Of a stretch of DNA of 64,000 nucleotides, positions 1 to 64,000 are shown piece by piece (position 1 is the stretch's first letter; each line of letters opens with the position of its first letter). The stretch comes from Vulcanimicrobiota bacterium (lineage in GTDB: Bacteria > Vulcanimicrobiota > Vulcanimicrobiia > Eremiobacterales > Eremiobacteraceae): NCBI GenBank assembly GCA_963805945.1, contig CAWDVP010000002.1, positions 96,001 through 160,000 on the forward strand, in the 5' to 3' direction. A model generated the notes under the pieces. That model was not told the origin of the DNA, did not search any database, and was given only the letters and a program-made list of their open reading frames with translations. Both the position numbers and the translations under genes were made by a program.

Positions 1-659
1 ATTATTTGATCGTGCGCGCAGGGGTAGCGCCCGCACGTGCCCGGCACGCGTGCGACCAAGACCGACCGATGTGCATCCACATGCCTCAACGAGGCAGCCG
101 CGACATGCAGGATCGCGGCCACTTGTGTTGGGGACTGTCCGAGCCGTAGCCCGTGAGCTGAAATCACCCCGCCGAGATCGCGCTCGGGTATCGTCGCAGG
201 CGGTGGGTCAGCATACGCGATGGCATCGCCTGTGAGATCGCCGTACTCGGACCACGCCGCGATATGATGTACGCGGTCGTATACCCAGCTCGAGCCCGAC
301 CCCGCCGTCGGAAGCTCGAGTCCGTTCGCTGCGAGACCGTTCTTGTTTCGTATCCCGTGCCAGGCTGAGTAAGGCCCGGATCCAAAATGATCCGCGATCG
401 ATGTCGGCACCTGGGGTTGCCAGGCCCAGGACCCGGGCTGTCCTATGATAGTGGCCCACTCTAGAACTGCCTCGCACATCCTCTCTTGCTCGGCGTGAAT
501 TCCCCCCGGCGGCGCGTTTTGGCGCACGCACACGTTGCCTGCGCCAAGGACATACGACATAGTCGTGGCCCCAAGAGCGCTAACGCGCAATACGCCGAAA
601 AGAGCAAGCGCCAACACGGCGGTGCCCGCACGCCTTGCGTGCAGCCACCGTCGGGTCAC
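1..659 (-). CDS. Secreted hypothetical protein, partial (runs off the window; not in ORF track)
   Basis: Manual translation from GTG at 659 (overlapping the ileS TAG) stays open to base 1: MTRRWLHARRAGTAVLALALFGVLRVSALG..., signal-peptide-like N-terminus. Confidence 0.7.
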   Translation of the reverse strand, partial: MTRRWLHARRAGTAVLALALFGVLRVSALGATTMSYVLGAGNVCVRQNAPPGGIHAEQERMCEAVLEWATIIGQPGSWAWQPQVPTSIADHFGSGPYSAWHGIRNKNGLAANGLELPTAGSGSSWVYDRVHHIAAWSEYGDLTGDAIAYADPPPATIPERDLGGVISAHGLRLGQSPTQVAAILHVAAASLRHVDAHRSVLVARVPGTCGRYPCAHDQI

Positions 660-3600
660 TATAGCGGCGCCTTCTGGAGAGTGACCGATAGACCGTCTCC
701 TGAGGCGACATCGATCTTGATCGCCAACGTCTGTTGCTTGATGTAGTCTTGCCACGCGGCGATCGCTTCTGCATATTCGGCGTTCGCCGCGATTCTCACG
801 GTGACGCGATCGGCGATGTGCAGCGCCGCACTCTTGCGCGCGTCCTGCACCGCGCGCACCACTTCGCGCGCCAATCCCTCGAGCGCGAGCGCCTTGTCCA
901 CGCGCGTGTCGAGCGCGACGAGCATGCCGTGGGTTTCCGCGGACGCGAAACCCTGCGCCGACTTGCTGTCCACCAGCACGTCCTCGGGTTCGAGCCTGAA
1001 CGTGTGTCCGTCGGCGGACACGTCGAACGATCTGCCGGCTGCGACGGCGACAGCGATGGCGCGGGCGTCCGCCGCATCGAGCGCTTTGCGCAGCGCGCCC
1101 AGCTGTTTGCCGAAGCGCGGGCCAAGGCGCGGAAGGTTCGGCCGCAAGGCATACTCGATGAACGTCGCGTCCAGGCCGACCGCCTGGACGTCCTTGACGT
1201 TGAGCTCCTCGAGCACGAGCGGCCGGAAGCGCGCGAGCGCGTCTGCGTCTGTGCGCGAGCGCGGCCGCACGTATGCGACCGGCAACGGCTGCCGCGTCTT
1301 GATCTTCGCCGTGGCGCGGACCTGACGGCCGAGGTCCACCGTCTCCTGGGCGACGCGCATCGCGCGCACGAGCGACTCGTCCGTGCCGCCCGCCTTGGCG
1401 ACTGGCCACGCGGCGAGATGCACGCTCTCGGGCGCGCCTTCATCCATCGAACGCACGAGCATCTGATACAGCGACTCCGCGACGAACGGCGCGAACGGCG
1501 CGATCATCTTCGCCGTGACCACAAGGCACTCGTAGAGGGTGCGATAGGCGGCGGTCTTGTCGTCGGACGTCCCAGACGCCCAGAAGCGGTCGCGCGACAA
1601 GCGCACGTACCAATTGGACAGCTCGTCGACGAACGTCTCGATCGCGCGGCCCGCGCCTTGCGCGTCGTACGCCTCCAGCCGCGCGGTCACGTGGGCGAGC
1701 ACCTCGTTCAGCCGCGCGACGGCCCAGCGGTCCATATCGCTCCGCCGTTCGAGCGGCACGTCTTTCGGCACGCCGATGCCGTCATCGTTGGCGTACAGAG
1801 TGAAGAAGTTGACGGTGTTCCACAGCGTGTTGAAGAGCGCGTGCGTGCCGTCGCGCACCAGCTCCACCGACACGCGCTTCGACGCGCCAGGAGAGGTCGC
1901 GGTGAGCAGGTACCAGCGCAGCGCGTCGGCGCCGACCGAGTCGAAGAGCTCCCACGCGTCGACGACGTTGCCCTTGCTCTTGCTCATCTTCTCGCCCTTG
2001 TCGTCCACGACATGGCCGGTGCAGATGACGTTGCGATATGCGGGCGATGCGAAGAGCATGGTCGAGATCGCGTGCAGGCTATAGAACCAGCCGCGCGTCT
2101 GATCCACCGCTTCGCAGATGAAGTCCGCCGGGAAGCTGCGCTTGAAGAGCGCGTCGTGCTCGAACGGGTAGTGCCACTGCGCGTACGGCATCGAGCCCGA
2201 GTCGTACCAGGCGTCGATGACCTCGGGGACGCGCCGATACTCCTTGCCGTTGCGCGTGAAGGTTATTTCATCGATCGCCGGACGGTGCAGATCTAGGGCA
2301 GACAGATCGCGGCCGCACAGCTCCGCCAACTGCTTCACCGAGCCGACGCAGACGTATTCCGTGCCGTCGGTCCAGAGCGGCAGTGGCGTGCCCCAGAACC
2401 GTTCGCGCGACAGCGCCCAGTCGACGTTGTTCTCCAGCCAGTTGCCGAAGCGACCCTGCTTCACGTTCTCGGGCACCCAATTGATCTTCTCGTTGTTGGC
2501 GATCAACTGCGCTTTGAACTCGGTCGTGCGGATGAACCACGCGGTCTTGGCGATGTAGAGCAGCGGGTCGTCGGTGCGCCAGCCGAACGGATAGGTGTGG
2601 CGGATCGTGCCGCTGCGGAACATCAGGCCGCGTTTCTTGAGGTCCGCGACGATTGGCGGATCGGCGTCCTTGAAGAACTTGCCGGCGGCCACGGTCACTT
2701 CTGCCACCACGTGGCCGGTGAGATCGACGCTGTAGTAGATGGGTAGATCGCGCGCCTTGCCCAGTGCGAGGTCGTCCGGGCCGTACGCCGGCGCGACGTG
2801 CACGACGCCCGTGCCGTCTTCTGTGGTCACGAACGGCGCGGGGATGACGTAGTGCTTGTCTTTGTCGTCCACGCAATAGTCGTACAGCGGCTGGTAGCGC
2901 GTGCCCGCGAGCTCTGCGCCGCGCACGCGCCGCGTTACCGTCAGCGGCTCATCGCCGAACACCTTTGCCAGCAGCGGCTCCGCGACGATCAGCTTCTCGC
3001 CTTCGCGCTCGACCACGGCATACATCACATCGGGATGCACGGCGAGCGCCATGTTCGCCGGCAGCGTCCACGGCGTCGTGGTCCACGCGAGGAACGACGT
3101 GGATGGATCGTCGGCGAGCCGGAAGCGCACGAAGACCGACGGGTCGTCGACTTCTCGATAGCCGAGCGCGACCTCGGCGTCCGACAGCGTCGCGCCGATG
3201 CGCGGATCGTACGGCACCGACTTGTAGTCCTGTTGGATGAGGCCGCGATCCCACAGCTCTTTGAGCGACCACCACACGCTCTCGATATAGGTGTTGTCGA
3301 GCGTGACGTACGGGTGTTCCAGATCCACCCAGTACGCCATGCGCTCCGTCATGCGGCCCCAGTCCTCGACGTAGCGGTAGACGCTCTCGCGACAGCGGCG
3401 GTTGAACTCGGCGATGCCGACCTCAGCCTCGAGCACGCTCTTGTCGAGGATGCCGATCTCTTTCTCTATCTGATGCTCGACCGGCAAGCCGTGCGTATCC
3501 CAGCCCGCTTTGCGGCCCACGTGCCGCCCGCGCATGGTCCAAAAGCGCGGGAAGAGATCCTTGAACGCGCGCGTCAGCACGTGATGCACGCCCGGCTTGC

Positions 3601-3772
3601 CGTTGGCGGTAGGCGGGCCTTCGTAGACGATGAACGGCTCGCCGCCTCTTGTCTGCTCGAGCGAATGCTCGAAGATCTTCGCCTTCTGCCAGAACTCGAG
3701 CGTCTCGCGCTCGCGCGCAGGCGCGTCGGGCAGTTCGCCGGGCGAGGGGAAGACCGGTCGTGGGGCCGTCAT
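659..3772 (-). CDS. ileS: Isoleucine--tRNA ligase, type 2
   Basis: EGPPTANG, GWDTHGLPVE, WTTTPWTLP, DWALSRERFWGTP and KMSKS motifs; ATG 3772 overlaps the upstream TGA (ATGA). Confidence 0.97.
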   Translation of the reverse strand: MTAPRPVFPSPGELPDAPARERETLEFWQKAKIFEHSLEQTRGGEPFIVYEGPPTANGKPGVHHVLTRAFKDLFPRFWTMRGRHVGRKAGWDTHGLPVEHQIEKEIGILDKSVLEAEVGIAEFNRRCRESVYRYVEDWGRMTERMAYWVDLEHPYVTLDNTYIESVWWSLKELWDRGLIQQDYKSVPYDPRIGATLSDAEVALGYREVDDPSVFVRFRLADDPSTSFLAWTTTPWTLPANMALAVHPDVMYAVVEREGEKLIVAEPLLAKVFGDEPLTVTRRVRGAELAGTRYQPLYDYCVDDKDKHYVIPAPFVTTEDGTGVVHVAPAYGPDDLALGKARDLPIYYSVDLTGHVVAEVTVAAGKFFKDADPPIVADLKKRGLMFRSGTIRHTYPFGWRTDDPLLYIAKTAWFIRTTEFKAQLIANNEKINWVPENVKQGRFGNWLENNVDWALSRERFWGTPLPLWTDGTEYVCVGSVKQLAELCGRDLSALDLHRPAIDEITFTRNGKEYRRVPEVIDAWYDSGSMPYAQWHYPFEHDALFKRSFPADFICEAVDQTRGWFYSLHAISTMLFASPAYRNVICTGHVVDDKGEKMSKSKGNVVDAWELFDSVGADALRWYLLTATSPGASKRVSVELVRDGTHALFNTLWNTVNFFTLYANDDGIGVPKDVPLERRSDMDRWAVARLNEVLAHVTARLEAYDAQGAGRAIETFVDELSNWYVRLSRDRFWASGTSDDKTAAYRTLYECLVVTAKMIAPFAPFVAESLYQMLVRSMDEGAPESVHLAAWPVAKAGGTDESLVRAMRVAQETVDLGRQVRATAKIKTRQPLPVAYVRPRSRTDADALARFRPLVLEELNVKDVQAVGLDATFIEYALRPNLPRLGPRFGKQLGALRKALDAADARAIAVAVAAGRSFDVSADGHTFRLEPEDVLVDSKSAQGFASAETHGMLVALDTRVDKALALEGLAREVVRAVQDARKSAALHIADRVTVRIAANAEYAEAIAAWQDYIKQQTLAIKIDVASGDGLSVTLQKAPL

Positions 3773-4899
3773 CGTTTCGCCGCCTGCTGCGCGCGCAGCG
3801 CCGACATGATGCTCTCTTCGCTGACGACGCCGGTCAGTTCGTCGTTCTCGAACACCGGCAGGCTGCGCGCGCCGCTCGTGATGAGCGCGGCGAAGGCGTC
3901 GCTTGCGTGCGCTTGAGGCGAGAGCCTCGGTAGGCGGGCTGTCGCGGTCATGATGGCGCTCACCGGCGTGTGGTCCCACATCGTCGGCGGCACGGCGCCC
4001 GTGTCGCGCGCGCTCACGAGGCCGACGAACGCGCCTTGATCGACGACCGGATAGCCGGCTTGCGTGCCCGCCGGCACTTGCTTGAGAAGGTCGGTGATCG
4101 TCGCGGCGGACGAAACCGGGATGAGCGTGCGTGCCATGCACTCCGCCACCGGCATACGCTCAAGCGCGAGATTGACGCGCGCCTGCCGGCCGCTCGCGAT
4201 CGCGGCCTGCAGCAAGAACAACGCGATCAGCACGAGCCAGATGCCGTTCCATTCACGCTGCGTCGCGAGATAGATGCCCGCGACTATGAGCAAGGCGGCG
4301 ATGGCGGCGCTTACCGCGCTGGCAGCGGCGGTGGCGCGCGCTTGGCTCCCCGTCACCTTCCATAGAGCGGCGCGCAAGAGGCGGCCGCCGTCGCTCGGGA
4401 ACGCGGGCAGCAGGTTGAACGCGGCGAGCACGAAGTTGGCGATCGCGAGGTACCAGCACAGCGTTTGGATCCAGTCCCAGTGCAGCCGTCCGGCGGCGCT
4501 CGCCAACCCGGCGGCGATCGCGCCGATCACCATGCTTGCGAGCGGACCGGCGGCCGCCATCCTCAATTCATCCCACGGCGTGCCCGGCTCACGCAGGATG
4601 CTCGCGACGCCGCCGAAGAGGAAGAGCGTGATGTTGCCGATGGGGATGCCGAGCCGGCGCGCGACGAGCGCGTGCGCGAACTCGTGGGCGATGACGCTGG
4701 CGAACAGCACGAGCGACGCGATGAGGCCCAGGACGATGCCGCTGTTGGTGGAGAGATGCGTGTTGTTCTGAGCCGCGATCGCTTGTGCGGCCATGGTGGC
4801 CCCGTAGGCGAAGAGCGCGTAGATGATGAGCCAGCTGGGGTGGATGGCGATCTCGATGCCGCTGATCGAGCCGAGCCGCCACGAGTTACGCACGAGCAT
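3769..4899 (-). CDS. Site-2 protease (M50) with C-terminal CBS pair
   Basis: HEFAH zinc motif, FNLLPAFPSDGGR, TM helices, CBS-like tail. Confidence 0.92.
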   Translation of the reverse strand: MLVRNSWRLGSISGIEIAIHPSWLIIYALFAYGATMAAQAIAAQNNTHLSTNSGIVLGLIASLVLFASVIAHEFAHALVARRLGIPIGNITLFLFGGVASILREPGTPWDELRMAAAGPLASMVIGAIAAGLASAAGRLHWDWIQTLCWYLAIANFVLAAFNLLPAFPSDGGRLLRAALWKVTGSQARATAAASAVSAAIAALLIVAGIYLATQREWNGIWLVLIALFLLQAAIASGRQARVNLALERMPVAECMARTLIPVSSAATITDLLKQVPAGTQAGYPVVDQGAFVGLVSARDTGAVPPTMWDHTPVSAIMTATARLPRLSPQAHASDAFAALITSGARSLPVFENDELTGVVSEESIMSALRAQQAAKR

Positions 4900-4911
4900 G
4901 TGTTCTTTTCT

Positions 4912-6021
4912 TTATCTCTCGGGGCGCAGCGCGCCTTCGGTGAGCGCCTGCAGCCAATCGAAGGCAAGCGCGGCGCGCGCCTGCAGGGCGGGCACGCGCG
5001 CCGCCAGATGCGCGCGTAGTTCCGCGCGCTGCGCCCACAACCGATCCACCAGCTCGTCGCCCGCGCTATCGCGCTGCAGCGGCGGCAGCGGATAACCGAG
5101 ACTACCCGTCAGCGCCGCCACCTTCGGATCGTACGGCACCGCCAGGAAGGGTACTGCCAGACGCGCTGCGAGGATCAGTGCGTGCAAGCGCATCGAGATG
5201 ACCGCCGAGCAGCGCGACAGCAGCGCCGTCATGGTCGGCAGGTCGTACCCGCCGCCGAGCAGCACGGGCGCGGACTTGCAGCGGCGGATCACCGTCGACG
5301 ACGCCTCCGCGTCGTGCGGCAGCTGCAGCGGCACGAACACGACCTGCGCATGCTCGCGCTGCGCGAGCCGGTCGACGGCAGACGCCAGCTTCTCCATCAC
5401 TTGGTCGAGCATCGGCCCTCGCCGGACCACCACCGCCACGAGCTCGCCGACGTCGTCGCGTAGACCCTCGCGCAGCAGCGCCTCGCGTGCGGCCGGCGTG
5501 ATGACATCGCTTGCGAGGAACACCGGATCCGCGCTCAAGCGGACGTCGACGTTCGGCAGCAGCGCCTGCAGCGTGCCCTGGCTTACCTCATCGCGGACGC
5601 ACGCGAGATCGACGTTGGCGCACGCGCGCTTCACGACTTCGCGGCCGAAATAGTTCAGCGGCCCGATGCCCTGCGCGAAGATCGCGGCCTTCTTGCCGCC
5701 GCGTTTCGCCTCGCGGATGATGCTCGCGTAGTAGAGCAGGCTGCGCAGGCTCGTCGCGCTTTGGAGCAGGCCGCCGCCGCCGCTCACCACCACGTCGGAG
5801 CCGCTCACCGCGGCCACGACCGCGCCCCAGTTCATGCGCGGCACCGCCTCGAGCCCGTAGAGCTTGCGCGTCTCATCGGGTTGCTCCGACAGCACGCGGA
5901 TGAGGTCGGCCGGGCGGCGGCGCGCCCATTCGTCGGCGAAGACGCGCAGGATCGCCTCGTCACCGAAGTTGCCGAATCCGTAGTAGCCCGAGAGGAGCAG
6001 CCGCGCGGGGCGTTCCGTCAT
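4912..6021 (-). CDS. csaB: Polysaccharide pyruvyl transferase CsaB
   Basis: SGYYGFGNFGDEAIL, GGGGLLQ, AQGIGPL and MRLHALI motifs. Confidence 0.9.
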   Translation of the reverse strand: MTERPARLLLSGYYGFGNFGDEAILRVFADEWARRRPADLIRVLSEQPDETRKLYGLEAVPRMNWGAVVAAVSGSDVVVSGGGGLLQSATSLRSLLYYASIIREAKRGGKKAAIFAQGIGPLNYFGREVVKRACANVDLACVRDEVSQGTLQALLPNVDVRLSADPVFLASDVITPAAREALLREGLRDDVGELVAVVVRRGPMLDQVMEKLASAVDRLAQREHAQVVFVPLQLPHDAEASSTVIRRCKSAPVLLGGGYDLPTMTALLSRCSAVISMRLHALILAARLAVPFLAVPYDPKVAALTGSLGYPLPPLQRDSAGDELVDRLWAQRAELRAHLAARVPALQARAALAFDWLQALTEGALRPER

Positions 6022-6034
6022 GCGCCGCCGTACG

Positions 6035-8083
6035 TCATGCGCCGCCGCTCGCGGGGACGGCGAACAGCCGGCGATAGAGCGCTTGCAGCGCGAGACCGAT
6101 CAGCCCACCGGCGACGAGCGCGTTGAACAGCCGCAGCACGCTGATGATGAGCGGCGTATGGATGTGCGAGAACGTGTCGAGCACGTCCGCGAGACCAAGG
6201 CCTGCCGCGAGGACGATGAACCAGCCGGCGACGCGCCGATGCTCGGGCCGCAGGGCCGGCAGCAGCACGAGCGCGGGGAAGCCGATGAGGAACTCCTTGA
6301 AACGCGGCCGCGCGCCGAGCAGCGTGGTGAGGAAGCCGCGCAGGTGCGTCTCGAACGAGGACACGCTGACATCGGGCTGATTGCCCGAGCGGATCACGAG
6401 CAGGACGGCGCCTGCCGCGAGCACAGTGAGCGCGATCAGCTGCCACACCTTCACCGGCGCCTCGCCCGCGGCCGCGGGCTTGAGCGCGGTGCCGAACGGC
6501 GGTGCGAACGCGTACAGCAGCACGAGCACGATCGGAGGCACGACGAGCAGCGCCTTCACGCCGAAGAACTGCTGCACTTCCAGCATGAACGTCGTCTGCG
6601 CGAGCAGGCCGACGACGAAGAGCGCGCCGAGCAGCGCGACGCCGACGGCGGTGAGCAGACAGCGCAGACCGCCGCGTCCATCCGCGGCGAAAGTCCCCAC
6701 CGCGCCCTTCGCCCTGTCGAAATACGGCGCCAGCGTCGAGCCCGCGAGCACCGCGAACGTCAGCGCGCCGCCGAGCGCCCACAGCCGGCGCGTGATGTCG
6801 TCGTGTCCGACCGCGTATGAGCCCCAGCACGCGAGGACCGTGATGCCGAGGGCCGTCCACGCCATCCACATGCGCGCCCAGCCGTAGATGTCGAGCAGCA
6901 GCAGGAAGCCGCCGGCGACGCCGAGCGCGGCGAGGAAGTACGCGAGCGTCACCCACAGTCCGCTGATATCCGCGAACGTCGAGGGCCGGCCGATGTAGAA
7001 GCCATTGGCGACGAGCGCTTCCCGCAACCGATGCAGCATCTCGAGGTTCGATTGCTGCGCGGTGAGCGTCTTCCACGTGCCGTCGGATTGTTTGACCTGC
7101 GCGAGATGCGGGAACGGCCGCAAGTAGACGACGCGGATATTGCGCTCGCGCACGCCCAGCACATAGCGAGCCACGACTGTGTCCAGGTCGAGTTTGTCGA
7201 GCTCGAGCCGCGCGATCGCCTGCACGCGCACCGTCAGGTCCGGGATCTTGCGGCCGAGCGTGTCGCCGCCTTTTTGGAACTGCAGCGGATCGTACGCCTC
7301 GACGATGCCGAAGGGCGCGTGGTACTGCGGACCGTAGCGCTTGAACGCGTCGGCGGTCGCATCGAGCTGGTACGGATAGCCGATCACCTCGTTGCGCAGG
7401 CCGAAGAAGATGACACTGCCGATCTGGTCGCCGCCGAGCATCTGCCGGAACGCGACGTCGATGCGATCGGGATCGAGGTGCTCGTTGTTCTGGATGCGGG
7501 GATCGACGAGCAGCCCGAGGCCGCGCACGTCGTCAGCGACGTCCGCGGGTATCCCCAGACCGAGGTTGTTGAAATAGTCGATCTGCGTGCGCGCTTCGAG
7601 CAGCGCCGGCAGCGTCGCGCGCAGCAGCACCACGTTGCGCGGCTCGAGCTGGTTGCGCAGCATCGATTGATAGCGTGCGAGCGTCGGCGCGTCGAAGATG
7701 AGGATGTAGACGCTGTTCGACTCGATCGCGTTGCGCTTCACGAGCGACGCGAGCAGCGGATCCGACAGCGGCGAGGTGCGCGCCGCATCGACGATCTGCT
7801 GGCCCGTCTGCGCGAAGGCGTGCGTGCCGAGGTTGATGCGGTCGCCGAGCTCCTCGTACACCGCGACCGAGGTGAGGCCGGCGGCCTTGAACAGGCGCAG
7901 CAGGCCGTCCATGTCGTAGCCGTACGCGTTCGTGAAGTCGGCGAGATCCTGCTGATCCATCGTGATCTCGACGTAGCGGCTGCGATGCTCGTGCAGCAAG
8001 CGGACGCCCGCCAAGACGAGCGAGGCGAGCGCACCGACCACGATGAGGAGCAAGGCCATGCGCCGCATGGCATTCATGCGCAT
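6035..8083 (-). CDS. DUF5693-family membrane protein (usual csaB neighbour)
   Basis: ERNIRVVYLRP, ARPRFKEFLIGFP, TFSHIHTP; N-terminal anchor, large soluble domain, C-terminal TM bundle; start uncertain among several Met. Confidence 0.8.
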   Translation of the reverse strand: MRMNAMRRMALLLIVVGALASLVLAGVRLLHEHRSRYVEITMDQQDLADFTNAYGYDMDGLLRLFKAAGLTSVAVYEELGDRINLGTHAFAQTGQQIVDAARTSPLSDPLLASLVKRNAIESNSVYILIFDAPTLARYQSMLRNQLEPRNVVLLRATLPALLEARTQIDYFNNLGLGIPADVADDVRGLGLLVDPRIQNNEHLDPDRIDVAFRQMLGGDQIGSVIFFGLRNEVIGYPYQLDATADAFKRYGPQYHAPFGIVEAYDPLQFQKGGDTLGRKIPDLTVRVQAIARLELDKLDLDTVVARYVLGVRERNIRVVYLRPFPHLAQVKQSDGTWKTLTAQQSNLEMLHRLREALVANGFYIGRPSTFADISGLWVTLAYFLAALGVAGGFLLLLDIYGWARMWMAWTALGITVLACWGSYAVGHDDITRRLWALGGALTFAVLAGSTLAPYFDRAKGAVGTFAADGRGGLRCLLTAVGVALLGALFVVGLLAQTTFMLEVQQFFGVKALLVVPPIVLVLLYAFAPPFGTALKPAAAGEAPVKVWQLIALTVLAAGAVLLVIRSGNQPDVSVSSFETHLRGFLTTLLGARPRFKEFLIGFPALVLLPALRPEHRRVAGWFIVLAAGLGLADVLDTFSHIHTPLIISVLRLFNALVAGGLIGLALQALYRRLFAVPASGGA

Positions 8084-8110
8084 GGCGCTTGTGTTTTGAG
8101 TTCTGCCCGG

Positions 8111-8566
8111 CTATTGCCTGGTTTTGAGTCTTTCGGCGGCCTCGCGCATCTTCTGCGCGGCGACGTCCAACGCGCCAGCGGTCGCTTCCATCGAGAGCAG
8201 CGCGACGTGCTCTCCCTTTTCCGCCAATATGCGCGCGAACTCTTCGGCTTTGCCGGCGAAGCGGCCGCTGCCCAACTGCTCGGCGAAATAGTCGCCCGGC
8301 CACTGCCAGGTGTCGGCCTGAGCGCCGGCTGCGAGCTTCGCCGCGCACGCCTCGGGCGTGCCGAGGGCGTCGAGGTGCGTGCGTACCGTCGCAAGGTCGA
8401 TCGCTTGTCCGCCGGCCTCGCGGGTCATCGACGTGCATGCCGCCATGATGTCGCGATAGAGCCGGTCGACCAGCGCCAGCCGGGTGCTGGGCGGCAGTGG
8501 CAGCGCTGAGCGGACCTTATCGGTGTAGTCGTTGATCGCCGCGGTCGCATCCGGTGCGATATCCAT
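8111..8566 (-). CDS. Hypothetical protein with HAAS-like helical N-terminal domain
   Basis: AAGGA RBS; pattern INDY..KVRSALP.P..R...LG.PE..A. Confidence 0.6.
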   Translation of the reverse strand: MDIAPDATAAINDYTDKVRSALPLPPSTRLALVDRLYRDIMAACTSMTREAGGQAIDLATVRTHLDALGTPEACAAKLAAGAQADTWQWPGDYFAEQLGSGRFAGKAEEFARILAEKGEHVALLSMEATAGALDVAAQKMREAAERLKTRQ

Positions 8567-8661
8567 ATCCTTTATCCCCGTTCTCGAGCGTGTGTGTCTC
8601 CCATTATACTCCCACCTCCCCGCGGGGTTTCAGGAGTCCGCGGCTGAAGTGCCCGCGTGCC

Positions 8662-9537
8662 ATGTCTCCCGCGCCCGCGTCGCCCGTCCGCAACGTGAAC
8701 GTCGCCTGTTCGGCCTGTGACGGCACGCAGCCGTGCGCGCAGTGCGCTGCCGCCGGCAAGGCGCTCGCCGCCGCCGGCCATCGCGTGTTCCGTTCCTCGC
8801 GCTATGCCGCTCTGCGCGCCGCGGCCGACGGCACCTATGGTTTCGAGGCCTGCGTCGTGCCGGTCGGCGCCGCGGAACGTGCGCTTGCCGACGCGGTCGT
8901 CGCGCTGCTGGGCGATGCGCACGTCGCGATCGCGGTCGAGGATCCGGACGTCATCCACGGCGCGCTGCCCGCGCATTTCTCCATGTTCCCGCTCGCCGAT
9001 TTCCGCCGCGGCGCGCTGCCGCCCGAATGGCTCGCCGGACTTTCGACCGCACGACGCCCGACCGTGGACGCGGGTCGCGCGACGAACGGTACGCGCGCGC
9101 CGAATGGCGCAGTCCGCGCTCCTTCGCCGAAGTCGCAGGCCACGCGGCGGCTGCGCAGCATCGTCCATCCGTTCAATGCGCCCGTCGTCGACGCCGCTGC
9201 GCTCGTCGAGGACGAGTTGGCGTGGTACCGCGCAAGCGATCTCGGGTTCGTGCTGCTGTCGATCAGAGGCGAAGGGCTCGCGGGAGAATCGCTGTGCGCG
9301 GCGCTCGGCCCGTTGCTGCGCACCAGCGACAGCACGGCGACGCGGGCTGATGATTGTGTCGTCGTGCTCGCTGGAGCCAGCGCGCAGCATGGCAAGAAAG
9401 TGGCGGCGCGGCTCGTCGCTCCGCTAGCCAAACACCTCGGCGTTGCGCGCGACGCAATCCGGATCTGCGCGGCGGCATGTCCTGATGATGCGGTTGATGG
9501 GGATTCACTTCTTCGAATCGCGACCTCGCCGATATGA
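8662..9537 (+). CDS. Cys4 N-terminus plus degenerate GGDEF-like domain protein
   Basis: CSAC-x5-CAQC; C-terminal LLRTSD...VVVL...CPDD...LLRIA follows the GGDEF fold pattern. Confidence 0.55.
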   Translation: MSPAPASPVRNVNVACSACDGTQPCAQCAAAGKALAAAGHRVFRSSRYAALRAAADGTYGFEACVVPVGAAERALADAVVALLGDAHVAIAVEDPDVIHGALPAHFSMFPLADFRRGALPPEWLAGLSTARRPTVDAGRATNGTRAPNGAVRAPSPKSQATRRLRSIVHPFNAPVVDAAALVEDELAWYRASDLGFVLLSIRGEGLAGESLCAALGPLLRTSDSTATRADDCVVVLAGASAQHGKKVAARLVAPLAKHLGVARDAIRICAAACPDDAVDGDSLLRIATSPI

Positions 9538-10199
9538 ACCTAGGATTCAACCGCCTCGTCGTACCTATGTTCTTCGCGGTTTGCGCTTGCGTGGCGCCTA
9601 CAGCGGCCGCGCAGCAACCCAACGTTTCTCTAACCGCATTCGCCTGCTCGGGAGAGCTCAATATCTCGCCTAAAGTTTTCGTAATGAGCGGCTTCTATGG
9701 TTCTGGTGCCGAGACGAGTGCGATCGCGCAGGAAATGGCGCCTGGGGTTTTTAGCCTCACACTCGCGATGCAGCCAGGCCACTATTTCTTCGAAGTCCGC
9801 ACGACAAATTGCTTCGGAGTCGCCGGAACGGAGATTCTGCCCGGACGCATACGGCATCTTGCATTTCAGCTCGCAGACAATACCGTCCACGATGTTCATT
9901 CTAACTGTTCGCTCGCAGGGACCCTTCCTGCAGCTGGCATTGGCGTGGAACTCATGAACGTGCGAAAACCGGTGTCTTATCGGGCTGTCGTCGATGATGG
10001 AGCATATTACGCCGAGGGTATCGGCCCTGGGACGTATCATCTAGTACTTCTATTAGCCGGCGCCGATATCGACCTCGGAGTGGTCAATCTGGACGCCATA
10101 AACGGCAAGTGCGAAGCTCATATTGTGAGGGATGTGAGCCTCGATGAAGTCCGTGCTCACAGCACGCAATTCTTCGGAATTCAAACGCCAACGCCCTGA
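9534..10199 (+). CDS. Secreted hypothetical protein (prealbumin/carboxypeptidase-regulatory-like repeats)
   Basis: Signal peptide ending AAA-Q; two PGxY beta-sandwich-like motifs; ATGA overlap with upstream gene. Confidence 0.6.
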   Translation: MNLGFNRLVVPMFFAVCACVAPTAAAQQPNVSLTAFACSGELNISPKVFVMSGFYGSGAETSAIAQEMAPGVFSLTLAMQPGHYFFEVRTTNCFGVAGTEILPGRIRHLAFQLADNTVHDVHSNCSLAGTLPAAGIGVELMNVRKPVSYRAVVDDGAYYAEGIGPGTYHLVLLLAGADIDLGVVNLDAINGKCEAHIVRDVSLDEVRAHSTQFFGIQTPTP

Positions 10200-10208
10200 C
10201 TCTTGTGA

Positions 10209-11714
10209 TCATCCCGCTGGCATCGTCGGCGTGCCGGCCGCGGGCGCGCCGGTGCGCAACAGGCTGTTGCGATAGCCGTACAGCGCGTACACGACGATGC
10301 CGATGACGAACCAGACCACGTAGCGCGTCCACGTCGCCGGCTGCAGCGACGTCATCATGTACAGGCACAACCCGGCGCCGAGGATCGCGGTGAGCGGGCC
10401 GAAGGGCGCCTTATACGGACGCACCGCGTTCGGATGCGTACGGCGCAAGACGAAAACGCCGACGCACACGATGGTGAACGCCCACAACGTGCCGATGTTG
10501 ACCAGTTCGAGCAGGCTCTGAAGCGGCACGCTCGCGGCCAACAATGCGACGATCACGCCGGTGATGATGGTCATCCGAGTGGGTGTGTGGAAGCGCGGCG
10601 ACACCGCGGCGACCGCGGGCGGCAGCATGCGATCTCGCGCCATGACGTAGAAGATGCGGACCTGGCCAAGCAGCGAGGTGAGCATGACGCTGATGTTGCC
10701 CGCGATGCCGCCCCAATTGACGATATCGACGAAGAGCTTGCTCCTCGGGTGCGCAAGCGCCGCGGCTTGGCCGAGCGCGGCGTTGGAATCCATGTGCTGC
10801 CACGGCACGACGCCGACGGTGACGATCGCGATCGTCATGTAGAACAGCCCGCCGATGAGCAGCGAGCCGATGACGCCGATCGGCAGGTCGCGCTGCGGAT
10901 TCTTCGATTCTTCGGCGGCGACCGTGACCGTGTCGAAGCCGATGTAGGCGAAGAACACGAGCGCGGCGCTCGTGACGATGCTATGCGCGCCGAGCGGCAG
11001 CAGCGGTGTGTAGTTGGACGAATGGACCGCGCTCACGCAACCGATGACGAAGATGACGAGCACGAACATCTGGAAGATCACGAAGACCGTGTTCGTGCCG
11101 GCCGATTCCCTGATCCCCAGCGCCAGCAGCGCGCTCACCGCAAGGACGACGAGCGCGGCGATGACGTCGTAATGCGAGGCGAGCAGATCGAACGAGGTGG
11201 GGACGGCGAAATGAATCGGACCGAACGAGATGGGCGCGGTCGTCATGACGATGTGTGCGCTCTGCGCCCAGGCCGGCAGCACGATGCCGTGATCGCCAAG
11301 GAAGTTCTGCACGTAGCCCGAGAGCGATGCCGACACCGGCGCGGCGCTAAATCCGTATTCGAGGATGAGGTCCCAACCGATGATCCACGCGACGATCTCG
11401 CCGAGCGTGGCGTACGCGTACGTGTACGCGCTGCCGGCGACGTGCACCATCGACGCGAATTCCGCGTAACAGAGCGCGACGAAGACGCACGCGATGCCGG
11501 ACAACCCGAACGCCAGCACGACGCCGGGGCCGGAGGCCTGTGCGCCGACGCCCATCGTCGTGAAGACGCCGCCGAGCATGGTGCCAAGACCGATGGCGAT
11601 GAGCGAAGGCCAGCCGAGCGCGCGGTGAAGCTTCGGCCCTTCTTCCTCTGGCCGAACACGGTCGTGCGGCTGTATGGCGAACAGCCGCTGCACAAGGCTC
11701 TTGGGCTGCTGCAT
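10209..11714 (-). CDS. APC-family amino acid/polyamine permease
   Basis: [31 protein letters not shown]; about 12 TM. Confidence 0.92.
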
Positions 11715-11724
11715 CAGCCCGCCG

Positions 11725-13163
<1,439 letters not shown>

Positions 13164-13167
<4 letters not shown>

Positions 13168-14681
13168 TTGTCGGCGAACCAGCCGATAGGTTCGACCGCC
13201 AAGTTCACGTTGATCTGCTTCACCTCGGTGTACTGCTCGTAGCCGTAGGTGCCGAGCTCGCGGCCGGTGCCCGATTGCTTGTAGCCGCCCCACGGCGCCT
13301 CGTTGTACGTCGGATGGTAGGTGTTGATCCAGGTGATGCCCGCGCGCAGCTTCTTGATGACGCGGTGCGCCTTGGCGATGTCATTGGTGAACACCGCGCC
13401 CGCGAGGCCGTACACGGTGTCGTTGGCCATCGCGATGGCTTCCGCTTCATCTTTGAAGCGCTGCACCACCAGCACCGGACCGAAGATCTCTTCCTTGACG
13501 ATGCGCATGCCCGGCGTGGTGTTGGTGAAGATGGTAGGCTCGATGTAGTTGCCCTTCTCGAGCTCGCCCGTCAGCCGCTTGCCGCCGGTCTCGAGCTTTG
13601 CGCCTTCTTCGATTCCGGTGCGGATGTACGCCTCGACCTTCTCCTCATGCGCGCGGCTCACGAGCGGCCCCATCTCCGTCGCCGCATCGAAACCGTCGCC
13701 GACTTTGATCTTGCGCGTCCGTTCGACGAGGCGCTTCACGAACTTGTCGTGGATCGAATCCTCGACGAGCAGTCGCGAGCCGGCGGAGCACACCTGGCCG
13801 GCGTTCGCGAAGATGCCGAAGAGCGCGTAGTCGACGGCCGTCTCGAAGTCGGCGTCGGCGAACACGATGTTCGGCGACTTGCCGCCGAGCTCGAGCGAGA
13901 TCTTCTTGAGATTGTCGGCTGCCGCGTGCATGATCGAGCGCCCGGTCTTCGTGCCGCCGGTGAACGCCACTTTGTCGACGAGCGGACTTTCGGCGATCGC
14001 CGCGCCGACCACCGGCCCCGCGCCGAGCACGATGTTGACGACGCCTTTCGGGAAGCCGACCTCTTCGATGAGCATGGCGAGGCGCAGCGCGGTGAGCGGC
14101 GTCAGCTCCGACGGCTTGAGCACGCACGTGTTGCCGGCGGCGAGCGCCGGTGCGAGCTTCCACGCGGCCATGAGCAGCGGATAGTTCCACGGGATGATCT
14201 GGCCGCAGACGCCGATCGGTTCCCGCACGACCATCGACTGCGACGCCGCGGGCACGTCGAACGTCTGCCCCTGCGGCTTCGTGGCAAGACCCGCGTAATA
14301 GCGATAGCAGCCGGCTGCGTCCGCGACGTCATACTCGGTCTCGCGTAGCGGCTTGCCGTTGTTGAGCGTCTCGAGCCGCGACAGCTCGGTGGTGTGCTCC
14401 TCGAGTATGTCCGCCAGTTTGAAGAGCAGTTTGGCGCGGTCCTGAGCGGTCGAGCTGCTCCATGGTCCCTCGTCGAACGCTGCGCGCGCCGCGCGGATGG
14501 CGCGTTCCGCGTCGAGCTTCGTGCCTTCTGCCACGCGCGCGATAGGCTCGCCGTTCGACGGGTTGATGAGTTCGCGCACGCCCCCGGCCGACGCCGCGCT
14601 CCATCCGCCGTCGATGTACATGAGGCAGACGCCGTCTTTGGCCGGCAGATCCTTCAGCAGATTCTCAGTGGTCGCAAGCAT
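13164..14681 (-). CDS. Aldehyde dehydrogenase (betaine/aminobutyraldehyde type)
   Basis: PWNYP, LELGGKSP, GQVCSAGSR, EEIFGP, WGGYKQSG; AGGAG RBS. Confidence 0.92.
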
Positions 14682-14699
14682 CTCGATCTTCTCCTAATA

Positions 14700-14725
14700 T
14701 GGAGCGGTCGAATTTGTTCGACCGT
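14700..14725 (+). repeat. REP-like palindrome, family B
   Basis: TGGAG-CGGTCGAAT-TT-GTTCGACCG-T; 24/26 identical to the reverse complement of 38582-38607. Confidence 0.7.
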
Positions 14726-14728
14726 TGT

Positions 14729-16099
14729 CTAGGCGGGCACGGTGTCGCGCGCCATCGCGTCGAGCGATTCGCCCAACGACTTGACGACGTAGTCGGCCTG
14801 CTCCTCGGTGATCGTCAGCGGCGGTTCGAAACGGATGACGCGCGCGTTCACCAGCGTGCCGGAGCACAGCACGCCTCGCTCGAGCATCGCCTTGCTCAGG
14901 GCGAAGCCGGCTTCGTGGCTCACGAATTCCAGCGCCATGAGCAGGCCCTTGCCGCGCACGTCCACGACTATGTCCTCGTGCCCCTCGACCGCGTGCTTGA
15001 GGCCAGCGAGCATGCGCTCGCCCATCCACGCCGCGCGCTCGGGCAGCTTCTCCGTGATGAGCACGTAGAGCGTGGCGAGCGCGGCCGCGCACGCAAGCGG
15101 GTTGCCGCCGAACGTAGTCGTGTGCAGGAACGGGTTGTCGAACAAACGCGAGAACACCGCCTTCGTGCCCACCACCGCTCCGGCCGGCATGACGCCGCCG
15201 CCGAACGCCTTGGCCAGGCACATCAGGTCCGGCGCGACGCCGTAGTGCTCGCAGCAGAACATCTTGCCGGTCCGCCCCATGCCGGTCTGGACCTCGTCGA
15301 GGATGAGCAGCGCGCCGTATTCGTCGCACAGCTTGCGCACGCCGGGTAAGTAGTCGTCATCGGGGATGTTGACGCCGCCTTCGCCCTGGATCGGCTCGAG
15401 GATCACCGCGCCGACGTCCTCGCCGACCATCGCGAGCGTGTGCATGCGCCGGCGCAGTTCGACCAGGTCGTTGAACGGCACGTGTTCGATGTTCGGCAGC
15501 ATGGCGCCGAACGGCCGGCGGAACTCGCCTTTGGCGCTCGCGGAGAGCGCGCCATAGCTCTTGCCGTGGAAGCCCTTGGTCGCGCCGATGATCGTCTGCT
15601 TCTTGGGATCGTAGACGCGCGCGAGCTTCAACGCCGCTTCGATCGTCTCGGTGCCGCTATTGCAGAAGAACGCGTACTCGAGCTTGCCCGGCGTCACCAG
15701 CGACAGCGCCTTGGCGAGCATGCCGCGCAGCGGGTCGAGCAGGTCTTGGCTGTGGAGCGGCTGGCGGTGGAGTTGGTCGGTGACCGCTTTGACCACCACC
15801 GGGTTGCGATGGCCGACGTTGAAGATGCCGAAGCCGCCGAGGCAATCGATATACTCGCGGCCGTTGACGTCGCGATAGGCGTTCAGGCCGGCGTCCGCCC
15901 ATTCGACGGCGGCGACGGCGTGTTCGACGGACGTGGCCTTGCGATACTCGAGAAAACCCGGATTGACGTGATCGCGGAAGTTCTCGACGGTTTCGTTGGT
16001 GATCCAGGCCGCGTCGTCTTTTGTGATCTCGGGCTTTTCGATGAGCCCGAGCACGCGCGTGACGTAGGCGAGGGCTTCAGGGATGTCTTGCTTCGTAAT
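14729..16099 (-). CDS. patA: Putrescine--2-oxoglutarate aminotransferase
   Basis: HVNPGFLEYRK, IDCLGGFGIFNVGHRNP, QPLHSQDLLDPLR and PFLHTTTFGGNPLAC match PatA/YgjG; start placed at ATT 16099 behind AAGGAG. Confidence 0.9.
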   Translation of the reverse strand: MTKQDIPEALAYVTRVLGLIEKPEITKDDAAWITNETVENFRDHVNPGFLEYRKATSVEHAVAAVEWADAGLNAYRDVNGREYIDCLGGFGIFNVGHRNPVVVKAVTDQLHRQPLHSQDLLDPLRGMLAKALSLVTPGKLEYAFFCNSGTETIEAALKLARVYDPKKQTIIGATKGFHGKSYGALSASAKGEFRRPFGAMLPNIEHVPFNDLVELRRRMHTLAMVGEDVGAVILEPIQGEGGVNIPDDDYLPGVRKLCDEYGALLILDEVQTGMGRTGKMFCCEHYGVAPDLMCLAKAFGGGVMPAGAVVGTKAVFSRLFDNPFLHTTTFGGNPLACAAALATLYVLITEKLPERAAWMGERMLAGLKHAVEGHEDIVVDVRGKGLLMALEFVSHEAGFALSKAMLERGVLCSGTLVNARVIRFEPPLTITEEQADYVVKSLGESLDAMARDTVPA

Positions 16100-16114
16100 T
16101 TTCTGCTACTCCTT

Positions 16115-16140
16115 GGGCCGATCTAAAGATCGGCCCCTAC
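16115..16140 (-). repeat. REP-like palindrome, family A
   Basis: GTAG-GGGCCGATCT-TT-AGATCGGCCC. Confidence 0.75.
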
Positions 16141-16142
16141 AT

Positions 16143-17429
16143 TTAGGTTGAGAGAACTGATTCGCAGCTCGCCGTGAAGCGCGCCAGGCCTTCCTTCAGA
16201 TCCGCGTCGCTGATCACCAGCGGTACGAGCACGCGCAGGACGCAGCTCTTCGAGCCGGCCGACATGAGCAGTAGCCCGCGCTCGCGCGCCGCCGCGATGA
16301 TGCGCTTCGCGATCGGCTCCGCCCCCGGCTCGTCGATGAACTCCATGCCCATCATCGCGCCGAGCCCCCGCACGTCGCCGACTCGTTTCGGATAACGCGT
16401 GGCGAGCTCGCGCATCGCAGCCTCGAGGCGCGTGCCGATCGCAGCGGCGCGCTGCACCAGCTTCTCGTCCTCGAAGATGTCGAGCGTCGCGAGCGCCGCC
16501 GCGCACGCGAGCGGATTGCCCGCATACGTGCCGCCTAGCCCGCCCGGGTCAGGCGCGTCCATGATCTCGGCGCGCCCGATGACGGCGGCCAGCGGCAGCC
16601 CGGCCGCGATGCTCTTGGCGACGCACATCAGGTCCGGTTCCACACCGGCGTGCTCGATCGCGAACATCTTCCCGGTCCGGCCGAAACCCGATTGGATCTC
16701 ATCGGCGACGAGCACGATGCCGTGGCGCGTCGCGATCTCGCGCAACGCTTGCAAGAACTCGACCGGCGCCGGGATGAACCCGCCTTCGCCGAGCACCGGC
16801 TCGATGATGATCGCGGCGACGCGCGCCGGCTCAACCTCTGATTCGAACAAGTCGTCGAGCGCGCGCAGCGCGCGCTCCGTCGTCCAGCCCTGATACTCGT
16901 ATGGGAACGGCGCGTGATAGATCTCGCTGCAGAACGGGCCGAAGCGCTGCTTGTACGGCTCGTTCTTGCCGGTCATCGAGAGCGCGAGCAGCGTCCGCCC
17001 ATGATAGCCGTGATGGAACGCCACCACCGAAGCGCGACCGGTATGCGCGCGCGCGATCTTGACCGCGTTCTCGGTGGCTTCGGCGCCGGTGTTGAGCAGC
17101 AGCGACTTCTTGCGGCTCGGTCCCGGCGCGATGCGATTGAGCCGCTTCGCCAATCTGACGTACGAGTCGTACATCGCGACCTGGAAGCACACGTGAGTGA
17201 AACGATCCAGCTGTTCGCGGACGGCTGCTTGGACGCGGGGGTGGCAGTGGCCGACGTTGAGCACGCCGATGCCGCCGACGAAATCGATGTATTCCTTGCC
17301 GTCGGCATCCCACAGCCTCACCCCCGACGCGCGGTCGACGAAGAGCTGGTGCGCGTTGCCGACGCCGCGCGCGACCTCGGTCTTGCGCAGGTCGAGCAGC
17401 GCAGCGGAGGGCGACGGTGCTATGGCCAC
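16143..17429 (-). CDS. gabT: 4-aminobutyrate aminotransferase
   Basis: DFVGGIGVLNVGH, TGAEATENAVKIAR, DEIQSGFGRTG, GGLGGTYAGNP. Confidence 0.92.
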   Translation of the reverse strand: MAIAPSPSAALLDLRKTEVARGVGNAHQLFVDRASGVRLWDADGKEYIDFVGGIGVLNVGHCHPRVQAAVREQLDRFTHVCFQVAMYDSYVRLAKRLNRIAPGPSRKKSLLLNTGAEATENAVKIARAHTGRASVVAFHHGYHGRTLLALSMTGKNEPYKQRFGPFCSEIYHAPFPYEYQGWTTERALRALDDLFESEVEPARVAAIIIEPVLGEGGFIPAPVEFLQALREIATRHGIVLVADEIQSGFGRTGKMFAIEHAGVEPDLMCVAKSIAAGLPLAAVIGRAEIMDAPDPGGLGGTYAGNPLACAAALATLDIFEDEKLVQRAAAIGTRLEAAMRELATRYPKRVGDVRGLGAMMGMEFIDEPGAEPIAKRIIAAARERGLLLMSAGSKSCVLRVLVPLVISDADLKEGLARFTASCESVLST

Positions 17430-17574
17430 GTCGTAGCGTCCTTTCTTGACAAAGCTGCGCTTCTAGTGTATCAGCGCCCGAGAGGCGAAAGCCACGTGGC
17501 GAAAGCACAAAATAAGGCCTATCTTTGGTGTTTTCGTGCCAAGAATGCCCCGTGGCGCTGTCGAAGGCGCGCGG

Positions 17575-19204
17575 ATGAACGTCCGTGAGGCTCTCGGCGT
17601 CGAGTCGCTGCACGCGGCCAAGGTGGTCGCCGGCGCGAGCGGGCTCGAGCGCGAGGTGCGCTGGGCGCACGTCATCGACATGCCCGATCCCGCGCCCTGG
17701 GTTCGGCCAGGCCAACTGCTGCTCACCACGGGCTTCGCCTGGCCGCAGGGCGAGCGCGAGCAGCGCGAGCAGATCGGCGCGCTCACCGAGCGCGGCCTCG
17801 CCGCGATGGCGCTTGCGGTGCCGCGCTACGTCGATCATTTCACCGCTGCCGCCATCGCGGAGGCCGACCTGCGCGGCCTGCCGTTGCTCGAGATCCCGTT
17901 CGAAGTGCCGTTCGCGCAGATCACGGAGGAACTGCATCGCGCCATTCTGGCCGAGCAGTACCGCGTCATCGAGCGCTCGGAAGCGATCCATCGCGAGCTG
18001 ACGCGTGCCGCGACGACAGGGACGGACCTGGGTGATCTTGCGCGCACGCTCGGCGGGCTCATCGGGCGCGCGATCACCTTCGAGGATCCGAACCGGCAAA
18101 CTGCTCGCCTCGTATGAGGCCGGCTCGCACGGCGACGCCATCAGGCGCGAGACGTTGGAGCATCAGCAGTCCCCTGCCCATATGCTCGATGCGCTCGAGT
18201 CGAGCGGCCTGCTCGCGCGTATCCGCGCGAGTTCGGGACCGCTTCGCGTGCCCTCGACGCCTGAGCTCGGCCTCGTGAGCGCGCGCGTCGTGTGTCCGAT
18301 CCGCATCGGCACGGAACTCGTGGGCTTGGTCTGGATCATCGAGGGAGAAAGCGCGCTCTCAGAGCTGGACAATCGCGCCGCGGAGCAGGCCGCGCTCATC
18401 GCCGCGCTGCACATCGCCCATCAGCGCGAACTCGCGGGCATGGAATCGCGCTTGGGCTACGCGTCGTTCCTTTCGCTCTTGGAGGCGGAGACCGACGACG
18501 CGCAGGCGGTCGAGCGAGCCCGGTTGCTGGGATTCGACCCGGACGGACGGCATCGCGTGGGCATCGCGGTGATCCCCGAGCCGCTGCCGTTGAGCCGCGA
18601 CGCCTTCTTGCGGCGCGAGCGCGTTGGCGCCATGCTGCGTGCCCGCCTCGAAGCGGCCGGCGCTCGCCCGCTTCTCACCGCACAGCTCAATCACGTCGCT
18701 TTTCTCGTGCCCGACGGCATCCCGCTCGCCGGCGTCGTGCACGGCCTCGGTGAGGAAGGCGTCGGCGTCGTCCTCGGGCGCGCCTATCGCGGCACGCACG
18801 GGGCGCGGCGCAGCTATCGCGAGGCGCAGTCGCTGCTCAACTATCGCAAAGACGCGGCGATCCTCACCTTTGAGGAGGCGCTCGTGCCGCGCGTGCTGAT
18901 GGGCGATGCGAGCGCCCGCGATTCTTTCATCGACGAGCTTTTCGGTTCGCTCAAGGCGCGCAAGGGCGGCGCGACGTTGCGTGAGGCCTTGCTCGCGCTC
19001 GCGCGGACGGGTTTCAACTTCAAGGAGACCGCGGTCCAGCTCACGATCCACCCGAACACGCTGCGCTATCGTCTCACCAACGCCGCAGAGACGACGCATC
19101 TCGACCTCGAAGATCCTGAGGTTCGCTTCCGGCTACAACTCGCGGTTCGGCTTTTGGAGTTTCCTGATAAGAATGAGAAGGAAAATTGTGGCGCGCAGAC
19201 ATAG
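17575..19204 (+). CDS. PucR-family transcriptional regulator (frameshift near 18093)
   Basis: PucR N-domain (VRWAHVID.PD..PW..GQLLLTTG), GAF-like middle, C-terminal IHPNTLRYRL HTH; one extra C splits EDPN-GKLL. Confidence 0.88.
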
Positions 19205-19272
19205 TCGAGGGGTCAGTTTCTTAGTAAACTCTTAAGCAACACCGTGCCGTGACTTCGGTCAGGAGTTTTCGC

Positions 19273-22200
19273 ATGCCGTTTCAAAGCAGAGCGGTCGCAT
19301 TCGTAGCGGCCGTTTGTCTTTTCGCCATGGCATCGCCGGGCTTCACCGGGACCACCGGCGGTGTTCAGGGCAGGGCGCTCGAGGCGACGACGAACGCGCC
19401 GATCGCCGGGGCGTCGATCACCGCGACATCTCCTTCGCAGGTGGCGACCGTCGTCACCGACAGCGACGGGGCACTTCAGCTTCCTCTCGCTCGCGCCTGA
19501 CACGTATACCGTGACCGCCTCGAAGACCGGCTACAGTACCGTCAGCGTGCCGGGCGTCACCGTGATCTCCGATCAGGTCCGCACGGTCGACATCGTGCTG
19601 CAGACAGGCGGTGAAGACGATCGGCAGCGTGACCGTGACCGGCGGCCAATCGCTCGTGCGCCCCGGGACGACGAGTCGACGTCTACTCGATCAACGCGGC
19701 CGGCCAAAAGGCGGCCCAGGCGCTCGGCGGCGCGGGCAGTCTGAATCAGGCATATGGCGCGGTCGCGAGTCGCCCGGCGTCGTGTACACGCAAGGGCCAG
19801 CAAGGCTGGAATCAGAGCGTCTATATCCGCGGCGGCGACAACGACCAGGTCGCGTACGAACTCGACGGCATCCCGGTGATGCGCGTCTCCGATAGCGCTC
19901 CGGGGTCTCGACGCTAACCGAATCTCGGCCAAGCAGAGGTCCAGGTCTACACGGGCGGCACGCCCGCCTCGGCGGAGGCCTCCGGCCTCGCCGGCTACAT
20001 CAACCAGGTCATCCGGACCGGCACGTATCCCGGGCTTCGGCGAGATCTCCTCGGGCATCGGCAATCCCGACGCTGTCAACAAGATGGCGACTCGCAGTAC
20101 GGCGGCGCCTCGCCGGACCGCCGTTTCAGCTACTACATCGGCTTCGGCCAACTCGGCGCAAGACTTCCGCTACGGCAACCAGACAACGCTGTGGGCAATC
20201 CGCTCTTCTTCTATCCGCTTGGTCGATCCGTCGCGCCGCTCAAGGCACGTCTACGACGGCAACACCAACGGCGGCGCCAATCCGGCGATCTTCGCGCCGG
20301 GCGCAGAGCTACGCCAGCACGCACACCACCGATCGAGAAATATCGGCAACTTCCACTACGCGCCTGCCGCACGGCGACCGGGTCTGCAAGACGACGTGCA
20401 GCTCGCGTACGTCTACAGCAACGTGCTGCAGAAGTTCTACAGCTCGACAACGATCTCGGCCTCAAAGCGCCTCGGTCACGGTCTCGCTGCCTACTGGCGA
20501 CCGCGCCGATGACATTTCTCGACATCCCCGTCTACACCGGCCCGATGTACCAGGCGCCCGATCCCACGCAGCGTCGACGACCATGCTGTTCCCCAATACG
20601 GGGACGAGCCGCCCTGTAACGCGCCGATCCCCTACACGGCAGCGCGAGGGCTCGCAGAACGGTATGGCGCTCATCAAGCTCCAGTACCAGCACAACATCA
20701 ACTCCAAGTCGTACTTCCGCATACTCGGCGCCTCGAACTACAATTGGTGGTTCATCACCGGGCCGGTCAGCGCAGACCTCACGTATGGCGCGCAGCTGCC
20801 CGATTACGAGGTGATCGGCCACAACTGGAGCGGCACCGCGGTCTATGCGCGCCAGCTAAGCGACAAGAATCTGATCAACGCCACCGCCTCGTATATGACC
20901 GGCAAACTGCAGACCTATTCGATGGGTTTCTTCGACGGTTTCATGACCAACCTGGTGGGCAACAACGGCCTGTGCTATGACGGCTCGACCGGTAACCAGT
21001 GTGAGCTGCTACGACACCTCGAACCCGAACTCGCGCGGCACCGCCTCGAACCTGACGCCAGCCATGCCGCCGCCCGGCTCGCCGGCCGCTCTCGCCGGCG
21101 CGCAATGGCTCATAACGGAGAACGGCCAGAACGCGCAGGTCGACAACGTGGTCCCGAATTTCTAGCGGCGTGTCGCTGACCGACCAGTGGCGGCCGAACG
21201 ACAAGACTCGTTGTGAGCGCCGGCTTGCGCATCGAGAGCTTCCAATACACGCTGCAAGACCTCTGCAGAACTATCCAGCGCGCGCCTTCTGGTTCAAGGC
21301 CTACAACAACGAGTTCTGCTTCGGCCCTGGTCAGCCGGCTGCGGTGTCGCGGGCTTCGATCCGGTAGCCGGCGTCTTCAACCCTTGTCCGGCGGGCACGA
21401 GCGCGACCAACCTCGTCAATTATACCGGCGGCAAGGTGAACGACACGGCCTGGCAGCCGCGCATCGCGTTCACCGAACAGATGGGCAGGGACACGGTCAT
21501 GCGGGGCTCCTACGGGCGCTACGCCCGGCCGGCGCCTACCTCGTATCTGGAGTTCAACACCGTCCAGCAGAACCTGCCCGCCTTCATCTCGTCGTTCCTG
21601 AGCTTCGGCTACAACTCGCCCTTCCACGAAACGCATGCGGACGTCGCGAATAACTACGATATCTCGATCGAGCATCATTTCCCCGGCACCGATATGGCGG
21701 TCAAGTTCACACCGTACCTGCGCAACACGCAGAACCAGATCCAGTATCTCTCGCTCAACGCGCAAGGCGTGGTGGACGGCCTCAACGTCGGGCAGCAGAC
21801 CTCACAAGGCTTCGAGTTCGCGTTCACCAAGGGCAACTTCGCCAGGGACGGCATCGCGCTGCAGTGGGCCGTCACCACCACGAACAGCAAGATCAAGTAC
21901 GGCGACTTCCCCAACGGACGCAACCTCGTCGACCTGCTCAACGATAACGTCCAGCTGTACAACTCGTACACGTCGGCGTGCGCCACCGGCAGCGCGTCGC
22001 TGTGCGGTATCAGCGGCAACACCCACGCCATGCCGTTCTTCAACGCCGGCGCCATCGCGAATCCATATTACAACCTCGCGCCGCAGCCGCTGTTCGACCG
22101 CAACGGCTCGTATACGACCTACGACCAGATTCCGGCGCCGTTCAATAACGCGCTGGGCTTCGCCGTGCCGTTCCAGACGTCGCTTGTCGTGAACTACAAG

Positions 22201-22707
22201 CACGGCCCGTTCGCCGTCACGCCCTCGCTCACATACAGCTCGGGCGCGAGCTACGGTTCGCCGCTGGTGTGGCCGGGCTACGATCCTGCGTCATGCACCG
22301 GTGTCATCAGCGGCACGACCGCCGATCCGCAGACCTGCTCGAACTACATCTTCATCCCGGACAAGTACACCAATCAATTCGACAACCTCGGCGCGTTCAA
22401 AGAGCCGAGCCGGCTGACGGGCAACCTCTCGTTCTCGTACGACGTGAACCCGCACGTCAGCGCGACGCTCACCTTCGCCAATCTCGTCGACGCGTGCTAT
22501 CAGCGCGGCCATCCGTGGGATAGCTCAACGACGTGTATCTACGCACAGCTGCCGTCCAATCTGCTCGCGCCCGCAGGCAACTTCTCGAACAGCCCGCCGA
22601 TTCAGCTCGCATATCCGTACGGCAGTTGGTACAACAACATCGAGATCGGGCAAGAAGGCCAGAAGGCGCCGCCGCAGGCCGTACTCGAAATCCACATCAA
22701 GATCTGA
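19273..22707 (+). CDS. TonB-dependent receptor-like outer-membrane protein with N-terminal carboxypeptidase-regulatory domain (several frameshifts 19470-21400)
   Basis: AGGAG RBS, signal peptide, FSFLSLAPDTYTV, plug-like IRGGDNDQVAYELDGIPV, WQPRIAF and YGRYA beta-barrel segments, C-terminal beta strand. Confidence 0.8.
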
Positions 22708-22717
22708 CGCCGCACCC

Positions 22718-24316
22718 ATGGCCCGCGCCGAACTGACCGGCCTGCTGCGCCGGATCCACGCCGCCTATCGTGAGGCGCAGGCGGCGGGTCTGCCGGTGGA
22801 CGTGGTGTTCGAACGCGATGCGCAGCGCCTCTCGCGGCGGCGCTTCTTGCGCCAGGCCGCTGGAGCCGGCGCTGCGCTCGCCGCCGGCGCTGTGTGGCCG
22901 CTGCGGGCGGCCGACAAGACCTCACCGCGCATCGCGATCGTCGGCGGCGGACTCGCCGGCGTGGTCTGCGCATACCGGCTCATGCAGGCGGGGTTGCCGA
23001 GCACCATCTACGAGGCGGGCGGCGGGCTCGGCGGCCGCACCTGGACGCTGCGCGGTTTCTTCGACGAGGGGCAGATCGCCGAGAACGGCGGCGAGTTCAT
23101 CTCGAGCGAGCACGTCGCGACGCGCGCGCTCGCGCGCGAGCTCGATCTTCCACTCGACGACCTCCGCGCGTGGGACAAACAGGCGCATCCCGGCGCCGAA
23201 GACGTCTACTACATGCACGGCCAGCGTTACCCGATCGCGGAGATGCTGCGCGATTACGCATCGGTCTATCCGGCGTTGGAAAAGGCGAACGCGGCCGCCG
23301 GCACCACGACCTATGACCACCACACGCCGGCGGGCTTCGCGCTCGATCATATGTCGGCGCGGGAGTGGATCGTGCGCAACGTGCCGGGCGGCATCCAGTC
23401 GAAGATCGGCTGGCTGCTCGACATCGATACGACGACCGAGAACGGCGGCGACTCCACCCAGCAGAACGCGCTGACGCTCACCAACATGCTCGTCTTCATG
23501 CCGGACTACTACAAGACCAGCCAGTTCTATCTGGTGGGGACGGACGAACGCTATCGCGTGCACGGGGGCAACGATCAGATCGTCGGCCGCATGGCGGCGA
23601 AGCTGCCGCCGAGCGCGCAGCTCGACACGCGCCTGCAGGCGCTGAGCCGCCGCAGCGACGGTTCGTATGCATGCACGTTTTCGGCGCAGCAGCACACATT
23701 TGAGGTGGTCGCCGATCACGTCGTGCTCGCGCTGCCGTTCAAGACGCTGCGTGACTGCGAATTGTCTCAGGCCGGATTCTCCTCTGTGAAGATGAAGGCC
23801 ATCACGGAGCTGCCGATGGGCACGAACACGAAGATGCACGTGCAGCTCAAGCAGCGCGTCTGGTTCGCGCACAGCTCGAACGGCGCGACGTACAGCGACA
23901 CCGGCTACCAGCAGACCTGGGAGGACACGCGCGATCAGCCGGGGACCGCCGGCGTGCTCGTGAACTACACAGGCGGCATCGTCGGCGCGTCATGGAACAC
24001 GCCGTCGTTTGCGCCGGCGCCGCCGGCCTTGGTCCACGCGTTTCTGTCGCAGCTCGAAGCGCTGTATCCCGGCGTCGGCGCACAGTGGAACGGCAAAGCG
24101 TTCGTCGACAACTGGACGAAAGACCGCTGGCACCGCGGTTCGTACTCGTATTGGGGCCTCGGGAACTGCACTTCGTTCGTCGGCATCGAACAGGTACCGC
24201 AGGGCAACGTGCACTTCTGCGGCGAGCACACCTCGCGCGATTTCCAAGGCTTCATGAACGGCGCGGTGGAGACGGGCGAGCAGGCAGCGCGGGAGATCAT
24301 CCACGATGCCGTTTGA
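22718..24316 (+). CDS. Tat-exported flavin monoamine oxidase family protein
   Basis: SRRRFLR twin-arginine motif plus hydrophobic helix; GGGLAG, EA..GLGGR, FCGEHT and GFMNGAVETG motifs. Confidence 0.88.
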   Translation: MARAELTGLLRRIHAAYREAQAAGLPVDVVFERDAQRLSRRRFLRQAAGAGAALAAGAVWPLRAADKTSPRIAIVGGGLAGVVCAYRLMQAGLPSTIYEAGGGLGGRTWTLRGFFDEGQIAENGGEFISSEHVATRALARELDLPLDDLRAWDKQAHPGAEDVYYMHGQRYPIAEMLRDYASVYPALEKANAAAGTTTYDHHTPAGFALDHMSAREWIVRNVPGGIQSKIGWLLDIDTTTENGGDSTQQNALTLTNMLVFMPDYYKTSQFYLVGTDERYRVHGGNDQIVGRMAAKLPPSAQLDTRLQALSRRSDGSYACTFSAQQHTFEVVADHVVLALPFKTLRDCELSQAGFSSVKMKAITELPMGTNTKMHVQLKQRVWFAHSSNGATYSDTGYQQTWEDTRDQPGTAGVLVNYTGGIVGASWNTPSFAPAPPALVHAFLSQLEALYPGVGAQWNGKAFVDNWTKDRWHRGSYSYWGLGNCTSFVGIEQVPQGNVHFCGEHTSRDFQGFMNGAVETGEQAAREIIHDAV

Positions 24317-25724
24317 GATGCCGGCGCTCTCGACCGGGTCGGGGCTGCGCCGCAACTATCTCGGCTTCTGGCATATCGCGGCGCAGTCGGTGGCGAACAT
24401 CGCGCCGTCTGCGACGCCCGCGCTCGTCGTCGCGCTCATCTTCGGCCTCACCGGCAACGGCTCGTGGCTCGCCTATGCGATCGCGACGCTCACGCTGCTG
24501 CTCGTCGCGCTCAACGTGAACCAGTTCGCGCGGCGTTCGGCTTCGCCGGGCTCGCTCTACACGTTCGTGGCGCAAGGGCTCGGCCCGATGTGGGGCGTCA
24601 TCTCGGGCTGGTCGATGGTGATCGCGTATCTCATCATCGGTGGATCCGTGCTGGCCGGGCTCGCGAACTACGCCACGGTGATCGCCCACGCGGTGATCGG
24701 CCCGAACTTCGACGCGTCGCTCACCATCGTCATGATGACGCTGGCGGCGGTCGCGGCATGGTACGTCGCGTACCGCGACGTCAAGCTTTCGACGCAGTTC
24801 ATGCTCGCCATCGAGTTCCTGTCGATCACGCTAATCATGCTGCTCGCGTTCATCTATCTGGTGAAACGCGGCACGCTTATGGACCCGGAGCAGCTCACGC
24901 TCTCAGGCGTCACGGCGGGCAGCTTGGGCAAAGCGCTGGTGCTCGCGATCTTCAGCTATGTCGGCTTCGAGAGCGCGACCGCGCTCGGGCATGAGGCCAA
25001 ATACCCGCTGCACTCGATCCCCCGTTCGGTGCTGTTCACCGTCATCGCTGTCGGCGCGTACTTCGTCTTCACGTCGTACATCCTGGTGATGGCGTTTCAC
25101 GGGCAGACGCCGCCGCTCGACCAGTCCAACGCGCCCTTGAGCGTGCTGGCCGGCCTCGCGGGCATCCCGTTCTTCGGATTGCTCATCGCGATCGGCGTCG
25201 CCATTGGCTTCTTCGCCTGCGCGCTCGCCTGCATCACCGCCGGTTCGCGCGTGCTCTTCGCCATGTCGCGGCACGGGCTGCTGCACTCGGCGATGGCCGA
25301 CGCCCACGAGACCCACGCGACGCCGCACATCGCGGTTACCATCGCCGCCATCGTCGTGCTCGCCGCGCCGCTGGCGCTCTTCGGGGCGCACTTCGCGCTG
25401 CTCGACATCTTCGGCGATCTGGGCACGCTCGGCACGCTGAGCGTCCTGTTCTCCTACGTGCTGGTGAGCGTCGCTGCGCCCGTCTATCTGAAGAAGCGCG
25501 GCGAGCTGACGGCCTACGCCGTCGTGATCGCCGCACTTGCGGTCGTCGCGATGGTCGTCGCCATCATCGGCAACGTCTACCCGGTGCCGCCGCCGCCGCA
25601 GAACCTCATCCCCTATGTGTTCATCGTGCTGCTCGGGATCGGCGTCGCGCGCTTCCTCTATCTGCGGGCGCGCCGCCCTGCCATGATCGAAGAGATCGAG
25701 GCCGACCTACTCGCGGAGGGCTGA
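24306..25724 (+). CDS. APC-family amino acid/amine permease
   Basis: QSVANIAPS, SPGSLYTF, SYVGFESA; about 12 TM. Confidence 0.9.
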   Translation: MPFEMPALSTGSGLRRNYLGFWHIAAQSVANIAPSATPALVVALIFGLTGNGSWLAYAIATLTLLLVALNVNQFARRSASPGSLYTFVAQGLGPMWGVISGWSMVIAYLIIGGSVLAGLANYATVIAHAVIGPNFDASLTIVMMTLAAVAAWYVAYRDVKLSTQFMLAIEFLSITLIMLLAFIYLVKRGTLMDPEQLTLSGVTAGSLGKALVLAIFSYVGFESATALGHEAKYPLHSIPRSVLFTVIAVGAYFVFTSYILVMAFHGQTPPLDQSNAPLSVLAGLAGIPFFGLLIAIGVAIGFFACALACITAGSRVLFAMSRHGLLHSAMADAHETHATPHIAVTIAAIVVLAAPLALFGAHFALLDIFGDLGTLGTLSVLFSYVLVSVAAPVYLKKRGELTAYAVVIAALAVVAMVVAIIGNVYPVPPPPQNLIPYVFIVLLGIGVARFLYLRARRPAMIEEIEADLLAEG

Positions 25725-25970
25725 TTGCTGCCGCTCGAAGTACTGAACACGATCGCGACTTGTGAATTCCGCAACATGATCCGCCAAGGTCTTACCGATC
25801 GGGCGCTCTTCATCGAGCAGTTCGGCATTCATGGGCGAGGCGTAGTTTCGAGTCCCTTACAATGAGGGGTCACAGGTTCGAGTGCATCGACGATCCTCAG
25901 AGCAACATGCTAGGCGAGAAACAAAAGTTCCACATGGTTGGGGCGTGGAGCTCTTGTTAGTGTTGGACGC

Positions 25971-27098
25971 TCATGGGAGGCCGAAGGCCTTCGTATACGA
26001 CACCAATTTGTCGTGACGGAAAGTTACGGTGAACGCATCCATTAGAGCATCCTTATAATGCCAGGTCGTCTGATGATCTAGTATCGCCTTTTCGGCAAAT
26101 TCATTAGGGTATCCAAGTCGCCATGCCACTTCGTCACGTGACATCCCGAGCGTGATGCGTCCGTATCCGACATTGTTCGGCATCGGAGGTGGCGACCCGG
26201 TACTAATCGTCCCGTCGATTTGCCAATCTGCAAGCTGGATCGATGGGCAGGGCCTCATGCCCCCCTCAATACTTGACCCGCCCTCGCTAGCTGCGCCGAC
26301 CGAAGGCAAGTCGACAATGAACCGCACCGGGTCATTTGCGAAAAAATGCGGTGCTGCATCATTTCCCCAATGCGTTGTCGCTCCGGTCCACAACTCTGCC
26401 ACCCGTTCTCGATCGCGTTCGACCGCCCTCACTCGGACCGGCGTCGTAGCGTAATAGGCCTTGAACCGTGCCGGCGCGCACTCGATCGAAATGCCGCCAT
26501 ACCCAAAGACGCTTTTACCAACGAAACGGCTTCGGAGACTGGCTATTGCCGCATCGTTGTTGCTCTCATCTGGCCACCATATCAGAATCGTCTTAAGCAC
26601 TTCTTGATTACCTAACTCCAACGCCCCCCCGTCTTCGGTCCTGCCGAAGTCTTTGGCAGCGTGTAATTGCACGTCATACATGCCCGGCGGGCCAGGAGGC
26701 CGGGGGAAAGTGACTTCCATCCGAAACTCCTTGGGGCGCTGATCCGGGGGCGCTCCCAAACCTATCAGAGGTACCATCTCAGGAGTCGAGATCGTAGCGA
26801 CGAGCGGATGGGCTCGGGATCCTGGTTTATCGTGTGGGAAAGCTGTGAAAGAGAGCCTTGTTGGGTTAATGGAATAGTTCTTGCCCACGCTGGAGGCGTG
26901 TAGTTCCAGCCCGCCAGCCCCGGTCCTGAAGTCGATTGTTACGTCTTGTGTGGCTGGGGCACTCGTTTGCGCTTGAACGGTTTGGAGATTGGAAGTCGCA
27001 ACGACGCTGGGCCGCGCCCCACACGCCAGAACGGCCAGCAAGAAAACACCCCCAACGCAGACCAATACCATCGCGCCGTATCTCTTACCTTCGGACAT
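25971..27098 (-). CDS. Putative lipoprotein with SmpA/OmlA-like C-terminal motif
   Basis: Lipobox-like VLAC; LGMSRDEVAWRLGYP...WHY...VTF..DKL. Confidence 0.6.
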   Translation of the reverse strand: MSEGKRYGAMVLVCVGGVFLLAVLACGARPSVVATSNLQTVQAQTSAPATQDVTIDFRTGAGGLELHASSVGKNYSINPTRLSFTAFPHDKPGSRAHPLVATISTPEMVPLIGLGAPPDQRPKEFRMEVTFPRPPGPPGMYDVQLHAAKDFGRTEDGGALELGNQEVLKTILIWWPDESNNDAAIASLRSRFVGKSVFGYGGISIECAPARFKAYYATTPVRVRAVERDRERVAELWTGATTHWGNDAAPHFFANDPVRFIVDLPSVGAASEGGSSIEGGMRPCPSIQLADWQIDGTISTGSPPPMPNNVGYGRITLGMSRDEVAWRLGYPNEFAEKAILDHQTTWHYKDALMDAFTVTFRHDKLVSYTKAFGLP

Positions 27099-27132
27099 TG
27101 CCGTCTACTTGTAGACCAAACGACCCGTAGTC

Positions 27133-28758
27133 CTAGGGAAGATTTGGGTCGTTGAACTGTATCTTGGGCTCGTAGGGACTCCACACGTCGCTCGTCACCG
27201 TTTGGGGATCCTTACACAGAGGTGTTGGTGGCCCCCACGTTATGGTGTGCGTTGCGGACCCAGTCCACCTGGGGTAGGTTTGTTTGTAGACTCGATACGA
27301 TTTTACGTCGCTCCATGTAAACGTCCGATAAGTCTCTGGTCTACCGTGTAGGAGACATTTGCCAGTCGTGTCCTTGTACGTGTAGTCTGCGCAGTACCCG
27401 AGAGCATCCAAGGTGCATGGCAGCGGTGGGATGGGTTCCGCAAAGGCGCCAGCTTTGAGGGCTGCCGACGTGGATACCATGTCGATTCCATCCCAGGATT
27501 CATAGGGACCCAATCCCGGAATACCACTGATATAAGACGCCACGCAACACCCAGATGGGTAGGGCTGCGGACCGCCATAGTTCGTCGAAGGGTCGATCGG
27601 ATAATGCCCCGTGCAGAGGGTGGTCCCCGGAACGCAATCGGTTTCCCAATGGCCGTAAGCCGTTTGCATCCAATGGATCGCCGTGCCACCAGATGGGTTA
27701 ACTCCAAAATACGAGCCGTCGAGGTTGTAGCCTACGACATACTGCTCCGAAGACTGAGCAAGCGTGGTTACTCGACTTATCGAGCAGTTGGTACATGGAG
27801 TGTTCTCTCCCATGCCGGCGTCGTAACCTGGAGTAGAGCCGAACGGCGACGGATAAAACATCCAAGCCGCATTTTGAGGCGTAAATATCTGGCCCGCGCA
27901 GAATTGGTACTCGGGCACGCATGAGGGCGGAACAATGCCGATCTCCGTGAATGTCATCAGGCTATCCCAGGTTATGCCGGAAACGATTACCATGTCCGTG
28001 CCACAACTATAGTAGACGTTGGAGTTTGTCAAATGAGAGGTCAGGTTTCCGCCAGGACTCTGCGCTGCGTATGGTTGAATCGTCCCACTTGCGTTGAACT
28101 GCAACCCACCTTCGAACAAGGCCTGCGATCCACTGTTATTGACGCTGTTATTCGTTATCTCCATGTATAGATTGCCCTGATCGCCAGACGCAAAGTAGTA
28201 GCTTCCGCACTGTACGTTGACGAATGAGAAACCTGCGGTTGCTGCGCATTGTGATACCTGTCGGACGTAGGGTCCCCCCGTTCCTGGATCGGGCGGCGAG
28301 CAGGCGCTAGAGTAGTTTTGTGGCCTAATAGTAGCGGGCCGCCCAACACTTAATGGCTGCCGTCCACCAATCACTGGTACTGGTCGCGAAATGTCGTTCG
28401 GCGGCGTTTCCGCCGTCAGATGCATGTATCGCAGGATTGCCGGATTATTACTGAGCAGCCGGCCCGACGGAAACACATACACAAAATCGCCTCGTTGATT
28501 CGCGGGCATATATCCCATTATCTGGCGCGCCAGTTCCCGGTCGGCTCCCATGACGCCCGGGCCTATGTACGCGTCATAGTCGGAAGGGCTTAGCGCCATC
28601 CCCCGAGCGGCTGCAAAGACGTCGGGTATTTCGCGGCGAGAACCGCTTGCCTGGATGCCCCCAGAGGGCAGAGCGCCACCTGCGTGGCTGCAAGCAGACA
28701 ACGCGACAACTAGGAAAAAAGACTGCGTAAGAATCGCTAAACGCTTCATACGGTCCAT
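27133..28758 (-). CDS. Cys-rich putative lipoprotein of unknown function
   Basis: Lipobox LSAC; 541-aa ORF with many Cys/Gly/Tyr; atypical codon usage. Confidence 0.7.
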   Translation of the reverse strand: MDRMKRLAILTQSFFLVVALSACSHAGGALPSGGIQASGSRREIPDVFAAARGMALSPSDYDAYIGPGVMGADRELARQIMGYMPANQRGDFVYVFPSGRLLSNNPAILRYMHLTAETPPNDISRPVPVIGGRQPLSVGRPATIRPQNYSSACSPPDPGTGGPYVRQVSQCAATAGFSFVNVQCGSYYFASGDQGNLYMEITNNSVNNSGSQALFEGGLQFNASGTIQPYAAQSPGGNLTSHLTNSNVYYSCGTDMVIVSGITWDSLMTFTEIGIVPPSCVPEYQFCAGQIFTPQNAAWMFYPSPFGSTPGYDAGMGENTPCTNCSISRVTTLAQSSEQYVVGYNLDGSYFGVNPSGGTAIHWMQTAYGHWETDCVPGTTLCTGHYPIDPSTNYGGPQPYPSGCCVASYISGIPGLGPYESWDGIDMVSTSAALKAGAFAEPIPPLPCTLDALGYCADYTYKDTTGKCLLHGRPETYRTFTWSDVKSYRVYKQTYPRWTGSATHTITWGPPTPLCKDPQTVTSDVWSPYEPKIQFNDPNLP

Positions 28759-28996
28759 CCCTCGGCGACATCGGTGTCAACGTCTGGTAAGCTGGTCATG
28801 CGAGGCGTTCGTTTCACGTACCCCAGGCCCTCCCAGCTTTGGTCTGAGCGGACGACGCGTCCCATCCGCCCCGTGCATAAGGCCGAACAGTGTCCGAACC
28901 TGTGACCGCGATGATGGCGCTCAATCTTCTGTGGCGCGCCGATCGGTACCGCTAACCATTTCCATATCAGAGACATTAGACGATGCCGTATGGGTT

Positions 28997-29069
28997 TGGG
29001 CGGAGAGGGGCTCGAACCCCCGGCCCCCTCCTTGTAAGGGAGATGCTCTACCAGCTGAGCTACCCGCCC
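28997..29069 (-). tRNA. tRNA-Val(TAC)
   Basis: GGGCGGGTAGCTCAGCTGGTAGAGC...CTTACAA...GGTTCGAGCC...CCGCCCA cloverleaf; CCA not encoded. Confidence 0.96.
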
Positions 29070-29116
29070 GCGGCGCGCTTGCGATCAAGCGCGCTGTATC
29101 TTCTGCCAGCCCGCGG

Positions 29117-30049
29117 TCAGGGCGTCGTCGACACCCAGAACCGGTTGCTCCCGTAACACGCCGAACCTTGGCAGACGTTGCCGGCGGTCACGAAGAGCGT
29201 GCCCTCATACGTGACCGCGCTCGCATTCGGCCGCACCGTGGGTAGCGCCATGCGCTGCGACCAGGTCCCTGACGCGATATCAAACGCCTCGACCGCGGAA
29301 TACATGACGCGATTGGTGCTTCCGCCGAGAATATAGATCTTGCCGTTGAGCAGCCCCGCGCCCGCCAGCATCCGCGGCGTAGGCAGTTTCGCCAGCTCCT
29401 GCCAGGTGTTGGTCGCAGGATTGTACGCCTCGTTCTTCCCGGAAGGATTCATCTTGTTCGAGTTCCATCCGCCGATCGCGTAGATCATGCCCCCGGTAGG
29501 ATCCGCGACAAATGCAAGGCTGCCGCGCGACGTCGGCATGGCGGCGGCCGAGTGCCAGGCGTTCGTCGCGGGGTCAAGCACTTCCAAGTCATTGAGATCG
29601 ACGAGCGTCGCGCCTTGATATCCCCTGCCGCCCACGAGATAGATCTTGCCGTTGAGCACTGCAGCGCCGCCGAACTGGCGAGGCGACGGCAGCGACGGGC
29701 CGGCCGACCACGTGCCTGCGGTCGTGTCGTAGATCGAGACGTCGCCGGTGGTCTTCGGGCCGGATGTGCCGCCGATGACGTACAGCTTGGTGCCGAGCGC
29801 GACGATCGGCCCGAACTGGTTGTTGGGGATGACCTTGCCGTCGGACCACGTGTTGTTCGATATGTCATAGATGTGCAGCTTATAGGGGTCGCCGATCAGA
29901 TAGATCTTGTGCCCGACCCTGGCCGCGCTCATCGCATAGCGGGTCCAGCTCATAGTCGAGGTCTCTTGCCAGCCGGAGGCGGCCAGCGCCGGTGCGGCGA
30001 TCTGCGCGAGCATGGCGGCGGCGAACAACGTGGTGGCGAGCTTTCTCAT
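29117..30049 (-). CDS. Secreted Kelch-repeat beta-propeller protein
   Basis: GGAGG RBS, ALA signal site, about six KIYxxGG...YD...TW...LPxPR repeats. Confidence 0.9.
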   Translation of the reverse strand: MRKLATTLFAAAMLAQIAAPALAASGWQETSTMSWTRYAMSAARVGHKIYLIGDPYKLHIYDISNNTWSDGKVIPNNQFGPIVALGTKLYVIGGTSGPKTTGDVSIYDTTAGTWSAGPSLPSPRQFGGAAVLNGKIYLVGGRGYQGATLVDLNDLEVLDPATNAWHSAAAMPTSRGSLAFVADPTGGMIYAIGGWNSNKMNPSGKNEAYNPATNTWQELAKLPTPRMLAGAGLLNGKIYILGGSTNRVMYSAVEAFDIASGTWSQRMALPTVRPNASAVTYEGTLFVTAGNVCQGSACYGSNRFWVSTTP

Positions 30050-30139
30050 GACTACCTCCAAGAGATGCGAGGCTCCGGACGTCCACCGGAGTTCGACGCG
30101 TGTGCTTCTTATGGAAACGCGGCAACCCCTTGATGCGAA

Positions 30140-30170
30140 GACCGCGCAGCTGCGTTGCAGCCGCGCGGTC
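30140..30170 (-). terminator. GC-rich hairpin just 3' of the displaced tRNA-Glu fragment
   Basis: GACCGCGC.GCTGC-loop-GCAGC.GCGCGGTC inverted repeat; weak U-tract. Confidence 0.45.
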
Positions 30171-30175
30171 TGTGG

Positions 30176-30222
30176 TGGTACCCTTCAGGGATTTCGAATC
30201 CCTGTCGCCACCTTAAAAGGGC
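30176..30222 (-). repeat. Degenerate copy of tRNA-Glu 3' half with CCA (att-like)
   Basis: 30179-30222 matches 30981-31024 at 38/44 positions in direct orientation. Confidence 0.85.
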
Positions 30223-30285
30223 TCGGCGGCCTTGTGGTTAGGACGTTCCAGCGGCCCAAGGTGGGGTTTGGGTAAGTTCCATGAT

Positions 30286-30816
30286 TCATAAAGGCAGCCA
30301 CGAGCAGACGGGCTCGGTTACGCGAGTAAGAAACATGGTCCAATCCCAGAGTCCCCCGCCCCGCCTCATCAACACCCCCATTGACCGCCAACCCGATCTC
30401 GGATTTGATTCGTCTATAATCGCAATTTCTTTTATTTCTAGAGCCGACATCTTCATAAAATGTGCGCGGTGCGCATCCAACGGGATACGGAGGTCGTCAA
30501 AATATGCGATAACACCTCCATACACGTCTAGGACATTGCGGGGCGGCTGCCCGGGAATGTAAGATGCAAAACTGAAATGATCGCCCAGCGTGTCACTTTG
30601 TAGTGGAATGCTAGCGACAACATGTCCAATCACGTCGCTTCTCACAAACTTGTGGCCGCAGTACGAGGCAACCCTAGTCGGCTGCGGCGTCGCTCGCCGC
30701 AACGGGTAGTAGTCGGCTATGCCCATCAAGAAGTGCACCAGAAATGCCGTAAGCAATATGATCGCGACTACGGCGAAAAGGCCAAGAATCCGGATGTTGG
30801 CCTTCATCCATGCCAT
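30286..30816 (-). CDS. Membrane-anchored hypothetical protein in tRNA-Glu islet
   Basis: N-terminal TM ILGLFAVVAIILLTAFLV; AT-richer sequence. Confidence 0.6.
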   Translation of the reverse strand: MAWMKANIRILGLFAVVAIILLTAFLVHFLMGIADYYPLRRATPQPTRVASYCGHKFVRSDVIGHVVASIPLQSDTLGDHFSFASYIPGQPPRNVLDVYGGVIAYFDDLRIPLDAHRAHFMKMSALEIKEIAIIDESNPRSGWRSMGVLMRRGGGLWDWTMFLTRVTEPVCSWLPL

Positions 30817-30980
30817 TGGATAGCATTCCCTCGCGATTGGGTAAGAGTCTCTCCCGACTTTCGCCCCACCGACCCCACCTCTTTCGCGGTCAATGAGCCT
30901 CAAAGGCGGACAATGGCGGACAGAAAAAAGCTGGGGCCGGGCGTCAGTGAAAACGCGCCGACCCTTTTGCGGCAAGGTTT

Positions 30981-31053
30981 TACCCCCAAGGGAATTCGAA
31001 TCCCTGTCGCCGCCTTGAAAGGGCGGTGTCCTAGGCCTCTAGACGATGGGGGC
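30981..31053 (-). tRNA. tRNA-Glu(TTC)
   Basis: GCCCCCATCGTCTAGAGGCCTAGGAC...CTTTCAA...GATTCGAATTCCCTTGGGGGTA. Confidence 0.96.
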
Positions 31054-31069
31054 ACGATCCGCGATGCAT

Positions 31070-31143
31070 TGGGCCCGGCAGGACTTGAACCTGCGACCAA
31101 CCGGTTATGAGCCGGCCGCTCTGACCAACTGAGCTACAGGCCC
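31070..31143 (-). tRNA. tRNA with CAT anticodon, probably tRNA-Ile2 (lysidine), otherwise elongator Met
   Basis: GGGCCTGTAGCTCAGTTGGTCAGAGC...CTCATAA...GGTTCAAGTCC...GGGCCCA; G1-C72 paired so not initiator. Confidence 0.92.
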
Positions 31144-31167
31144 AAGGGTCGCCCGCCGCACCCCCAT

Positions 31168-31197
31168 AGTATATAGAAGAGGCGCGCGCACAGTCAA
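31168..31197 (-). promoter_or_regulatory. Sigma70-type promoter of the tRNA operon
   Basis: TTGACT-N18-TATACT upstream of the CAT tRNA. Confidence 0.7.
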
Positions 31198-32783
31198 CCG
31201 CCAGACGGACATCGCGCGCATTATTATGTGAAGGTCGGCCGCCACGTCGAGCGCGAACGCGGCCTTCCGATATGAGCGCGGCGAAAGCGACGGTCGCAGA
31301 GCACCACGAACTGCGCCGCGCCGTCTCCATTTGGGGATCGTACTCGTGGGGCTACGCCGACGTCGGCGCCGACATCTACGTCGCGCTCGGCTTGGTCGTC
31401 GGCGCCGCGATGGGCGCCGCCAACATCGCGTTCGCCTTCGCCGGGCTCATCTACGTCGCCATCGGGCTCGCGTACACCGAGCTCGCCTCCGCCTATCCCG
31501 TCGCCGGCGGCGGCCAGTTCTTCGTCACGCGCGCGCTCGGCGATTTCATGGGCTTCGTCGCCGGCTGGGCGGTGCTGCTCGACTTCACCATCGACATCAG
31601 CCTGTTCGCCTGGTTCACCATCGGCTACCTGAGCGTGGTGATCCCGTGGCTGTCCTCGCATCACGGCTGGTACTTCGTATGCGTGCTCGCGGTGACGATC
31701 TTCCTCACCGTGCTCAACGTCATCGGGGTGCGGCAATCGTCGCGCATCAACGAGGTGATCGCCGGCGTCGACGTCGTCAACGAGACGCTCATCCTCATGG
31801 CCGGCTTCGCGTTCGCGTGGCATCCGGCCATCCTCATCCATGCGATGCAGTTCCATTGGCCGACCACCGGCAATCTGCTGCTCGGCGCATCGCTCGCGAT
31901 CATCTCGTTCGTCGGTCTCGAGAGCATCTCGCAGGCGGCCGAGGAGACGTACCGGCCGTCCAGCGTCGTGCCGCGGACCTCCATCGCGCTCATCCTCACC
32001 ATCCTCATCTTCGCGATCGCGTATTCGAACCTCGTGCTCGGCATGGCGGACGTGCATACGGCGCAAGGGCGCCACGCCGATGTACGCGTTTCTCGGCAAC
32101 ACCGTCAACAACGACAAGGCGGTCGCGGTGCTGGCGGGCTTCATCCCGATCCTCGGCACGATCTTCACGCTCTACGTGCCGCTGCTCGGCGCGTTCCTGC
32201 TCATGATATCGAGCAACTCAGGCGTGTACGGCGCGTCGCGCATCGCCTATTCGATGGGCAACCTCGGGCTGCTGCCCTCGATCTTCCAAGTCACCCATCC
32301 CAAGATGCGCACGCCCGTCTTCTCGATCGTCGTCTTCTCAGTCCGTCGCGATCGTGGAACTGGTCGCGCCTTCTTGCAGGGCGACCAAGCGCTCAACTTC
32401 TTGGCCGACCTCTACGCCTTCGGCGCCGCGCTGTCATACACGCTGGTCTTCGTCGCGCTCATCACGTTGCGGTTCACCGACCGGGCGGCGCCGCGGCCGT
32501 ACAAGAGTCCGGGCAACGTGCCGCTCACGGTCAACGGCCACAAGGGGACGCTCTCGATCGTCTCCGTGTTCGGCCTGTTCGGCATCTTCGCGATCCTGAT
32601 ATTCACGCTGCTCACGCACCCGGTCGGCCGCATCGCCGGACCGTCATGGGTGATCTTCGGCATCTTGGTGTACGCGCTGTACCGCAAACACGCCGGTCGG
32701 CCGATCTTCGGCAGCACCGACCACGAGTGGCCGAAACGCCAGAAGCAGATCCTCGCGAAGGCGGGCGAGCTGGAGATGCTCGA

Positions 32784-34551
<1,768 letters not shown>

Positions 34552-34669
34552 TGCGTATCTCCACAAAGTTGCACGGCCGGCACGTTCCCGCACCAGCCGC
34601 ACTTCTGCTGTTCAAGAAGGTTTGCCCCGGCCGGGGGTTTGTCCTCGGCGTCTGCGAACGTGAGGCCGT

Positions 34670-35476
34670 ATGCCGAGCGGTCAACCCTCCGCACCGCCGC
34701 CCATCGACGCTGTGGCTCTTGCCACAGGCGTCGCGAAATTGCCCCGCTTCGGGAAGGTCCGCTATCTCGAAAGCGCCGAGTCAACCAATGCGAGCGCGCT
34801 CGCGCTCTTCGAGGACGACGCGGCGCGCGGTCTGTCGCTCGTAGCGGAGGTGCAGACCGCCGGTCATGGCCGCGCCGGCCGCGCGTGGCTTTCCCCGCCC
34901 GGCAGCGGCGTCCTCATCTCCACCATTTTGCCCGACGACTTGCCCCACGAGACGCTGCCTGCGCTCGGTTTCTGGACCGGCCTGTGCGCCGCCGACGCCG
35001 TCGCGCAGACGTGCAACGTCTGGCCCACCTTGAAATGGCCCAACGACCTCATGATCGGTCCGGCGAAGACGGCCGGCATCCTCGTCGAAGGACGCACCCT
35101 TGGCGCGTTCACGCGCGCCGTGACCGGCGTCGGCATCAACGTGAATCGACCCGTCAAGGCGGAGGCGGAGCTCGACGGCATCGCCGCCTGGCTGTCGGAC
35201 GCCGCAGGCGCGCCGGTCGACCGGACGACGCTCACGATCGCGCTCGTGCACGCATATGAGGAGCGTTACGATGATCTCTTGGCCCGGCCCGTCGAGGTGA
35301 TCCGCGAGTGGGCGCGGCGTTCTGCGGTCGCGGGCCGTCGCTTGCGCGTGCACAGCGCGAATGGGGCGCTATTGCATGAAGGCACGGCGCGCAGCATCGC
35401 GGATGACGGCGCGTTGCTCATGGACACGCAAGACGGACCGGTGACGGTCCGTCTTGGGGATGTATCCGCGTTGTAG
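34670..35476 (+). CDS. birA: Biotin--[acetyl-CoA carboxylase] ligase (no HTH)
   Basis: STN, QTAGHGRAGRAW, KWPND, KTAGILVE, GVGINV. Confidence 0.92.
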   Translation: MPSGQPSAPPPIDAVALATGVAKLPRFGKVRYLESAESTNASALALFEDDAARGLSLVAEVQTAGHGRAGRAWLSPPGSGVLISTILPDDLPHETLPALGFWTGLCAADAVAQTCNVWPTLKWPNDLMIGPAKTAGILVEGRTLGAFTRAVTGVGINVNRPVKAEAELDGIAAWLSDAAGAPVDRTTLTIALVHAYEERYDDLLARPVEVIREWARRSAVAGRRLRVHSANGALLHEGTARSIADDGALLMDTQDGPVTVRLGDVSAL

Positions 35477-35491
35477 CCTGTTGCTCGTCAG

Positions 35492-36520
35492 TTAGTGGAG
35501 AGCGACACCGCCGACGCAATTCGACGCGGTGATGTTCGCGTCGACGTACGCCGCCGTTGGCGCAAGCGTCGCGCTGAAGGCCTGCGAGGCGATCGGATAC
35601 ACGTAGATGTGCGCTGTTCCCGCGCCGCCGCAATCGGCGTCGAAGATGTTGCCGGCGGTGTCGAACGCGAACTGTTCAGGGAACCAGCCGGTGGTCATGC
35701 CGGTGGAGTTGTATACGTTGGGAACCGCCGCAGCGGCGAGATTGGTGCTCAGATACTGCGCGATGCCGCCGTTCGGAGACGCGAGCGTGCTCCCCGCGTA
35801 CAGGTTGCCTGAACGGTCAAAACCGATCGCCTCCGCCTGGGCCGGACCGTTGAGGACATGGTCGAGCGCCGTCGCATTGGTGAAGCCCGTCCCCTTGAGG
35901 AACACGCCCACCGAATTGGTGCCTGAGTTGCCCTCGCAGCCTACATACAGGTTCCCGGCGGTGTCCCAGCCGAGACCCTCGGGGCGTGCACATATGCCCG
36001 AGGCGATCGTCACTGCCGGCACCAGCGTGGTCGTCGCGGTGAAGGGTCCGGTGAACTCGTACACGGTGTTCGTATTGGTGGAGGACACCCACAGGTCACC
36101 GGCTGAGTCGAAGTTCATGTTGAACGGATTGACCGAGGCCGCGGGCAGCGACAGGGTGAAGAGCGGCGTGCTCGTCGCCGACAATGGTAGCGAGTACACC
36201 GGAATCGTGCTCGTGGCCGGCGAGTTGTCATTCAACACGAAAAGCCGGCCGGAGCCGTCGACCAGCAGCGCGCTTGGATCGACCAGTCCGTTGGCGGCGG
36301 AGTTGTTGAGCGTCAACGCGGGCGTCGAAGTGTTCGTGAGCGGGTAAGCGACCACGCCGATGCCCGCGGCCCCGACGGTGCTGCTGAACGTCGAATAGTA
36401 GACGAAGCTCGGCGCCGGCGGAGGGGTGGGCGACGGCGAGGTGGATTTCGTGCTGCAGCCTGCGATCGCCGGAAGCGAGGCAAGCGCGAGCGCGAGAAAC
36501 GTCATGCGGACCGAAGTCAT
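35492..36520 (-). CDS. Lipoprotein with NHL-like beta-propeller repeats
   Basis: AAGGAG RBS; lipobox IAGC; Pro linker; repeated FDxxGNLYV. Confidence 0.8.
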   Translation of the reverse strand: MTSVRMTFLALALASLPAIAGCSTKSTSPSPTPPPAPSFVYYSTFSSTVGAAGIGVVAYPLTNTSTPALTLNNSAANGLVDPSALLVDGSGRLFVLNDNSPATSTIPVYSLPLSATSTPLFTLSLPAASVNPFNMNFDSAGDLWVSSTNTNTVYEFTGPFTATTTLVPAVTIASGICARPEGLGWDTAGNLYVGCEGNSGTNSVGVFLKGTGFTNATALDHVLNGPAQAEAIGFDRSGNLYAGSTLASPNGGIAQYLSTNLAAAAVPNVYNSTGMTTGWFPEQFAFDTAGNIFDADCGGAGTAHIYVYPIASQAFSATLAPTAAYVDANITASNCVGGVALH

Positions 36521-36564
36521 TCGATGCTCCTTACCTTGGTGTGGGTCAGCGAGGGGGGTCGGAT

Positions 36565-36596
36565 GCAAAGACGGACCGGCGACGATCCGTCTTTGC
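36565..36596. terminator. Intergenic stem-loop between tandem lipoprotein genes
   Basis: GCAAAGACGGA ... TCCGTCTTTGC perfect 11-bp stem. Confidence 0.5.
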
Positions 36597-36615
36597 GTTG
36601 TCGCGGTGTTGTGGG

Positions 36616-37519
36616 TTATGGCCCGAAGCGTATGCCGTTCGCGTTGACGTTAGGAATTAAAAACGCGGCCGTGCTCGCAGCCGACAGCGGTGCCATGTAG
36701 ACGCTGGTGCCGACGCCAGCGCCACCTGACGAGACGTACAGATTTCCGGCTGCATCTAGGGCCGGGTATTCGGCGCCTGCCGAAGGGATCGTCAGCGCTG
36801 GCGTGCTCGTGTTGGTGAACGGCGGCGTGAACTTCTGGACGTTCGCCCCATTGCCCACCCACAGGTTGCCGCTCGAATCCACAGCGATACCAAATGCGCC
36901 GACGTCGGGGACCTTCACCGCCGGCGCGCTCGTGTTCGTGAATGGCGGGTTGTAGATCGCGACGTAGTTGTTGGCATTGTCGGCGACGTAGAGGTTGCCG
37001 CCCGCGATCTTCACACCTGCGGGACTGGAAAGCCCAGTGACAATCGTGACGGCGACGGTGCTTGCAGCGCTCAAAGGCGCGTTGAAGATCTGCACGGATG
37101 GCACCGACCTGTTCGCGAGGTACAGGTTCCCGGTCGAGTCGACATCAACACCTTCGTTCCCTCCGGCGTCCGCGAAGGAGAACGTGGCCGTGCTCGTGTT
37201 GGTGAACGGGGGTGTGAAGACGTCGATCTTGCTCTGGTTGAAATTGCTGGCGTAGAGCTTGCCGCTCGAATCGAAGGCGATATCGGCGACGTCGGTCGAC
37301 GTGCCGTCTTGGAACGCCACGGCGGGTACCGACGCGGCCGAGAACGGCGGCGCAAAGATCTGCACCACGCCGGATCCGCCGTCGTTCGCCACGTAAAGGC
37401 GGACCATGGGGGAATGGCGTCGGCGTAGGCGTCGGAGTAGTCGTCGACGAGCTGCAGCCCGCGACTACTGGAAGCGATGCGAGCGCAAGTGCGAGAAACA
37501 GTTTGCGGACCGAAATCAT
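36616..37519 (-). CDS. Lipoprotein with NHL-like repeats, paralog (frameshift in G run 37408-37412)
   Basis: MISVRKLFLALALASLPVVAGC signal in one frame, propeller (PPFTNTST repeats, DSSGNL) in the next. Confidence 0.78.
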
Positions 37520-37705
37520 ACGATGCTCCTTATCGACTGTTGACCAGCGCCGGCGATGATGCCGCTTGCGTGCGGCGCATTGAGAAAACCGGACAAGCAA
37601 GCGCGACGACCTGTTGATATTCCATCGGCTCGATCGCCCTCGGGGACCAGTGCCGGTGACGGGGCTCACGGGCAACGGGGCGCCTGCTCGGCCGCCGGTG
37701 GCCGT

Positions 37706-38567
37706 CTACAGCTGCGTGGCGAACGCTTGCTCCGCGTGGTAGGAAGACCGGACCAGCGGCCCCGACACGACCTGGTGGTAGCCCATCGGCTTTATCCGCT
37801 CGGCGAACCAGCGGAACTTCTCGGGCGTCACGAATTCCACTCACCGCGAGATGCCGCTTCGTCGGCTGCAGATATTGCCCTAGAGTCAAGATGTCCGCAC
37901 CCACGGCGCGCAGGTCGCGGGCAGCCTGGAGCACGTCCTCGTCGGTTTCGCCAAGACCGAGCATGATGCCCGACTTGGTGAACATGTCGGGGCGCATCGC
38001 CTTCGCCTCGCGCAGCACGCCGAGGGACTGGTCGTAACCGCAACGGCGATCGCGCACGTGCGGAGTGAGCACGCGCGTCGTCTCGATGTTGTGCGCGAAG
38101 ACATCCGGCGTGGCGTCGATCACCTTCGCGAGCGCCGCGACGTCGCCGCGATAGTCGGAGGTGAGCACTTCGACCTTGACGTGCGGCGTGCGATGGCGGA
38201 TCGCGCGGATCGCGTCTGCCATCTGCTGCGCACCGCCGTCCGGCAGATCGTCGCGGTCGACGCACGTGATCACCGCATAGTTGAGGCGCAGGTCCTCGAT
38301 GGATTTCGCGAGCTTCATCGACTCGAGCGGATCGAGCTCGTAGGGCTTGCCCGTCTTCACGTTGCAGAAGCGGCAGCCGCGCGTGCAGGTGTCGCCCAAG
38401 ATCATGAACGTCGCGGTGCCGACGCCCCAGCACTCGGCGATGTTCGGGCACATCGCCTCTTGGCAGACGGTGTGCAGACCGCGGTCCTTGACGATGCCGC
38501 GCAGCTTCACGTAGTTGTCGCCGGCGGGAAGTTCGACTTTGAGCCACTCGGGCTTTCGCGCGATCAC
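37706..38567 (-). CDS. lipA: Lipoyl synthase (frameshift near 37841)
   Basis: [32 protein letters not shown]-terminal [10 protein letters not shown] in shifted frame. Confidence 0.94.
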
Positions 38568-39268
38568 TAGACCACTTCGCGACGGTCGAATGAATTCGAC
38601 CGCTCCAGAGGTTCGTCGAGCGGCGCGTCGGTGAGGTCGAGTTCGAATACGTCTGCCATAGCCGTGCGAACGGGAGCTTTCGCGTCGTCGACGCTCACTT
38701 CCCCGCCCGTCTGCGCGCTGATCGAGGTGACCGCCACGTCCGGCATGCCGCACGGGTTGATAAGCCGGAAGTAGTCGAGATCGGTGCACACGTCGAGCGC
38801 GAGGCCGTGATACGTGACGCCACGCTTCACCGCGGCGCCGATGGACGCGATCTTCGCGCCGCCTACGAACACGCCCGCGTGGTCGGGGCGCTGCTCGCCT
38901 GCGATGCCGAACGTCTCGAGCGCGTCCACGATGGCGCGCTCCATCTTGCGCACGAAGTTCTGCACTTCGCGCAGGCGCGGCAGTTTGAAGATCGGATACA
39001 CGACGAGCTGACCTGGTCCGTGGTAGGTCAGGTCGCCGCCGCGCTCGACGTCGAAGTAATGCACGCCGCGCCGGTCCAGCTCATCCTGGGAGACGAGCAG
39101 GTTCTGGCCCTTGCCCGACTTGCCCATGGTGAGCACCGGCGGATGTTCGCAGAACAGCAGCGTGTCCGGCCGCTCGTCGGCGATGCGCTCGGCGAGCAGG
39201 CGCAGCTGGAGGTCCCACGCTTCTTTATAATCGATGCGCCCGAGGTCTGCGAAAATCGCCTGCGTCAT
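38567..39268 (-). CDS. lipB: Octanoyltransferase
   Basis: EHPPVLTMG, RGGDLTYHGPGQLVVYP, KIASIG, INPCG. Confidence 0.95.
   Translation of the reverse strand: MTQAIFADLGRIDYKEAWDLQLRLLAERIADERPDTLLFCEHPPVLTMGKSGKGQNLLVSQDELDRRGVHYFDVERGGDLTYHGPGQLVVYPIFKLPRLREVQNFVRKMERAIVDALETFGIAGEQRPDHAGVFVGGAKIASIGAAVKRGVTYHGLALDVCTDLDYFRLINPCGMPDVAVTSISAQTGGEVSVDDAKAPVRTAMADVFELDLTDAPLDEPLERSNSFDRREVV
38582..38607 (-). repeat. REP-like palindrome, family B, inside lipB 3' end
   Basis: TGGAG-CGGTCGAAT-TC-ATTCGACCG-T. Confidence 0.7.
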
Positions 39269-39298
39269 GAACGGTGAGCCGACTGATCGCCGAGGGAA

Positions 39299-40714
39299 TC
39301 AGGCCTTGACCGGCGCATTGGCGATATGGATCGCCTTGCCGTGCAGCGCTTCGGCGGCTTCCATGATCGGTTCTGAGAACGTCGGGTGCGGGTGCATGGT
39401 GAGGCCGATGTCCTCCACCGTCGCTCCCATCTCGATCGCCAGCGCACCTTCGGCGATCATCGCCTCCGCCATCGGCGAGAAGATGGCCATGCCGAGCACG
39501 AGGTCGGTCTTCTTGTCTGCGATGATCTTGACGAGACCGTCGCTCAGGCCCACCGTGCGCGCGCGTCCGAGCGCCGCTAAACGGAACTTGCCCACCGAGA
39601 TCTCATAACCGGCCGCCTTGGCCTGTTCTTCGGACAGGCCTACGGTGGCGACTTGCGGGTCGGTGTAGACGCAGTTGGGCACCGCCATCGGATCGTAGGC
39701 CGACGGCAACCCCGCGATGACCTCGGCGGCTGCGATGCCTTCCTTCATGGCCTTGTGCGCGAGCAGCGGTGCGCCGCTGCAATCGCCGATGGCGTAGACG
39801 TTCGGCACGTTCGTCTGCCGCTTCTCGTTCACGGGGATGAAGCCGCGTTCCATGGTCACGCCGATGCCCTCGAGCCCGAGCTTGGCGGTGCGCGCGCGTC
39901 GCCCGACCGCGACGAGCACCTTGTCGAAATCCATCGGTTCGGCGATCTCGCCGTCGAAGGTCACACGCACGCGTTTGCCGATCTCGGCGACCTTGACCGC
40001 TTTGGTCTTGAGGAAGATGTCGATGCCCTGCTTCTGCTTGAGCGTGCGCACCAGCAGATTCGAGATCTCAAGATCGGTGTCGGCGAGCGCGTGGTCGGCC
40101 ATCTCGACGACCGTCACCTCGGCGCCTAGGCGCTTGTAGATCGTCGCGAACTCGAGGCCGATGACGCCTGCGCCTAGGATCAGGATCGTCTTGGGCAGCT
40201 CGTGCAGCGCGACCGCGTCGTCGGAGTTGATGATCGTCGTGCTGTTGCGCTCGATGTCGGGCAGCGCGACGGGCTCCGAGCCGGTGGCGATGATGAGGTT
40301 GTCGGCGTTGATCTGCTCGGCGCGGCCATCAGACTTCTTCACGCGCACGGAGTTCTTGTCGCCGATCTCCACGTCGCCCGTGATGTACTCGACCTTGTTC
40401 ACCTTGAACAGGGTGGCGATGCCGTTGACCAGGTCGTCGATCATCTTCGACTTCCACTTGTTGAGCTGGTCGAGGTGGATGCGCGGCGCGCCGCCGAAAT
40501 CGATGCCCATCGCCTTGACGTCGTTCGCCGCGGCGATGATCTCGCCGACGTGCAGCAACGCCTTGCTCGGCATGCATCCCCAATTGAGGCAGACGCCGCC
40601 GAGCCGCTCGCGATCGATGCACAGGACGCTCTTGCCCAGCTGTGCGAGGCGGATCGCCGCGGTGTAACCGCCAGGCCCGCCGCCGATGACGATCGCGTCG
40701 TATTTGGTGGGCAC
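39299..40714 (-). CDS. lpdA: Dihydrolipoyl dehydrogenase (E3)
   Basis: GGGPGGY, GGVCLNWGCMPSK, HPHPTFSE. Confidence 0.95.
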   Translation of the reverse strand: MPTKYDAIVIGGGPGGYTAAIRLAQLGKSVLCIDRERLGGVCLNWGCMPSKALLHVGEIIAAANDVKAMGIDFGGAPRIHLDQLNKWKSKMIDDLVNGIATLFKVNKVEYITGDVEIGDKNSVRVKKSDGRAEQINADNLIIATGSEPVALPDIERNSTTIINSDDAVALHELPKTILILGAGVIGLEFATIYKRLGAEVTVVEMADHALADTDLEISNLLVRTLKQKQGIDIFLKTKAVKVAEIGKRVRVTFDGEIAEPMDFDKVLVAVGRRARTAKLGLEGIGVTMERGFIPVNEKRQTNVPNVYAIGDCSGAPLLAHKAMKEGIAAAEVIAGLPSAYDPMAVPNCVYTDPQVATVGLSEEQAKAAGYEISVGKFRLAALGRARTVGLSDGLVKIIADKKTDLVLGMAIFSPMAEAMIAEGALAIEMGATVEDIGLTMHPHPTFSEPIMEAAEALHGKAIHIANAPVKA

Positions 40715-40715
40715 G

Positions 40716-42035
40716 CTAGCCGCCTTCCATGAGCATCACGTCGGGCGCTTGCAGCGCCGCCGCGACGTCTTTGACGAATTCCGCTGCGGTCGCGCCGTCC
40801 ACGACGCGGTGATCGAAGGAGATCGACAGGTAGGTCATCTGTCGGATCACGACGGCGCCGTCGCGCGCTACCGGGCGCGGCTGGATCGAGTGCGTGCCGA
40901 GGATGCCGACCTCCGGCCAGTTGATCACCGGGAAGGTGAACAAGCCGCCCACCGAGCCGACGTTGGTGATCGTGAACGTGCCGCCGCTGATCTCGTCGTG
41001 GGAGAGCTTGCCGGCGCGCGCCTTCTCCGCGAGCTCCGCGATCTCGATCGCGAGGTCGAAGATGGACTTGCGGTCGGCATGATGGATGACGGGTACGACC
41101 AGCCCGGCCTCGGTGTTCGCCGCGATGCCGACGTTGCAGTCCTTCTTGAGGACGATCTCGTGCTTGTCGTCGTCGAGCGAGGCGTTCATGAAGGGGTGGC
41201 GTTTGAGCGCCGCGCACGCCGCCTTGACGAAGAACGGCAGGTAGGTGAGCTTGATACCGCGCTCGGCGGCGGCTTCCTTGGCGCGCGCGCGCATGGCGAC
41301 GAGTTCGGTGACGTCGGCCTCGTCCACGTGCAGCGTGTGCGCCGCCGTCTGCTTGCTGTGCGCCATGTGCTCGGCGATGACGCGGCGCAGGCCGCGCAGC
41401 GGCACGCGCTCGGTGCCGCCCGAAGGCGCGTCGATCTGACGGCTGGCCGGACGCGCGGGCGCCGGCCGTTCGCCGGTCGCGCTCGCGACGCGCTCGATGT
41501 CTTCACGCCGGATCCGCCCGCCTTCGCCTGACCCGCGCACGGAACCGAGGTCGACGCCTTTTTCGCGCGCGAACTTGCGCACCGCGGGTGCGGCCATCGG
41601 CTTGCCGCCCGGGCCGAGAATGGCGGCTTCCGCCGACGCCAGCGCGCCGGGTTGGCCGTTGCCCGCCTTAGACTGCGTCGGTTTTGGGCCGACCTGAAAG
41701 TCGTCCCCTACAAGGCCGGCCGCTGCATCTGCCGACGCCGCGGGTTTTACCGCTGCGGTGAGCTTCACCGTGGGCGCGTGGTCATCGAGGGACTCGCCCT
41801 CTTTGCCGAAGATCGCGATCGGCTTGCCGATCGGCACGACCTCGCCTTCCTTGGCGACCTGCTTGAGCAGGATGCCCTCGTACGGCGACGGCACTTCGAC
41901 CGTGACCTTATCGGTCATGACCTCGACGAGCAGCTGGTCGAGCTTCACGTGTTCGCCCTCTTTGACCAACCACTTGACGATTTCGCCTTCGATGACCGAT
42001 TCGGCCAGTTCCGGCATCTCCAGTTCGACCGGCAT
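40716..42035 (-). CDS. Dihydrolipoamide acyltransferase (E2)
   Basis: Lipoyl domain EVMTDKV, E3-binding GSGEGGRI, DHRVVDG. Confidence 0.94.
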   Translation of the reverse strand: MPVELEMPELAESVIEGEIVKWLVKEGEHVKLDQLLVEVMTDKVTVEVPSPYEGILLKQVAKEGEVVPIGKPIAIFGKEGESLDDHAPTVKLTAAVKPAASADAAAGLVGDDFQVGPKPTQSKAGNGQPGALASAEAAILGPGGKPMAAPAVRKFAREKGVDLGSVRGSGEGGRIRREDIERVASATGERPAPARPASRQIDAPSGGTERVPLRGLRRVIAEHMAHSKQTAAHTLHVDEADVTELVAMRARAKEAAAERGIKLTYLPFFVKAACAALKRHPFMNASLDDDKHEIVLKKDCNVGIAANTEAGLVVPVIHHADRKSIFDLAIEIAELAEKARAGKLSHDEISGGTFTITNVGSVGGLFTFPVINWPEVGILGTHSIQPRPVARDGAVVIRQMTYLSISFDHRVVDGATAAEFVKDVAAALQAPDVMLMEGG

Positions 42036-42070
42036 CTCACGTTCCTCCCCGAGCTGCGCTCGGGCACCAT

Positions 42071-42096
42071 GAGCCGAACTGAAGTTCGGCCCCTAC
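42071..42096 (-). repeat. REP-like palindrome, family A
   Basis: GTAG-GGGCCGAACT-TC-AGTTCGGCTC. Confidence 0.75.
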
Positions 42097-42102
42097 AGAG
42101 AT

Positions 42103-43101
42103 CTAGAAGTTGAGCGTCTTCTTCACGGCGCGGATGACCCGCTCCGCATTCGGCATGTACGCCTTTTCGAGCGCGTACGGGAAGGGCGTATCCCAGCCCG
42201 TCACCCGCACGACCGGCCCTTCCAAGTATTCGAGCGCGTTCTCAGCGAGGAACGCGGCGATCTCACCCATGTAGCCGCCGATGCGCGGCGCCTCTTGTAC
42301 GAGCACCGCATGGCCCGTCTTGCTGACCGATGAGAGGATCGCCTCGGTGTCGTACGGCTGGAGCGTGCGCAGGTCGAGCACCTCGACGTCGACGCCTTCT
42401 TTTTCGAGCGCGGCGGCGGCTTCGAGCGCGGTCGGGATCATCGCGCCGTAGCCGATGACGGTGACGTGCTTGCCCGCGCGCGTGACGGCGGCCTTGCCGA
42501 GCGGCACCTCATACGGCCCTTCGGGCAGTTCCGTCTTCACCGCGCGATAGATCTTCTTCGGTTCCATGAACATGACGGGGTCGTTATCGCGGATGGACGC
42601 GATGAGCAGGCCCTTCGCGTCGTACGGATTGCTCGGCACGACGACCTTGATGCCCGGCGTGCTCACGTAGTAGGCCTCGGGGGACTGCGAGTGATAGTTG
42701 CCGCCGCGCACGCCGCCGCCGTAGGGCGAGCGCACCACCATCGGCACGCCGAACTGGCCGGCCGAACGATAGCGCATCTTCGCCGCTTCGGACACGAGCA
42801 TGTCGAAGCCGGGATAGAGGAAATCGATGAACTGGATCTCGGCGATCGGGCGCAGACCGTAGATCGCCATGCCGACCGCGGCGCCGATGATGCCCAACTC
42901 CGCCAGCGGCGTGTCGATGACGCGATCCTTGCCGAACATGTCGATGAGGCCTTCGGTCACCAGGAACACGCCGCCGCGCGGACCGATGTCCTCGCCCAGC
43001 GTCACGACGTTCTCGTCGCGCGTCATCTCGTCGATGAGCGCAGAGCGGAGCGCCTGCACCATCGTGTAGGTCTGCTTCTTCGCCACTTCCACCGTTGCCA
43101 T
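42103..43101 (-). CDS. 2-oxoacid dehydrogenase E1 beta (branched-chain type likely)
   Basis: GEDIG..GGVF, DTPLAE, EIQF, HSQSPEA. Confidence 0.93.
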
Positions 43102-43112
43102 ATCCAGCGCTC

Positions 43113-44213
43113 CTATGACACGCCGAGCTCGGCGGCCAGCTCTTTGCGCTCGGCCTCGAGGTGCGGGGTCAATTTCTCATACGTGTAGTCGAACACGGTA
43201 AGCGGATCCGGCACGGGGCTGGCTTCGGCTTCCGCCAGCGCGGCCGCGAGCTCCGCCTTGATCTCGTCCTGCAAGCGCTGCTCTTTCACGTCGTCCCACA
43301 GCTTCTTGCCGACGAGGAAGTTCTTGAAGCGCGTGATGGGGTCGCGCTGCGTGCGCCACATCTCGAGCTCGCCCTTCGGGCGGTAGCGCGAGTCGTCGTC
43401 CGCGGAGGAATGAGGGCCGTAGCGATAGGTGTACGACTCGATGAGGCTAGGGCCGCCGCCGGCGCGCGCCTTGTCGGCGCACAGTTTGGTGACGGCGTAC
43501 ACCGCGAGCACGTCGTTGCCGTCGACGAGATAGCCGTCCATGCCGTACGCCTTGGCCTTCTCGGCGATGGTCTTGGTGTGCGTCTGCTCCTCGAGCTTGA
43601 CCGAGATCGCGTATTGGTTGTTCTGGCAGAAGAATATGATCGGCGAGGTGTAGACGGCGGCGAAGTTGAGCCCGACGTGGAAGTCGCCCTCGCTCGTCGC
43701 GCCGTCGCCGAAGTAGCAGATGGTGACGTCTTTCTTCTTCTTGATATGCATCGCCATGGCGGTGCCGGTCGCCTCGCTGATCTGGTTGCCGACCGTGGAG
43801 GAGCCGGGCACGATGTGGAGGTCGTTGCGGCCGCTGCCGTGGGGCATCATGCGGCCCTGCGTGGGATCGAGCATGCGGCCGAGCACGTGGGCGAACCACT
43901 CCGCCGGGCGCAGTCCCTTCACGAGCATGCTGCCCTGCGAGCGGTGGTCGCCGAAGAGCCAGTCGTCTTTGGTGAGCGGCAGCGCGCTGCCGATCTGCGA
44001 GGCCTCTTGACCCGCGGTCTGCGCGTAGAAGCCGGCGCGCCCTTGGCGCACGAGGATATAGCCGCGGTCGTCGACCGCGCGGTTGAGCACCATCCAACGG
44101 TACATGACGAGCAGCTGCTCGTTCGTCAGATCGAGCGATGCGAGATCGCCCACCGGCCGCCCATCGTACTCCAAAAAGCGGATAGGCTTGTCCGTGAAGG
44201 GCTTGATGTCCAT
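43113..44213 (-). CDS. 2-oxoacid dehydrogenase E1 alpha (branched-chain type likely)
   Basis: GDGATSEGD...NNQYAIS TPP motif; [19 protein letters not shown] 44213 after GGAGG. Confidence 0.93.
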
Positions 44214-44388
44214 GAAAAAGGGCCTCCGAAGTGCTATTACGTCGAATTCCGCCTTCTTTGGATATCGGCCATTCCCTCCGCCATTCGGAAGTCCGGCAGG
44301 CAGAGGTCGGGTGGGTGCGGGCGGCATATCCCTCTGCTGAATTATTGTTTTCGCTGCGTGGGAGTATAGGCATCCCAGGAGGTCAGAT

Positions 44389-45039
44389 ATCAAGCTCGCG
44401 CCGTTCAACTTCACCAAGATCGCCCTCGGCCTGTATCGCAACACGATGAGCCAGCCGCTCGGCGCCGGCGTGCAGGGCGACCTGCTCGCGCAGCTGCACC
44501 GCGAGTATCCCTCGCTCACGCAGATCCCCAACGGCGTGCTGTTCGCCGATTCTGCGAAGGGCCGCTCGCTCGTCGTCGACCAGACACGCATCGAAGCGTC
44601 GGAGAACAGCCCGCACGTCCCTGTGTCGGCGGTGGATCAGATGGGGAGCGATCTGCGCAAGGCGGTGCCGATCATCGATCAAGGTCCGCCGTATCGGCTG
44701 CGGGTCGAAGGCACGGGCACCATCCAGGCGCTCGAAGGCGTGGATCCAGCTGCGGTGCTGCGCGCCTACGCGCCGCCCGACCCGGCGTGGAACGCCATCG
44801 GCGGCACGTGCACGCACAGCTGCGTGCGCTACCTCTTCACCACGGACGCGGGCCTACAGCGCGACGTGCACGTCGAGCCGCTCTTCGCGGTGCACGACAA
44901 GTTCTACGTGATGGTCGTCTCGATGGACGCGGGCCAAGGCGTGGAGTCGCTCGACGACGCGTTGCTGCGCGCGCAGCAGGAAGTCGCCATCATCGAGCGC
45001 CTGAGCGACCGCATCGTCTCCGATCTCGTCGCGCGCTGA
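44389..45039 (+). CDS. Hypothetical protein
   Basis: Host-like codon usage; AGGAGG 6 nt before in-frame ATC 44389; first ATG at 44446. Confidence 0.7.
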   Translation: MKLAPFNFTKIALGLYRNTMSQPLGAGVQGDLLAQLHREYPSLTQIPNGVLFADSAKGRSLVVDQTRIEASENSPHVPVSAVDQMGSDLRKAVPIIDQGPPYRLRVEGTGTIQALEGVDPAAVLRAYAPPDPAWNAIGGTCTHSCVRYLFTTDAGLQRDVHVEPLFAVHDKFYVMVVSMDAGQGVESLDDALLRAQQEVAIIERLSDRIVSDLVAR

Positions 45040-45052
45040 CACCCGCGCACGA

Positions 45053-46600
45053 TCAGTAGTAGGTCACATCCAGCGTCGCCGACGGGAACGACGTCAAGCA
45101 CGTGCTCGACAGGATCACCATGGGATAGATCACCAGATCTTGCTCACCGTCCATGGTTATCCCACGATTCGAAGCCGGCGAGTCCGCCCACGACTGCACG
45201 AGCGTGGTGACGTCGAGGTGCAGGTCAGGGCCTTGGTATGGTCCGTTGCCCATCTGCGATGTCTCACCGAGATTGTCGCCGGGATTCCAGAGGTGGTCCG
45301 CCGCGCCGTAGTGGGCGAGGCAGATCTCTCCGCTGGGGCCGCCCTGCGTCGAGCCTCCCACGAGACTGAGTTGCGCCTGCGCGATGTGATGCCCGCTCAG
45401 CGCGGCGGTGTTGAAGTGCACGTATCCTCTGAAGAGAGAGTTCATGTATTGAGAGACCTGCGTGTGCGCCTGATCGCGCCAGAGATCGGCGTCGTGTTTG
45501 TATCCGACATCGAGGGAGAGGAGGTCCCTGATGAACGGATGGTTGTTCGTATACATATTGTCCTGTACGGACTTGTCCGTCCAGACGAAGAAATCGGCGA
45601 TCATCGTCCCGATGCGATCGGGACTGAACGAGACCTTCTGCGCGATGCCGCCCGCGCCCAAGCACAAGCGCACGCTCTGATTGGACTCGAGTTTTCCGCG
45701 ATACGCGGTGACGGTGAAGCACGCGCCCGGCCGCGGCATATCGAGGACGACGAACTTCCAGCTGGGGTCGGCTTGGTTCGCGAGCGGCTTCGGTGGAGTC
45801 ATCATATGGAGCGCTATCGGACCTGCGGGCGCGGGACCTTGTGCGGGATAGACGTTGTAGCCGTCGATCTTGTCGGAGAACGGATAATCCCAGACCAGCG
45901 CCAGTTTGCCCGCCGGCAATCCGATGTAGCAGGCGAGCGAGCCGGCGCTGCCGCCGTGCGCCTGGCACACCTCTTTGGTGAACGCCTGCGTCAGGTTGAT
46001 CGGCGGCCGCGGCGGTGGCGGCGTGCCGAGGGCGAGGCTCGGCGCTAACTGGACACCGGGCGGTAGTTTCGACGATGGCGACGGCGCGGGCGTGATGGAG
46101 AGATTGGGATTGACGAGCACGATGCTGGGCTTGCTCGTCGGCGGTTTCGTGGGCGGCGCCGTCGGTGGGCTCGTCGGGGGTTTCGTCGCCACAGGTGTTG
46201 GGGTCGGTTTGATACACGTGACGAGCACCTTGACGCTGGCGTTCGCGCTGCCGGGCTTCACGTGCAACGTCTCGGTCTCCACGCCCGCTTGCGGCGCGGT
46301 CACGGTGATGGAGTCGAGCACGGTGATCTTGCCGACTGCAGGTATGGTCGCCGCGGTCCACGGCAGCGACGCCGGCACGCCGCCGACGATGCGCGATATC
46401 TGATAGCTGAGGCTGTCACCGGGGTCGCCGGTTATCGCGCCCGTGTACTTGATCGTCGTCGGGCACGGGCCGTTGTACGAAGCCGGACTGGCCGCGAGCG
46501 TGACGGTGAACGAGAATGGTTTTGCCGAGGCCGTCGGCGCGCTGCAGAACGCGGCGATCAGCATCGCTGCGACGAGACAGCCGAGTGTCAACGATCTCAT
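45053..46600 (-). CDS. Secreted modular protein (Ig-like domain, Pro/Thr linker, FnIII-like, DNRLRE-like C-terminus)
   Basis: Signal peptide ASA; PTPTP/TKPPT linker; RGYVHFNT...AQLSL and LDVTTLVQSW...NRGI. Confidence 0.65.
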   Translation of the reverse strand: MRSLTLGCLVAAMLIAAFCSAPTASAKPFSFTVTLAASPASYNGPCPTTIKYTGAITGDPGDSLSYQISRIVGGVPASLPWTAATIPAVGKITVLDSITVTAPQAGVETETLHVKPGSANASVKVLVTCIKPTPTPVATKPPTSPPTAPPTKPPTSKPSIVLVNPNLSITPAPSPSSKLPPGVQLAPSLALGTPPPPRPPINLTQAFTKEVCQAHGGSAGSLACYIGLPAGKLALVWDYPFSDKIDGYNVYPAQGPAPAGPIALHMMTPPKPLANQADPSWKFVVLDMPRPGACFTVTAYRGKLESNQSVRLCLGAGGIAQKVSFSPDRIGTMIADFFVWTDKSVQDNMYTNNHPFIRDLLSLDVGYKHDADLWRDQAHTQVSQYMNSLFRGYVHFNTAALSGHHIAQAQLSLVGGSTQGGPSGEICLAHYGAADHLWNPGDNLGETSQMGNGPYQGPDLHLDVTTLVQSWADSPASNRGITMDGEQDLVIYPMVILSSTCLTSFPSATLDVTYY

Positions 46601-46684
46601 GTCAACGCTCCTAGCGCGAGCTTCACAAAAGGCCCGAGATCTCTGACCTGGTAACGCCGCCTGGCCCTATTTCGTTCCCGCAGA

Positions 46685-48169
46685 CTACGCCTTGAACAGC
46701 TCGATCGGCTTCGTCCCGGTGTACATGGTGACGCCCTTCGTCTCCGTGTAGAGGTCCAGCGTCTCCATGCTGAGCTCGCGGCCGAACCCCGATTGCTTGT
46801 AGCCGCCGAACGGCACGCCGGGGAAGATCGATATCGGCGAGTTGATGGCCACGCCGCCGGCCTTGAGCGCCGCCGCCACCCGCGCGGCGCGGCCCGCATC
46901 GCGCGTCCATACCGACGCCGCGAGACCGTACATCGAGTCGTTGGCCATCGCCACGCCTTCCGCTTCGTCCTTGAACGTCGTCACGACCGCCACCGGTCCA
47001 AAGATCTCTTCCTGCGCGACGCGCATCGAGTTGCCCACCTTGTCGAGCACCGTCGGGTTGAGGAAGTTGCCCTTGGCCAGCGGCCCGTCCGGCCGCGTGC
47101 CGCCGCACGCGACGACCGCGCCCTCTTGCGCGCCGATACCGACGTAGCCCTCGATCTTCTCGAGCTGCTTGCGCGAGATGATCGCGCCGATCTGCGTCGC
47201 GGCATCCAGCGGATCACCGACGCGCAGCGCCTTCGTCTTGGCCACGAACTTGTGCATGAAATCTTCGTAGACGCGCTCATGCAATAGGATGCGCGAGCGG
47301 GCGTCGCAGGATTGGCCGGCGTTGTAGAAGATCGCATGGAGCGCACCGGCGACTGCGGCATCGACGTCCGCATCTTCGAACACGACGTTCGGCGATTTGC
47401 CGCCGAGCTCGAGCGTCAGGCGCTTGATCGTGCCCGCGGCGAGGGCCATGATGGTGCGGCCGGTCGAGGTCTCACCGGTGAACGCGACCTTGTCGACGCC
47501 TTCGTGCGCGGCGAGGTGCGCGCCGATCGTCGCGCCAGGCCCCGGCAGCACGTTGACGACGCCCGGTGGACAGCCGGCCTCGAGGCAGATCTGACCGAGC
47601 ATGATCGCGGTGATCGGCGTCGGGCTCGCGGGTTTGAGCACGATCGTGCAGCCCGCCGCCAGCGCGGGGGCCACCTTCCACGACGCCATGAGCAGCGGGT
47701 AGTTCCACGGCACGATCTGCGCGCAGACCCCCACCGGCGCCTTGAGCGTATAATTGAAAAAATTCGGCGGCGCTGGTATGGTCGCGCCCATGATCTTGGT
47801 GACGGCGCCGCCGTAGAACTCGAAGTCCTCGATGACCTGGCCGATCTCCGCCTTGGCCCCGGTGATCGTCTTGCCGCCGTTGAGCGACTCCATGCGGGCG
47901 AGGTCGTCGATGTGTTCGCTGATGAGGTTGGCGATCTTGAACAGCACGCGTGCTCGGCGCGCCGGCGGCATGGTCGCCCATTTGCCGTCGAGCGCTTTGC
48001 GTGCCGCCGCCACCGCCGCGTCGGCGTCGTGGATGCCGGCGGACGCGACGTCGGCGATGGTCTCGTTCGTCGCCGGGTTGAGGCAGGCGAACGTCTCGCC
48101 TGATTGCGCGGGCACGGATTCGCCGTTGATGAGCAGGTCGTAATGTGTGCGCTCGAGAGCGGTGGCCAT
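46685..48169 (-). CDS. Aldehyde dehydrogenase
   Basis: PWNYP, FTGET, LELGGKSP, GQSC, EEIFGP. Confidence 0.93.
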   Translation of the reverse strand: MATALERTHYDLLINGESVPAQSGETFACLNPATNETIADVASAGIHDADAAVAAARKALDGKWATMPPARRARVLFKIANLISEHIDDLARMESLNGGKTITGAKAEIGQVIEDFEFYGGAVTKIMGATIPAPPNFFNYTLKAPVGVCAQIVPWNYPLLMASWKVAPALAAGCTIVLKPASPTPITAIMLGQICLEAGCPPGVVNVLPGPGATIGAHLAAHEGVDKVAFTGETSTGRTIMALAAGTIKRLTLELGGKSPNVVFEDADVDAAVAGALHAIFYNAGQSCDARSRILLHERVYEDFMHKFVAKTKALRVGDPLDAATQIGAIISRKQLEKIEGYVGIGAQEGAVVACGGTRPDGPLAKGNFLNPTVLDKVGNSMRVAQEEIFGPVAVVTTFKDEAEGVAMANDSMYGLAASVWTRDAGRAARVAAALKAGGVAINSPISIFPGVPFGGYKQSGFGRELSMETLDLYTETKGVTMYTGTKPIELFKA

Positions 48170-48183
48170 GTATCGGTCTCCTT

Positions 48184-48209
48184 CGGCCGACCTAAAGGTC
48201 GGCCGCTAC
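48184..48209 (-). repeat. REP-like palindrome, family A
   Basis: GTAG-CGGCCGACCT-TT-AGGTCGGCCG. Confidence 0.75.
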
Positions 48210-48222
48210 ATATGTGTCGTTC

Positions 48223-49434
48223 TTAGGGGCGTTCGACGATCGTCGCGATGCCTTGGCCGACCCCGATGCACATCGTCGCCAGGCCGCGGCGCGCCTCGCG
48301 CGCGCGCATCGCGTGCAGCAGCGTGACGAGGATGCGCGCACCGCTGCAGCCGAGCGGGTGGCCGAGCGCGATCGCCCCGCCGTTGACGTTGACGCGCTGG
48401 GGAGGCAACTCGAGCTCGCGCACGCACGCGAGCGATTGCGCGGCGAAGGCCTCGTTCAATTCGATGAGATCGATGTCGTCGACGCGCAGGCCCGCGCGCG
48501 CGAGCGCCTTCTGCGTGGCGGGGATCGGCCCGAGCCCCATGCAGTTGGGATCCACCCCTGCGACGGCGGAGGTCACGATGCGCGCCATCGGCTGCAGGCC
48601 GCGCCGTTTCGCCTCGTCCGCCGCCATGAGCACCACGCCCGCGGCGCCGTCGTTGATCCCGGCCGAATTGCCGGCAGTGACGGTGCCGCCTTCGCGGAAC
48701 GCGGGCTTGAGTTTCGCCAGCTGTTCCATGCTGGTGTCGGGCCGCACGTGTTCGTCCACTAAGAACATGTCCATCTCGGCGTTCTTCGTCTTGCCGTTGC
48801 GCGGCACGGGCACGCCGATGAGCTCTGCGGCGAACGCGCCGCCGCGTTGCGCGGCGCCGGTCTTCTGGTGGCTCGCGAGCGCGAACTCGTCTTGCTCCTG
48901 GCGGCCGATGCGATAGCGCTCGGCGACGTTTTCGGCGGTCTCGCCCATCGAGATCGGCGGATAGCCCGCCGCCGTGAGCTTCGGATTGTACATGCGCGCG
49001 CCGAGTGTGGTGTCGAACAGCTGCGGTGCACGGGCGAATTCCGCTTCCGGCTTCGGCATCACGTACGGTGCGCGCGTCATGCTCTCCACCCCGCCCGCCA
49101 AGAACACATCGCCCGCATCGCAGGCGATGGCTTGCGCCGCGAAGTTGATCGCCTGCAGGCCGGAGCCGCACAGGCGGTTCACCGTCGCGCCGGCGACCGA
49201 ATCGGGGAATCCCGCCGCGAGCACGGACATGCGCGCGACGTTGCGATTGTCCTCACCGGCCTGGTTGCTGCAGCCCCATACGACGTCCTCGACGTCGCCC
49301 GGCTCGATGCCGGCGCGCTCGACGAGGGCACGCAGGACGAGCGCCGACATATCATCCGGACGCACGCGCCGCAACGCGCCCCCGTATTTGCCGATGGGAG
49401 TGCGGGCGGCGCCGACGATGACGACTTCGCGCAT
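48223..49434 (-). CDS. Acetyl-CoA C-acyltransferase (PcaF/PaaJ-like thiolase)
   Basis: NQAGEDNRNVARM, NRLCGSG, NEAFA, GHPLG, CIGVGQG. Confidence 0.92.
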   Translation of the reverse strand: MREVVIVGAARTPIGKYGGALRRVRPDDMSALVLRALVERAGIEPGDVEDVVWGCSNQAGEDNRNVARMSVLAAGFPDSVAGATVNRLCGSGLQAINFAAQAIACDAGDVFLAGGVESMTRAPYVMPKPEAEFARAPQLFDTTLGARMYNPKLTAAGYPPISMGETAENVAERYRIGRQEQDEFALASHQKTGAAQRGGAFAAELIGVPVPRNGKTKNAEMDMFLVDEHVRPDTSMEQLAKLKPAFREGGTVTAGNSAGINDGAAGVVLMAADEAKRRGLQPMARIVTSAVAGVDPNCMGLGPIPATQKALARAGLRVDDIDLIELNEAFAAQSLACVRELELPPQRVNVNGGAIALGHPLGCSGARILVTLLHAMRAREARRGLATMCIGVGQGIATIVERP

Positions 49435-49463
49435 TGATATCCTTAGGAGATGGCAGGGGGTTT

Positions 49464-50003
49464 ATGGAAGCGGGTTTCGTGACGAAAGTGCTAGGGACCC
49501 GCCGCATCTACGAGGGCCGCATCCTCAACGTGCGCGCCGACGACGTGGAACTGCCCAACGGGCATCGCTCCACCTTCGAGATCGTCGAGCATAACGGCGG
49601 CGTGTGCGTCATCGCGCAACCGCGGCCCGCGACCATCGTGCTGGTGCGCCAGTATCGGCCTGCGATCGGCCGCTTCCTCTTGGAGGTGCCGGCGGGCAAG
49701 CTCGACGGCGGCGAAGATCCGCTCGAGTGCGCGCGCCGCGAGCTGGTCGAGGAGACGGGTTACCGCTGCGAGCGTCTGCGCAAGCTGTGGACCTTCTATA
49801 CCGCGCCGGGTTTCTGCAGCGAACTGCTCCATCTGTTCGTGGCCGAGGGGTTGCAGGCTGGCGAAGCGCAGCCCGAAGACAACGAGTCCATCGACGTCGA
49901 GGTGCTGCCCGTGGCGCATGCGTGGTCGATGGTGGAGCGCGGCGAGATCCCGGACGCGAAGACGCAGATCGCGCTGGCGTGGGCGCGCGCTCGATCTAAG
50001 TGA
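49464..50003 (+). CDS. NUDIX hydrolase (ADP-ribose pyrophosphatase-like)
   Basis: RQYR, PAGKLD..EDPLECARRELVEETG, DAKT. Confidence 0.9.
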   Translation: MEAGFVTKVLGTRRIYEGRILNVRADDVELPNGHRSTFEIVEHNGGVCVIAQPRPATIVLVRQYRPAIGRFLLEVPAGKLDGGEDPLECARRELVEETGYRCERLRKLWTFYTAPGFCSELLHLFVAEGLQAGEAQPEDNESIDVEVLPVAHAWSMVERGEIPDAKTQIALAWARARSK

Positions 50004-52211
50004 CGCACAGGTCGCGAATCTTTCTCCTCGGGGCCCTGACCGGGCTCGCGCTTCTGGGCGCCGCAGTACCTTCCGCGAGTGATCAAGCTGTGGTGCCGCG
50101 CGCGAGCCTCCGGCCGAGCTCGACGCGATATCTGTCGACGTCTACGGCTCGAGGATCGCTTGAGATCTCAACCCGACGACGGCGCCCGTTTCGTATAACC
50201 CGATAGGCGTCTTCTTTCTTATCCGGGAAAAAGATGGAAGCCAGAGCGAGCAGCGCATGATAATGGGCTTTACGAGGATTCCGACGTCGACGACGATCCC
50301 GCCGGGCGAGCAACGTTCTTTCGACATCCGATTGCCTGGCTGCCAAGTGCTCAGCGATCCATGTACCGAGCGCGTCGCGATCAAGGTGATCCTGAATGAA
50401 AATGATCCGCGCGCATTCCAGGCTGTGATAAGTGAGGAAGAATCCTATCAATTCGTGCCCGGCCCCACGGCGACGTTTGAAATCACTGATCTCAGAGGAA
50501 ACAGACCGGTTCTCGTCACGCAGGGCGATGCGCATGGTAGCCTCCGGCAAGACGTGCTGCGAGTCGCTTTCGCAACGATGCCCGGACCGCCAGCGGCAAT
50601 CCCGAACCTGAGCGATGTGTTCTCCAGTCGAGGACTCGAGGTGAAGTCATGGGGAGGCGGTGACAACACGGCATCCGTCGATATCGGCGGCGTGGTGTCT
50701 CCCGCGAACCAAGCGGTCGTCGATGCGGCGATCGGCGATGTCGAGCGCGCGAATCGCGGCGCCACACTCGTGACACGAGCGTACATGCAGGCCTCGGATG
50801 CTTTCGATCCACTGATCACCACTTCGCGCGACGGAGACGAGGCAGCGGCGAATCGGCTCGCGCGACTGTTAGACGCCTCGCCGGTCCACGGCGTCTCATT
50901 GCTCGGCGACAACACGCAGGTGCTCTTGCCCGCACGGGATTATTCGGCGCCTAACCTTGGGTCTCATGGACGGATATCATATCCGATGACGCGACTCAAA
51001 AGCGGTTACAGCGGTCGACTCCAGGGGCGGTCGAAGTGCGAGTCCGCGTGGCCAGCGCGTACGTCGGCGCCACGGCAACAGCCGGCCAGGGTAACAAGCG
51101 CTTTGAGGGGCTTACCGCCACGGACGCCAGCGGCGTTCCCACCGAGATGACGCCGATCCCGATCTACGTGTCGATCGAGGCCGATCGGCCGGAGATCTTC
51201 GCGATCGCCGCGAGCCGGCGCGCGGCCGCCGAGCGCCTCGGTTACGATGCGGACGCCCTCGCTTTGTTGTCCGCCCAAGATCGCGTTCGCACATTGGCTC
51301 AAGCGCTTGGCGTGCACGTCTCCTTGGTCACGCTCGTCGCGCAATACCCTGATAGTGAGATGTCCGAGCACGATCCAGTCGCGACGCTCGGCGTGGCGAT
51401 GCCGATAGATAATGAACGCTCGGCCGTGTGGCGTGCGCTCGCCTCCGCTCCCACGCCAACGCTGGGCATACAGCCATACCTGGCAACTCCGCCGCCGAGT
51501 ACGCAGCTTCGCCTTGTTCCTGTTCCTCGACCCACTCCCACGCAGCCCGTCCGCGCACAGTCTGTCGCCCAGCGGCCCGACGTGGTGCCGATCGTCGTTC
51601 CGGGCGCCGCAACCACGCTGTCCGCCGTCAGTGACGTCACGCTCAAACAACATGCCGACTCGGTGCGCCTGGACATCCGGCTTAACGGCGATTACTCGGC
51701 TGACTCGAAGTCAGTCGAGGACGTCGGACCGTCGGAAGTCGTGCGGCGGCTCCGTGCACAGCCTCTCGTCCTTGACGCTCGCGCGGAACGATTTCCGAAC
51801 GAACTGCTTATCGGCTACGAACTGGTCGTGCGCACGCGCGATCCTTCGGTCGTCCGAAAGTTGGTGAACCTCACCCGGGCTTCGTACACGGGAACTCGCT
51901 TCACGCTCTTGACCGCCGTCGCCAACGTTGTCGGAGACTGCCACGACTCGATGGCGCAAGCCATGAGCGCCTCGGTCTCGCAAGCGACGCAACAGGCTAT
52001 CACCGCCGCACGAGCTGAACAGCGCACGCTGAGGAGCCTTGTTCTTGCTGCAACATATCCGACAGGACTTGGCGACGCATGCGTCGCCGACGCGAGCCTT
52101 AGCCCGCTCGATAGAGCGACCGATGAGGAGATACACATGCCCGACGTCAGCTCGGTGCCGATCGGCGCGTCGGTGAAACTGGTTTTCCGGACGACTGTCC
52201 CGGCGCACTAG
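50000..52211 (+). CDS. Secreted protein with repeated SIMPL(DUF541)-like segments, frameshifted near 50130-50165 and 51030
   Basis: Signal peptide in first ORF; three consecutive + frames; SIMPL-like patterns; family call tentative. Confidence 0.45.
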
Positions 52212-52239
52212 CGCCAAACCCTTTTCGCGGTCGTTCGGC

Positions 52240-52770
52240 CTAGAAGTTCGCGCGCACCCGTTTGTCGCACGCGTCGCAGAAGTAGTTCTGCTTGCCGTCC
52301 GTGTCGTAGATCGAGTGGCTGTAGTACATCGCGCAGCGCGCGTTGTAGCAATGCTTCAGCCCGAAGGCGTGGCCGAGCGCGTGCACGCATTCCTTGAGCA
52401 CGCGGTCGAAGAAGACCGCCTCGTCCGGCGCCGAGTTGTAGAACTCGGGCCGCAGCCGGTACGTCGAGACCACCGCGATGCGATCGGCGTCGTTGGCGTC
52501 GCCGAAGATGAAGTTGTGCGAGGTCTTGTAGAGATCGTCGCCGATCACGCCGAGGACGAAGCCTTCGCGCTGCGGCATCGCGGCCATCATCTTGTTGAAC
52601 ACGGTGGTGAGGAAGAACTGGCGCCGCGTCGAGTTGGCCAGCGACGGCGAGAGGGTGAGCGGCTTTTCGATTGCGAACTTGTGGAGGAATCGCTCCTCCA
52701 GGCAGGGAGCCAGACGTTCGCAGAAATCGTTGGCGACGTTGTTCATGGGAACGAGGCCTATCTTTTCCAC
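52240..52770 (-). CDS. Archaemetzincin (peptidase M54)-like protein
   Basis: RRQF, NFIFG.A, AVVST.RL, H.LGH.FGLKHC...CAM, FC..C; GTG start. Confidence 0.88.
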   Translation of the reverse strand: MEKIGLVPMNNVANDFCERLAPCLEERFLHKFAIEKPLTLSPSLANSTRRQFFLTTVFNKMMAAMPQREGFVLGVIGDDLYKTSHNFIFGDANDADRIAVVSTYRLRPEFYNSAPDEAVFFDRVLKECVHALGHAFGLKHCYNARCAMYYSHSIYDTDGKQNYFCDACDKRVRANF

Positions 52771-52836
52771 GGCTTCTGACCTTCCACTCGTCTCTTCGAA
52801 GTCCTTCGCACGCGCATCGGTGGGAGTCGCACGACA

Positions 52837-53249
52837 ATGATAATCGGATTGGGTACCGACGTCGCCGAAGTCGATCGCTTCAAATTCGGCGCGGAGCAGC
52901 TCGCGCGCTTCGCCAAGAAGGTATTCACGCCGGAAGAGATGGCGCACGCGCTGCGGCATCGCCACTTCGCCGAGCGGCTCGCCGGCGCGTTCGCGGCCAA
53001 GGAGGCGACGCGCAAGGCGTTCGGCCACGCGATCCCATGGCGGCTCGTCGGCGTGCGCCACGAACGCAGCGGCAAGCCGTACGTCGCGCTGTCGGGCCGG
53101 GCGGAGCGCCTGCCCGCGTTGCGCGGCGTCAGCCGCATGCACCTCACGATCTCGCACAGCCGCTCCAACGCCGTCGCGACGGTGATCCTCGAAGCCGACG
53201 AACTCGTGACCATGCCCATCGGGCACGCCGTCGCGGAAGCGGTGGCTCG

Positions 53250-53253
<4 letters not shown>
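52837..53253 (+). CDS. acpS: Holo-[acyl-carrier-protein] synthase
   Basis: IIGLGTD, FAAKEA, GKP, LTISH. Confidence 0.93.
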
Positions 53254-56833
<3,580 letters not shown>

Positions 56834-56841
56834 GGGGCAGC

Positions 56842-57270
56842 ATGTCGAGAAAAACCGGAGCCGTGATCGTCGCGCTCGTCGCAGCCGCCGCGTCATTCTT
56901 CCTCACCCGCGTCCTGTGGCCGGATCCGCCGGGTATGCCGGGACCGCCACCGGATCTGCTGCCGGTCTTCATCGGCGTCAGCATCGTGGAATCGCTCGCC
57001 TTCGGCGCGGGCGTCGCATTCCTCATCTTCGCGTACCCGCTCATACGGGCAGGTACGACCTCGGCGGGGCTCGCGCTGGCGACGTACCTCGCGATCGGCT
57101 GGACGCTGGTGAATTGGTGGCCGCACGACAATCTGCATCGCGTCGTCGGCATGGATTTCCCGAGACTCGCGGGCATTGAGATCGGCTTCCACGTTACACT
57201 TATCGCGGCCGCCCTCGTCATCGCGTTCTACTTCGTCGACGTGATGCGGCGCGCGCGAGCGGCTGCGTAG
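56842..57270 (+). CDS. Four-TM membrane protein
   Basis: Four hydrophobic segments; WWPHDNLH motif. Confidence 0.75.
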   Translation: MSRKTGAVIVALVAAAASFFLTRVLWPDPPGMPGPPPDLLPVFIGVSIVESLAFGAGVAFLIFAYPLIRAGTTSAGLALATYLAIGWTLVNWWPHDNLHRVVGMDFPRLAGIEIGFHVTLIAAALVIAFYFVDVMRRARAAA

Positions 57271-57288
57271 CGGCCAAGAAGGAAAGAG

Positions 57289-57314
57289 CGGCCGACCTGA
57301 AGGTCGGCCCCTCC
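57289..57314 (-). repeat. REP-like palindrome, family A
   Basis: GGAG-GGGCCGACCT-TC-AGGTCGGCCG between convergent genes. Confidence 0.72.
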
Positions 57315-57334
57315 ATTTCCGCTCCCGGCGGGAG

Positions 57335-58063
57335 CTAGTGGTTGTCGTAGAGCTTCACGTGGCCGATGTTGTTGGCCCAGTACCAGCAGCGCTCGATCGC
57401 GTAGCCGATGTAGTTGATGACCGTCATCTCGAACGCTCTGCCTTGCGGGAACAACGCGACGATGATCAAGATGAAGATGACGTAGGACGTCACGCCGAGC
57501 GATCCCCAGAACTTCGTCGACTGCGAGGCTTGGGCGTTGGCGCGCAGCGGTGCGGGTTCGAAGTAGCGACGGCGCGGTTCTTGCGCGATCACCGACGGGC
57601 GATAGTCTTGCGCATGTGCCGCGGCCTGCGGCGTGCGGACGTAGCCGCCCTGGATGTAGCCGGTCTGCTGGTTGCTGATCTGGTCGGCGGCCAGGCTGCG
57701 CGAGGCGAGCGGCTCCATGTCCTCGCTTGGACCACCGAGCATCTTGGCGATCTTGCGTTTGCCGTCATCGTTGAGGTCGACGAAATCGGCGATAGTGCGG
57801 TAGCCGCCGTGCTCTCCCATCGGCGTCTGCGATTTCACCTTGATCAAGCCGCGCGCGGCGGAGTTGATGCTGCGCATGTCGATCGTGGTGAACAGCACGG
57901 TGCCTTCTGGCACTTCGACGTTGAACGTCGCCACAAGACCCTTCTCATCGAGATGGGTCGCCTTGCCGACGAGGTCCAGATGGTGCTCCGCGTTCCGCGC
58001 GGTGATCGACACCGGGAGCGATAAGGCGACGGGGAGCTCGCCGGTATCTAAAGCTTCAGCCAT
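57335..58063 (-). CDS. Degenerate PilZ-like domain protein with C-terminal TM helix
   Basis: PilZ-like strand pattern ending F.DL...KRKIAKML; low-complexity linker; TM YVIFILIIVALF. Confidence 0.5.
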   Translation of the reverse strand: MAEALDTGELPVALSLPVSITARNAEHHLDLVGKATHLDEKGLVATFNVEVPEGTVLFTTIDMRSINSAARGLIKVKSQTPMGEHGGYRTIADFVDLNDDGKRKIAKMLGGPSEDMEPLASRSLAADQISNQQTGYIQGGYVRTPQAAAHAQDYRPSVIAQEPRRRYFEPAPLRANAQASQSTKFWGSLGVTSYVIFILIIVALFPQGRAFEMTVINYIGYAIERCWYWANNIGHVKLYDNH

Positions 58064-58132
58064 GCGAATGCATACCTCTCACTACCTTCATCGGCATTGT
58101 CGAGGTTAGACTTGACCTGAGGGCGGTCTGTT

Positions 58133-61156
<3,024 letters not shown>

Positions 61157-61254
61157 GGAGACGTGACTTCTTCGTCGGGACAGCGTGGATTCCTTAGGAA
61201 TGCGAAAGGCCTGTGTACGAACGCGGGCCTCTGCTCGGTGGATTCAGCCCATGC

Positions 61255-61665
61255 TTATGGGCAGGCGTCTGCGTTCGTCGTGCTCTTATCGATGCGCGTG
61301 GCTGAGAAGTCGCCGGACGACGGCTTGCCTTTGAGGCCCCACGATCCGGTGAAGTCGCGGCCGGCAGGGGTGAAGCCCAGCTTCATCCAGCCGGGACCGC
61401 GCTGGTCGTTCCAGGTCGCCTTCGCGTTTGTGCCCTTGAGCGTGCCGGTGATGGTGCCGCCATGGCCGTACGTGCCGGCGAGCGCGGTGCCCGTCTCGGT
61501 CATATGGATGAGACCTTTGGTGAACGGCGTGCCCGTGTTCGCCACGCAGTACACGCCGTTGGCGTTGAACGTCGAGCTGGTGGCGCCGGCGGGCGAGGTG
61601 GACGACGCGAGCGCCGCGCACAGCGCGAATGCAAGAGAACCGATGATCAAAGACCGTCGTAGCAT
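61255..61665 (-). CDS. Secreted small beta-barrel-like hypothetical protein
   Basis: GGAGG RBS, signal peptide; ITGTL.G...W...G.GW...F.G.WG pattern. Confidence 0.7.
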   Translation of the reverse strand: MLRRSLIIGSLAFALCAALASSTSPAGATSSTFNANGVYCVANTGTPFTKGLIHMTETGTALAGTYGHGGTITGTLKGTNAKATWNDQRGPGWMKLGFTPAGRDFTGSWGLKGKPSSGDFSATRIDKSTTNADACP

Positions 61666-61743
61666 ACGCTTACCTCCAAGAAAAGAAGAGCCCGCAACCG
61701 GTCTCACCTGCTGCGGGCTGTGTGTTCTCGGTGTTGGTGTTCT

Positions 61744-62439
61744 TTACATCCGTGCCGGCGGGCCCTGGCGTTGTCCGACGCTGCGGCCCATCACGGGCGA
61801 CGTGTCCGATGCCGCGCCATATCCCCAGATGCCGTTGAAGCTCTGGCCGTCATCGTTGAACCAGAACGAGTACCAGCCGTTTTGCGTCTTGCTGGTCCAG
61901 GTGTAGCGCACTTTGTCCGACGTCCGGAATTTCCCGTTGAGCGTGAGGCCGCTCAGCGTGCACACGGATGTCGGACCGGATTGCTTGCAGTTCATGAGGC
62001 CGCTGAACAGCGCGGGACCCGTCACGACGTGCACGTTCCAGTCGCCGGCGGTGGTGATCTTGATCGGCGGCAGGATCATGTTGCCGACGTACGATGCGTT
62101 GGACTTGCGGCCGTTGTAGCCCCAGGTGCCGTTAAGGCTGTGACCGTTGGGGCTGACCTGAACGGTGATCCAGCCTGCGCCGGCGGGGCCGTTCCACTTG
62201 CCGTTGATCTGTGAATCGGTGACGAACGTGCCGGTGAAGCCGTTGCCGGTCTTGGCGTTCTTGCCGACCAGGGCGCTGCCCGTCTGCGTCACGGCGATCG
62301 TGCTCGACGTTGTGCCGTTCGGACCGCTCTGCTCGATGGTCCAATTACCGGTGATGTTCGGCGGTGCCGCCATCGCCACGGCGCTCGAGAGCGCTGCGAT
62401 CGCGACCGCAAAAGATAGAGATAGTGCGAAACGTTTCAA
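61744..62439 (-). CDS. Secreted protein with two copies of the same beta-barrel-like domain
   Basis: AAGGAG RBS with TTG start; signal AMA; repeats G.W...GW....DG.S.NG.WGY. Confidence 0.75.
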   Translation of the reverse strand: MKRFALSLSFAVAIAALSSAVAMAAPPNITGNWTIEQSGPNGTTSSTIAVTQTGSALVGKNAKTGNGFTGTFVTDSQINGKWNGPAGAGWITVQVSPNGHSLNGTWGYNGRKSNASYVGNMILPPIKITTAGDWNVHVVTGPALFSGLMNCKQSGPTSVCTLSGLTLNGKFRTSDKVRYTWTSKTQNGWYSFWFNDDGQSFNGIWGYGAASDTSPVMGRSVGQRQGPPARM

Positions 62440-62584
62440 CCCAGGTCTCCTTTAAGTGTGTCAGGGTGAAGATAATGTGCGGTTCGATGCGCGAGGACTT
62501 CTCCCTAGGGGCCAAGGAGCGGAAAGTCGCATGGCGCAAGGCGCGGGCGGGCGAGCGGCCGTATGGTCGCGGGACGCAACGGGC

Positions 62585-63298
62585 CTATAATCTCGTCAAG
62601 GCGGCAGGCAATTCGCCGATCGTCTCGATGGTCGCGTCGGCCGGGCGGGCGCCTGCCGGGGGCCCCTCGGCGCGCACGTTGACCCACACCGCGCGCATAC
62701 CGGCAGCGTGCGCTCCTGCGATGTCGCGGTTGAAGCGGTCGCCGACCATCACGCTCTCGGCCGGCCCCACCCCGGCCAAGCCCATCGCATGTTCGAAGAT
62801 CTTCGGGTCGGGCTTCACCAGCTGCATCTCGCCGGCGAGGACGATGTGGTCGAAGAAGCGGCCGAGCTCGAGCCGGGCGATCTTCACGTCGTGCGTCTCG
62901 GCGAAGCCGTTGGTGATGATCGACATCTTGTAGCGGCCGTGCAGCTCGTGCAGCACGCGCACCGCGTCGGGCAGCAGCTCGGCGCGTTCGATGCGCAGGG
63001 TGTCGTAGCGCGCGGCGATGCGCGTTGCCAGCGTCGCGTCGCCGACGCCGAACCGCTTGAGCGCGGCGCGCCACATCGACGGCCGGATGTCGCCTGGCGA
63101 TGGCGGCGGGCCGCCCGGTTCGAGGCCTTCCCAGAAATCGATCGCCGCGTCGACGTACGCCACCGCGAGTTCGTTCGGGTCGACGCCGATATCCGGCGAT
63201 ACCTCGCGCACCGCGGCTTCGGCGCAATGCTCGAGCGACAGCGTGTCTTCGATGAGCGTGTCGTCGAGGTCGAAGAAGATCGCGGTGATGGGCGTCAG
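62585..63298 (-). CDS. HAD-superfamily hydrolase
   Basis: [21 protein letters not shown]...DIAGA; probable CTG start overlapping uvrB TGA. Confidence 0.88.
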
Positions 63299-64000
63299 AA
63301 CAGCGCGGCCTCGCGCAGCGCTTCGCCGAACACGTGCGGCGCCGTGCGCGACAGCGCCGGGTCGCCGCCGTCGGGCAGCTGCTTGCGAAGCTCCCACAGC
63401 TCGTCGCGCAGCGCGGCCGCCTTCTCGAACTCGAGCCGCGCCGCCGCCGCGCGCATCTCTTTCTCGAGCTTGCTGATGGTGGCCATGAGCACTTCGCGCG
63501 GCACTTCCTTGAGCTGCTTGCCGGCGGCGCGTGCCTTCATGCCGTCGCTCGCGCCGATCGCGCTGAGGATGTCGCGCACCGACTTGCGCACCGATTGCGG
63601 ATCGATGTTGTGCTCGAGGTTGTAGGCGGTCTGCCGCTCGCGCCGGCGCCGCGTCTCGTTGATCGCGCGCTCCATGGACTGCGTCACGTTGTCCGCGTAC
63701 ATGAGCACCGTGCCGCTGACGTGGCGCGCGGCCCGCCCGATCGTCTGGATGAGCGAGGTCTCCGAACGCAGGTAGCCTTCTTTGTCGGCGTCGAGGATCG
63801 CCACGAGCGAGACCTCCGGCAGGTCGAGGCCTTCGCGCAGCAGATTGATGCCGACGAGCACGTCGAACTCCCCGAGCCGCAGATCGCGCAGGATGGCGAT
63901 GCGCTCCAAGGTATCCACCTCCGAGTGCAGATAGCGCGCGCGCACGTTCATCTCGATGAGGTAGTCGGTGAGGTCCTCCGCCATCTTCTTCGTCAGCGTC
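63295..64000 (-). CDS. uvrB: Excinuclease ABC subunit B, 3' part
   Basis: [37 protein letters not shown] domain FEKAAALRD. Confidence 0.97.

Follow-up and report, generated by a model that had tools for sequence, protein, structure and literature searches.

What would a bacterium gain from keeping a TonB-dependent receptor and an exported flavin amine oxidase beside cytoplasmic genes of putrescine and 4-aminobutyrate (GABA) catabolism? The question is raised by a locus in a 64,000-nucleotide stretch of DNA (the window) from a member of the Eremiobacterota, where two arms diverge: gabT-patA-ALDH-ALDH-APC on the minus strand, and pucR, the TonB-dependent receptor (TBDR), a Tat-dependent amine oxidase and a second APC permease on the plus strand. 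All nine genes listed in a first-pass annotation of the sequence were recovered at the same positions and in the same order; its gene layout stands, but it had not seen that the TBDR and pucR are both broken as assembled. The reading that we consider on balance probable is that the locus, which is conserved in the Eremiobacterota, serves to take up and catabolise an amine, with a di- or polyamine as the likeliest substrate.

The left arm carries the clearest catabolic signature. Its first gene, gabT (16143..17429), encodes a 4-aminobutyrate-2-oxoglutarate transaminase (TIGR00700, 547 bits against a cut-off of 506.65) and is followed by patA (14729..16054), a putrescine aminotransferase of family PF00202 (NF008570, 678 bits against 612), and the names first given to both genes are thus upheld by NCBIfam equivalog models. 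The next gene, ALDH1 (13164..14681; PF00171, 3e-188), is betaine-aldehyde/aminoaldehyde dehydrogenase-like and presumably converts 4-aminobutanal to GABA; it is 64–84% identical across the related loci where it is seen, and falls below the cut-offs for betaine-aldehyde dehydrogenase (TIGR01804, 658.6 versus 668.6 bits) and aminobutyraldehyde dehydrogenase (NF010000, 516 versus 615 bits). ALDH2 occupies an ORF at 11725..13293 (PF00171, 8e-141), although its true start probably lies near 13140, the position from which the orthologue in genome G005 aligns. Its substrate is presumed to be succinate semialdehyde, but an assignment as succinate semialdehyde dehydrogenase (SSADH) finds no backing in the NCBIfam equivalogs, none of which is reached (lactaldehyde dehydrogenase, 436 versus 650 bits; SSADH TIGR01780, 304 versus 646 bits). 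The arm ends with APC1 (10209..11714; PF13520, 6.5e-46, and PF13906), an amino acid/amine permease of the APC family that has an AA_permease_C tail. Among NCBIfam models it scores best with BcaP and cationic amino acid transporters, in each case below the cut-off, and its orthologues in related loci are 56–74% identical.

This arm resembles the putrescine aminotransferase pathway, which is described in the accessible text of PMC9397018 as running through PatA/YgjG or SpuC, PatD/KauB, GabT and GabD, in that patA and gabT exceed their equivalog cut-offs and are followed by an aminoaldehyde-type ALDH. It differs in that a single divergent locus unites these genes with an outer-membrane transporter of the TonB type and a flavin oxidase that is exported, in that the second ALDH matches no SSADH equivalog, and in that the regulator is of the PucR type.

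The regulator gene, pucR (17575..19201, plus strand), is separated from gabT by a divergent intergenic region of 145 bp (17430..17574), in which AGTGTA, CCACGT-like and ACAAAAT blocks are kept in an alignment of 12 orthologous regions; a sigma-70 scan of the same region gave no match above chance. The PucR N-domain (PF07905) lies in one frame (17536–18117), and GGDEF_2 (PF17853) and HTH_30 (PF13556) lie in the next (18005–19204), so that the earlier PucR-like assignment is sound, albeit across a single frameshift at 18093/18095 (~18094). Orthologues are single ORFs of 540–563 residues that align with the first frame to 18093 and with the second from 18095. A PucR-family regulator beside gabT is reminiscent of GabR of Corynebacterium glutamicum, a PucR-type activator according to the accessible part of PMC7652997, the likeness being one of family and gene context; pucR is missing from the locus in several genera of f2, one of the two Eremiobacterota families compared (f1 and f2).

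The receptor gene (19274..22707, plus strand) is far more severely disrupted. It is spread over three frames, with only the final 495 codons forming an open stretch, and among its own fragments CarboxypepD_reg alone scores. It is identified as a TBDR of the Oar subclass because unbroken orthologues, of 1148–1180 residues, carry the corresponding domains: of three scanned, all contain CarboxypepD_reg and Plug, and two the TonB_dep_Rec barrel. Alignment with five same-genus orthologues revealed 34 indel events, 28 of them not multiples of three, with ~27 of these within 19461–21332 and one more at the alignment edge. The first-pass annotation had taken the receptor as intact; as assembled, receptor and regulator are both non-functional genes.

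Could the right arm then be decaying, with receptor and regulator as true pseudogenes, whilst the cytoplasmic arm persists? The ~27 receptor frameshifts and the one in pucR would be accounted for, as would their packing into 3.2 kb between genes that are open on either side. Decay is nevertheless improbable given the state of the broken part, which shows no substitution excess (broken/intact nucleotide identity ratio 0.96–1.01, versus 0.90–1.04 among intact orthologue pairs), contains no in-frame stops once frame-corrected with X at the breaks, and keeps 331 of 403 invariant residues, a share (82%) matched by the intact part (260 of 316). A gene drifting for the time needed to gather 27 indels would not be expected to have so clean a corrected frame. 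Moreover, the glycolytic enolase gene and a third APC permease are likewise frame-split in this assembly, which is only 82% complete despite consisting of 8 contigs, and split genes occur in other few-contig genomes of the group (the oxidase in G002, patA in G030, patA and the TBDR in G137). Six of the TBDR indels are missing from related soil contigs (depth < 5). Judged by these sequence comparisons, the frameshifts most probably reflect errors in the consensus of a long-read metagenome-assembled genome rather than gene decay, and the organism therefore very likely has an intact system. The genome (G000) also encodes the machinery that such a system would need, with eight TonB_C and three ExbD matches over cut-off and one TatC match.

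Ten nucleotides past the TBDR stop begins the flavin amine oxidase gene (22718..24316, plus strand; 532 residues; PF01593, 1e-53, residues 79–528). Its product starts with a conserved extension of ~35 residues, after which come a twin-arginine signal, SRRRFL (residues 39–44), and an Ala-rich h-region; this signal, with the TatC gene in the genome, agrees with the export by Tat that had been predicted for the enzyme. An alignment of 33 oxidase family members shows the signal region, S/T-R-x-x-F-L, to be conserved, with the arginine pair in 21 of them and a single arginine in 12; f2 oxidases use TRRAFL, KRRSFV or SRRAFI, and several family members have a lipobox cysteine. The last gene, APC2 (24306..25724, plus strand; PF13520, 3.3e-25), shares its first 11 nt with the end of the oxidase gene, and its orthologues are 54–79% identical in f1 loci and 35–42% in f2 loci.

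Which amine the oxidase acts on is less easily read from its relatives. It reaches no NCBIfam equivalog, and by sequence it appears about equidistant from L-amino acid oxidases (LAAO), monoamine oxidases (MAO), 4-methylaminobutanoate oxidase (MABO), putrescine oxidase and NicA2: a single-sequence PDB search places MABO 7rt0 at the top (4e-24), and the family profile scores 157 bits against reconstructed LAAO ancestors (in two pieces), 140 against MAO-A, 131 against MABO, 121 against putrescine oxidase and 103–111 against NicA2, with a partial match of 90 bits to maize polyamine oxidase. A predicted model (pLDDT 84.8) suggests that in fold it is most like putrescine oxidase and MAO of bacteria; the nearest structures, at TM 0.70–0.74, are a bacterial MAO solved together with putrescine (8p84, 9h5p), putrescine oxidase 2yg3 and rat MAO-A. 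The LAAO profile scores, together with APC permeases akin to cationic amino acid carriers (below cut-offs), would fit a periplasmic L-amino acid oxidase/deaminase acting on Lys, Orn or Arg, the keto acids of which would enter aminovalerate, guanidinobutyrate or GABA routes. This is very improbable, since LAAOs appear in the fold ranking only from position 30 downward, after MAO, putrescine oxidase and cyclohexylamine oxidases, and the arginine of the LAAO motif 'GAMRIP', which we take to be the carboxylate-binding residue, aligns with Leu/Phe of 'GGE[LF]IS' in the oxidase family; the locus also holds no decarboxylase, amidase or guanidinobutyrase gene.

Further evidence on the substrate comes from the company that the oxidase keeps. 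Among 12 loci picked by best TBDR match, the TBDR-oxidase pair lies beside gabT-patA-ALDH1 in 10, with one more truncated where its contig ends and another lacking the arrangement, and the same layout recurs in all seven additional f2 loci. A second set of 20 loci was selected on the oxidase alone, with roughly one locus from each f2 genus. Of these, 17 have the TBDR directly next to the oxidase and one has it at a distance of 4.6 kb, whereas the other two (L081 and L091) have the oxidase with patA/gabT but no TBDR; patA and ALDH1 are present in all 15 loci with sufficient flank. At least 30 genomes, drawn from two families of the Eremiobacterota, carry the pair together with the gabT-patA-ALDH arm, an arrangement far beyond chance because it recurs across both families. 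In a tree of 42 receptors (33 oxidase-adjacent TBDRs, the one 4.6 kb away and the 8 nearest paralogues), all 34 same-locus TBDRs form one clade (SH-aLRT 100) with the paralogues outside, which by sequence makes the oxidase-linked receptors one orthologous clade. Among five genomes checked that have no oxidase, four have no patA orthologue either, only paralogues of 42–45% identity. G033 keeps a 74% identical patA orthologue with all other locus genes missing; in the fragmentary, unpublished genome G010, the best receptor match has neither oxidase nor gabT nearby. ALDH2, APC2 and pucR are each missing in part of the related loci. The co-inheritance of receptor, oxidase and patA/gabT/ALDH is therefore strong, and the co-conservation on which the first-pass proposal depended holds in the synteny comparison.

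An unlikely but by no means negligible alternative keeps this coupling and assigns the oxidase an amine that is not a polyamine; it might be aromatic or N-methylated, an amino alcohol or, as for MABO, an aminobutanoate derived from an alkaloid. Linkage to patA/gabT would then reflect shared nitrogen/GABA-shunt regulation and common downstream aldehyde and GABA steps. MABO as the top single-sequence match, the tie of MAO-A/B and cyclohexylamine oxidases with putrescine oxidase in fold score and the purely generic names of the family all suit it. So does the precedent of NicA2 and Pnao of Pseudomonas putida S16, periplasmic flavin amine 'oxidases' with predicted N-terminal export signals that act on nicotine-derived amines and share an operon with the cytochrome c acceptor CycN (accessible text of PMC9396064). 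The oxidase described here likewise belongs to PF01593, but its partners are polyamine/GABA genes, no cytochrome gene was found in the locus, and there are no genes of aromatic or alkaloid catabolism in it. Linkage in 15 of 15 assessable loci to an aminoaldehyde-type ALDH and a PatA above the putrescine aminotransferase cut-off makes a diamine or aminoaldehyde product the simplest explanation.

The receptor raises a further question, that of direction. Its PF13620 N-terminal extension, plug and large barrel, at ~1,150–1,200 residues, match Oar of Myxococcus xanthus (accessible part of PMC6434023), which exports a protease, contrary to the import role proposed here; Oar-dependent secretion of the 50.8-kDa periplasmic protein PopC is documented (accessible part of PMC11658791). 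The oxidase, at ~50 kDa (~465 residues after the signal), is of similar size, and the 10-nt gap here and adjacency in 17 of 20 independently sampled loci would suit a transporter working outward to secrete the Tat-delivered enzyme, with amines oxidised outside the cell and ammonium, aldehyde and H2O2 released there. We regard this as a slender prospect: related genomes have 1–15 TBDR matches each, and the eight nearest paralogues stand in varied, unrelated contexts, which fits the usual import role; two loci hold the oxidase without a receptor; a lipobox would anchor some family members; and the likeness to Oar is one of domain architecture.

Returning to the favoured reading of uptake and catabolism, we infer every step of transport and catalysis, as well as the substrate and the control of the genes, as follows. 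The amine would cross the outer membrane through the Oar-subclass transporter and be oxidised in the periplasm by the FAD-containing amine oxidase, exported folded by Tat, with O2 or, by analogy with NicA2 and Pnao, possibly a cytochrome as electron acceptor. Ammonium and the putrescine, aminoaldehyde or GABA-like compounds formed there would cross the inner membrane through the two APC permeases, and PatA, the aminoaldehyde dehydrogenase, GabT and the second ALDH would lead to succinate; the PucR-type regulator encoded between the arms may control the set, as GabR controls gabTDP in Corynebacterium. Against this reading count the cut-offs missed by the oxidase and both ALDHs, the loci and genomes that lack part of the set, the single arginine of 12 family oxidases and the broken state of receptor and regulator as assembled. 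Polyamines are also of a size to pass porins, which makes it less than evident why a TonB transporter would be required. The first-pass interpretation proposed that the right arm would import longer or conjugated polyamines, oxidise them in the periplasm and pass putrescine/GABA inward. Its co-conservation and Tat signal hold up, and TatC and TonB/ExbD genes are present, but the receptor is not intact in this assembly and ALDH2 matches no SSADH equivalog; the route itself stays hypothetical.

Polyamine oxidation ahead of an aminoaldehyde dehydrogenase and GabT would be like the direct-oxidation and spermidine dehydrogenase (SpdH) routes that are set beside the aminotransferase route in PMC9397018, in the accessible text of which 'outer membrane' does not occur and neither oxidative route is described with an outer-membrane receptor. 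SpdH itself contains FAD and heme b and has a heme-binding fold of its own (accessible part of PMC12564564). In combining a receptor and a periplasmic enzyme with an inner-membrane carrier, a set of cytoplasmic enzymes and a regulator, the locus is like the TonB nutrient loci of the Bacteroides glycan systems, but its substrate class would be amines, and the accessible text of a review of such loci contains no occurrence of polyamine, putrescine, spermidine or amine. A literature search found no TonB-coupled polyamine system in print, in line with the earlier statement that none was known. The locus probably represents a so far undescribed route by which this soil-dwelling member of the Eremiobacterota, an uncultured phylum, scavenges polyamine-like amines.

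The locus is located in a 2.3 Mb genome (8 contigs, completeness 82%, G+C of ~66%) and is made up of nine genes in two divergent arms, separated by a 145 bp spacer between gabT and pucR; the gene list and order of the first-pass annotation were correct. The minus-strand arm contains gabT (16143-17429), patA (14729-16054), two aldehyde dehydrogenase genes, ALDH1 (13164-14681) and ALDH2 (open reading frame 11725-13293), and an APC permease (APC1, 10209-11714). The plus-strand arm consists of a PucR-family regulator (pucR, 17575-19201), a TonB-type receptor (19274-22707), a flavin amine oxidase (22718-24316) and a second APC permease (APC2, 24306-25724). The receptor stop lies 10 nt ahead of the oxidase start, and the start of APC2 overlaps the oxidase stop by 11 nt. 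Within the spacer (17430-17574), AGTGTA, CCACGT-like and ACAAAAT blocks are conserved in 12 orthologous loci and are candidates for a promoter or regulator operators. Consensus scans of 9900-26200 returned 3 promoter-like sites (2.1 expected) and 8 terminator-like sites (9.8 expected), numbers that are uninformative on the operon ends.

GabT and PatA score above the curated equivalog cut-offs of their models (TIGR00700, 547.4 bits against 506.65; putrescine aminotransferase NF008570, 678.3 bits against 612). ALDH1 narrowly misses the BADH model TIGR01804 (658.6 bits, cut-off 668.6) and lies below the cut-off of the aminobutyraldehyde model NF010000 (515.7 against 615). The succinate-semialdehyde dehydrogenase step of the first-pass annotation finds no such backing, as ALDH2 falls far below the cut-offs (TIGR01780, 304 against 646 bits; NF006916, 297 against 521) and reaches no equivalog, so that this role is assigned from gene context only. 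Among the NCBIfam models, no equivalog was reached by the oxidase, the receptor or either permease. PucR matches PF07905 (3e-33), PF17853 and PF13556, and its PucR N-domain, GGDEF-like domain and C-terminal HTH_30 were all found, across two frames. The cytoplasmic arm corresponds to the known aminotransferase pathway as set out in a polyamine review, which also describes direct-oxidation and spermidine-dehydrogenase routes of polyamine use (PMC9397018). Beyond APC2, the stretch 25900-31000 has a lower G+C (0.56–0.61) and no match of at least 55% identity to the syntenic region of the relative G005; it contains two open reading frames lacking a Pfam match (25971-27098 and 27133-28758) and a Kelch-repeat protein (29117-30061).

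The arrangement is conserved among relatives, and the synteny check proposed at first pass found receptor, oxidase and patA/gabT travelling together. In a first sample of 12 loci, taken as the best receptor match per genome, the receptor-oxidase pair diverges from gabT-patA-ALDH1 in ten (G001, G002, G003, G005, G006, G009, G012, G013, G023 and G031). The two exceptions are a locus cut by a contig end (G015) and a match lacking any partner gene (G010); G010 and G013 are unpublished genomes. In the neighbouring family of the same phylum (f2), the pair is adjacent in eight genomes, including G031, and the seven new loci all contain gabT-patA-ALDH1, with pucR absent from six. The fairest sample comprises 20 further loci collected by oxidase match alone, approximately one per f2 genus: the receptor directly adjoins the oxidase in 17 (in one with reversed order), a distance of 4.6 kb separates them in one, and two loci lack the receptor. 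PatA and ALDH1 are present in all 15 of these loci that have enough flanking sequence, and gabT in 13 of the same 15; the other five end at contig edges.

A tree of 42 receptor sequences places the 33 oxidase-adjacent copies and the 4.6-kb-distant one in a single clade (SH-aLRT 100), outside which fall the eight nearest receptor paralogues of the same genomes, all neighboured by unrelated genes. This tree left out the window's broken copy, the unpublished L017 and three partial or split copies. Among five genomes checked that lack the oxidase, four hold just aminotransferase paralogues of 42–45% identity and the fifth a 74% identical patA alone, in a different context. The oxidase family is present in 131 of 301 sampled genomes of the phylum, with 20 of 21 in the window's own family (f1), 106 of 207 in f2 and four in other families. 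Since relatives are not independent, the locus counts record co-inheritance and are no statistical proof; a functional coupling of the receptor, the oxidase and the patA/gabT/ALDH genes is well supported by this co-inheritance.

Several variants were also seen. Receptor-like sequence flanks the oxidase on both sides at L075 (in G100), where two full-length copies fall within the linked clade, and at L087 (in G220), where two partial matches of 31% and 42% identity were kept out of the tree. Many f2 genomes carry another oxidase from this family (L042-L044, L065-L074) that is 43–47% identical to the window's and has no adjoining receptor; of the three such loci viewed, two have a multicopper oxidase nearby and one has a peroxidase. 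In an oxidase tree built without an outgroup, the f1 receptor-linked, f2 unlinked and f2 receptor-linked clades join at one node, and the idea that the receptor is paired with two different oxidase lineages was dropped because the tree has no outgroup. Open frames running through the oxidase reach 1745 aa in G239 and 1784 aa in G197; a fusion was set aside, as the frame in G239 seems to run by chance through a spacer of 200 nt. A scan of genome contigs for the oxidase gave seven loci, four of them (L025, L026, L027 and L028) labelled Proteobacteria or Acidiferrales rather than Eremiobacterota, with oxidases 55% identical. The whole locus is present in two of these four and part of it in two short or cut contigs; patA and ALDH1 are ~81–82% identical in the two that hold both genes, and the labels could be placeholders or stem from faulty binning.

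In its architecture, the receptor matches the Oar subclass as described in PMC6434023. An N-terminal CarboxypepD_reg domain (PF13620) is found in the window fragment 19310-19741 (1.9e-10) and in all three receptor orthologues scanned (6.5e-16 to 2.4e-18). Pfam detected neither the Plug (PF07715) nor the TonB_dep_Rec barrel (PF00593) in the window's own fragments; among the three intact orthologues, the Plug is matched in all, barely above the cut-off, and the barrel in two.

As assembled, the receptor is not one open gene of the ~1,150–1,200 codons expected for the subclass: it is spread over three stop-to-stop frames, and orthologues of the same genus are single open reading frames of 1,163–1,180 aa. 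Nucleotide alignment with five orthologues revealed 34 indel events, of which 28 have lengths not divisible by three; 27 of these fall within 19461-21332 and one at the alignment edge; most are insertions of 1–2 nt and none occurs beyond 21350. PucR is split by one frameshift at 18093/18095. Neither gene is intact in the assembly, which the first-pass annotation had missed.

Read in the orthologue frame, with X at the breaks, the receptor has no stops in 1,172 codons, and of the residues invariant among the orthologues it retains 331/403 in the broken part and 260/316 in the intact one, which is unlike a gene that has drifted enough to collect 27 indels. The ratio of window-to-orthologue nucleotide identity between the broken and intact parts is 0.96–1.01, and is 0.90–1.04 for pairs of intact orthologues. 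Six of the receptor indels are absent from related soil contigs at depth below 5 and 88–95% identity, which hints at error; the reads of the single public run listed, a soil metagenome containing 0.06 of the sampled words, derive from relatives, mostly at 88–95% identity, rather than the source strain, and so cannot settle the frameshifts; no RNA run was among the listed data. The sequence comparisons make it very probable that the frameshifts are consensus errors of a long-read metagenome-assembled genome. The locus is real, with two genes broken in the assembly, probably by sequencing error.

Other broken genes were observed, in line with assembly error. In the window, an enolase gene (32787-34195, minus strand) has a frameshift near 33560, with residues 1-214 and 207-461 of the G005 orthologue in two frames, and a third APC permease (~31350-32832, plus strand) is divided between two frames with a break near 32100 (Pfam positions 12-243 and 257-424). 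Among relatives, locus genes are split in few-contig genomes (the oxidase in G002, locus L012; patA in G030, locus L037), and in G137 (L078) both patA and the receptor are split between frames, which suggests the same assembly problem.

The oxidase is predicted to be exported by the Tat pathway, based on an S/T-R-R-x-F-L-K-type motif, a hydrophobic stretch and the presence of TatC in the genome. In translation, S39-R-R-R-F-L44 is followed by an Ala-rich h-region, AAGAGAALAAGAV. Across the family, the signal region consists of a ~35-residue extension, then S/T-R-x-x-F-L, then the h-region; among 33 family sequences, 21 have the twin arginine and 12 a single Arg, with a lipobox cysteine present in several. 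Besides one TatC match, the genome encodes a Ton energising system, with matches to TonB_C (eight) and ExbD (three) over the cut-off. Within oxidase residues 1-66 (22718-22915), a helix-predicted extension, MARTxLTxLLRRIHAA..., stands ahead of the Tat motif and is conserved in most family members, down to ~45% identity.

The oxidase contains a full-length PF01593 domain (1e-53, residues 79-528 of 532), and PF13450 is also matched. All 33 family sequences share the GxGxxG glycines G76, G78 and G81 as well as K372 and Y476, and have either Phe or Tyr at position 512; judged by eye, K372, Y476 and position 512 may correspond to the active-site lysine and the aromatic cage in front of the flavin in MAO-B and PAO. 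By sequence, the oxidase is approximately equidistant from reconstructed LAAOs, MAO-A/B, 4-methylaminobutanoate oxidase, putrescine oxidase and NicA2; maize PAO aligns with its profile over 332-530 only, and ESM Atlas returned merely generic amine-oxidase cluster names. The structure model (pLDDT 84.8, pTM 0.85) has as its nearest folds a bacterial MAO whose structure was determined with putrescine (8p84, 9h5p), rat MAO-A, putrescine oxidase (2yg3) and cyclohexylamine oxidases, with TM scores of 0.70–0.74 to MAO and putrescine oxidase. Although 2yg3 and the putrescine-bound 9h5p are among the top matches, MAO-A and cyclohexylamine oxidase score equally, and LAAOs appear from position 30 down. 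The arginine of the LAAO 'GAMRIP' motif, which we take to be the carboxylate-binding residue, is absent from the family, the Leu/Phe of 'GGE[LF]IS' being aligned there in the printed profile alignment. The low rank of LAAO folds and the missing arginine suggest that the substrate is more likely an amine than an amino acid.

In the mechanism judged most likely, the receptor would import an amine substrate across the outer membrane, the exported oxidase would oxidise it in the periplasm, the APC permeases would take up the products, and PatA, ALDH, GabT and ALDH would convert these to succinate, with the PucR/GabR-like regulator controlling the whole set. The electron acceptor may be O2, or a cytochrome as for NicA2 and Pnao, which PMC9396064 describes as periplasmic members of the amine oxidase family. 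The simplest explanation for the locus retaining an exported oxidase alongside its cytoplasmic putrescine aminotransferase is that the oxidase acts on compounds beyond the reach of PatA, for instance a longer or substituted polyamine, and would release a diamine or an aminoaldehyde. We infer a polyamine as the substrate and an inward direction of transport.

Less probably, transport may instead run outward, with the Oar-type receptor exporting the oxidase, by analogy with Oar, which exports a 50.8-kDa protein (PMC11658791). A related and improbable idea is that receptor and oxidase form an obligate physical pair, which would account for one receptor clade staying beside such oxidases across two families. 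Either the periplasmic N-terminal extension of the receptor would then dock the oxidase, which would act on imported polyamine as this emerges, or the transporter would bring the flavoenzyme, folded and delivered by Tat, to the cell surface in the way that Oar handles PopC. If such a pair exists, in either version it would stand as the first amine-specific TonB-dependent system, and much of this uncultured phylum (131/301 sampled genomes) would rely on polyamines as one of its main sources of carbon and nitrogen.

In the preferred reading, with inward polyamine transport, the system is a TonB-dependent nutrient locus, a known kind, here put to use on amines. The first-pass annotation knew of no characterised TonB-coupled polyamine system, and full-text searches, with subscription journals outside their coverage, found none in print for polyamines or amines. 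The term 'outer membrane' does not occur in the polyamine review (PMC9397018), nor do polyamine, putrescine, spermidine or amine in a 2024 review of TonB transporter substrates (PMC11658791). Within the same coverage, searches for Eremiobacterota with putrescine gave nothing relevant.

If the proposal is true, amines would join the substrate range of TonB-dependent transporters, for which the two reviews searched give no such case, and Tat-exported periplasmic flavin amine oxidases would be known from another physiological context besides nicotine catabolism. The oxidase, soluble and of ~465 residues, should lend itself to direct expression and assay. Acidic soils and peat harbour Eremiobacterota in abundance, and to our knowledge hardly anything is known of their diet; the locus provides a concrete nutrient hypothesis for the phylum.
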